From assembly GCF_039654945.1 (NCBI RefSeq), contig NW_027361696.1, positions 14,446,001 through 14,510,000 of the forward strand: DNA of 64,000 nt. The letters run 5' to 3'. Below are positions 1 through 64,000 of this stretch, one piece after another (positions within the stretch are counted from its first letter, which is position 1; each line of letters starts with the position of its first letter). The notes beneath the pieces were generated by a model. That model did no database searches, had not been told where the DNA came from, and saw nothing but the letters and a program-made list of their open reading frames with translations. The stretch is from Dendrobates tinctorius. Taxonomy: Eukaryota. The translations under genes were made by a program, and so were the position numbers.

Positions 1-1092
1 TGTATACTGTATATACACTGCATAGTACCACTCCTCCTGTCCTGTATACACACTGCACAGTACCACTCCTCCTGTCCTGTATATCTACACTGCACAATAC
101 CACTCCTCCTGTCCTGTATATATACACTGCACAGTACCACTTCTCCTGTCCTGTATATATACACTGCACAGTATCACTCCTCCTGTATATATACACTGCA
201 CAGTACCACTTCTTCTGTCCTGTATACTGTATATACACTGCACAGTACCACTCCTCCTGTCCTGTATATATACACTGCACAGTACCACTCCTCCTGACCT
301 GTATATATACACTGCACAGTACCACTCCTCCTGTCCTATATACTGTATATACACTGCATAGTACCACTCCTCCTGTCCTGTATATCTACACTGCACAATA
401 CCACTCCTCCTGTCCTGTATATATACACTGCACAGTACCACTCCTCCTGTATATATACACTGCACAGTACCACTTCCTGTCCTGTATACTGTATATACAC
501 TGCACAGTACCATTCCTCCTGTCCTGTATATATACACTGCACAGTACCACTCCTCCTGTCCTGTATATATACATTGCACAGTACCACTCCTCCTGTCCTG
601 TATATATACATTGCACAGTACCACTCCTCCTGTCCTGTATATATACATTGCACAGTACCACTCCTCCTGTCCTGTATATATACATTGCACAGTACCACTC
701 CTCCTGTCCTGTATATATACACTGCACAATACCACTCCTCCTGTCCTGTATATATACACTGCACAGTACCACTCCTCCTGTCCTGTATATATACACTGCA
801 CAGTACCATTCCTCCTGTCCTGTATATACACTGCACAGTACCACTCCTTCTGTCCTGTATACTGTATATACTGCACAGTACCACTTCTCCTGTCATGTGT
901 ATATATACACTGCACAGTACCACTTCTCCTGTCCTTTATATATACACTGCACAGTACCACTTCTCCTGTCCTGTATATATACACTGCACAGTACCACTCC
1001 TCCTGTATATATACACTGCACAGTACCACTTATCCTGTCTTGTATACTGTATATACACTGCACAGTATCACTCCTCCTGTCCTGTATACATA

Positions 1093-2309
1093 CAAATTGA
1101 AATTCAAAGAAGCTTTATTGGCAGGACTAAATACACATTAGTTTTGCCAAAGCAAGTGCACAAAAGGGAGTAGGGATAGGGACTGTAGGGATGTTGGGAA
1201 GGGGCTGTAGGAAAGGTGGGTGGGGGCAGATCCAGGATGGGGGCTATAGAAGTCCATGGCATAGTGAAGGTGGATGGCGGCATGGGGCAGATCCAGGGTA
1301 GGGGCCATAGATGTCCATGGCATATCATAGTTCTCTTTCTCGCAGTCTATGGCATTCGCTCACATATTGCGCTGCTATCTCCACTGCTCTCTCTTCTTCC
1401 CCCAGCAGGATATATGTTTTCTCTTCCTCCTTCATGGTGATGAAATCCGGGAAGAGTTGTGAGAGTCTCCTGAAGTGAGTGTCCCTCACTGCTGAGTATT
1501 TGGAGCAGTGTAGCAGGAAGTGGGTCTCATCCTCCAGGGCCTCCTGGTCACAGTGTTGGCACAGTCTTTCCTCCCTGGGCTTGTAGCTCTGCCTGTGTCG
1601 GCCGACCTCGATGGCCAGACTGTGGGCACTGAGTTTATATCGGCTCAGGATCTTGCGGTCTCTGGGTCCGGGAGTTTCTCCAGATATGGGGCCAGTCTGT
1701 AGTCTCTGGTACATGGTCAGTTTCTGTGAGCTGATGATGTTGTTCTTCCAGTCACTTACGTACCTCTCCTGGCCTTCGTCTACCATCTTCCTGATTCCGA
1801 CTTTTGTCAGGTTGTTGTGATTGGTGTTCTGATCAGGTTGGGTTTGGGTGGGCTGTTCCGAGGGTCCTGGTTTTTCTGTTTCCCCTACATGTGTCAGGGC
1901 TTTTATGGTGATGGGATCTTGGATTGCTCCTACGTAGGTGAGCCCGGAATGACAGTGCCCTCTTTAGAACCGTTAGGTGTAGAGGGAATCTGCCCAGTTC
2001 GGCCCGGAAAGCACTGTTGGAGGTGCTCCGATGGACTTGGAGAAGGTGCTTGCAGAATTCCAGGTGGAATATTTCTGTTGGGCTGGAATCCCACCTTGAC
2101 CAGTCTGAGTAGGTGTGAGGGCCCCAGACTTCGCTGCCATACAGGAGGATTGGGGCGATGATAGAGTCAAAGATTTTTAACCAGACCCTCACTGGTGGCT
2201 TCAGATGGTAGAGTTTCCTTCGGATGGCATAGAAGGTTTTGCTGGCCTTGTCTTTCAGGGTCTCTATGGCTTGTTTGAAGCTCCCTGACCGTTGAATCTC
2301 TACGCCCAA
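1093..2309 (-). mobile_element. 5'-truncated CR1/L2-group non-LTR retrotransposon (ORF2 C-terminus + 3' UTR), copy 1
   Basis: Translation includes KIFDSIIAPILLYGSEVWG, RAELGRFPL and REERLCQHC..EDETHFLLHCSKY; AATAAA plus a TTGAA-type tail at the left end. Confidence 0.85.
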
Positions 2310-3791
2310 CACTGCACAGTACCACTCCTCCTGTCCTGTGTATATATACACTGCACAGTACCACTTCTCCTGTCCTGTATATATACACTGCATGGTACCA
2401 TTCCTCCTGTCCTGTATATATACACTGCACGGTACCACTCCTCCTGTCCTGTATATATACTGCACAGTAACACTCCTCCTGTCCTGTATATATACACTGC
2501 ACAGTACCACTTCTCCTGTCCTGTATATATACACTGCACTGTACCACTCCTCCTGTCCTGTATATATACACTGCACTGTACCACTCCTCCTGTCCTGTAT
2601 ATATACACTGCACTGTACCACTCCTCCTGTCCTGTATATATACACTGCACAGTACCACTCCTCCTGTCCTGTATATATACACTGCACAGTACCACTCCTC
2701 CTGCCTGTATATATATACTGCACAGTATCACTCCTCCTGTCCTGTATATATACAATGCACAGTACCACCCCTCCTGTATATATACACTGCACAGCACCAC
2801 TTCTCCTGTCCTGTATATATACACTGCACAGTACCACTCCTTTTGTCATGTATATATACACTGCACAGTACCACCCCTCCTGTCCTGTATATATACACTG
2901 CACAGTACCACTTCTCCTGTCATGTATATATACACTGCACAGTACCACTCCTCCTGTCCTGTCTATATACACTGCACAGTACCACTCCTCCTGTCCTGTC
3001 TATATACACTGCACAGTACCACTCCTCCTGTCCTGTATACTGTATATACACTGCACAGTATCACTCCTCCTGTCCTGTATATATACACTGCACAATACCA
3101 CTCCTCCTGTCCTGTATATATACACTGCACAGTACCACTCCTCCTGTATATATACACTGCACAGTACCACTTCCTGTCCTGTATACTGTCTATACACTGC
3201 ACAGTACCATTCCTCCTGTCCTGTATATATACACTGCACAGTACCACTCCTCCTGTCCTGTATATATACATTGCACAGTACCACTCCTCCTGTCCTGTAT
3301 ATATACATTGCACAGTACCACTCCTCCTGTCCTGTATATATACATTGCACAGTACCACTCCTCCTGTCCTGTATATATACACTGCACAATACCACTCCTC
3401 CTGTCCTGTATATATACACTGCACAGTACCACTCCTCCTGTCCTGTATATATACACTGCACAGTACCACTCCTCCTGTCCTGTATATACACTGCACAGTA
3501 CCACTCCTTCTGTCCTGTATACTGTATATACTGCACAGTACCACTTCTCCTGTCATGTGTATATATACACTGCACAGTACCACTCCTCCTGTCCTGTGCA
3601 TATACACTGCACAGTACCACTTCTCCTGTCCTTTATATATATACACTGCACAGTACCACTTCTCCTGTCCTGTATATATACACTGCACAGTACCACTCCT
3701 CCTGTATATATACACTGCACAGTACCACTTCTCCTGTCCTGTATGCTGTATATACACTGCACAGTACCACTCCTCCTGTCCTGTATACATA

Positions 3792-5007
3792 CAAATTGAA
3801 ATTCAAAGAAGCTTTATTGGCAGGACTAAATACACATTAGTTTTGCCAAAGCAAGTGTACAAAAGGGAGTAGGGATAGGGACTGTAGGGATGTTGGGAAG
3901 GGGCTGTAGGAAAGGTGGGTGGGGGCAGATCCAGGATGGGGGCTATAGAAGTCCATGGCATAGTGAAGGTGGATGGCGGCATGGGGCAGATCCAGGGTAG
4001 GGGCCATAGATGTCCATGGCATATCATAGTTCTCTTTCTCGCAGTCTATGGCATTCGCTCACATATTGCGCTGCTATCTCCACTGCTCTCTCTTCTTCCC
4101 CCAGCAGGATATATGTTTTCTCTTCCTCCTTCATGGTGATGAAATCCGGGAAGAGTTGTGAGAGTCTCCTGAAGTGAGTGTCCCTCACTGCTGAGTATTT
4201 GGAGCAGTGTAGCAGGAAGTGGGTCTCATCCTCCAGGGCCTCCTGGTCACAGTGTTGGCACAGTCTTTCCTCCCTGGGCTTGTAGCTCTGCCTGTGTCGG
4301 CCGACCTCGATGGCCAGACTGTGGGCACCGAGTCTATACCGGCTCAGGATCTTGCGGTCTCTGGGTCCGGGAGTTTCTCCATATATGGGGCCAGTCTGTA
4401 GTCTCTGGTACATGGTCAGTTTCTGTGAGCTGATGATGTTGTTCTTCCAGTCACTTACGTACCTCTCCTGGCCTTCGTCTACCATCTTCCTGATTCCGAC
4501 TTTTGTCAGGTTGTTGTGATTGGTGTTCTGATCAGGTTGGGTTTGGGTGGGCTGTTCCGAGGGTCCTGGTTTTTCTGTTTCCCCTACATGTGTCAGGGCT
4601 TTATGGTGATGGGATCTTGGATTGCTCCTACGTAGGTGAGCCCGGAATGACAGTGCCCTCTTTAGAACCGTTAGGTGTAGAGGGAATCTGCCCAGCTCGG
4701 CCCGGAAAGCACTGTTGGAGGTGCTCCGATGGACTTGGAGAAGGTGCTTGCAGAATTCCAGGTGGAATATTTCTGTTGGGCTGGAATCCCACCTTGACCA
4801 GTCTGAGTAGGTGTGAGGGCCCCAGACTTCGCTGCCATACAGGAGGATTGGGGCGATGATAGAGTCAAAGATTTTTAACCAGACCCTCACTGGTGGCTTC
4901 AGATGGTAGAGTTTCCTTCGGATGGCATAGAAGGTTTTGCTGGCCTTGTCTTTCAGGGTCTCTATGGCTTGTTTGAAGCTCCCTGACCGTTAAATCTCTA
5001 CGCCCAA
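3792..5007 (-). mobile_element. 5'-truncated CR1/L2-group non-LTR retrotransposon, copy 2 (tandem duplicate of copy 1)
   Basis: Near-identical to 1093-2309 at an offset of about 2699 bp, with the same junctions; ORF 4024-4890. Confidence 0.85.
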
Positions 5008-5624
5008 CACTGCACAGTACCACTCCTCCTGTCCTGTGTATATATACACTGCACAGTACCACTTCTCCTGTCCTGTATATATACACTGCACAGTACCACT
5101 CCTCCTGTTCTGTATATATACACTGCACAGTACCACTCCTCCTGTTCTGTATATATACACTGCACAGTACCACTTCCCTGACCTGTATATATACACTGCA
5201 CAGTACCACTCCTCCTGTCCTGTATATATACACTGCACAGTACCACTCCTCCTGTTCTGTATATATACACTGCACAGTACCACTTCCCTGACCTGTATAT
5301 ATACACTGCACAGTACCATTCCTCCTGTCCTGTATATATACACTGCACAGTACCATTCCTCCTGTCCTGTATATATACACTAAACAGTACCACTCCTCCT
5401 GTTCTGTATATATACACTGCACAGTACCACTTCCCTGACCTGTGTATATACACTGCACGGTACCACTCCTCCTGTATATACACACTGCACAGTACCACTT
5501 CCCTGACCTGTATATATACACTGCACAGTACCACTTCTCCTGTCCAGTATATATACACTGCACAGTACCACTCCTCCTGTCCTGTATATATACACTGCAC
5601 AGTACCACTTCTCCTGTCCTATAT

Positions 5625-6066
5625 ATAGAATCATAGAATCGTAGAGTTGGAAGGGACCTCCTGGGCCATCTGGTCCAACCCCCTGCTCAAAGCAGGATTC
5701 GCTAAATCATCCCAGTCAGATGTCTGTCCAGCCTCTGTTTGAAGACTTCCATTGAAGGAGAACTCACCACTTCTCGTGGCAGCCTGTTCCACTCATTGAT
5801 CACTCTAACTGTCAAAAAGTTTTTTCTAATATCTAATCTGTGTCTCCTCCCATTCAGTTTCATCCCATTGCTTCTAGTCTTTCCTTGTGCAAATGAGAAT
5901 AAAGTTGATCCTTCTACAATGTGACAGCCCTTTAGATATTTGTAGACAGCTATTAAGTCTCCTCTCAGTCTTCTCTTTTGCAAACTAAATATTCCCAAAT
6001 CCTGCAACCTTTCCTCATAAGACAGGGTTTGCAGACCGGTCACCATTCTGGTCGCTCTTTTCTGAA
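5625..6066 (-). mobile_element. CR1 LINE 3' fragment
   Basis: QKRATRMV..YEERL..SLQKRRLRGDLI..FLTVRVINEWNRLP is typical of the CR1 ORF2 end; classic CR1 3' UTR/tail (ATAGAATCATAGAATC..GTTGGAAGGGACC on +). Confidence 0.92.
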
Positions 6067-6982
6067 AGATATATATACAGTATATACTGCACAGTACTAC
6101 TCCTTCTGTCCTGTATATACACACTGCACAGTACCACTCCTCCTGTCCTGTATATATACACTGCACAGTACCACTCCTCCTGTCCTGTATATATACACTG
6201 TACAGTACCACTCCTCCTGTCCTGTATATATACACTGCACAGTACCACTCCTCCTGCCCTGTATATGTACACTGCACAGTACTACTCCTCCTGTCCTGTA
6301 TATGTACACTGCACAGTACCACTCCTCCTGTCCTGTATATATACACTGCACAGTACTACTACTCCTGTCCTGTATATATACACTGTACAGTACTACTACT
6401 CCTATCCTGTATATATACACTGCACAGTACCACTCCTCCTGTCCTGTATATATACACTGCACAGTACTACTCCTGTCTTGTATATATACACTGCACAGTA
6501 TCACTTCTCCTGTCCTGTATATATACACTGCACAGTACCACTCCTCCTGTCCTGTATATATACACTGTACAGTACTACTACTCCTATCCTGTATATATAC
6601 ACTGCACAGTACCACTCCTCCTGTCCTGTATATATACACTGCACAGTACTACTCCTGTCTTGTATATATACACTGCACAGTATCACTTCTCCTGTCCTGT
6701 ATATATACACTGCACAGTACCACTCCTCCTGTCCTGTATATATACACTGCACAGTACCACTTCCCTGACCTGTATATTTACACTGCACAGTACCACTTCT
6801 CCTGTCTAGTATATATACACTGCACAGTACCACTCCTCCTGTCCTGTATATATACACTGCACAGTACCACTCCTCCTGTCCTGTATATATACACTGCACA
6901 GTACCACTCCTCCTGTCCTGTATATATACACTGCACAGTACCACTTCCTTTCTTCTGGATATATGAGATTTATTTCTCTCAC

Positions 6983-7091
6983 CAATCGTTGTTTTCCCAT
7001 CTTTGAAGAAGTTTCCACGATGCTGGGCTCGATAATACTCCGTACATGGGATGTATATTGGATCTTCATCTTCGTCATCTTCCTCTCCATA
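6983..7091 (-). CDS. Anoctamin-7-like second coding exon, YGEEDDEDEDPIYIPCTEYYRAQHRGNFFKDGKTTI(D)
   Basis: Acceptor ccttgttctgtgtgcag|TAT after a 76-bp phase-0 intron; donor G|GTGAGA. FFKDGKTTI-D matches the anoctamin N-terminal F.DG...ID(F/Y)VL motif. Confidence 0.75.
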
Positions 7092-7167
7092 CTGCACACA
7101 GAACAAGGGGTGATATACTGCTCTACGCCCTTCCACTCACCCATCACATATATATATATATACTTAC

Positions 7168-7293
7168 ATATCCGCGACCTCCGTCATGGGCGGGTCCCGG
7201 GGACTCGCCTAGTATTTCTCCTCCCTCTGTCTCCAGATCAACCAGTGAGCTGGTGTCCAAGTCCGACCAGTCCGAAAGCTTCCTCCGAAACAT
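7168..7293 (-). CDS. Anoctamin-7-like (ANO7L1/ano11-type) first coding exon, MFRRKLSDWSDLDTSSLVDLETEGGEILGESPGPAHDGGRGY
   Basis: ATG at 7293; donor TAT|GTAAGT at 7167; candidate acceptor CAG at 7311-7313. Resembles the ANO7 N-terminus as I recall it (MLRRRAQEEDSTVLID). Synteny with CPLANE2 and FBXO42. Confidence 0.7.
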
Positions 7294-7364
7294 GTCTGCT
7301 GTTCTGCTGCCTGCCCCGGATATAGAGACCGGAGGAACAAGAGAGGTCAGGACGAGCACGAAAT

Positions 7365-10300
7365 ACGGAGGGGCCCTGTTACGGTGCAGTATGGAGGGGC
7401 CCTGTGACCAATGAAGTACGGAGGGGTCCTGTGACCGGTGCAGTATATAGGGGCCTTGTGACCGATGCAGTATATAGGGGCCCTGTGACCGGTGCAGTAT
7501 ATAGGGGCCCTGTGACCGGCGCAGTGTGGAGGGGCCCTGTGACCGGTGCAGTATGGAGGGGCCCTGTGACCGGTGCAGTATGGAGGGGCCCTGTGACCGG
7601 TGCAGTATGGAGGGGCCCTGTGACCAATGAAGTACGGAGGGGCCTTGTGACCGGTGCAGTATATAGGGGCCCTGCGACCGGTGCAGTAGGGAGGGGCCCT
7701 GTGACCGATGCAGTATATAGGGGCCCTGTGACCACTGCAGTACGGAGGGGCCCTGTGACCGATGCAGTAGGGAGGGGCCCTGTGACCGGTGCAGTATAGA
7801 GGGGCCCTGTGACCGGTGCAGTATAGAGGGGCCCTGTGACCGATGCAGTATAGAGGGGCCCTGTGACCGGTGCAGTATAGAGGGTCCCTTTGACCGATGC
7901 AGTATGGAGGGTCCCTTTGACCGGTGCAGTATGGAGGAGCCCTGTGACTGCTGCAGCATGGAGGGGCCCTGTGACCGGTGCAGTATAGAGGGGCCCTGTG
8001 ACCGCTGCAGTATGGAGGGGCCCTGTGACCGCTGCAGTATGGAGGGGCCCTGTGACCGCTGCAGTATAGAGGGTCCCTGTGACCGCTGCAGTATGGAGGG
8101 GCCCTGTGACCGATGCAGTATGGAGGGGCCCTGTGACCGATGCAGTATGGAGGGGCCCTGTGACCGATGCAGTATGGAGGGGCCCTGTGACCGATGCAGT
8201 ATGGAGGGGCCCTGTGACCGATGCAGTATGGAGGGGCCCTGTGACCGATGCAGTATGGAGGGGCCCTGTGACCGATGCAGTATGGAGGGGCCCTGTGACC
8301 GATGCAGTATGGAGGGGCCCTGTGACCGATGCAGTATGGAGGGGCCCTGTGACCGATGCAGTATGGAGGGGCCCTGTGACCGATGCAGTATGGAGGGGCC
8401 CTGTGACCGATGCAGTATGGAGGGGCCCTGTGACCGATGCAGTATGGAGGGGCCCTGTGACCGATGCAGTATGGAGGGGCCCTGTGACCGATGCAGTATG
8501 GAGGGGCCCTGTGACCGATGCAGTATGGAGGGGCTCTGTGACCGATGCAGTATGGAGGGGCCCTGTGACCGATGCAGTATGGAGGGGCCCTGTGACCGAT
8601 GCAGTATAGAGGGTCCCTGTGACCGATGCAGTATAGAGGGTCCCTGTGACCGGTGCAGTATTGAGGGGCCCTGTGACCGGTGCACTATAGAGGGGCCCTG
8701 TGACCGCTGCAGTTTAGAGGGTCCCTTTGACTGGTGCAGTATAGAGGGTCCCTTTGACCGATGCAGTATGGAGGGGCCCTGTGACCGATGCAGTATAGAG
8801 GGGCCCTGTGACCGGTGCAGTACAGAGGGGCCCTGTGACCGATGCAGTACAGAGGGGCCCTGTGACCGGTGCAGTATGGAGGGGCCCTGTGACCGATGCA
8901 GTATGGAGGGGCCCTGTGACCGATGCAGTATGGAGGAGCCCTGTGACCGATGCAGTACGGAGAGGCCCTGTGACCGATGCAGTACGGAGCAGGGCTGTGG
9001 AGTCGGTAAGCCAAACCTGCGACTCCGACTCCTCAATTTCCCTTACACCGACTCCGACTCCAACTCCGACTCCGACTCCACGACTCCGACTCCCACACAT
9101 ATTGCTTATATTTAAGTGAAAAATGTATTGTAGTACAATGTGAACCTCAGACATTTAATCATTTTTATGATCCCATAATCAAGATATTTAGATAGAACAG
9201 AATATATATTGGTGTACTACCCGGTTTTCATTCTTTTTGGTACAGATACGATATGGATAGACAGATATGGATAAATGGATAGATAGAGCAGATTTCTAAT
9301 CTGCTTTTGCTATTGAAAACATTATCTATGAGCTCAAAAACCTTTCAGGTGATGCGGTTTTTTAAATAGATGATCAGCTTTTGCAGCTGAAAAACGTATC
9401 CTCAAAAAACACAGGAAAAACGCTGTGTGTGAATGTAGCCTTAGATCTGGAATATAACAGCCATTTATAGGACATTTCATAACTTTCCCAAATTCCTATA
9501 AAAAAATATTCAGCACATCCTGCATTGAACTACTGTACCCAATTTATTATATATTTTAGGAGTCGGAGTCGGTCCATTTTATACCGACTCCAACTCCACC
9601 AAAATGAGCACCGACTCCGACTCCACGGCTCCGACTCCACAGCCCTGGTACGGAGGGGCCCTGTGACCGGTGCAGTATGGAGGGGCCCTGTGACCGATGC
9701 AGTATATAGGGGCACTGTGACCGGTGCAGTACAGAGGGGCCCTGTGACCGATGCAGTATATAGGGGCCCTGTGACCGGTGCAGTATGGAGGGGCCCTGTG
9801 ACCGATGCAGTATAGAGGGGCCCTGTGACCGGTGCAGTATAGAGGGGCCCTGTGACCGGTGCAGTATAGAGGGGCCCTGTGACCGGTGCAGTACAGAGGG
9901 GCCCTGTGACCGATGCAGTACAGAGGGGCCCTGTGACCGATGCAGTACAGAGGGGCCCTGTGACCGATGCAGTATAGAGGGGCCCTGTGACCGATGCAGT
10001 ATAGAGGGGCCCTGTGACCGGTGCAGTATGGAGGGGCCCTGTGACCGGTGCAGTATGGAGGGGCCCTGTGACAGGTGCTGTATAGAGGGGCCCTGTGACA
10101 GGTGCTGTATAGAGGGGCCCTGTGACAGGTGCTGTATAGAGGGGCCCTGTGACCGATGCAGTATGGAGGGGCCCTGTGACCGATGCAGTATAGAGGGGCC
10201 CTGTGACAGGTGCTGTATAGAGGGGCCCTGTGACCGATGCAGTACAGAGGGGCCCTGTGACCGATGCAGTATAGAGGGGCCCTGTGACCGGTGCAGTATA

Positions 10301-11195
10301 GAGGGGCCCTGTGACCGGTGCAGTATAGAGGGGCCCTGTGACCGGTGCAGTATAGAGGGGCCCTGTGACCGGTGCAGTACGGAGGGGCCCTGTGACCGGT
10401 GCAGTACGGAGGGGCCCTGTGACCGGTGCAGTACGGAGGGGCCCTGTGACCGGTGCAGTACGGAGGGGCCCTGTGACCGGTGCAGTACGGAGGGGCCCTG
10501 TGACCGGTGCAGTACGGAGGGGCCCTGTGACCGGTGCAGTACGGAGGGGCCCTGTGACCGGTGCAGTACGGAGGGGCCCTGTGACCGGTGCAGTACGGAG
10601 GGGCCCTGTGACCGGTGCAGTACGGAGGGGCCCTGTGACCGGTGCAGTACGGAGGGGCCCTGTGACCGGTGCAGTACGGAGGAGCCCTGTGACCGATGCA
10701 GTATGGAGGGGCCCTGTGACCGATGCAGTATGGAGGGGCCCTGTGACCGGTGCAGTACGGAGGGGCCCTGTGACAGGTGCTGTATGGAGGGGCCCTGTGA
10801 CCGGTGCAGTATAGAGGGGCCCTGTGACAGGTGCTGTATAGAGGGGCCCTGTGACCGGTGCAGTATATAGGGGCCCTGTGACCGGTGCAGTATGGAGGGG
10901 CCCTGTGACAGGTGCTGTATATAGGGGCCCTGTGACCGGTGCAGTATGGAGGGGCCCTGTGACCGGTGCAGTATATAGGGGCCCTGTGACCAGTGCAGTA
11001 TGGAGGGGCCCTGTGACCGGTGCAGTACGGAGGGGCCCTGTGACCGGTGCAGTATGGAGGGGCCCTGTGACCGATGCAGTATGGAGGGGCCCTGTGACAG
11101 GTGCTGTATGGAGGGGCCCTGTGACCGATGCAGTATGGAGGGGCCCTGTGACAGGTGCTGTATAGAGGGGCCCTGTGACCGGTGCAGTATAGAGG
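7365..11195. repeat. 27-bp minisatellite (GATGCAGTATGGAGGGGCCCTGTGACC), split by a hAT MITE
   Basis: Direct tandem repeat; gives 9-aa repeat ORFs (RCSMEGPCD / SQGPSILHR). Confidence 0.97.
8990..9647. mobile_element. Non-autonomous hAT transposon (MITE)
   Basis: 17-bp TIR CAGGGCTGTGGAGTCGG / CCGACTCCACAGCCCTG; 8-bp TSD GTACGGAG (8982-8989 and 9648-9655); subterminal GGAGTC repeats. Confidence 0.92.
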
Positions 11196-11275
11196 AGAGA
11201 CTGACGCTATAGGTGCTGCTGGTAATTGGCACTGGGCGTTGAGGGTGCGGGGAGACAGCAGCGGCGTCCTCTCAC

Positions 11276-11420
11276 CTGAGCTCCGGCATTGATGGGTGTG
11301 AGATGCGGCAATCCTGTCTCAAGGGAAAGCTGAGGAGGAGGAGAAAACAGTGCGGAGACTGAGAGGCCATCACCTCCTCCCCGCAGCACACAGGATGCTG
11401 AGCTACATGTACCACCCCAG
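11276..11420 (-). other. Possible 5' UTR exon of the ANO7-like gene
   Basis: Unique island between two satellites with a strong donor CAG|GTGAGA on the minus strand at 11276/11275; the 5' boundary is uncertain. Confidence 0.3.
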
Positions 11421-11475
11421 CATGTGCACACTGTATCCAAGCCTATCATGTGAGTGATTCCATCTGCGGATCCGC

Positions 11476-14400
11476 GTATCTAATCCTGTCCTGTGTGATA
11501 CTGACTGCTGAGCCATGTATCTAATCCTATCCTGTGTGATACTAACTGCTGAGCCGTGTATCTAATCCTATCCTGTGTGATACTAACTGCTGAGCCGTGT
11601 ATCTCATCCTATCCTGTGTGATACTGACTGCTGAGCCGTGTATCTAATCCTATCCTGTGTGATATTAACTGCTGAGCCGTGTATCTAATCCTATCCTGTG
11701 TGATACTAACTGCTGAGCCGTGTATCTAATCCTATCCTGTGTGATATTAACTGCTGAGCCGTGTATCTAATCCTATCCTGTGTGATACTGACTGCTGAGC
11801 CATGTATCTAATCCTATCCTGTGTGATACTAACTGCTGAGCCGTGTATCTAATCCTATCCTGTGTGATTAACTGCTGAGCCGTGTATCTCATCCTATCCT
11901 GTGTGATACTGACTGCTGAGCCGTGTATCTAATCCTATCCTGTGTGATATTAACTGCTGAGCCGTGTATCTAATCCTATCCTGTGTGATACTAACTGCTG
12001 AGCCGTGTATCTCATCCTATCCTGTGTGATACTAACTGCTGAGCCGTGTATCTCATCCTATCCTGTGTGATACTGTCTGCTGAGCCGTGTATCTAATCCT
12101 CTCCTATGTAATACTGACTGCTGAGCCGTGTATCTAATCCTATCCTGTGTGATACTGTCTGCTGAGCCGTGTGATACTGACTGCTGAGCCGTGTATCTAA
12201 TCCTCTCCTGTGTGATACTGACTGCTGAGCTGTGTATCTAATCCTATCCTGTGTGTTACTGTCTGCTGGGCCATGTATCTAATCCTCTCCTGTGTGATAC
12301 TGTCGGCTGAGCTGTGTATCTCATCCTATCCTGTGTGATACTGTCTGCTGAGCCGTGTATCTAATCCTATCCTGTGTGATACTGACTGCTGAGCTGTGTA
12401 TCTAATCGTATCCTGTGTGATACTGACTGCTGAGCTGTGTATCTACTCCTATCCTGTGTGATACTGTCTGCTGGGCCATGTATCTAATCCTCTCCTGTGT
12501 GATACTGTCGGCTGAGCTGTGTATCTCATCCTATCCTGTGTGATACTGTCTGCTGAGCCATGTATCTAATCCTCTCCTGTGTGATACTGTCTGCTGAGCT
12601 GTGTATCTAATCCTATCCTGTGTGATACTGACTGCTGAGCCATGTATCTAATCCTCTCCTGTGTGATACTGACTGCTGAGCCGTATATCTTATCCTATCC
12701 TGTGTGATACTGTCTGCTGAGCCGTGTATGTAATCCTATCCTGTGTGCTGTGCACTGTATCTAATCCTATTGTGTGATACTGTGTATCTAATCCTCTCCT
12801 GTGTGATAGTCTGCTTAGCTGTGTATCTAATCTTATCATGTGTGATCCTGTCTGCCATGTATCTAATCCCATACTGTGTGATACTGACTGCTGAGCCGTG
12901 TATCTAATCCTCTCCTGTGTGATACTGGCTGCTGAGACATGTATCTAATCCTCTCCTATGTGATACTGACTGCTGACCTGTGTATCTAATCCTATCCTGT
13001 GTGATACTGTCTGCTGAGCCGTGTATCTAATCCTCTCCTATGTGATACTGACTGCTGAGCCGTGTATCTAATCCTCTCCTATGTGATACTGACTGCTGAC
13101 CTGTGTATCTAATGCTATCCTGTGTGATACTGTCTACTGAGCCATGTATCTAATCCTATCCTATGTGATACTGACTGCTGAGCCGTGTATCTAATCCTCT
13201 CCTATGTGATACTGACTGCTGACCTGTGTATCTAATCCTATCCTGTGTGATACTGTCTGCTGAGCCGTGTACCTAATCCTCTCCTATGTGATACTGACTG
13301 CTGAGCCGTGTATCTAATCCTCTCCTATGTGATACTGACTGCTGACCTGTGTATCTAATCCTATCCTGTGTGATACTGACTGCTGAGCCGTGTATCTAAT
13401 CCTCTCCTATGTGATACTGACTGCTACCTATGTATCTAATGCTATCCTGTGTGATACTGTCTGCTGAGCCATGTATCTAATGCTATCCTGTGTGATACTG
13501 TCTACTGAGCCATGTATCTAATTCTATCCTGTGTGATACTGTCTGCTGAGCCGTGTATCTAATCCTCTCCTATGTGATACTGACTGCTGAGCCATGTATC
13601 TAATCCCATACTGTGTGATACTGACTTCTGAGCCGTGTATCTAATCCTATCCTGTGTGATACTGACTGCTGAGCCGTGTATCTAATCCTCTCCTGTGTGA
13701 TACTGTCTGCTGAGCCTTGTATCTAATCCTCTCCTGTGTGATACTGACTGCTGAGCCGTGTATCTAATCCTCTCCTTTGTGATACTGACTGCTGACCTGT
13801 GTATCTAATCCTATCCTGTGTGATACTGTCTGCTGAGCCGTGTATCTAATCCTCTCCTATGTGATACTGACTGCTGAGCCGTGTATCTAATCCTATCCTG
13901 TGTGATACTGTCTGCTGAGCCATGTATCTAATCCTCTCCTATGTGATACTGACTGCTGACCTGTGAATCTAATCCTATCCTGTGTGATACTGTCTGCTGA
14001 GCCGTGTACCTAATCCTCTCCTATGTGATACTGACTGCTGAGCCGTGTATCTAATCCTATCCTGTGTGATACTGACTGCTGAGCCGTGTATCTAATCCTC
14101 TCCTATGTGATACTGACTGCTGACCTGTGTATCTAATGCTATCCTGTGTGATACTGTCTACTGAGCCATGTATCTAATCCTATCCTGTGTGATACTAACT
14201 GCTGAGCCGTGTATCTAATCCTATCCTGTGTGATACTAACTGCTGAGCCGTGTATCTCATCCTATCCTGTGTGATACTGTCTGCCGAGCCGTGTATCTAA
14301 TCCTCTCCTATGTAATACTGACTGCTGAGCCGTGTATCTAATCCTATCCTGTGTGATACTGTCTGCTGAGCCGTGTATCTAATCCTATCCTGTGTGATAC

Positions 14401-17120
14401 TGACTGCTGAGCCGTGTATCTAATCCTCTCCTGTGTGATACTGACTGCTGAGCTGTGTATCTAATCCTATCCTGTGTGTTACTGTCTGCTGGGCCATGTA
14501 TCTAATCCTCTCCTGTGTGATACTGTCGGCTGAGCTGTGTATCTCATCCTATCCTGTGTGATACTGTCTGCTGAGCCGTGTATCTAATCCTATCCTGTGT
14601 GATACTGACTGCTGAGCTGTGTATCTAATCCTATCCTGTGTGATACTGACTGCTGAGCTGTGTATCTACTCCTATCCTGTGTGATACTGTCTGCTGGGCC
14701 ATGTATCTAATCCTCTCCTGTGTGATACTGTCGGCTGAGCTGTGTATCTCATCCTATCCTGTGTGATACTGTCTGCTGAGCCATGTATCTAATCCTCTCC
14801 TGTGTGATACTGTCTGCTGAGCTGTGTATCTAATCCTATCCTGTGTGATACTGACTGCTGAGCCATGTATCTAATCCTCTCCTGTGTGATACTGACTGCT
14901 GAGCCGTGTATGTAATCCTATCCTGTGTGCTGTGCACTGTATCTAATCCTATTGTGTGATACTGTGTATCTAATCCTTTCCTGTGTGATAGTCTGCTGAG
15001 CTGTGTATCTAATCTTATCATGTGTGATACTGTCTGCCATGTATCTAATCCCATACTGTGTGATACTGACTTCTGAGCCGTGTATCTAATCCTCTCCTGT
15101 GTGATACTGGCTGCTGAGACATGTATCTAATCCTCTCCTATGTGATACTGACTGCTGACCTGTGTATCTAATCCTATCCTGTGTGATACTGTCTGCTGAG
15201 CCGTGTATCTAATCCTCTCCTATGTGATACTGACTGCTGAGCCGTGTATCTAATCATATCTTGTGTGATACTGTCTGCTGAGCCTTGTATCTAATCCTCT
15301 CCTGTGTGATACTGACTGCTGAGCCGTGTATCTAATCCTCTCCTATGTGATACTGACTGCTGACCTGTGTATCTAATCCTATCCTGTGTGATACTGACTG
15401 CTGAGCCGTGTATCTAATCCTCTCCTATGTGATACTGACTGCTGACCTGTGTATCTAATGCTATCCTGTGTGATACTGTCTACTGAGCCATGTATCTAAT
15501 CCTATCCTATGTGATACTGACTGCTGAGCCGTGTATCTAATCCTCTCCTATGTGATACTTACTGCTGACCTGTGTATCTAATCCTATCCTGTGTGATACT
15601 GTCTGCTGAGCCATGTACCTAATCCTCTCCTATGTGATACTGACTGCTGAGCCGTGTATCTAATCCTCTCCTATGTGATACTGACTGCTGACCTGTGTAT
15701 CTAATCCTATCCTGTGTGATACTGACTTCTGAGCCGTGTATCTAATCCTCTCCTATGTGATACTGACTGCTGACCTATGTATCTAATGCTATCCTGTGTG
15801 ATACTGTCTGCTGAGCCATGTATCTAATGCTATCCTGTGTGATACTGTCTACTGAGCCATGTATCTAATTCTATCCTGTGTGATACTGTCTGCTGAGCCG
15901 TGTATCTAATCCTCTCCTATGTGATACTGACTGCTGAGCCATGTATCTAATCCCATACTGTGTGATACTGACTTCTGAGCCGTGTATCTAATCCTCTCCT
16001 GTGTGATACTGTCTGCTGAGCCTTGTATCTAATCCTCTCCTGTGTGATACTGACTGCTGAGCCGAGTATCTAATCCTCTCCTTTGTGATACTGACTGCTG
16101 ACCTGTGTATCTAATCCTATCCTGTGTGATACTGTCTGCTGAGCCGTGTATCTAATCCTCTCCTATGTGATACTGACTGCTGAGACGTGTATCTAATCCT
16201 ATCCTGTGTGATACTGTCTGCTGAGCCATGTATCTAATCCTCTCCTATGTGATACTGACTGCTGACCTGTGAATCTAATCCTATACTGTGTGATACTGTC
16301 TGCTGAGCCGTGTACCTAATCCTCTCCCATGTGATACTGACTGCTGAGCCGTGTATCTAATCCTATCCTGTGTGATACTGTCTGCTGAGCCGTGTATCTA
16401 TTCCTCTCCTGTGTGATACTGTCTGCTGAGCCGTGTATCTAATTCTCTCCTATGTGATACTGACTGCTGAGCCGTGTATCTAATCCTATCCTGTGTTATA
16501 CTGTCTGCTGAGCCTTGTATCTAATCCTCTCCTGTGTGATACTGGCTGCTGAGCTGTGTATCTAATCCTCTCCTATGTGATACTGACTGCTCACCTGTGT
16601 ATCTAATCCTATCCTGTGTGATACTGTCTGCTGAGCCGTGTATCTAATCCTATCCTATGTGATACTGACTGCTGACCTGTGTATCTAATCCTATCCTGTG
16701 TGATACCGACTGCTGAGCCGTGTATCTAATTTTCTCCTATGTGATACTGACTGCTGACCTGTGTATCTAATGCTATCCTGTGTGATACTGTCTACTGAGC
16801 CATGTATGTAATCCTATCCTATGTGATACTGACTGCTGAGCCGTGTATCTAATCCTCTCCTATGTGATACTGACTGCTGACCTGTGATTCTAATGCTATC
16901 CTGTGTGATACTGTCTACTGAGCCATGTATGTAATCCTATCCTATGTGATACTGACTGCTGAGCCGTGTATCTAATCCCCTCCTGTGTGATACTGTCTGC
17001 TGAGCTGTGTATCTAATCCTATCCTGTGTGATACTGTCTGCTGAGCCGTGTATCTAATCCTCTCCTATGTGATACTGACTGCTGACCTGTGTATCTAATC
17101 CTGTCATGTGTGATACTGTG
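11476..17120. repeat. 41-bp minisatellite (GCCGTGTATCTAATCCTATCCTGTGTGATACTGACTGCTGA) with a ~2.18-kb higher-order duplication
   Basis: Direct tandem repeat; the same irregular block occurs near 12740 and near 14920. Confidence 0.97.
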
Positions 17121-17795
17121 AAGAGGCTGTCGGATTATCAGACATTATGGAGCAGTGGATGCCAAATTATCAGATTTTATGACGCAGTGGCTGTCGGTTT
17201 ATCAGACGTTATGGATTAGTGGATGCCGGATTATCAGAAGTTATGGTGCAGTGGCTGTCGGATTTCCGGTGCGGAGCGGTGGGATTGCAGTGACACCTGT
17301 CGCCTCCTCTCCGCCCTGTGGTTTGGCGCCTCCATTGTTTCCATATCTGGGTGACTACGCCCGTCGCTGGATTCTCACCCTCTCGCTGTTGTATGCAGGA
17401 ATCTGCTGGCAGGAATGTTGTCCTCATCCTCCACTAATTGTGCTAACATCTAAATAAAACTCATAAAACGTGATCAGGCGATGACATGCAGATCAGCGGA
17501 TGGTTACAGGGGCCACCAGCCAACTGATTGCGGGGAGAGGTTAGTCAGATAACTAGTTGCTTTGTTCTCCCGGAGATAAACCACCGGCAAAAAAGTCTCC
17601 GAGAGAGGGTGGCTGTGTATGGGAGACAGCCTAGATGGCGGCTGGCAGAAAGCTGGCATGACCGTCATCCACAGCTGCCTCCCCTGCTGCCTGCACCACT
17701 GGTCCCCGCTCTCTGGATCCCTCCTTACACTGGAAGGACGTTCTGCACATATCGCACTCCAGCCTGATGCAGGGTCATCACTCAAAGCGTTATTA

Positions 17796-18085
17796 GGGTA
17801 TGTGCACATGACCCAGTACTAGCAGCGTTTTGGATGCAGCGCATGTCCGCTGCCGGCTATTGAACGTAGGTGAATGCGCATGTGTTCATTGACCTATGCG
17901 GATTAACCACATCCAATACATTGTATGGGTGAGATTTGAGCCGCCGACATCTCTGGACACATTGTGGACATGGGATTTCTTGTAATCCCATCCATTATGC
18001 TGTAACATCTGGATGCTGCAGGTTGGACGCTGCACAAGTACGCAGTGTCCAACCCCCAGCGTTTACTGATTGTCTGCACATTCCA
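17796..18085. mobile_element. PIF/Harbinger-like MITE (degenerate)
   Basis: TTA flanks; imperfect TIR GGGTATGTGCA / TGCACATTCCA; palindromic interior. Confidence 0.5.
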
Positions 18086-18249
18086 TTATACTTCCACTTG
18101 TGGTGTAATAGTGGTTTTGGAGATGAGAGAAAAAAAAATAAAAATCATTCAAAAAGCGGTTCTCCTGGTGTAATATTCCTTTATCACTATTCATTTTTTG
18201 CATACTGATCTCAGTCTTTTACTCAAGTCCTCAGGTCAAGTCTAAAGCT

Positions 18250-19130
18250 TTAGGCCATAGCCGGAGGACTGGATCCAAGGACTGAAACTGAGATTAGGAT
18301 ATGTAGATTGGATCTGATGACTGAAGCCAAAAGAACCTACCTGAACATTTTATATAAATCCCGAGAACTGGACCTGAGGAATGGAGCTGAGAACTGCAGC
18401 TGGGGTTAGAGTCTGAAGACTGGACCAAAGAATATACCCAAGGACTAAATGCACTGTCTGGATCTAATCGGGAACTCAGGTCGGGAGCTGAGGGTGGCAC
18501 TTTAGGAATAGAGGTAAGAACTGGACTAAAGTCAACTGGATTCAAACCCTATAGTTGAAGATTGGACTCTAGGACCAGAGCATAGAACTGGGGCTGAGGA
18601 CTTGACCTTGGGATCTGGCCTAAGGAGTGGGAAGAAGGAGCAGAGCTGAGGACTAGACTGGAGCTGAGGACTGGACCCATAGACAAGATCTGAGGGGTGG
18701 AATTGAGGCATGGACACGAGAACTAGACTAGAGCTGAGGATGAGACCTGAGGGCTGGAGTTGTGGTATGGACCCAGGGACTAGACTGGAGCTGAGGATTG
18801 GACCACCAGATGAGATCTGAGGGCTGGAATTGTGGCATGGACCTGATGAGTAGACTGCAGATGAGGGCTGGAATTGTGGCATGGACCCGAGGAGTAGACT
18901 GGAGCTGAGGACTGAACTCATAGACAAGATCTGAGGGCTGGAATTGTGGCATGGACTCGAGGACTAGACTGGAGATGAGGACTTGACCTGTAAGACCAAA
19001 GCTGAGGGCTGGATTTGTGGCATGGACCAAAGGACTAGACTGGAGCTGAAGACTGGATGGACCTGTAGACCGGATCTGAGGGTCACTGATCTAGGAGACT
19101 GCTTGTGGCTTTGGGCAGATTTTGGAGCTG
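18250..19130. repeat. Degenerate tandem repeat upstream of the claudin (GACTAGACTGGAGCTGAGGA / GGGCTGGAATTGTGGCATGGA motifs)
   Basis: The motifs recur every ~55-75 bp. Confidence 0.75.
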
Positions 19131-19464
19131 CTCGACTACAATATTCGTCTACTTATATTCTGCTTCCCTCCCGCTGATTTTGTGGATTATTCATGAGGTT
19201 CCCGCCCTGCATCGCCTGAAGGAAATTCTTGACAATTATCAATTCTCCTAGAATTGAAAACAAAGAGATTAAAAATAGTGAAGACCCTGTGTCCCCTGCA
19301 CGTGTGGTGGGGGACTAAGGGCATTGTCTAGGTCCTGTCCCGTTCTCACTCTCATGAACCCTGTCGTCCGTGGCCTCTATTGTGTGAGATAATTAGTGTC
19401 CTCATTCTGTAGAGTAGTCATCATCCCGACATTCCTCCCATTGTCTCCTGCACGTGACTTGATG

Positions 19465-19470
19465 TATAAG
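19465..19470 (+). promoter_or_regulatory. Candidate TATA-like box (TATAAG) for the claudin gene
   Basis: 85 nt upstream of the claudin ATG; motif only. Confidence 0.35.
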
Positions 19471-19549
19471 TTTGTGTCGCTGTCCGGGGCGGTTCAGTCG
19501 CTTCTGGCTCGTGCTTCGTATCTGAGGGAAAGTCTCCTACCCGACAGCC

Positions 19550-20266
19550 ATGATCTGCTGCCTGCTCCATATTATCGGCCTCCTCTGCGGAACCATCGGT
19601 ATGATCCTCACCTGGATCGTCACCATCATGCCTTACTGGAGGCTGGTTGTCCTGGCTGAGAACAATGACCTGGTCATTGATGGTGGCAGGATTGACGGTG
19701 AGTGGATCAGCCGCTGGGACGGGCTGTGGCTCACGTGTCTGAAGCAGTTCCGGATAAGTATGGAATGCGACAACTACGGCTCCATGGTGTCGCTCACCGC
19801 CGACCTGAAAGCTGCCCGCATCTTCATGAGTTTCGCTGTTGCCATGTCTGTCCTTGCCTTCATATTCTCCATAATCGGCTTCATTCTCACCCAGTGCTGC
19901 CGATGCGACGACAAAGACAGTGAGCGCAATTGCTTCACCCTGACCGCAGGACTCCTGTACTTTCTCAGCACCGTCCTCGTCCTCATCCCCGTCATCTGGA
20001 CTACGGTTAACATCTCGCGCCGCGCCTATGACGCTTCAATTACCAGGGGAGCAGTGCGAATCGAGATTGGCCAAGCTCTGCTGCTGGCGTGGCCCAATAT
20101 CATCTTCCTCCTGGGCGGGGGGATAATCCTGAGCTGCCTCTGCTGCTTCTGCGCAATGAGCACCTGCTGCACCAGGGAACCCTACAAACAACGGGTCGCT
20201 GCATGCAAGCCATACGCAGCCAAAGAGGAGAGAGTCAGCTGCAGTCCCCGCATGGAGTATCTATAA
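19550..20266 (+). CDS. Claudin-8/17-like tight-junction protein, single-exon, 238 aa
   Basis: Claudin signature W..GLW..C..C (MPYWR..ENN..WDGLWLTC..MEC), DLKAAR, LIPVIW, EIGQAL, four hydrophobic helices, C-terminal PDZ-type YL; context GCCATGA; ATTAAA at 20980. Confidence 0.93.
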   Translation: MICCLLHIIGLLCGTIGMILTWIVTIMPYWRLVVLAENNDLVIDGGRIDGEWISRWDGLWLTCLKQFRISMECDNYGSMVSLTADLKAARIFMSFAVAMSVLAFIFSIIGFILTQCCRCDDKDSERNCFTLTAGLLYFLSTVLVLIPVIWTTVNISRRAYDASITRGAVRIEIGQALLLAWPNIIFLLGGGIILSCLCCFCAMSTCCTREPYKQRVAACKPYAAKEERVSCSPRMEYL

Positions 20267-21114
20267 GGACAGCAGAAAACGCAACCTTAGACCCACCAAA
20301 CTCATCTGTCAGCTGTACAGGTGGGGCAGAATGGATTGCAGCTCTGCTAAGTCAATGCACAGGTTGGACACAAATTTGCAGTGCAGCGGGTGGTTGGGCC
20401 CAAGGGTCTTATGAGGTCCGAATATCCCCTCATACGGCGTCAAAGAAGGTTCTGGACCAGCCTCCATTGTGACATGTCATTTATTCAGTACCGTGGCTTT
20501 AACTGTGCGGTGATTATGATCTGTCCATCCATAATACTGTGGACTACAGACGTGGCCCCTAGAGGCCCAGGAGCCGCACTGTGTATTGCCATCATGTAAT
20601 TATATGGACTGACCTGTGATTTTGTCATATCTTATGGCGGACAGCAGGGGTGCACCGCTCATGACCATCACTCCCAATGTGACCAGGGCAGCAGCCCAGA
20701 ACCGCAGCATCGACGCTTCACTACATTTCTCTATTCTGTAAACCGTCTGCTGCTTCCTGGAAACCATCAACAAGTAGGTCACTGGCTGCTATCTATAACA
20801 TGTCAGTACCTTCGCATTGTAAGGGGAGCAGATGACGGACACCACAGTCTGCTACTGCACGGCTGGAAGTGGCTGATAAAAGGAAGCAATAGACATTATT
20901 TCTAATCATTATTACTTATCCCCACATCATGTAACAATTTATTTATTTCTGTGATTATTGTGAACCGGAATGTAATAGCATTAAAGATGATGAGAGTAGT
21001 AGTCCTGTGTCTGGTGGACGTGTTCTTCTGTCCCAACAATTTACATGATTCAGGAAAGACATCAGAAAATATTCCCTGATCACCGCTGTATCCTGGGAGT
21101 TACTCTCAGCATTA

Positions 21115-21278
21115 GGCCACATTCACACGTTCAGTCTTTTACATCAGTATTTGTAACCAGGAGAACAATCAGGAAAGGTAAAGACACATCAACACTCCAG
21201 TATTATCACCCACTCCCGGTTTTGGCTACAAATACTGATGTATAATACTGACCAAATACTGAACATGTGAACGTTGCC
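21115..21278. mobile_element. PIF/Harbinger-like MITE
   Basis: TTA TSD; TIR GGCCACATTCACACGTTCAGT / ACTGAACATGTGAACGTTGCC. Confidence 0.7.
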
Positions 21279-21299
21279 TTAGTCATATACTGTGCAAAT

Positions 21300-21900
21300 C
21301 TGACCTTCATGGAAAAGCGACAAGAAGCCATAAGAAGTCCCATGTAGGGGACACAGCGAGGATGTGGGAGAAGGGGCTCTGGTCAGATGAGACCAAAACA
21401 GTACGTGTGGTGGAAACCACCATCCCCACAATTACATACGGTGGAGGCAGCATCCTGCTGTGGGGTGGCTTTTCTTCAGTAGGGGCAGGGAAGCTGGTCA
21501 GAGGTGACGGGAAAATGGATAGAGCTAAATACAGGACAATCCTGGAGGAAAATCTGCTAGAGTCTTCAGGAGACCTGAGAATGGGGGGGTAGGTTCACTT
21601 TCCAGCAGGACAACAACCCTCAGCATCCTGCCAGAGCTACAATGTAGAGTTTAGATCAGAGCATATTCATGTGTGTGAACAGCGCAGTCACCGTCCAGAG
21701 ACAAATCCAGAGAATCTGTGACAAGACGTGAAAATTGTTGATCACAGACGTTTCCATCCAATCTTACTGAGCAAGAGCAAGTGTGCAAAGCTGGAGAGAC
21801 AGACCCCAAAAGACTGCCGAGAAAGGTGGGCGAGACAGTCCCCAGACCTTCAAAGTATGGACTCTGGGGGCTGAATACTAATGCACCTCACAATCATCAC
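21300..21900 (+). mobile_element. Degenerate Tc1 transposase fragment
   Basis: WSDETK, YGGGSILLWGGFS, KYRTILEENL and FQQDNNP motifs with deletions. Confidence 0.85.
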
Positions 21901-22032
21901 ATTTATCTTTCACAATAATTAGTACTGGTCCAGAATCATACTACAGATACTGACAGTTCCACTGTGTATACAGAAGAAGTGGTACTGTGTAGTGTGTGTG
22001 TGTGTGTGTATATATATATATGTATATACACA

Positions 22033-22079
<47 letters not shown>

Positions 22080-22144
22080 GGAGGAGTGGTAATGTGCAGT
22101 GTATATATACAGGACAGGAAGAATGGTACTGTGCAGTGTATATA

Positions 22145-23765
<1,621 letters not shown>

Positions 23766-26700
23766 TATACAGAACAGGAGGAGTGGTACTGTGCAGTGTA
23801 TATGTACAGGACAGGAGGGGTGGTACCGTGCAGTGTATATATACAGGACAGGAGTGGTACCGTGCAGTGTATATATACAGGACAGGAGCGGTGGTACTGT
23901 GCAGTGTATAAATACAGGACAGGAGGAGTGGTACTGTGCAGTGTATATATACAGGACAGGAGGAATGGTACTGTGCAGTGTATATATACAGGGCAGGAGG
24001 AGTGGTACTGTGCAGTTTATATATACAGGACAGGAGGGGTGGTACTGTGCAGTGTATATATACAGGACAGGAGGAGTGGTACTCTGCAGTGTGTATATAT
24101 ACAGGACAGGAGGAGTGGTACCGTGCAGTGTAGAAATACAGGACAGGAGGAGTGGTACCGTACAGTGTATATATACAGGACAGGAGGAGTGGTACCGTGC
24201 AGTGTATATATACAGGACAGGAGCGGTGGTACTGTGCAGTGTATAAATACAGGACAGGAGGAGTGGTACTGTGCAGTGTATATATACAGGACAGGAGGAA
24301 TGGTACTGTGCAGTGTATATATACAGGACAGGAGGGGTGGTACTGTGCAGTGTATATATACAGGACAGGAGGAGTGGTACTGTGCAGTGTATATAAACAG
24401 GACAGGAGGAGTGGTACTGTGCAGTGCATATATACAGGACAGGAGGAGTGGTACTGTGCAGTGTATATGTACAGGACAGGAGGAGTGGTACCGTGCAGTG
24501 TATAAATACAGGAGGAGTGGTACCGTACAGTGTATATATACAGGACAGGAGGAGTGGTACCGTGCAGTGTATATATACAGGACAGGAGCGGTGGTACTGT
24601 GCAGTGTATAAATACAGGACAGGAGGAGTGGTACTGTGCAGTGTATATATACAGGACAGGAGGAGTGGTACTGTACAGTGTATATATACAGGGCAGGAGG
24701 AGTGGTACTGTACAGTGTATATATACAGGGCAGGAGGAGTGGTACTGTGCTGTGTATATATACAGGACAGGAGGAGTGGTACTGTGCAGTGTATATATAC
24801 AGGACAGGAGTGGTACTGTGCAGTGTATATATACAGGACAGGAGGAGTGGTACTGTGCTGTGTATATATACAGGACAGGAGGAGTGGTACTGTGCAGTGT
24901 GTATATACAGGACAGGAGGAGTGGTACCGTGCAATGTGTATATACAGGACAGGCGGAGTTGTACCGTGCAGTGTGTATATACAGGACAGGAGGAGTGGTA
25001 CTGTGCAGTGTATATATACAGGACAGGAGGAGTGGTACCGTGCAGTGTATATATACAGGACAGGAGGAGTGGTACCGTGCAGTGTATATGTACAGGACAG
25101 GAGGAGTGGTACCGTGCAGTGTATAAATACAGGAGGAGTGGTACCGTACAGTGTATATATACAGGACAGGAGGAGTGGTACTGTGCAGTGTATATATACA
25201 GGACAGGAGGAGTGGTACTGTGCAGTGCATATATACAGGACAGGAGGAGTGGTACTGTGCAGTGTATATGTACAGGACAGGAGGAGTGGTACCGTGCAGT
25301 GTATAAATACAGGAGGAGTGGTACCGTACAGTGTATATATACAGGACAGGAGGAGTGGTACCGTGCAGTGTATATATACAGGACAGGAGCGGTGGTACTG
25401 TGCAGTGTATAAATACAGGACAGGAGGAGTGGTACTGTGCAGTGTATATATACAGGACAGGAGGAGTGGTACTGTACAGTGTATATATACAGGGCAGGAG
25501 GAGTGGTACTGTACAGTGTATATATACAGGGCAGGAGGAGTGGTACTGTGCTGTGTATATATACAGGACAGGAGGAGTGGTACTGTGCAGTGTATATATA
25601 CAGGACAGGAGGAGTGGTACTGTGCAGTGTATATATACAGGACAGGAGGAGTGGTACTGTGCAGTGTATATATACAGGACAGGAGGAGTGGTACTGTGCA
25701 GTGTATATATACAGGACAGGAGGAGTGGTACCGTGCAGTGTGTATATACAGGACAGGAGGAGTGGTACCGTGCAATGTGTATATACAGGACAGGCGGAGT
25801 GGTACCGTGCAATGTGTATATACAGGACAGGCGGAGTGGTACCGTGCAGTGTGTATATACAGGACAGGAGGAGTGGTACTGTGCAGTGTATATATACAGG
25901 ACAGGAGGAGTGGTACCGTGCAGTGTATATATACAGGACAGGAGGAGTGGTACTGTGCAGTGTATATGTACAGGACAGGAGGAGTGGTACCGTGCAGTGT
26001 ATAAATACAGGAGGAGTGGTACCGTACAGTGTATATATACAGGACAGGAGGAGTGGTACTGTGCAGTGTATATATACAGGACAGGAGGCGTGGTACTGTA
26101 CAGTGTATATATACAGGACAGGAGGAGTGGTACTGTACAGTGTATATATACAGGGCAGGAGGAGTGGTACTGTACAGTGTATATATACAGGGCAGGAGGA
26201 GTGGTACTGTGCTGTGTATATATACAGGACAGGAGGAGTGGTACTGTGCAGTGTATATATACAGGACAGGAGGAGTGGTACTGTGCAGTGTATATATACA
26301 GGACAGGAGGAGTGGTACTGTGCTGTGTATATATACAGGACAGGAGGAGTGGTACTGTGCAGTGTATATATACAGGACAGGAGGAGTGGTACTGTGCAGT
26401 GTATATATACAGGACAGGAGGAGTGGTACTGTGCTGTGTATATATACAGGACAGGAGGAGTGGTACTGTGCAGTGTGTATATACAGGACAGGAGGAGTGG
26501 TACCGTGCAATGTGTATATACAGGACAGGCGGAGTGGTACCGTGCAGTGTGTATATACAGGACAGGAGGAGTGGTACCGTGCAGTGTATATATACAGGAC
26601 AGGAGGAGTGGTACCGTGCAGTGTATATATACAGGACAGGAGGAGTGGTACTGTGCAGTGTATATATACAGGACAGGAGGAGTGGTACCGTGCAGTGTAT

Positions 26701-26778
26701 ATATACAGGACAGGAGGAGCGGTACCGTGCAGTGTATATATACAGGACAGGAGGAGGGGTACTGTGCAGTCAGTATAT
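23766..26778. repeat. 37-bp minisatellite, same family as 1-6945 but in inverted orientation (also short remnants at 21980-22144 and 30001-30103)
   Basis: Unit TACAGGACAGGAGGAGTGGTACTGTGCAGTGTATATA is the reverse complement of the left array. Confidence 0.97.
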
Positions 26779-26779
26779 A

Positions 26780-28050
26780 CAGTGGGTACGGAAAGTCAGA
26801 TCCCTTTAAATTTTCCACTCTTTGTTTCACTGGAGCCATTTGGTAAATTCAAAAAAATGCATATTTTTTCTCATTAATGCACACTCTGCGCTCCATCTTT
26901 ACTGAAAAAAACCACAAATGTAGACATTTTTCAAATTTATTTAAAAAAAAAACCTAAAATATCACATGGTCATACAGTAAGTATTGAGACCCTATACTCA
27001 GTATTGAGTAGAAGCACCCTTTTGAGCTAGTACATTCATGAGTCTTCTTGGGAATGATGCAACAAGTTTTTCACACCTGGATTTGGGAATCCTCTACCAT
27101 TCTTCCTTGCAGATCCTCTCCAGTTCCATCAGTTTGGATGGTGAATGTTGGTGGACAGCCACTTTCAGGTCTCTCCAGAAATGCTCAATTGGGTTTAGGT
27201 CAGGGCTCTGGCTGGGCCAGTCAAGAATGGTCACAGACTTGTTCTGAAGACATTCCTTTCTTATTTTAGCTGTGTGCTTAGGGTCATTGTCTTGTTAGAA
27301 GGTGAACCTTCAGCCAAGTCTGAGGTCCAAAGCACTCTGGAAGAGGTTTTCATCCAGGATATCTCTGTATTTGGCCGCATTCATGTTTCCTTCAATTGCA
27401 ACCAGTTGTCCTGTCCCTGCAGCTGAAAAACACTCCATAGCATGATGCTGCCACCACCATGTTTCACTGTTGGGATTGTATTGGGCAGGTGATGAGCAGT
27501 GCCTGTTTTTCTCCACACATACCGCTTAGAATTATCACCAAAAAGTTCTATCTTCATCTCATCAGACCAGAGAATCTTATTTCTCATAGTCTGGGAGTCC
27601 TTCATGTGTTTTTTAGCAAACTCTATGCGGGCTTTCATGTCTTGCACTGAGGAGAGGCTTCCGTCGGGCCACTCTGCCATAAAGGCCCGACTGGTGGAGG
27701 GCTGCAGTGTTAGTTGACTTTGTGGAACTTTCTCCCATCTCCCTACTGCATCTCTGGAGCTCAGCCACAGTGATCTTGGGGTTCTTCTTTAACTCTCTCA
27801 CCAAGGCTCTTCTCCCACGATTGCTCAGTTTGGCTGGATGGCCAGGTCTAGGAAGACTTCTGGTGGTCCCAAACTTCTTCCATTTAAGGATTATGGAGGC
27901 CACTGTGCTCTTAGGAATCTTGAGTACTGCAGAAATTATTTTGTAACCTTGGCCAGATGTGTGCCTTGCCACAATTCTGTCTCTGAGCTCCTTGGCCAGT
28001 TCCTTTGACCTCATGATTCTCATTTGGTCTGACATGCACTGTGAGCTGTT
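26780..28050 (-). mobile_element. Tc1 element, transposase pseudogene, one end lost
   Basis: TA+CAGT terminus; ORFs with MRSKELAKELRDRIV..GRVARRKPLL, WSDEMKIELFG and KHGGGSIM, frameshifted. Confidence 0.92.
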
Positions 28051-28053
28051 ATA

Positions 28054-28593
28054 CAGTCATATGTTAAAGTTTGGGCACCCCTATTAATGTTAACCTTTTT
28101 TCTTTATAACAATTTTGGTTTTTGCAACAGCTATTTCAGTTTCATATATCTAATAACTGATGGACTCAGTTATATTTCTGGATTCAAATGAGGTTTATTG
28201 TACTAACAGAAAATGTGCACTCTGCATTTAAACAAAATTTGACCGGTGCAAAAGTATGGGCACCCTTATCATTTTCTTGATTTGAACACTCCTAACTACT
28301 TTTTACTGACTTCCTGAAGCACTAAATTGGTTCTGTAACCTCATTGAGCTTTGAACTTCATAGCCAGGTGTATCAAATCATGAGAAAAGGTATTTAAGGT
28401 GGCCACTTGCAAGTAGTTCTCCTATTTGATTCTCCTATGAAGAGTGGCATCATGGGCTCCTCAAAACAACTCTCAAATGATCTGAAAACAAAGATTATTC
28501 AACATAGCTTTTCAGGGGAAGGATACAAAAAGTTGTCTCAGAGATTTAACCTGTCAGTTTCCACTGTGGGGAACATAGTAAGGAAATGGAAGA
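28054..28593 (+). mobile_element. 5' part of another Tc1 element
   Basis: TA+CAGTCAT..TTTGGGCACCC terminus; MGSSKQLSNDLKTKII..GEGYKKLSQRF..STVGNIVRKWK. Confidence 0.85.
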
Positions 28594-28945
28594 ACCAGCG
28601 ATATGACGCCGTTAGGATCGCTGGTACATCGTTAAGTGGTCGCTAGTGAGCTGCCACACAGGCAGATCTCACCAGCGACATCGCTGGGGACCGGGGTCGC
28701 TACTTATGTCACACTAAGCGATCCTGCGTCCTCCCGCCCGGCTCCACGTGTCGCTCGTCTCTCCACAGGAAGCGCCGCAGGAAGCTGACGGCGAGAAACA
28801 GTCCAGGACGTTCTCGCGCGATCAGCGATAACCAGCGGGTCGTTGGTAAGTATCAGACACAGCGATATCGCTAGCAATATCGCTATAACGTCACAAGTTA
28901 TAGCAATATTGCTAGCGATATCGCTTAGTGTGACAGTACCTTAAG
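28594..28945. mobile_element. Truncated palindromic Harbinger-like MITE
   Basis: AGCGATATCGCT palindromes; right end GTGTGACAGTACCT+TAA; similar to the element at 36537. Confidence 0.55.
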
Positions 28946-29138
28946 AGGAGCAGCAGCAGCCGGGGAGTCCACCAGCAGGAGGTCAGGAGCAAACAGCAAC
29001 CAAATGCTCAGGCAAAGAGCACACGACCTGGACTTAAATAATCAGGACTGGAAGTTCCATGGCAGGGCGAGATACAAGACTCCATCTTGGATAAGGGCAA
29101 ACAGGCACAAAGGAAAGTCCAGAATCCTTACAGGACCT

Positions 29139-29955
29139 GTAGTTCCACGAGCCTTGTTTGTGTTTATAAAGGGGGGCTTTTCAGGGTTAGCCAGAGAGCT
29201 GGGCGGGATTGGCTAATCACACACACCTCCCACCTACGGGGGTGGTTTTCAGCTACATAATGTGACTATAGTTTGGTCACATGATCTGTATTGTAAGGTC
29301 CTGACAGGTCTCATCGTTGGAAGGTCCTGCGAGTGGACCAGATTTCTGAAGAGCCCAGTGTGAGACCAGGTACCTGCAAAGCCTGCGACGGCTAACTGTG
29401 TTGGGGAAGCTACCGTCCTTCTAAGGGTCTGGAACTGTTAGGTTGGGACCTTGCTGAGCAAGTCATCATACGGGACAATGATCCTAGTAAGGCAGCTTTC
29501 CCCGGGAACCTAGGACTGACAAGGAGTCAGCATATGGAACGGAACTCCTGGAAGGATCCCCAGTGTATGGGGGACTGTGTGAACTGACGAGAGTCAGTTA
29601 ATGAACTGTGCGATCACCCAAGGTAACTGGACGAAGTGAGGTCAAGCGAGTTTAGAGACTGCATTCTAATGTTGTGTGCCATGGAGTAAAACTGTGAAAG
29701 AGACATTGTCACGGCGTTCTGTTGCCCACGGTAACTGAACAAAGAAGTCCGGCGTGTTTAATGTCTGCGAGTTAAAGTCGTGTACTATGAAGTGCTTTAG
29801 ACTATGTGGTAGGTCTGTGATGTGTAACATGGCCTACAAAGGTTTATGAGTGTATAATAAACCACATGGACGGTGAGTGGGAAAAAATGTTCCTATGTGC
29901 CTTAATCCCGTTGCCAAGCGAGTGTCCCCAACACCTTCAGTAAGCGCTAGCTAAC
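29139..29955 (+). mobile_element. Probable solo LTR
   Basis: TG...CA ends, AATAAA near 29856, no ORF; no clear TSD. Confidence 0.35.
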
Positions 29956-29957
29956 AA

Positions 29958-29993
<36 letters not shown>

Positions 29994-30103
29994 AAACATA
30001 CAGGAGGAATGGTAACATGCAGTGCATACATACAGGACAGAGGGATCTTACTGTGCAGTGTATATATACAAGAAAGCAGCGGTGGTACTGTGCAGTGTAT
30101 ATA

Positions 30104-31390
30104 CAGTTGTGCTCAAAAGTTTACATACCACAGCAGAATTTTTGCTTTCTTGGCCTTTTTTAAAAAATTTTTTTAGAGAACATGAATGAGAACCCAAACT
30201 TTTTCTCCACTCATGGTTAGTGGTTGGGTGAAGCTATTTATTGTCAATCTACTGTGTTTTCTTTTTTTTAAATCATAATGACAACCCAAAACATCCAAAT
30301 GACCCTGATCAAAAGTTCACAGACCCTGGTGATTTGGGCCTGATAACATGCACAGAAGTTGACACAAAGTGTGACACAGTGTGTGCATAAAAGCTGAGCG
30401 AGTTTCTGGGATCCAGACAGACTCTTGCATCGTTCATCCAGCCACTGAAGTTTCTGGATTGTGAGTCATGGGGAAAGCAAAAGAATTGTCAACGGATCTA
30501 CAGGAAAAGGTAGTGTAACTATATAAAACAGGAAAGGGATACAAAAAGATATCCAAGGAATTGATAATGCCAGTCACCAGCGTTCAAAACAAAACCACGG
30601 TCTGGTAAACCAACAAAATTGTTGTACACGACTGCCAGGAAAATTGTTCGGGATGCAGAGAAAAACCCACAAATAACATCAGCTGAAATACTGGACTCTC
30701 TGAAAACTAGCGGTGTGGCTGTTTCAAGATGCACAATAAGGAAGCACTTGAAGAAAAATGGGTTGCATGGTTGAGTTCACAGAAAAAGCCATTACTGCAC
30801 AAATTCCACAAAGTATCTCACATGCAATATGCAAAACAGCACAGAGACAAGCTTCAAAACTTCTAGAACATTTAATTTGATGGCACCAAAATTGAACTTT
30901 TGGCCACAACCATAAATGTTACATTTGGCGAGAAGTTAACAAGGCCTATGATGAAAGGAGGAACTCCATTCCTACTGTAAAGCACGGAGGTGGATCGCTG
31001 GTGTTTTGGGGATGTGTGAGCTACAAAAGGCACAGGAAACTTGGTCAAAGTTGAAGTAAAGATGAAAGCAGCATGTTATTAGCGACTACTGCGCATGGGA
31101 CGTACTTGGCCTTGTGTTTTGGATCGTTGTCATGTTGGAATGTCCAAGTTGAACTGTCTTTAGCTACAGCAGAACAAAGTGAGGGTTCTGGAGTGGCCAT
31201 CTCAGTCTCAAGACCTCAATATCGTTGCGCCACTCTGGGGAGCTCTCAATCGCGCAGTTCATGCTAGACAGCCCAGAAATTTAAGGAATTGGACGCTTTT
31301 TGAGAAGAAGAGTGGGCAGCTTTACTATCTGAGAAAATAAAGAACCTCATCCACTACTACCACAAAAAACTTCAAGTTGTCCTTGATGGG
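30104..31390 (+). mobile_element. Degenerate Tc1 element
   Basis: TA+CAGTTGTGCTCAAAAGT terminus; ATG GGG AAA GCA AAA GAA at 30468; KHGGGS-like motif; many stops. Confidence 0.85.
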
Positions 31391-31406
31391 TAATGTGAAA
31401 ATTATA

Positions 31407-32113
31407 ATGACAAAAATCTTGGCACTCAATGTGTGAAATATTCAGATACCTTTTATTTTGTGCATCCAGACAGAAAGGGTTAAATGTTTTCGGTCCACTA
31501 TAGGACCTTCATAAGAACAATCTTGTTTACTGAAACAGATAAATCCTTTAAATGCTAGCCAAAGAGGACAAAGTAGAGAGTCTGGATAGCCTGTGAATGT
31601 GTTAAGAAGCTGGCGTCTGGGAAGCGTATATGGACAGAACCATCCAAATTTAGAACAGGCAGCTGTGCACCGTATGGCTTCAGAGAAGAGACCTCCAGGG
31701 TCACTGGTATAGGGAGTGGAGACAGCGCTGACAGCAGTGGGTATATAACCTCTGGAGTAGTATAGCGCAAGTGACGCCCTGGTCTATGGTCTGGCTGCCC
31801 ATTTGGAAGACGCCATATACGCTTCCCAGACGCCAGCTTCTTAACACATTCACAGGCTATCCAGACTCTCTACTTTGTCCTCTTTGGCTAGCATTTAAAG
31901 GATTTATCTGTTTCAGTAAACAAGATTGTTCTGATGAAGGTCCTATAGTGGACCGAAAACGTTTAGCCCTTTCTGTCTGGATGCACAAAATAAAAAGTAT
32001 CTGAATATTTCACACATTGATTGCCAAGATTTTTGTCATTTTGATTCGATGTGTTGGACACCCGACTTGAGCACCAATAACCGAGCTATTCCTGAGTGCC
32101 GTGCTCTCTCTAC
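31407..32113 (+). mobile_element. Penelope-like element remnant (inverted pseudo-LTR arrangement)
   Basis: ~227-bp inverted arms (31407-31633 / 31813-32040), 15-bp flanking direct repeat AATGTGAAAATTATA, hammerhead core. Confidence 0.7.
31926..31968 (+). ncRNA. Minimal hammerhead ribozyme-like motif
   Basis: CTGATGA-A-GGTCC(tatagt)GGACC-GAAA-ACGTT: both core boxes, a 5-bp stem II and a palindromic mini stem III; stem I is weak. Confidence 0.6.
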
Positions 32114-32693
32114 AATGTGAAAATTATACCTGAAACCAGATAAAAAGGGGAGAAGTTGCCTCAATCTTTGCATTATGTGTCTGTGTGCCACACTAAACTT
32201 GGAGAACAGAAAGAAGAGAGAACTGTCTGAGGACTTGAGAACCAAAATTGTTGAACAATGTCACCAATCCCAAAGTTACGATTCCATCTCCAGAGATCTT
32301 GATATTCGTTTGTTCACGGTGCACAACATAATCAAGAAGTTTACAACCCATGGCACAGTAGCCAAGCTCCCAGGATGTGAACGGCAGAGAATAATTCATG
32401 AAAAAGTTCCAACGTTGGTTATTCTGGATGGTGTATAAGCCCCAATCAAGAAATTCCAGCTGTCCTGCAGACTCAGGGTGCATCAGTGTCAGCGCAAACT
32501 ACCCGTTCACACGTGAATTAAATGAAACACTATAGCAGGAGACCCAGGAGGACCCCACTGCTGACACAGAAACAAAAAAGCTAGGATTCAGTTTGCCAAT
32601 ATGTACTTAAGTAAGCCCAAATCCTTCTGGTAAAGTGTCTTGTGGACAGGGGAGACCAAGATAGAGCTTTTTGGTAAAGCATATTATTCTACT

Positions 32694-35600
32694 GTACACA
32701 GTCACTGTAAACAATGTTTGTTTGTTTTCACTTTCACCCCTATAATCCTTCACTTTCTGCTAATTCCCCTAATCCCTACTCCTAGTAAGGAACTGTTCAT
32801 CTCTTCTTCAATCCTCCCTATCCACCTCACCTCCTCCTCAAAACTGTTCCTTAACATACAATCCTCTGTCTCCAAACACAGACAGCCCCCTCATGCCCTC
32901 TCCTGCTCCCACCTGCTAACACTTTCTCTGCTCCTTCTCACTGCTGGTGATATCTCTCCAAATCCTGGTCCTCCTCACCACATTCCTACAGTCATTTCTA
33001 CCTCCCATCCACGCTCTATCACAACCTTCCGTAACCACTCCAACCTTATACCCATTCACCCAGCCCCCGCTTCCCCAATCCCACTAACAGGAGCTCTGTG
33101 GAACGCTCGCTCTGTCTGCAACAAGCTTTCCTACATCCATGATCTTTTTGTTACTACCAAATTTTCCTTCCTCGCCATCACCGAAACCTGGCTCACCCCT
33201 TCTGACACAGCCTCTCCTGCTGCACTTTCATATGGTGGCTTCCACCTTTCTCACACCCCCCCACCCCAGCAGCAAACATGGCGGAGGAGTTGGTTTTCTC
33301 CTGTCAGATACCTGTTCCTTCCCCCCCCCCCCAATCCCACTGCCACCCTCTGTTAACCTCCCTTCCTTTGAGGTGCACTCTGTGTGCATCTACTCCCCCT
33401 CCAACTGGCTGTCATCTACTGCCCCCCAGGGCCAGCCACCACCTTCTTTGACCACTTCACCACCTGGCTACTTAATTTCCTTTCCGCGGACATCCCTACT
33501 ATCATCATGGGCGACTTCAACATCCCCATTGACACTTCCCTCTCAGCTTCCACTAAACTTCTCTCACTTCCTCCTTCGGCCTCACTCAATGGTCTTCTAC
33601 AGCCACCCACAAAGATGGCCACACATTGGACCTCATCTTCACACGCCTCTGCTCCCTATCTAACCTCTCTAACTCACCTCTTCCTCTCTCTGACCACAAC
33701 CTTCTCCCATTCTCTTCCCTCTCCACTCCATGTCTACAATCCCCACCCCACAAACTTTCCCACCCTCGCAGAAATCTTAAACACCTTGACCTACACTCAT
33801 TCTCTGAATCCCTCCTCCCTCTCACAGATAAGTTCCTTACACAATGCGGATGACGCTGCTGCTCTATATAACACCACAATAGCTGTAGCTTTGGAATCTG
33901 CTGCCCCACTTACACATACCAAAGCTTGCAAAATTAACAGACAGCCCTGGCACACCAGCCTGACCAAAGAACTGAGGCGAGCTTCCAGGGCTGCTGAGCG
34001 CAGATGGAAAAAATCCCACTCCAACGAGCACTTCATCGCATTCAAACAGTCCCTCACTACTTTCAAGACCACACTCGCCACAGCTAAACAAACCTACTTG
34101 TCATCTCTCATATCCTCCCTGTCTCACAACCCTAAACAGTTATTCAACACCTTCAATTCGCTCCTCCGTCCCCCAACGCCTCCTCCCTTCCCACTCATCT
34201 GAGCTGAAGACTTTGCCTCATTTTTCAAGCATAAGATTGATAACATCAGAGACAGTTTTGGTCAACAATCCCCAGAGCCCCTCCTCCCGACTTCCGAGCC
34301 CTCCACCTCCAAAACCAACTTCTCCACCATTACAGAAGATCGACTCTCCACTCTACTCTCAAGATCATATCTCACCACCTGTGCATTTGACCCGATCCCT
34401 TCCCACTTCATCCCAAACCTCACCACAGTCTTCATCCCAACCCTAACCCATCTCTTCAACCTATCACTAACAACTGTTTTCCCATCAAGCTTTAAACATG
34501 CCTCCATCACACCTATCCTCAAAAAGCCCTCTCTTGACCCATCCTCTGTATCTAGCTATCGCCCTATATCACTTCTCCCCTATGCCTCCAAGCTACTGGA
34601 ACAACACGTCTATCTTGAACTGTCCTCCCATCTCTCTTCTTGCTCCCTCTTCGACCGCTTACAATCTGGCTTCCGGTCACACCACGCCACTGAAACTGCC
34701 CTTACTAAGGTCACCAATGACCTCTTAACCGCCAAGAGCAAGCAACGCTACTCTGTCCTCCTCCTCCTGGACCTGTCGGCTGCCTTTGACACAGTGGACC
34801 ATTCCCTATTATTAGACCCTCTCATCCCTTGGCATCACAGACTTGGCCCTATCCTGGATCTCATCATACCTAACAGACCGGACATTCAGCGTCTCCCACT
34901 CACACACCACCTCCTCACTTCACCCCCTATCTGTCGGAGTCCCACAAGGTTCAGTCCTAGGATCCCTGCTCTTCTCCATTTACACCTTTGGCCTGGGACA
35001 GCTCATAGAATCTCATGGCTTTCAGTATCATCTCTATGCTGATGACACACAGATCTACATCTGTGGACCAGATATCACCTCACTACTAACCAGAATCCCT
35101 CAATGTCTGTCCACTATTTCATCCTTCTTCGCCGCTAGATTTCTGAAAACTTAACATGGACAAAACAGAATTCATTATCTTTCCCCCATCTCACGTGACC
35201 CCCCCAACGAACCTATCCATTACAGTAAATGGCTGCCCACTCTCCCCAGTCCCACAAGCTCGCTGCCTCGGGGTAATCCTTGACGCTGATCTCTCCTTCA
35301 AACCACATATCCAAGCCCTTTCCACTTCCTGCCGACTTCAACTCAAAAATATTTCACAAATCCGTTCATTCCTCAACCAAAAATCTGCAAAAACCCTAGT
35401 CCATGCCCTCATAATCTCTCGCCTTGACTACTGCAACCTCCTGCTCTGTGGCCTCCCCTCGAACACTCTCGCACACCTCCAATCTATTCTAAACTCTGCT
35501 GCCCGACTAATCCACCTGTCCCCCCGCTATTCCCCAGCTTCTCCCCTCTGTCAATCCCTTCACTGGCTCCCCATTTCCCAGAGACTCCCGTACAAAACCC

Positions 35601-36104
35601 TAACCATGACATACAAAGCCATCCACAACCTGTCTCCTCCATACACCTGTGACCTCGTCTCCCGGTACTTTCCTGCACGCAACCTCCAATCCTCACAAGA
35701 TCTCCTTCCCTACTCCCCTCTTATCTCCTCTTCCCACAATCGCATACAAGATTTCTCTAGCGCATCACCCCTACTCTGGAACTCTCTACCACAACATATC
35801 AGACTCTCACATCCTACCATCAAAACCTTCAAAAAGAGCCTGAAGACCCACCTCTTCCGACAAGCCTATAACCTGCAGTAACCACCGATCGACCAAACCG
35901 CTGCACGACCAGCTCCACCCTCGCCTACTGTATTATCACCCATCCCTTGTAGATTGTGAGCCCTCGCGGGCAGGGTCCTCTCTCCTCCTGTACCAGTTAT
36001 GACTTGTATTGTTTAACATTATTGTACTTGTTTTTATTATGTATACCCCTCCTTACATGTAAAGCGCCATGGAATAAATGGCGCTATAACAATAAATAAT
36101 AATA
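32694..36104 (+). mobile_element. L2 LINE with near-complete, frameshifted ORF2 (2A-like peptide, APE, RT)
   Basis: GDISPNPGP; WNARS, ITETWL and MGDFN (APE); GVPQGSVLG and YADDTQIY (RT); LVHALIISRLDYCN; (AAT)n tail; TSD ATTCTACT (32686-32693 and 36105-36112). Confidence 0.95.
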
Positions 36105-36536
36105 ATTCTACTCTTCACTGAAAATAAAAAGTCCCACAAAGAAAAGAACGCAGTACCTACAGTCAGACAGAGGGTCACAGATGTTTTAGGGTTATTTTTC
36201 TGCCTCTGGGTGCCTTGATTGTGTGCAAGGCATCATGAAATCTGAAGATTACCAAAGGATTTTGGGTGGCAATGTAGTTCCCAATGTCAGAAAGCTGGGT
36301 GTGTGTTCTAGGTTATTAGTCTTCCAGCAGGACGATGACCCCAAAATTACTTCAAGAATCCCCCAGAAACGTATGGAAACAAAGCGCTGGAGCGTTCTGA
36401 AGTGATAGCAATAAGTCCAGATCTAAATCCCATGGATCACCTGTGGAGAAATATTAAAAATTACTGCTGGAAGAAGGTGATATGAGATCAGGAGACGATT
36501 GTAAGAGTCACCCAAAATCCCAGCTGAGAGGAGTAA

Positions 36537-36946
36537 AGGCCCCGTCACACACAGCGAGATTGCCAGCGAGATCACTGATTTTGTGACGCCACAGCGATCT
36601 CGCTGTGTGACCCCCCCTGCCGGGTATCGCTGATCGCGATCAAACATCCTGGGTCATTTTTTGATCATTGGTCTCCCGCTGGCCAGCGCGCATCGTTGCG
36701 TGTGACAGCGACAGACCAACGATCAGCGACGCTGGGAGCTGGTTTCCAATGTAAACGGGGTATCTAAGAGCAGCGCAGCTCTTAGATACCCGCTGTTTAC
36801 CTTGGATACCAGCTTGCTCGCTGGTCCTGATCGCTGGTGGGTCTGTCTATGTGACAGCTCACCAGCGATCAGCTATGTCCCAGCGATCCCATCCACGTCG
36901 GATCGTTGGTGTGATCGCTGGGACCTTGAAGCATGTAATGGGGCCT
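36537..36946. mobile_element. PIF/Harbinger-like MITE
   Basis: TAA TSD; TIR AGGCCCC / GGGGCCT; AGCGAT/ATCGCT palindromic interior. Confidence 0.75.
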
Positions 36947-37699
36947 TAAGAATCCTGTGGATGGTTTTAGGAAGCAATTGATTGTAATTACTGTATTTAT
37001 TCAAAATGGTGCAGCCAAATATTAAGGAGGGTGTCAGCAAATTTGTCAAACCCATTTTTGGGGGTTTGTGTGAAATTACAATTTGACTATTCATCTCAGT
37101 TTTTTGTGTGGTTCCAATATACACAAAAGATGGGGAATTGTGATAATGTTCTCGGAGAAATACTTCCTTTTCTGGAACCATTTTAAGGGTGCCAACACTT
37201 TTCTCCATGACTGTACATATGTAGGTCAGTAAGATCACTATGTGGATCACATTCCGGCTGGTCCTCTCAGCTGATAGAAATGTCATCTTTCCGCTTATAT
37301 AATTAGATGTTGTTCCTTCTGATACAGAAGTTTCCAGCTTTGAGTCACCCCTGTAATGGCAGAGTCACCCGCCCACGGTGGGTCCTGTGTACATAGATGC
37401 TATATCCTCCATTGTTCTCCACAGATAATCATCTGTTTACATGAAAACACAGCAGCACAGAGTATTTCTAGAGACAGGGAGCTAATGCAGCGATGATTAT
37501 TTGTAGATGATTGAGGCAGTGTCCCCACCTCCATGTGTCTACATACCAGTCAAACACAGAATGTAGGTCACAGGAACGGTTAATGACGTGTCAGTCACAG
37601 GAACCCCAGCCTCGACTCTGCCAGAGATCGGGGGGCGACTGTAGTTCTGAATAAAATGCTAAAACTACAGTGAAGACTGAGATAAAGCAGTCAGAGAAG

Positions 37700-38965
37700 G
37701 ATCAGGTGAGGTCCATTCATAGGGCGAGAGCAAAGAGAGCAGAAAACTGAGCGTCCCCGTGAGCGGGCAGAGACATGGAGAGATCGGGGTGGGGGAGCGC
37801 GCAGAATACTGTTGGTCCCTCCGAGCTGCTGGAGACATATGGAGGGCCGTGAAGAATACTGAGAGTCCCTCTGAGCTAGTGGAGGGCTGGGGGGAGGGGG
37901 AATTGCCAGCAGATGCAGAATATTGGGGGTCCCTCTGAGCTGGTGGAGACATATGGAGGGTTGTGCCAAATACTGGGGGTCCATCTGTTCTAATGAAGAC
38001 ATATGGAGGGCTGTGCCGAATACTGCGTCCCTCTGAGCCAGTGGAGGGCTCAAGGGAAAAGGGGGGATTGCCAGCAGATGCAGAATATTGGGGGTCCCTC
38101 TGAGCTGATGGAGACATATGGAGGGTCGAGCAAAAAGAGAGCAGAAAACTGAGGGTCTCCGTGAGCTGGCGGAGACATGGAGAAATCGGGGCGGGGGAGC
38201 GCGAAGAATACTGTTGGGTCCCTCCGAGATGCTGGAGACATATGGAGGGCCGTGACGAATACTGAGAGTCCCTCTGAGCTAGTGGAGGGCTCAGGGGGGG
38301 GGGGGAATTGCCAGCAGATGTAGAATATTGGGGGTCCCTCTGAGCTGATGGAGACATATGGAGGGTCGTGCTGAATACTGGGGTCCCTCTGAGCTGGTGG
38401 AGACATATGGAGGGCTGTGCAGGATACTGGGGGTCTCTCTGAGCTGATGGAGACATATGGAGGGTTGTGCTGAATACTGTGTGTCCCTCTGAGCTGTTGG
38501 AGACATATGGAGGGCTGTGCAGGATGCTGGGGGTCCCTCTGAGCTAGTGGAGGGCTCAAGGGGGGGGGGGGGATTGCCAGCAGATGCAGAATATTGGGGG
38601 TCCCTCTGAGCTGATGGTGACATATGGAGGGCCGTGCAGAACACTGGGGGTCTTCTGAGCTGGTAAGAGAGTCAGAGGGGTTGGGTGCAGAATACTGATG
38701 AACCCTCTGGGCTGATGGAGACATATGTAGGGTCATGCCAAATACTGGATGTCCTTCTGAGCTGTTGGAGACATATGGAGGGCTGTGGAGGATACTGAGG
38801 TTCCCTCTGAGCTGATGGAGACATGTGGGGCCATCCAGAATGGCTGGGGGTCCCTCTGAGCTGGTGGAGACATATGGAGGGCCGTGCCGTATATTAGGAG
38901 TCCCTCTGAGCTGGTTGAGGCATATGGAGGGCTGCGCAGAATACAGGGGGTCCCGCTGAGCTGAC
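37700..38965. repeat. Degenerate ~50-bp composite tandem repeat just 3' of the CPLANE2 stop codon
   Basis: Recurrent GGGGTCCCTCTGAGCTG..GGAGACATATGGAGGG..GAATACT motifs. Confidence 0.85.
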
Positions 38966-39073
38966 GAAGGGCCCAAATGTCATGTAACAATCAGGATTTA
39001 TGACGGGTGAATGAAGCAAACATGGAGGCGCAGAGCCGCAGCAGAGATATTTCCCAGACAATCTATTACATTA

Positions 39074-39341
39074 TCAGTCACATCCTCCATGGCCGCCTTC
39101 TCTACCGCCGGCCGCTATACTGCGATCCCTGATGTCGACCAGTCCTGCCGTCACCTGGTCTCTGCACCAAAGGACCTCAGCCAACCCGTCGAGCACCGGA
39201 GCAGCGTCTGCCAGTTCTGCCCACCCATCACCAGCCCGAGGACCACGGATGCTTCGTACCCGCATGACCGGCAGCTGCCACGTCTGCTGGAAGTCTCGGA
39301 TGTCCTGCTCGGTCACGTCCGTGTGCATGAACTGGTCCAGT
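39074..39341 (-). CDS. CPLANE2: CPLANE2 (RSG1) exon 5, with stop
   Basis: (K)LDQFMHTDVTEQDIRDFQQTWQLPVMRVRSI..LDGLAEVLWCRDQVTAGL; TGA at 39074-39076. Confidence 0.93.
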
Positions 39342-39438
39342 CTGGGAGGCGGAGGGTTAAGGAATAAATATCTGCTCCTGGGTGTGATGAATTGTGCACG
39401 GCTCGCTCCTCGCTCGATGCGGCTATGTCGAAGGATAC
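39342..39438 (-). other. CPLANE2: U12-type (minor spliceosome) GT-AG intron, 97 bp
   Basis: 5' splice site GTATCCTT; branch site TTCCTTAAC (39364-39356) close to the acceptor AG. Confidence 0.9.
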
Positions 39439-39575
39439 TTGGTGCCGATCACCAAGCGCGCCGCTTTCTCTTCGGGGCTCAGCGTCCGGGAGATAAGGGC
39501 CGGCACATCCTCGAATGAGGAACGATCGGTGAAGGAGAAGAGGAAGAGGACGGCGTCAGCATTCTCCTTACAGGC
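39439..39575 (-). CDS. CPLANE2: CPLANE2 exon 4
   Basis: ACKENADAVLFLFSFTDRSSFEDVP..LVIGT(K); acceptor ctgcag|GCC; 137 bp keeps frame. Confidence 0.93.
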
Positions 39576-39664
39576 CTGCAGAGACAGAACCAGATCATTT
39601 ACCGTCAGTCTGAGACAGCGGAGCACAACCGTCATCATCCGATCGGCCAAGCAGTGCCACCTAC

Positions 39665-39789
39665 AGGCAGAATGTGGTCAAACTTCTTCAGCGCAGACTC
39701 CCCACAATCCCAGAAGTGGAAGGCGAAAATGATGGGGTGATCGCAGTCTGTGGGACGAACAGGCCAATACACACAGGACGTCTGGATCC
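39665..39789 (-). CDS. CPLANE2: CPLANE2 exon 3
   Basis: (G)IQTSCVYWP..FHFWDCGESALKKFDHILP; AG/GT boundaries. Confidence 0.93.
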
Positions 39790-40076
39790 CTGAGGGCAAA
39801 CGTGACATTGATAGATTAGGATCAATCGGAACAAGCTAAGCTGCACTGTAAAGCACAGAGGAGGAACAGACCAATGCCCAGGGCCTCTAATAAAGCAGAA
39901 GGTGAATTTCAAACTTTAGAGATGGCCCAAAAATGCACACTCGAGACAACTGAGCACACATGTTTTGTCAGTGGGGACAGGGGAGTGCGAGATCCCTCTG
40001 ACCCACCCAGGTTCTCACCAGAGACAGCGATGATAGAGTCCCTGATCCATCACTTTCTGTATAGTGCAGACCTCAC

Positions 40077-40229
40077 CTGTGGTCTCATGGTGCATGGGGG
40101 TCACCTCCAGTCCGCAGAGTTTAGCAACCAGGGACGTCTTTCCGACACCACTTTTCCCAGAGACGAAGATTTTGTAGCTGGCGACATCAGCGGGAAACTG
40201 TGGGGGAAGAACCGGTCGCTCGATCAGCC
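40077..40229 (-). CDS. CPLANE2: CPLANE2 exon 2 (P-loop)
   Basis: (G)LIERPVLPP..YKIFVSGKSGVGKTSLVAKLCGLEV..HHETT; AG/GT boundaries. Confidence 0.95.
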
Positions 40230-40294
40230 CTGTGCAAATACACGAATCACAACGGTGTCACCAAAAGAAAAACACAAGGGCCAGCAGGGGGCAG

Positions 40295-41635
40295 TGCGGA
40301 GATATTTCAGGAGATGTAATATCACATAGGGACCAGTTGAGGGCGGTGCGGAGAGAAAACAGGAGATGGAATATCACACAGGGACGAGCAGAGGCGGTGC
40401 GGGGTTAATACAGGGGATGTAATATCACCTAGGGACCAGTAGAGGGCGGTGCGGAGATAATACAGGAGATGGAATATCACACAGGGACGAGCAGAGGCGG
40501 TGCGGGGATAATACAGGGGATGTAATATCACCTAGGGACCAGTAGAGGGCGGTGCGGAGATAATACAGGAGATGGAATATCACACAGGGATGAGCAGAGG
40601 CCGGTGCGGGGATAATACAGGAGATGTAATATCACCTAGGGACCAGTAGAGGGCGGTGCGGAGATAATACAGGAGATGGAATATCACACAGGGATGAGCA
40701 GAGGCCGGTGCGGGGATAATACAGGAGATGTAATATCACCTAGGGACCAGTAGAGGGCAGTGCAGAGATAATACAGGAGATGGAATATCACCTAGGGACC
40801 AGTAGAGGGCGGTGCGGAGATAATACAGGAGATGGAATATCACACAGAGACCAGCAGAGAGCGGTGCAAGGATAATACAGGAGATGGAATATCAAACAGG
40901 GATGAGCAGAGGGCGGTGCAGGGTAAATACAGGAGATGGAATATCACACAGGGACCAGTAGAGGGCAGTGCGGAGATAATACAGGAGATGGAATATCACA
41001 CAGAGACCAGCAGAGGGCGGTGCAGGGTAAATACAGGAGATGGAATATCACACAGGGACCAGCAGAGAGCGGTGCAGGGATAATACAGGAGATGGAATAT
41101 CACACAGGGACCAGCAGAGAGCGGTGCAGGGATAATACAGATGTAATACGACAGAGACCAGCAGAGGGCGATGCGAGGATAATACAGGAGATGTAATATC
41201 ACACAGGGACCAGCAGAGGGCGATGCGAGGATAATACAGGAGATGTAATATCACACAGGGACCAGCAGAGGGCGATGCGAGGATAATACAGGAGATGTAA
41301 TATCACACAGGGGCCAGCAGAGGGCGATGCGAGGATAATACAGGAGATGTAATATCACACAGGGACCAGCAGAGGGCGATGCGAGGATAATACAGGAGAT
41401 GTAATATCACACAGGGACCAGCAGAGGGCGATGCGAGGATAATACAGGAGATGTAATATCACACAGGGACCAGCAGAGGGCGATGCGAGGATAATACAGG
41501 AGATGTAATATCACACAGGGGCCAGCAGAGGGCGGTGCGGGGATAATACAGGACTCACAGGAGATGTAATGACAGAGGCCAGCAAAGGGCAGTGCGGGGA
41601 TAATACAGGAGATGGAATATCACGCAGAGGGCGGT
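40295..41635. repeat. 52-bp minisatellite filling CPLANE2 intron 1
   Basis: Unit GGGACCAGCAGAGGGCGATGCGAGGATAATACAGGAGATGTAATATCACACA. Confidence 0.95.
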
Positions 41636-41646
41636 GTCTTAGTTAC

Positions 41647-41764
41647 CGTACGTTCTTCGCTTCCCTTTCCGCAGGACACAGGTCTGATAGTCGCGGCCTT
41701 CGGGTGACTGCAGCCAGTGTGCTGTGATCACACTCCCAGGAATGTGCACAGAGATCCTGGACAT
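41647..41764 (-). CDS. CPLANE2: CPLANE2 exon 1, with ATG
   Basis: MSRISVHIPGSVITAHWLQSPEGRDYQTCVLRKGKRRTY(G), similar to human PGSVVVPNWHESAEGKEYLACILRK; donor G|GTAACT; total CDS 801 bp. Confidence 0.9.
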
Positions 41765-41819
41765 TTTACCGATCGCACATCCGGGATTCTGCTATACAAG
41801 GAGAGCTGTCGCAGAGTAA

Positions 41820-41849
41820 TGACGTCAGCAGTGAGAAGCGTCACGTGAT
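41820..41849. promoter_or_regulatory. CPLANE2 proximal promoter motifs: CRE (TGACGTCA) and E-box (GTCACGTGAT)
   Basis: Palindromic motifs 55-85 nt upstream of the ATG in a CpG-rich patch. Confidence 0.5.
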
Positions 41850-42049
41850 ATGCAAGTGTCCGTTACGGCCATGCCCATTGAAGAAAACGTCAGGCGTCCG
41901 GTGGTTACTTTCGCCTTTCTGCTCCCGCTGTTATCTGATCTCTCCGCACCAGGAGCCGCTAGTAATGTGACCGTCACCAGAAATAATGCAGGAGACCAAA
42001 CTACATTGGCCCCTCATACTCTACTGCCCTGCCCCTTTATAGGCTTATG

Positions 42050-43780
42050 ACACCCACCCACCCACGCCCCCCTACCACACAAACTCACTCCCTACCCTTC
42101 TTCCACAACTCTTTTGCTCCTTCCCACACACACTCCCAACCCCACACAACTCCCTGCTCACCACCCCCTTGCCCTTTCCCAAATCCCCACACTCCTCTGC
42201 CCATCCTCCAACTCTTTTGCCCCACACTCACACTCCCCCTGCTCACACACTTCCCCAGACCATCCCCCCACTCTTTTGCCCCTTCCCTCACACTCTCCTG
42301 CCCCCACTTCCCACACACACACATTCCCCTCCCCACTCTTTCCCGCCCCCTCCCCACACACTTTGCTGTTCCCCCCTTCTCTCACACACTTTCCTGTTAC
42401 CCTCTTCCCCCCACACACACTTTCCTGTTTCCCCCCTCTTCCCCACACACACTTTCCTGTTCCCCCCCCCTCTTCCCCACACACACTTTCCTGTTCCCCC
42501 CCCCTCTTCCCCACACACACACTTTCCTGTTCCCCCCCTCTTCCCCACACACACACTTTCCTGTTCCCCCCCCTCTTCCCCACACACACACTTTCCTGTT
42601 CCCCCCCCTCTTCCCCACACACACACTTTCCTGTTCCCCCCCCTCTTCCCCACACACACACTTTCCTGTTCCCCCCCCCCTCTTCCCCACACACACACTT
42701 TCCTGTTCCCCCCCCCTCTTCCCCACACACACACTTTCCTGTTCCCCCCCCCTCTTCCCCACACACACACTTTCCTGTTCCCCCCCCCTCTTCCCCACAC
42801 ACACACTTTCCTGTTCCCCCCCCCTCTTCCCCACACACACACTTTCCTGTTCCCCCCCCCTCTTCCCCACACACACACTTTCCTGTTCCCCCCCCCTCTT
42901 CCCCACACACACACTTTCCTGTTCCCCCCCCCTCTTCCCCACACACACACTTTCCTGTTCCCCCCCCCTCTTCCCCACACACACACTTTCCTGTTCCCCC
43001 CCCCTCTTCCCCACACACACACTTTCCTGTTCCCCCCCCCTCTTCCCCACACACACACTTTCCTGTTCCCCCCCCCTCTTCCCCACACACACACTTTCCT
43101 GTTCCCCCCCCCTCTTCCCCACACACACACTTTCCTGTTCCCCCCCCTCTTCCCCACACACACACTTTCCTGTTCCCCCCCCTCTTCCCCACACACACAC
43201 TTTCCTGTCCCCCCCCCTCTTCCCCACACACACACTTTCCTGTTCCCCCCCCTCTTCCCCACACACTTTCCTGTTCCCCCCCCTCTTCCCCACACACACA
43301 CTTTCCTGTTCCCCCCCCTCTTCCCCACACACACACTTTCCTGTTCCCCCCCCCTCTTCCCCACACACACACTTTCCTGTTCCCCCCCCCTCTTCCCCAC
43401 ACACACTTTCCTGTTCCCCCCCTCTTCCCCACACACACACTTTCCTGTTCCCCCCCTCTTCCCCACACACTTTCCTGTTCCCCCCCTCTTCCCCACACAC
43501 TTTCCTGTTCCCCCCTCTTCCTCACACAAACACTTTCCTGTCCCCCCTCATCCCACATTTTTTTGCCACCTCCACGTGCAAAACTTCCCTGCCCTTCCCC
43601 CCATACACACTCCCCTGCCCCCTCCCATCAACCCACACATTCCCTGACCACCCCCCCGATACTCCCCTGCCCCCTCCCATCACCCCACACATTCCCCGTA
43701 CCCCCTGCCCCCCTCCCATCACCCCACACACTCACCTACATGCGCACACCCCCTGCCCCTCACTCCTCTGCCTCCTTCGG
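42050..43780. repeat. C-rich ~36-bp minisatellite (CTTTCCTGTTC9TCTTCCCCACACACACA) with degenerate flanks
   Basis: Direct repeat with extreme C/G strand skew. Confidence 0.95.
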
Positions 43781-43958
43781 TTCATCTTCCCCTGAGAACT
43801 ATGGGATCTGGTACTTTAATGATGAGAGGCGGCCGTTCCCCTCAGCCGACGGTGTCCGGGGGTCTTTGTCTTCCGCTTCCTCAGGGGTCGTTTGTGCTGT
43901 AATTTATACTAATAAAGCAGTGAATGACGGCAGCGAGGGCAGATGAGAATCAGGGAAC

Positions 43959-43964
43959 TTTATT
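43959..43964 (-). terminator. FBXO42: Probable FBXO42 polyadenylation signal AATAAA
   Basis: TTTATT on + about 1.13 kb past the stop codon, near the end of the unique sequence. Confidence 0.55.
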
Positions 43965-45091
43965 GCGATCCATCCCCTAATTCAGGGGCTGATATCAAGT
44001 GTCAAAGATGCCCCGTGTCCAGTGAGCCACTGTAGCCAGGTGACTGCTCGGGGAAGCGGAGACCGATTGGTGGGAGAGGACCATGCAGAACGTATAAAAT
44101 AACGTAGCAATAATTTAATGAGCAGCTAGAAAGCATCTCCCCCCCCCCCCCCCAACGATCCGGCTGTGGACCCCGCAGCATCCAGACGCAGGATACGGGG
44201 CGCCGGCCACTGCTGCTCCCGACCGCCTCCTCTCTGCAGCTGGAGGCCGCTACAAAGCAAGCGCTGTGGCTGCACAGCTCCTGATGGCGCGGGGGTGGAG
44301 AGTTCTAGTTTAGTGGTTTCTGGTGCTTGCGGTGTGGTCATAGGGTTCCGATCAGAGTGCGGGAGGAGGGCTATGCAGGGACTCGTTGTCTTTCCTACGT
44401 TTCGCTCTTCCCGCCCCAGAGTCGCCACTTTTTCCAATTCTTACGGATCACCAACAAGATTTGTCTGATTAGTCCACGATGTCTGTCGAGCCTAAAACGC
44501 GCCCCTCTCCCCGAGAAGCTTCACCGCAACCAAAATACAACTAATTGTTTTTCATCAATTTGATGAGACAAGACACACCGCTTAGATTTGGAAAAAAAAA
44601 TTAAAAACAAATTCTTCCTCCTTAGTTTCCCCCATCGCTTGTACAATGCACCACAGGATGGTGCGGGATTAACCCCACAACGCCCAGGCCCTGCTGTCCA
44701 GAGATGGCCGAGCTGCGCCTCCCTCCGAACAGCTCTTGCTCCCCCCTTCCGCCCTCTCTAGGGATGGGCACTGTAGTTTTAGTATCATTCGCGAGTTGAT
44801 GAATTAGGGGGCTGGGCCATCATTACGATTAGGAGGATAATTGGAGGATTTAACACAATGCCCCGATATCTTCCAGAATACCATAAATACAGAAGGACCC
44901 AGCCCCTGAATGGTGGGGGCCCATCATAGATTGGAGCTTTGCGTGTGTTGCTGACCTTTACAGAGAGGGGGGGTGACATGTTATACCCTGGTTCGTACCC
45001 AGGACTTGTGGGACCATGTTATTATGAGGAAAATCATGTAAAAAGGGATCCGGGAGAGGGAACATCTCCAGGGCAAAGTCTGACATCCATA

Positions 45092-46138
45092 TTATCTCTT
45101 GGCTCTTACGAAATACAAGGCGTTGGTTTTTGGGTAATATTTGACGTTCTGTTTTTTGTCCATGAGACCCCCGAAAATAATGAGTTCCCCTCGGCCTTGC
45201 ACAACCGTGTGCAGACTGGTCTCGGGGGGTCCCACCACGGAGCTATTGCTGAACACCTTCCATTTTACTCGGCCCCGTTCGCGGGGTCCCTGAATGTCCA
45301 AGGCATACATCTGCATGGGTTTGCAGTTCATGCTCTGATATAAGGGCTTCCCCACATTCAGCGACTGGGGCGGGTGATGTCCTAGACGACGGGCAATAGT
45401 GGGAAGGGAATGGCTGTCACTCTGGGCCGGGACAGGCCGTGCTGAGGCAGCTTCCGAGACGCTGCTGGGAGATCCTGGGGAGGTGAGGGTGGGAGGACTG
45501 ACGGGTTTAGCGCCCCCCTGTGATGAGGACGAAGACGTGACCAGGGCGCGAACAGCTTCCAGACCCCGCCGAAGGGCCCCAGGCGACACCGCTCCGGAAA
45601 ACGTGGACTTCATGTGCGGGGGTGTGTGCACGCCATTGGTCAGTTCGGGTGGGTTTCTACTTGCAGGGTCAAGATCTAAATCCTGTTTCCACGTGCAATC
45701 GTCTGCACCAAGACATAAATCCTTCTGCTCCGGCAGAGAACCCCGGCGAGGAGGAGGAATGGGGGCTGCCTTGTGTTCACAGCCATCAGCAGTAGACGGA
45801 GAAGTCACCGGCAAGGGGCTGTTCATGGCTGCCGCTGGTGATATACTGCCCCCATTAAGGACAGGAGACAGACCATCACTCCTTGCGGGGGAGAGGCTGC
45901 CCTCGCGGGAACCACCTCCAGTCTGCCGTGGTGGCCGGGGCCTGAGCGTTCCCCAGCGGCCATTCACACAAGGGGCTTCATCAGGTGCTCGGACTGGGGA
46001 GTGTGATCGGTATTCTCTGGTCTCTGGTGCCAGGGCAGGTGGAGTCGCACTGATCGGGGACGGACGGGAATTCAAGCTTGGACTGAGAGGAGCGCGGCCG
46101 CTGGGCGCCTGGCTGAATACGACCACACACTGGCCGAC
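45092..46138 (-). CDS. FBXO42: FBXO42 last exon
   Basis: [62 protein letters not shown]; acceptor cacag|GTC. Confidence 0.97.
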
Positions 46139-46246
46139 CTGTGAGGGATGGAGGAAACGTGGTCACCATTCTGTGCCAGATCCCAGGAAGTGCCCAGCGA
46201 GCAAAATATCCTATGGGCCTGGGGGGCAGGAGTGCATGGCACTTAC

Positions 46247-46363
46247 CCTACAAGCCGGGTGGCACCACAAGTCCGGGGCTCCGTGCTCCTCATTTTCCAC
46301 TTTCAGCTGCTGCCAGGTCCAGGGGCTCGTGTTCATGTGCAGAAGCCAGGCATCCTTAAAGAG
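46247..46363 (-). CDS. FBXO42: FBXO42 coding exon 8
   Basis: [39 protein letters not shown]; AG/GT boundaries. Confidence 0.95.
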
Positions 46364-46444
46364 CTGAAACCGGAAACATTCCTGCAGTCAGTAACATGGG
46401 GTAATACACACACGGGCCAAGGGCCGGGGACATGGCTCACTCAC

Positions 46445-46501
46445 CGCATTGGGTCCTCCGCAGCCGCCAAGGATCAGGATCGTCTCACTGTCGATCACGA
46501 T
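46445..46501 (-). CDS. FBXO42: FBXO42 coding exon 7
   Basis: IVIDSETILILGGCGGPNA; 57 bp. Confidence 0.95.
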
Positions 46502-46575
46502 CTGTTCGAAGGAAAGAATCACATTATCATCCCGCGTGACCCAATGTGAGGGGAGGGACATGACACTGAGCGTAC

Positions 46576-46672
46576 CTGAGACTGTCCTCCGCGTGGGTGA
46601 GGGCTGGGACCTGCGATGTTGGGCTTGGACCACGACCACTGCTCCATGTCGAGCACCCAGACATCACTACTC
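46576..46672 (-). CDS. FBXO42: FBXO42 coding exon 6
   Basis: [32 protein letters not shown] (Kelch repeat). Confidence 0.95.
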
Positions 46673-47710
46673 CTGGAAGACAAGATCATTCTAATGCATC
46701 TGTGTGTGACATCTTCGGCGACATTCACACTGGTGAAGAGCTCCAGTAATGTCTACTGGACAAATGTCCGATCACCCTTCAGACTTCTCTTATGTCCAGT
46801 AAAGATGGACGGACAGGAGTGCGCACGTTTCCATCATCAGACCTGGCAGGTGATGATGTGTATTCACTTCCATGAATGTCCTGGACACAGACTGCAGCAA
46901 TGAAGGGAATGGCCACATGACGAGATCCCTGGTGCTCTTCTCTATTGTGAACATGGACTTATTGCCACTTCTTTTACCTCCTATCCGTCCTCTGCTGCAG
47001 CCGAGGGCCAAGAGCGGCGCTTCTCCCGGGGTGTCCTTGCCCCTGGAAAGCAGCGGACGGATCGCAGGGGAATAGGATTATAGTGAATATGGAAAGAACT
47101 AAACCAAAGATAAAAACCACTGGAAAGAAGTCACATTGTATGTGACCAGAGGCCATAATGTAACAGAGCGCTACCGAGCGTCTAATAGGGAGTGTCAATG
47201 TTTGATGATACAAGGACCACCCATAGAGCCAGCCCCCATGAGTTCTAGGGTGCAAAGGGGCTGACAAATTCAACAGTATTAACACAATGCTGGCAGCGGA
47301 AAAGGTCCTAAAAACACATGCAGAGGCCATCATGGAGGAAGCTACCATCCCTGCAGCCCGGTCACGTGTCAGCTCTGGACAGGTGTGTGGCGCCGGCCGG
47401 GTCACGTGTCAGCTCTGGACAGTTGTGTGGCGCTGGGCCAGTCTCGTGGCTGCTCTGGACAGGGGTGTGGCGCTTCATGTGATTGTTCGTGTGCCCGAGG
47501 TCTATACTATGAAGACGCCGTCTGGCACAAACTGTGTGTTTGTTTTTTCCATAAAACCCCGTTCACCTACAAGTCAATCCTGAGTGTTTGAACCCCACTG
47601 GGGAGGGGGGATTTCTGCATGCACCTGTCGTGTTCAGGTGTTGCCCCACATCCTATGATGTTGGCAGCGTAACAACATTAATATCGTAGGTGAATACAAA
47701 CTCATCTTAC

Positions 47711-47821
47711 ATTTGTCGAGAACCTAGAGATCCCCCGAAGACGATCATCTTGTCACCAATCACACAGGAAGAATGGCCAGCCATTGGTGGGGGGCCGTGG
47801 GTGGTCACAATGCAGTTCCAC
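47711..47821 (-). CDS. FBXO42: FBXO42 coding exon 5
   Basis: [36 protein letters not shown](M). Confidence 0.95.
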
Positions 47822-47978
47822 CTGGAAGGACGATATGTGGTTATTGCAGAAAAGCTGGGGATGACTGACTCCAACATGAACCTCACAGCCATAACTATCC
47901 CTAGTGCCGTCAGATTGGGGTTATCGTCCTTGGTGGTCATCCTCCCTGAGGGCCATGACAGGTGGGATCACATCTTAC

Positions 47979-48132
47979 CAGTTCTTTGATGGTGAATACG
48001 TATGGATCTCATCAAAGAAGCGTTCAGGCTGATGTAAGGGGTACGGGCTTGGCCGCGTCCACCCTCCGAACAGAACCAGCAGCTCCTTGTACACGACCAG
48101 TGTTGCCCCGGCTTTGGGTGACGGATAAGAAC
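47979..48132 (-). CDS. FBXO42: FBXO42 coding exon 4
   Basis: [50 protein letters not shown](W). Confidence 0.95.
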
Positions 48133-48199
48133 CTGGGAAACAGATGAGGAGCCAGATCAGTGCAGCCAGTAATGCGAGGGCGAATGCGGCTAGGATTAA

Positions 48200-48659
48200 C
48201 CCCTTCACCCCACCTTTCTTTTTTTCCCTCCCTGCAGTCGTGGGAAACTTGGGTTTTAATTGACAATTCTGGGGTATCGATTTTTTCCCGGCGTCGGCTG
48301 TTTTCTCGGAGGATCGGACTTTTGCTCAATGATTATTTTTGGGGTTTTGGAACAAGGGCAATAAACCTTCGTCTTCTTCGTTTTTGTGACTTTTGCAGCT
48401 GTCCACAGGGGAAACCTGAACCAGCGATCGATCATCCGATCACTCGTCTTATCGCAATACTTCAGTATGTGTAAGAAAGGTCCATCAGCTGCACCAGAGC
48501 CCCACTATAACAGAGGGGATTCAGACACCCCAGCAGCGATGACAACCATCGCACGATCGGGTCATGGGGAAAAGGGGTGCTGGGTACCATAATAAACCCT
48601 CCATTGTGTCCGCAACACTTAAATGTTGCTGTCAGTGATTGCTAATGGCATTTAAGGGG
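48200..48659. mobile_element. Non-autonomous piggyBac-like element in an FBXO42 intron
   Basis: TTAA|CCCCTT ... AAGGGG|TTAA. Confidence 0.7.
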
Positions 48660-49069
48660 TTAACAGTAGTGGACGGAGCCCGTACCGGTCGCAGTCGGCC
48701 CCCACTGCACCAGACATAGCACGTCCTGTCAGTAATGGGTTAATGGAGACTCTGAAACATCTGCCTCGATGCATGATTACTTCTGCACACAGGTGCAGTA
48801 TAACGCTCCAGTAATGTATAAATATAGGTGCCCGCTCCCGGACAGGAATCCAGTTCTGATGCCAGAGACTGGTGGGAAAAATTCCTGCCAAGTTCCGTGG
48901 CAGAGGGGGGGCGAGGGGTAGGGACACATCTACAGACACCCAGAAGACTGGAGATGCCCCAGGGCCACGGAACAGTACAGCTGGGTGCGCGGGATCTGCA
49001 GGGACCACGCATTCAGCAGAACCAATGTGAGATAAGCTCTCCACAGTGCAGCACCCCCTTACATCTCCT

Positions 49070-49550
49070 CCCACATTTCTGTCTACCTAGCTGATCGCTG
49101 CGCTCTGCAAATGACTTTCGACTAACCTCTGCACTAATCTATACCTCCCACTCCCTACTCCTCTCACGCGGCGCCAATCCTCTGGAATGCTTTACAAGAA
49201 ATTAGGACCATCCACAACTTGCCGCTGCGTGTCACATGTAGCGAGATCGCTGTTGCGTAACAAAATCGGTGACGCTTCAGCGATCTCGCTATGTGAGGCG
49301 GGGGGCTTAAGTGTGTGTAGCCCATTCATTATCTCTATCTATCCCCCCCTCCCTCAAGATGGCTGGACCATCATTGTAATTACACACCTGTACTTTGTAT
49401 CTCCCCCACATCATTGTAGATTGTAAGCTCTCACGAGCAGGGTCGTTTTATTTTGCTTTAATTATTGTATTGTTAACGTTGTTACTTATGACTGCTGTTT
49501 GAAACTGATAAACAGAAAAGCGCTGCGGAATATGTTGGCGCTATATAGAT
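49070..49550 (+). mobile_element. L2 3' fragment (intronic)
   Basis: 3' UTR motifs TAGATTGTAAGCTCTC..GCAGGG and AAGCGC..GGCGCTATA shared with the L2 at 35950-36090. Confidence 0.7.
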
Positions 49551-50616
49551 CTTATTTTTAAATTAAGATCTGACAGAATCCGGGACACAATCCGAGCGCC
49601 CAGGAAAGAGGCGGCTCCAGGAAAACGTGTGACCGAGCAATGACGACAGGCAAGCGTTCACAGCGTGGTCGCCCCCGGCAGATTTTACCCCAGTGACTGT
49701 GAGCCACCTCTTTAATCCACTGACTAATTGCAGGGCTAAAGGGCCAACACGTCACACGGCTGCGCCACAATAAATGCTGCTCCACCAGTCAATCACAGAG
49801 AAAGCCTGAACCCATCAGATCCTGGACGATTGTCCTGTCAGGCACACAGAGGAGTCAGGACGGGTCCCTACCTGGCGAGTGCCGGCTGCGCTGTACTGCC
49901 TGCGAGTCTGACGCCAGCACTCAGGTTGTGTGTGATCCAAACACGGGTGTGACCCCAAACGGTGCCAATAACATCCACAGCCCGACCTGCACCACTTGCC
50001 CCCACAGCATCGACGAAGAAGCCGGACTCTTAAAAAATTTTTCCGCCATTTGACTGGACTTTAATTTTTCCCTCGTTTTCAGTACAATGTTTGGTTAAGT
50101 GAATGGTGACACCCGAATAAGCACCCATACGACACGTTAACGGGAAAATACAAATGGCCGAAGCCCACCCGCGGCTGACCCCCCCCGAAGCAGATTTCCA
50201 AAGACAATGAGCTGATGACTGCGAAACTGCCGGCCGAATGCTGCCAGCGGAGCAGGGTGCGACTGTGGTGTGGCCCCTCCCGTGGGATACTATTCTGCAG
50301 CGTATTCTCAGGGAGCAGTGGGAATCACGTCCAGACTGCAGCTCCCTACCGTAGGGGAAGGGTTAACACTGAAATCTGTCATCTCCGACTGTAATTCATC
50401 CTGATCCCAGAGATGGGGGAGCATCCAGGGATGTGCACGAGGCCATGTCTGTTCCCACAGATTACACCCCCATTACACGGAGTGATGGGGGCACAGAACC
50501 GCATGGGAGTCAGACCTCAGAGAATCGCCTCCTACCCCGTTGACGGGGTAGACCGACACAATGTGATGAATGTCTCCAGCGTCTACATCCACAGTTGCCC
50601 TCCTCTCTTAAGATTA

Positions 50617-50964
<348 letters not shown>

Positions 50965-51032
50965 TCACTCCTGGCAGTGCTCGTATGGGCTGATCATTGG
51001 TCAGTTTGCTGTGGTACAGAAGGGTCCCTTTA

Positions 51033-51512
<480 letters not shown>

Positions 51513-51854
51513 TCATGGCCGATTCAAATACAAATCATGCATACAGTTATTTTTTTCCCAGACAAACTGACCAAGGAAAAACGTGAAATTTGCTCGGGCT
51601 CGTAGACGAACATCGGTTCGAGTTCAATCTAATGCTTTGTTGGGTCTCACTCGGAATAAAAATACAGCCATCTGCATGAGCCCTAAGTAAAATAACAGAG
51701 GCGTACAGACAAGTGCGTGTGTCTATAGCGGAGCTTTATGTATATGTAGCAGTGCTGTGTTGGTAAAGCGGCAGTAGATAAGCAAAGCATGTGTGATGTA
51801 GCAGAGTTAAGTTTGCCAAATTCAATTCTGCTACATCTGTGTTGTATCTATGTA

Positions 51855-53353
<1,499 letters not shown>

Positions 53354-54105
53354 TATGGAGAGATATTTTTTGTTAGTGAGGTCAATAACTTTGCTGCCAT
53401 TTCCCTGCTCATTGTTCTCTACTCCATTACTATTCAGTGTTTTATTCCTGCTGACTGTGAATGCGGACATACCAAAGACTGTGGATCACTGAGTGTGAGT
53501 GGGGGAGGACAGCGACAGAGTGGAAGAGTAAAGTAACAAGACGGAGGAGCAGGGAGGCCCGTCCAGAGCGTGGGGGCCCGCCACCCGCACTCACTGCTCT
53601 CCGTCCTCCTGCATTGGTGAACGTTTGTTGAGCCTTCCATCAGTCAGAGCAGGGAGGAATTTTTTTGTTGATCGAGCCCCACCCCCCCTCCCATCATCTG
53701 GTGCAAAGTGGTGCCATAGGCAGACGACTACCCTGCATCCCAGGGGAGAGACAGCAGCTCACAGGCGCAGTCTGGAAAGTCCCAGGACCAGGATAATAGT
53801 AGACGTTGAGTCTGGACGACAATCAGAAAAGTTCTTATCAATTACTATAAATGGTAAAGAGCAAGCAGAAGCCGGACCAGGAAACCAGCCATCTGCGAAG
53901 AGCAATCAGGGGAGACATTTCAGGAAGCTTTGACTTTTGCATCATGTCCTTCTATTGTGCCAGAGCATCCAGTGGAGAAAAAGGAAGGAATTTTACAAAG
54001 TGTCTGAATCAAGTAAAGCTGCCTCTGACCTGTGCCTCCCGCAGAGCTATGCGTTTCCATGGTAACAGACCACACAAGCCCAGCTTGGACCCCTCCCAGC
54101 AGTCA

Positions 54106-54519
<414 letters not shown>

Positions 54520-55949
54520 TTAATGTGAAAGTGACAAAGGCGCACTAAAAAGGTAAAGCTACAGCTTAGACTAGTGCTGGGGTCTCCAGACACATCCACA
54601 AGAGCAGACATGGCGCCCGACCGCAGGTTGGGGGGATCACAGGCATCTTATATGTGCGGCCCCTGATAATACACAATAACCACAGCACAAAAAAAAAAAA
54701 AAAAAAACAGACATCACAAGAAAACAAAAAATGTAAAAACCGTCGCGAATCTGTATCCGATTCATACGAGACCCCAGAACTGGTCACTAAGAACTCATTA
54801 CCACCTCGTTATGGGTGGGGGATGGTAGAACAACACTGAGCATCTGAAACACGACCCCATCTAATCACGGAGCATACTGCTCGTGCGAGCGGACGGCTGG
54901 CCGGCGATGCCCCAGACAGGCGTCAGACGCCCAGCAGTGCCTCAGACAGGCATCAGACGCCTCACCCTGCGATCGCCCCTGTCGCTCACTAATAATGGCA
55001 GACGACACAATCTGCCCGGGCACGTCAGGTACAGCCATGAGAAACAAGCCAGAGCTGCACTGGATCCGTAGCGCTGGGACCTTCCCAGCAGAGCAGGCAG
55101 GAGACACTGGGACTGCTCTACAAGGATCCATATAACACGGCCGAGCTCCATCCGCCAATAGATTGTGGGCCCACCATACCTACAGGCGGTGCATGGAGAG
55201 AGGTCACACATGCTCACTGCCGCTCCGGACACACAGGGGACATGGGGGGGGGGGGGGGGGGGGGGGGGGGCTGTCATACACTTTGAGGTCTCAGCAAATC
55301 ACTCTGATCATCTATGCCAAAGCTGTGGTGTAAGTTTGTGAGACAACCAATTTAATGGAAGTCATGGCTAACAGCCGTACAACAGTGCCAATATTCCATG
55401 ATGCTCTGCAAGACACAGAAGTCATCTCTTACAGGCCTCAGTGAGGGTCACAGCCAGAACAGTGGCCGTGTCTGATGTAAGGAGACACCATACCGCAGGA
55501 CACTACCAAAACAGCCGCAGGGCCGTGTTGTGCTGCGGACAATCACCCTGGTTTGGTCAAGTCACTGCACAGCTGCAGACAATCAGCGGTGTGTGAAGGG
55601 AGGCTGAGCCGCTTGTCAGGACGGTAATTAGCCCTGATGTTAATGAGAGTCCCAAGAATTCACAGCAAACAGAAGCTCGAAAGAGAGGCACAAACGAAGC
55701 CCCCCAGAGTATTGACACAATGACATGGACACCTCAATATCCCTACAACCCAGGGGATCTAATACAACAAGAAGCCCCACACACGGGGGCCTCATACACC
55801 GCGCTGGACAAGTCTAGGAAGGTGGGAAAACCAAAGTGAGAAGATGATTCTCAAACAAAGTAACACTCAGCAATTACCAGAAAGTAAAGAGAAGGAAGAA
55901 ATTACAAATCTAAATTCCATTGGTAGCCGGTGACCGCCCGTCACCTCCT

Positions 55950-57120
55950 TCACCCCCCCCCCACTACACACTGAGGGGGCACCCGGCCCGCTCCCCCCAC
56001 TACACACTGAGGGGGCACCCGGCCCGCTCCCCCACACTACACACTGAGGGGGCACCCGGCCCGCTCCCCCACACTACACACTGAGGGGGCACCCGGCCCG
56101 CTCCCCCACACTACACACTGAGGGGGCACCCGGCCCGCTCCCCCACACTACACACTGAGGGGGCACCCGGCCCGCTCCCCCACACTACACACTGAGGGGG
56201 CACCCGGCCCGCTCCCCCACACTACACACTGAGGGGGCACCCGGCCCGCTCCCCCACACTACACACTGAGGGGGCACCCGGCCCGCTCCCCCCCACTACA
56301 CACTGAGGGGGCACCCGGCCCGCTCCCCCCCACTACACACTGAGGGGGCACCCGGCCCGCTCCCCCCCACTACACACTGAGGGGGCACCCGGCCCGCTCC
56401 CCCCCACTACACACTGAGGGGGCACCCGGCCCGCTCCCCCCCACTACACACTGAGGGGGCACCCGGCCCGCTCCCCCCCACTACACACTGAGGGGGCACC
56501 CGGCCCGCTCCCCCCCACTACACACTGAGGGGGCACCCGGCCCGCTCCCCCCCACTACACACTGAGGGGGCACCCGGCCCGCTCCCCCCCACTACACACT
56601 GAGGGGGCACCCGGCCCGCTCCCCCCCACTACACACTGAGGGGGCACCCGGCCCGCTCCCCCCCACTACACACTGAGGGGGCACCCGGCCCGCTCCCCCC
56701 CACTACACACTGAGGGGGCACCCGGCCCGCTCCCCCCCACTACACACTGAGGGGGCACCCGGCCCGCTCCCCCCCACTACACACTGAGGGGGCACCCGGC
56801 CCGCTCCCCCTCACTACACACTGAGGGGGCACCCGGCCCGCTCCCCCCCACTACACATTGAGGGGGCACCCGGCCCGCTCCCCCCCACTACACACTGAGG
56901 GGGCACCCGGCCCGCTCCCCCCACACTACACACTGAGGGGGCACCCGGCCCGCTCCCCCCCACTACACACTGAGGGGGCACCCGGCCCGCTCCCCCCCAC
57001 TACACACTGAGGGGGCACCCGGCCCGCTCCCCCCCACTACACACTGAGGGGGCACCCGGCCCGCTCCCCCCCACTACACACTGAGGGGGCACCCGGCCCG
57101 CTCCCCCACTACACACTGAT
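55950..57120. repeat. 37-38-bp GC-rich minisatellite in FBXO42 intron 1
   Basis: CACTACACACTGAGGGGGCACCCGGCCCGCTCCCCCC, about 30 near-identical copies. Confidence 0.97.
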
Positions 57121-57278
57121 GGGTACCAAGCCCGCTGCCCCACCACCACTACACACTGGCCTAATGGCCACAGTGATGAGGAGACGGTCAGCATGGATGA
57201 GACAGCAGTGAGATGACACCTAGACCCGGAGCGAACGGCACAGAGGATGAGAGGTCGATAACAACACTCAGCTCTCAC

Positions 57279-57420
57279 CCGGCGAGGCCGGTTCTCCCCG
57301 TTCACGGAGCCGCCATCTTCACAAGCACCGACAGAAGAGTAAGGGTCCGAGCGGCCGGGGGCGCGCACGTATAGGACGAAGATCACACGCACGTAGTACG
57401 CGCACGACACAAGCCACTCC
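57279..57420 (-). promoter_or_regulatory. FBXO42: FBXO42 non-coding exon 1 and CpG-rich promoter with a YY1-type motif
   Basis: Donor CGG|GTGAGA at 57279/57278; AAGATGGCGGC at 57319-57309; CpG-dense; TSS position uncertain. Confidence 0.65.
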
Positions 57421-57569
57421 AGTCCAGACGACATGATGAGAAGGTCATTCTCCTAGAGCGCAGGCGCAGTGCAACTGTCCCTGTCCCGACCGAGACGCCA
57501 TATTAGGAAAGGAAGAGACGAAAACGGGAGGCAGGCAGAGAAACAGAACTGAAAACATCCTGTACCGAC

Positions 57570-58320
57570 CGCACAGTAGCCATAACAAGGCCCCCGACAT
57601 ATTCACAGTGCCCTCGACATATTCACAGTGACCCCATAATAACAGCCACAGTGCCCCCATAATATCAGCCACAGTGCCCCCGACATATCCACAGTGCCCC
57701 CATAATAACAGTCACAGTACCCCGACATATCCACAGTGACCCCATAATAACAGCCACAGTGCCCCCGACATATCCACAGTGCCCCCATAATAACAGTCAC
57801 AGTACCCCGACATATTCACAGTGAACCCATAATAACAGCCACAGTGCCCCCATAATAACATGCACAGTACACCCACAGTGCCCCCATAATAACCACAGTA
57901 CCCCATAATAACAGCCACAGTACCCCGACATATCCACAGTGCCCCCATAATGGCAGCCACAGTACCCCCGACATATCCACAGTGCACCCATAATAACAGT
58001 CGCAGTACCCCGACATATTCACAGTGAACCCATAATAACAGCCACAGTGCCCCCATAATAACATGCACAGTACACCCACAGTGCCCCCATAATAACCACA
58101 GTACCGCATAATAACAGCCACAGTACCCCGACATATCCACAGTGCCCCCATAATGACAGCCACAGTGCCACCGACATATTCACAGTGACCCCATAATAAC
58201 AGCCACAGTACCCCTGACTTATTCACAGTGCCCCCATATTAACAGCCACAGTACCCCTGACTTATTTACAGTGCCCCCATATTGACAGCCACAGTACCCC
58301 CATAATAACAGCCACAGTGC
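57570..58320. repeat. Composite ~20-23-bp minisatellite (CACAGTGCCCCCATAATAACAGC / CACAGTACCCCGACATATT)
   Basis: Direct repeat. Confidence 0.9.
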
Positions 58321-58404
58321 CCTCCGCATAGCCTCAGTGACGTCCCTGGCTGACCTGAGGTGAACTGATGAGCGTGGGAAAAAGTTCAGAAACTTTCCCA
58401 CGCT

Positions 58405-59883
58405 CAGGCTGGTTTCACATTAGCGTTTTTGTACGCAGCGCATAGTGCGCATCCGTGCACATGCATCATGCGTACCTATGTCTAACATGGCGTACACATA
58501 GTCTTGCGTTTGCATGCGTTCATCTGCGTTTTCGTGCGCAAGTGCGCATGCGTTTTTTCCAGGTGTGTGTCTAGACGCGCCGGATGCAACATGTTACATT
58601 TTTGGGTCCGCCCAAAGGCGTCAAAAAAATGCAGGCGTACGCTTGCATACGGAATGCGTCAAAACGACGCATTACAGTCTATGGGAATGCAGGCATGCGC
58701 ATGGCCATGCGTACGCCTGCATTTGCATATGCATGCGTTTTAAGAGTAAACATGTCTAGAAACCGGTTAAAGCGCATGCGCACAAAGAACGCAAACGCAT
58801 GCCAGGGAGGCTGCGCAGAGATTAATTCATTCTGGCAGTGGTTTACAGTGGGCTGGTCGCATTAGCACCGGTCCCATTGTAAACCAGTTAACCCCTTCTG
58901 ATGGATTGCAGCTGGGGGACTTGACTGACCAGCGGAGAGGTAAGTATATTGTTGCTTTTTTGTTTTATTTTTTTTACAGGACCATGGTTTTTTTTATCGA
59001 TTAGCTGAGGAATCAATTTTGTCAAAAACTTGGTGTCTTTATTTCATTAAAATAATTTTAAAGTAATGTCTGTGTGTTTTTTTAACCCTTTACTAGTCTA
59101 GGGTTAATAATGGAGAGGTGTCTTATTGACACCTCTCCATTATTTACCCAGCTTAATGTGGGGTGTCTGGGGGTGTCCAGATGGGGTGTCTGGGGGCAGA
59201 TTTTTGTAGCCGGGGGGGGGCAAAAACAATGGTCCCTTTCAAGGCTATTAATATCTGCCCTCACTTATCGGCTTTCCCTCTCTGGCTGAGAATTTACAGC
59301 GGGAGCGCACACATTTTTTTTTCCTCAATGAATTAAAACCTTAATTTAACACCTACATGTCCCAGATTTTACACACAAACCCTAATCTAATTATTAGTCA
59401 AACGCATATAAAATAATAAATGAAATTAAATGGTTTACTGTATGTAAACCATGTGTCATTTCATGTCGGGTTTTGGAATGATTTTACAGAAGCTGGCAAT
59501 TGATTTAGCGGCTATTCTGCTATGTAGAACTCTATGAAATATTAATATATACTGTATATATATATGTGTCTCAATGACATGTATAATTATACTGTATATA
59601 TATATATATATATGTATTTTATGTGTCTATATCCTTTCGTTTGTGTTTTAACCTGTCATTGCGCTCCATTATATGTCCATTTTGCATGCCAGCGAGAAAA
59701 TCTCGGCATACGGATGCAATATGGATGTCATGTGGATGTCATACGGATGGTTACTTGTGCAAAAAACGCAGCCACACCTTGACAACGGATGACATACGGA
59801 TCACTGTTCAGGGAACATTTCTGCGTATTCCGACCTTAAAATACGGACCGTATTTTTATACTTTGTGTCTGACCCCAGCCTAA
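58405..59883. mobile_element. Non-autonomous DNA transposon(s), Harbinger-like, probably composite
   Basis: Ends GGCTGGTTTCACA ... TGACCCCAGCC+TAA; TGCGT/ACGCA palindromic interior. Confidence 0.4.
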
Positions 59884-60924
59884 TACTGCTCCTGTGACGC
59901 TAGTCACTTCTCATGGCCAAGCCGTGAGTCAGAGTGGTCAAGGAGTCCAAGGTCAGAAGCCAGGAGAGTAGGTTCTGAGATCAGAGTACCGTGAGGATAA
60001 CGGAACAGAGCTGAAGGGGGTTAAACAGGTGGATTGTCAGAATAAAGGCAACAGATCAAGCATATAGAAGTCAAGGCACCGAAGCGCACAAAGCACAAAC
60101 CTCACAGGATGAATGTACGTCTGGCAGTGGTCTGTGAAACTCAGCTCAGTTAAGAAGCATGGCCATTAATTGGAATAATGAACATGAGACAGCCGACACC
60201 CCGCAGTCATGGATTGGCTAGCTGAGCTGTCAATAAACACACCGCAAGGGTTAAATGAGAATTTTAGGTTTGGGGCTTTTTGTGAATCTGGGTATTATGA
60301 TGTTTTAACCCCTTAACGACCGCCGATACGCCTTTTAACGGCGGTAATTAAGGGTACTGAAACCACAGCGCCGATAATTCACGGTGCTGTGGAGTAAGTA
60401 AATAGCGCCCCCCGTGTCGGATTTTCTCCGGGGTCTCGGCTGCAGGGGGTAGCCGAGACCCCAGAGAACATGAATCGGATCGGTTTTTACCGACCCCACT
60501 TTTGCAATCGCCGTTATTAACTCTATAATGGCGACCGCAAAAAAAAACAAACGCGATTTTACATTTAATTTCTCTTTCCTCTGATGTGATTGCACATCAG
60601 AAGAGAGAGAAATAAGGTCCCCGATCTCCCCCCCTGTACCTCCCGGTGGTCCTCTGTCCCCTCCCGGTGGTCCTGCATCCCTGCGGCTTCCTCCGGTGGG
60701 CGCCGCCATCTTGGATCCGGAGAAAATGGCGGGCGCATGCGCAGTGTGCCCGCCGGGAATCTGCAGGCTCCGGCTGGCAGATTCCATTCATTTTGATCAC
60801 TATAATAAACTATCATAGAGATCAAAATAAAAAAATAGTACATAACCCCCCGTTTATCACCCCCTTAGTTAGGCAAACATAACGAAATAAAGAAAATATT
60901 TATTTATTTTTTTTCATTTTTCCA

Positions 60925-61100
60925 TTAGGGCTAGGGATAGAATTAGGGTTAGGGTTAGGGTTGGAATTAGGGTTAGGGCTAGGATTAGGGCTAGGGTTAG
61001 AATTAGCGTTAGGGCGAATTAGGATTAGGGTTAGGATTAGGGTTGGGATTAGGGTTAGCATTGGGATTAGGGTTACGGGTGTGTTGGGGTTAGGGTTGGT
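60925..61100 (+). repeat. Degenerate (TTAGGG)n-like tract
   Basis: TTAGGG, TTAGGA, CTAGGG and TTGGGA hexamers. Confidence 0.85.
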
Positions 61101-61374
61101 GCAAGAATTGAGGGGTTTCCACTATTTACCAACTTTGGGGGTCTAATTTCTCCTGTTACCCTTGGGAAAATAAAAAAATTGGGGGCTAAAAAAAAAATCA
61201 CTTTTTTTATTTTCACGGCTCTGCGTTATAAACTTCTGTGAAGCACTTGAGGGTTCAAAGTGCTCACCACACATCTAGATCAGCTCCTTGGGGGGTCTAG
61301 TTTCCAAAATGTCACTTGTGGGGGGTTTATACTGTTTAGGCACATCAGGGGCTCTGCAAACGCAAAATGACGCC

Positions 61375-62206
61375 TGTTATGAATGGGTCACTGAGGAGAA
61401 AAAAGCAAAACAAGCTAAGCCACAGAAAACCAGAGTGGTTGGTAACTATGCAGATTACAGATCCCTGATGTTACCACACAACTAGCAGTAGCCGTGGAGC
61501 GTGCCTACGATGAACCTAGACACCTCGTCACGGCCGGAGGACTACATAAGCCTAAAGCAAGAAAAGGGAAAACTAACTGCCCCAGAGCAGACCCCAAAGG
61601 AATAGACAGCCCCCACACATGTATTGACGGTGAAACAAGATGAAGGCACAAACACAGGCAGGAAAATAGGCTGAGCAAACGATGGGGCCCAAACTAACTA
61701 GACAGGAAAGGAAAGGGAAGACACTGTCTGCAACCTGCAAAAAACCCTACAAAAATAATGTCCAACACTTCTGACAGCAAAATTAACCCTGAAGTCACTA
61801 GAGTTCTCCCACTATATCAGCACTCTGAAAGATTCTGAGACAGAACAAAAAGAGACCGAACTAGTAAGGGACAAAAAGCCAATTGGCAAAATACTGATAA
61901 ATAAGACCACACAAAAAACTGAATAGACCAACAAAATCAAGTGTGAACATTAGCAAAAAAGCTTAGCTTTAGATGACTGGAACAGAGCTGAAAACCAAGA
62001 GCTGACAAGCCAGAAGGAATCACCAGCAACTGAATAGGGCGTCGGCTGTCTTAAATCCAATCTGAGAATCCTGAGATCCAATCGTCATCCTCATTCTCAG
62101 GTGGCAGATCTCCACCGATCAAACCAGCTGCACCACCTCCCGTCACCACCAGAGGGAGCCAGAAGGGGAACTCACAACTGGTGAACCAGAGAATGAACTC
62201 ACAACA
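61375..62206. mobile_element. Solo LTR (832 bp)
   Basis: TGTTATG...CACAACA termini; 6-bp TSD GACGCC (61369-61374 and 62207-62212); interrupts one 364-bp unit. Confidence 0.85.
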
Positions 62207-64000
62207 GACGCCCACAGAACATTCCATCAAAGTCTGCATTCCAAAATGGTGCTCCTTCCCTTCCGAGCTCTCCCATGCGCCCAAACAGTGGTACCCCCAC
62301 ATATGGGGTATCAGCGTACTCAGGACAAATTGCACAACAACTTTTTTGGTCCTATTTCTCCTGTTACCCTTAGGAAAATAAAAAATAGCGGGCGAAAAAA
62401 ATCATTTTTGAGGAAAAAAAATGATTTTTTTATTTTCACGGCTCTGCGTTTATTAACTTCTGTGAAGCACTTGGGGGTTCAAAGTGCTCACCACATATCT
62501 AGATAAGCTCCTTCGGGGGTCTAGTTTCCAAAATGGGGTCACTTGTGGGGGGTTTCTACTGTTTAGGCACATCAGGGGCTCTGCAAACGCAACATGATGC
62601 CCACAGAAAATTCCATCAAAGTCTGCATTCCAAAATGGTGCTCTTTCCCTTCCAAGCTCTCCCATGCACCCAAACAGTGATTTCTCCCCATATATGGGGT
62701 ATCAGCCTACTCAGGACAAATTGCACAACAACATTTGTGGTCCAATTTCTCCTCTTACCCTTAGGAAAATAAAAAATAGCAGGCGTTAAAATCATTTTTT
62801 CACGGCTCTGGGTTTATAAACTTCTGTGAAGCACTTGGGTGTTCAAAGTGCTCACCACATATCTAGATAAGCTCCTTCGGGGGTCTAGTTTCCAAAATGG
62901 GGTCACTTGTGGGGGGTTTCTACTGTTTAGGCACATCAGGGGCTCTGCAAACGCAACATGATGCCCACAGAAAATTCCATCAAAGTCTGCATTCCAAAAT
63001 GGTGCTCTTTCCCTTCCAAGCTCTCCCATGCACCCAAACAGTGATTTCTCCCCATATATGGGGTATCAGCCTACTCAGGACAAATTGCACAACAACATTT
63101 GTGGTCCAATTTCTCCTCTTACCCTTAAGAAAATAAAAAATAGCGGGCGTTAAAATCATTTTTTCACGGCTCTGGGTTTATAAACTTCTGTGAAGCACTT
63201 GGGTGTTCAAAGTGCTCACCACATATCTAGATAAGCTCCTTCGGGGGTCTAGTTTCCAAAATGGGGTCAATTGTGGGGGGTTTCTACTGTTTAGGCACAT
63301 CAGGGGCTCTGCAAACGCAACATGATGCCCACAGAAAATTCCATCAAAGTCTGCATTCCAAAATGGTGCTCTTTCCCTTCCGAGCTCTCCCATGCACCCA
63401 AACAGTGATTTCTCCCCATATATGGGGTATCAGCCTACTCAGGACAAATTGCACAACAACATTTGTGGTCCAATTTCTCCTCTTACCCTTAGGAAAATAA
63501 AAAATAGCGGGCATTAAAATCATTTTTTCACGGCTCTGGGTTTATAAACTTCTGTGAAGCACTTGGGGGTTCAAAGTGCTCACCACATATCTAGATAAGC
63601 TCCTTCAGGGGTCTAGTTTCCAAAATGGGGTCACTTGTGGGGAGTTTATACTGTTAGGCACATCAGTGGCTCTGCAAATGCAACATGACACCCGCAGACC
63701 ATTCCATCAAAGTTTGCATTCCAAAATGGCGTTCTTTCCCTATCGAGCTCTCCCATGCGCCCAAACAGTGGTTCCCCCCCACATATGGGGTATTAGCGTA
63801 CACAGGACAACTTGCACAACAACTTTTGTGGTCCAATTTTTCCTGTTACCCTTGATAAAATAAAGCATAGCGGGTTAAAAAATCATTTTTGAAGAAAAAA
63901 AAGTTATTTTTTTATTTTCACTGCGCTGCGTTATAAACTTCTGTGAAGCTCTTGGGGGTTCAAAGTGCTCACCACACATCTAGATAAGTTTCTTCAGGGG
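62207..64000. repeat. ~364-bp tandem repeat (about 5 units; first unit begins near 61130)
   Basis: Near-identical ORFs at 62533, 62897 and 63261 (period 364). Confidence 0.95.

Follow-up and report, generated by a model that had tools for sequence, protein, structure and literature searches.

The window analysed here is a stretch of 64,000 nucleotides from Dendrobates tinctorius (contig NW_027361696.1, positions 14,446,001 to 14,510,000) that contains no runs of N. Two short coding exons lie near its left end on the minus strand. They are contained in a unique island of 421 bp (6946-7366), the only stretch free of repeats between the 37-mer array at 5007-6945 and the 27-mer array at 7367-11195. 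Recognisable parts of the genes CPLANE2 and FBXO42 are situated further upstream with respect to these exons. The principal features are as follows.

1..6982, minus strand: first part of the next intron, made up of 37-mer arrays and two LINE 3' tails, with no anoctamin exon
10-1094, 2309-3793 and 5007-6945: 37-mer satellite arrays
1095-2308 and 3794-5006: LINE 3' tails, 99.3% identical; reverse-transcriptase end with an HCxxC motif
6983..7091, minus strand: second coding exon, YGEEDDEDEDPIYIPCTEYYRAQHRGNFFKDGKTTI and one base of an Asp codon; donor GTGAGA
7092..7167, minus strand: 76-bp GT-AG intron, missing from RNA contigs
7168..7310, minus strand: ATG exon, 17-nt leader plus 42 codons (MFRRKLSDWSDLDTSSLVDLE...GRGY); donor GTAAGT
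7311..11275, minus strand: intron 1, 3965 bp, almost wholly 27-mer satellite (7367-11195)
11276..11378, minus strand: non-coding 5' exon; 3' end exact, 5' end set by the furthest reach of the RNA contigs
19550-20266, plus strand: intact single-exon claudin-family ORF of 238 aa (PF00822, E 2.8e-13), between CPLANE2 and the anoctamin
40018-40257, minus strand: P-loop exon of CPLANE2 (match to 7q3e_D, E 6.9e-21)
45095-46126, minus strand: probable last coding exon of FBXO42, judged by the C-terminus of the protein; no Pfam match
54106-54486, minus strand: first (F-box) coding exon of FBXO42 (match to 9o04_C, E 2.7e-20)

Read on the minus strand, the start codon at 7293 opens a stretch of 42 codons (126 nt, 7293..7168). 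The intron that follows (7167..7092) is in phase 0, contains a (TA)n run and ends in TGTGTGCAG, and the next exon (7091..6983, 109 nt) stops one base into a codon, in phase 1. At its 5' side the ATG exon is bounded by an acceptor at 7311/7310 (ggggcag/GCAGCAG) that is preceded by a pyrimidine-rich tract. Spliced translation yields a 78-residue peptide (MFRRKLSDWSDLDTSSLVDLE...NFFKDGKTTI), which the second coding exon carries just into the start of the anoctamin dimerisation domain. The window shows only 235 coding nucleotides of the anoctamin.

An earlier note, made from the sequence alone, had described the ATG, the 42-codon exon, the 76-bp intron and the 109-bp exon within an island of some 400 bp between two satellites. 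These elements are base-exact in the minus-strand sequence, the island corresponds to 6946-7366, and the in-frame peptide given in that note is the translation obtained here. The right-hand limit that it set, 7310, proves to be a real acceptor, but a further, non-coding exon lies ahead of the ATG exon. The exons had also been called hidden. This is accurate for the mechanical ORF list, in which both are buried within long repeat ORFs, but not for RefSeq, where anoctamin-7 models from sister genera begin with exactly these exons. Short real exons can be recognised by reading satellite-dominated frog sequence of the kind in which such a list conceals them.

Sequence of the island was found in 20 public sequencing runs. 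In each of ten that share one organism label, 41% of the sampled words occurred, which is approximately the share expected if the exons alone were present. Contigs from four public runs with three organism labels were then aligned on the island. In every one of the four runs, a single contig covers 6983-7091 and 7174-7313 with six record letters between the two pieces. These letters correspond to 7168-7173, which the alignment skipped as a (TA) repeat, and because exactly six letters separate the pieces, the 76-nt intron is absent from the contigs. That the runs are RNA is no more than a guess from their labels; transcription of the locus is shown by the intron-less form of the contigs and not by these labels. 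The junction at 7168/7091, which the earlier note had proposed as a check, is therefore found spliced in contigs from all four runs. The short exons are genuine, transcribed and correctly spliced, with an agreement far beyond chance.

The contig of organism D (1471 nt) is 100% identical to the window and extends 1116 nt past 6983. On the coding strand, the contig letters past 6983 read AC TTT GTT CTT GTT TGG GAG GAG AAA CTT, which together with the dangling G of the 109-nt exon give D-FVLVWEEKL. A phase-1 exon starting with (D)FVL had been predicted from the window, and it is present in the RNA contigs in this form, although it lies past the left window edge. No anoctamin exon was found among the unique islands of the window left of 6983. 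The islands at 1095-2308 and 3794-5006 were considered as the next exon and rejected, being LINE 3' tails. In Ranitomeya variabilis the next coding exon lies 9 kb downstream of the 109-nt exon, which accounts for the lack of anything but satellite and LINE tails in the 6982 bp to the left of this exon.

In the other direction, the contigs extend 70-100 nt beyond 7313, where their letters disagree with the window. A 30-mer from this portion has a unique match at 11279-11308 on the minus strand, with 0 matches expected by chance, and identifies the non-coding 5' exon. At 11276 this exon ends in ...GGAGCTCAG/GTGAGAGG, that is CAG/GTGAGA, with the donor GTGAGA at 11275. The array that fills most of intron 1 comprises 141 copies with a period of 27 according to TRF. 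The leader contains two out-of-frame upstream ATGs (11370-11372 and 11289-11291, minus strand), which read through 7310-7215 as uORFs of 55 codons (ATG 11370) and 28 codons (ATG 11289). Both uORFs extend across the main start codon, and translation from it may be reduced as a result. The ATG at 7293 is the sole in-frame ATG after an in-frame TAG stop that follows the second in-frame ATG of the leader. In R. variabilis the 5' exon, its donor and both upstream ATGs are conserved, the latter at ~7553 and ~7634 of the corresponding locus (L006).

A 41-mer satellite (11432-17118) is located just upstream of the 5' exon. The R. variabilis locus carries this satellite and the 27-mer of intron 1 in the same places (5956-7493 and ~7700-9949 of L006) at ~88-91% identity and, being common to two genera at the same positions, they are therefore old and stable neighbours of the promoter. 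The left end of the window (10-6945) is organised as a higher-order repeat of ~2.7 kb, consisting of the 37-mer satellite and a LINE 3' tail, and the same 37-mer recurs in inverted orientation at 23766-26782. Between the claudin ORF and CPLANE2 there are Tc1/mariner-type transposase ORFs and a series of LINE endonuclease/reverse-transcriptase ORFs (22495-23097, plus strand; 27613-28035, minus strand; 32640-35881, plus strand), all recognised by eye only. An interstitial run of ~29 degenerate TTAGGG telomere-type repeats is present at 60925-61097.

The 78-aa peptide alone has no match in Pfam or the PDB. When it was run with HMMER against 1.84 billion representatives, the sole match was a repeat of a bacterial group-1 glycosyltransferase, which carries four copies of 'SPGPDFDGGRY' and was judged to be a chance match. 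Extension by the ten residues from the RNA contigs gives an 88-aa peptide, whose sole Pfam match is PF16178 (Anoct_dimer) at profile positions 1-18 of 221 (E 0.0017). A 36-aa piece matches the same positions (E 0.00031). These matches require the ten contig residues, and they score 18.8 and 21.1 bits against a gathering cut-off of 22. The 88-aa peptide has no PDB match, and a search of NCBIfam likewise gave no match.

Identification comes from comparison with full-length proteins. The homologue search was made with a 630-aa ORF (7147-9036, minus strand) that ends in the exon peptide, and only residues 582-623 were scored. Over these 42 residues, four frog proteins of ~900 aa, all containing PF04547 and PF16178, match at 71-81% identity (E 2.4e-10 to 3e-7): anoctamin-7 of Dendropsophus ebraccatus, anoctamin-7-like of Discoglossus pictus and of Gastrophryne carolinensis, and anoctamin-7 X1 of Aquarana catesbeiana. 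The N-termini of all four are colinear with the window peptide and continue into IDFVLVWEEK. Over the 88-aa peptide, the best member of the cluster is anoctamin-7 isoform X1 of R. variabilis (XP_077116501.1, 94% identity, with five residue changes in the 78), followed by Phyllobates terribilis, which represents a different genus (XP_073512235.1, 93%), and Anomaloglossus baeobatrachus (91%). These matches assign the window to a dendrobatoid poison frog. An alignment of 20 vertebrates, from lamprey to frog, shows colinear N-termini with an invariant NxFxDxxxxxD core. This colinear identity with full-length proteins that bear both PF04547 and PF16178 places the peptide in the anoctamin family, as the earlier note had proposed. 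We consider it very probable, with a probability of roughly 0.93, that the exons are the 5' end of a conserved ANO7-type (TMEM16G-type) anoctamin gene, encoded on the minus strand in the slot of the human ANO7L1. The gene is already known, being annotated as anoctamin-7 in sister genera, and its novelty is low.

The differences from the window that are listed for the contig of organism B (six) and for that of organism A (one) are all synonymous changes at third positions. Compared with R. variabilis, the 78 codons show 13 synonymous and five non-synonymous changes (pS ~0.25, pN ~0.027, pN/pS ~0.11). To judge from these substitutions, the exons in the window are under purifying selection. The visible part of the gene is short, its leader has overlapping uORFs and its surroundings are dense in satellites and LINE fragments, all of which might be expected of an expressed pseudogene, transcribed and with intact 5' exons but decaying in this species. 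It is highly unlikely that this is the case, as R. variabilis, with a full-length gene model of 901 aa, has the uORFs and satellites too, and as the differences listed among three organism labels are all synonymous, with the low pN/pS ratio extending to another genus. The 1116 nt of RNA contig downstream of the last visible exon also argue against a decaying gene. We infer that the anoctamin exons beyond the left edge of the window, those for the transmembrane part included, are intact.

In the transcript, the non-coding exon (ending at 11276) is spliced over the 3965-bp satellite intron to the ATG exon (7310-7168), and from there across the 76-bp intron to the 109-nt exon (7091-6983) and on to the off-window exon that begins (D)FVLVWEEKL. 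The 78 residues would make up an acidic tail at the cytosolic N-terminus, followed by the opening strand of the N-terminal cytosolic (dimerisation) domain, and the full protein would be a ten-helix TMEM16 of ~900 aa. The tail begins with a few basic residues and continues through an acidic tract and a conserved DPIYIPC motif to the first dimerisation strand, NFFKDGKTxIDFVLVWEE, whose N, F, D and D do not vary among the 20 vertebrates. The R. variabilis orthologue retains the residues aligned to N651, E654, E702, E705, N730, E734 and D738 of mouse ANO1, which we take from the TMEM16A structures to be the calcium ligands of helices 6-8. Since this orthologue aligns with ANO1 and ANO6 and keeps the ligands, the product is most likely a calcium-gated TMEM16 dimer, a prediction made from orthologues; a role as scramblase or channel would be assigned by family only.

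The genomic context points to the same gene. CPLANE2 and FBXO42 are both upstream of the frog anoctamin on the same strand, with the claudin-like ORF intercalated, in keeping with the order FBXO42-CPLANE2-ANO7L1 that the earlier note gave for human 1p36.13. In Sorex araneus (shrew), Macrotis lagotis (bilby), Anolis carolinensis (anole) and Callorhinchus milii (elephant shark), the gene directly upstream of the anoctamin encodes a Ras/Roc protein of ~260 aa and has the same orientation, so that the adjacency recurs in all four; in Sorex araneus this gene was identified as CPLANE2 by tblastn. A RhoGEF gene is present downstream of the anoctamin in bilby and elephant shark; an ARHGEF19 on that side of the frog gene would fall outside the window. 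The upstream neighbour in Takifugu, within 10 kb, is PLEKHM2 and not CPLANE2. We place human ANO7L1, presumably, between CPLANE2 and ARHGEF19. In cattle the order is FBXO42-CPLANE2-ARHGEF19 (PMC10804543), and ARHGEF19 and ANO7L1 are listed together elsewhere (PMC12689003). The presence of CPLANE2 and FBXO42 upstream, and the CPLANE2-anoctamin(-RhoGEF) adjacency in other vertebrates, support a positional equivalence of the frog gene to human ANO7L1, given the presumed human placement.

CPLANE2 is apparently fused to the anoctamin in four alligator models (P0172, P0175, P0168 and P0174; 1149-1159 aa), so that CPLANE2 proteins of 260 aa fall into one 90% cluster with them. The fusion looks like an annotation artefact, and it also attests to the adjacency of the two genes in crocodilians. 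Sorex araneus and Macrotis lagotis possess an apparently intact anoctamin adjoining CPLANE2, whereas in humans its counterpart is listed as a pseudogene, which suggests repeated independent losses in eutherians. In the literature searched, ANO7L1 occurs in four papers and ANO7P1 in one, always within gene lists, and the evolutionary origin of ANO7L1 is not discussed.

The extent of the wider clade was assessed by a full-length search with the Dendropsophus protein, in which the best 120 matches were considered. These show 64-87% identity, with the exception of one fused Gambusia model at 48%, and span hagfish, lamprey, sharks, ray-finned fishes, coelacanth, lungfish and all three orders of amphibians, as well as squamates, turtles and crocodilians. 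Birds, primates and rodents are absent among them. The only mammals within the best 120 are two marsupials, one shrew and one tree shrew; the shrew and one marsupial belong here by their CPLANE2 locus and the tree shrew by sequence only, and both Dromiciops entries derive from a single gene, as isoforms. Ordinary mammalian ANO7 proteins are numerous in databases, yet none appears within the best 120. By sequence, the frog gene is thus placed closest to the CPLANE2-adjacent ANO7-type lineage of mammals. Where a family name is given among the best 120, it is anoctamin-7, anoctamin-7-like or Anoctamin, the others being unnamed or hypothetical, and ANO11/TMEM16L is not among these names. The earlier note had proposed a functional amphibian orthologue of an 'ano11-like' TMEM16 paralogue that humans have lost. 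The gene is indeed ANO7-type, expressed and under purifying selection, but the 'ano11-like' label is unfit, because in the one paper found to use the name, TMEM16L (ANO11) denotes an invertebrate subfamily said to have been lost in vertebrates (bioRxiv 10.1101/2022.04.22.489151).

Because ordinary mammalian ANO7 scores below the best 120, mammals carry, or once carried, two ANO7-type lineages. The explanation to which we give somewhat better than even odds is that the frog gene is the sole ANO7-type gene of the frog and occupies the ancestral locus, while mammalian ANO7 (2q37.3) would be a relocated, faster-evolving duplicate whose counterpart at the ancestral locus decayed to ANO7L1 in humans. 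The CPLANE2-adjacent position is already found in the elephant shark, the identity of 64-87% across the best 120 holds with lamprey and hagfish included, and the RefSeq name anoctamin-7 is in use in many taxa. Birds, in which an intact ANO7 is lacking, are reported to retain mere traces of such a gene and to have nine anoctamins altogether (PMC6679542). The Takifugu gene, which adjoins PLEKHM2, speaks against this explanation in so far as the locus is not fixed in every lineage.

Alternatively, ANO7L1 could represent an ancient lineage apart from ANO7, in which case frogs would have two ANO7-type genes and an '11th anoctamin' would have been lost in humans. The suffix '-like' in many RefSeq names of the clade would fit this proposal, as would the scarcity of mammals in the best 120, with the shrew and one marsupial at the CPLANE2 locus, and the lower score of ordinary mammalian ANO7 from which two mammalian lineages were deduced. 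We regard it as rather doubtful. Plain 'anoctamin-7' is the name used in Ranitomeya, Phyllobates, Bufo, Rana, Anolis, alligator, sharks and most fish, a single ANO7-type gene in sauropsids is the simpler account of the mere traces of ANO7 in birds, and a survey of the anoctamin family in 2010 recognised ten vertebrate subfamilies (PMC2974728). Given that RefSeq naming is inconsistent and that birds reportedly have ANO7 traces only, we incline to the view that non-mammals have a single ANO7-type gene. The broader proposition, that the CPLANE2-adjacent anoctamin is either the ancestral ANO7 locus or an eleventh lineage and was lost in humans, apparently in most other eutherians, and in birds, stands in our estimation at an even chance. 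If it is true, the much-studied prostate protein ANO7 would represent a derived copy that evolves faster, while the function of the conserved one would be unstudied; the CPLANE2-adjacent copy would survive in marsupials and at least one eutherian (the shrew by locus, the tree shrew by sequence).

Among proteins of known structure, mouse ANO1 (5oyb/5nl2, 6bgi) and ANO6 (6p46) align with the full-length frog orthologue along the complete anoctamin domain, at E 5e-182 and 5e-170. Both are members of other subfamilies, and neither has a counterpart of the N-terminal tail that the window encodes; a structure of ANO7 proper was not found in the PDB. Mammalian ANO7/TMEM16G (NGEP) is of the same subfamily as the frog gene by name and by best database matches, and its N-terminus follows the same logic, with a short basic start, an acidic tract and IDFVLVWEE leading into the dimerisation domain. 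Its locus, which we take to be 2q37.3 in humans, is unlike the CPLANE2-side position of the frog gene. The closest correspondence is with R. variabilis, in which the locus likewise comprises a 5'UTR exon, the same start codon, a 126-nt exon, a short intron and a 109-nt exon. The short intron is 76 bp in the window and 88 bp in R. variabilis, and the satellite intron measures 4.0 kb and ~2.2 kb, respectively. Human ANO7L1 would occupy the same slot as the frog gene, on the downstream side of CPLANE2 and FBXO42. Expression, splicing and purifying selection, the last on the substitution counts, distinguish the frog gene from ANO7L1, which is catalogued as a pseudogene. The anoctamin beside CPLANE2 is very strongly conserved across vertebrates and yet a pseudogene in humans.
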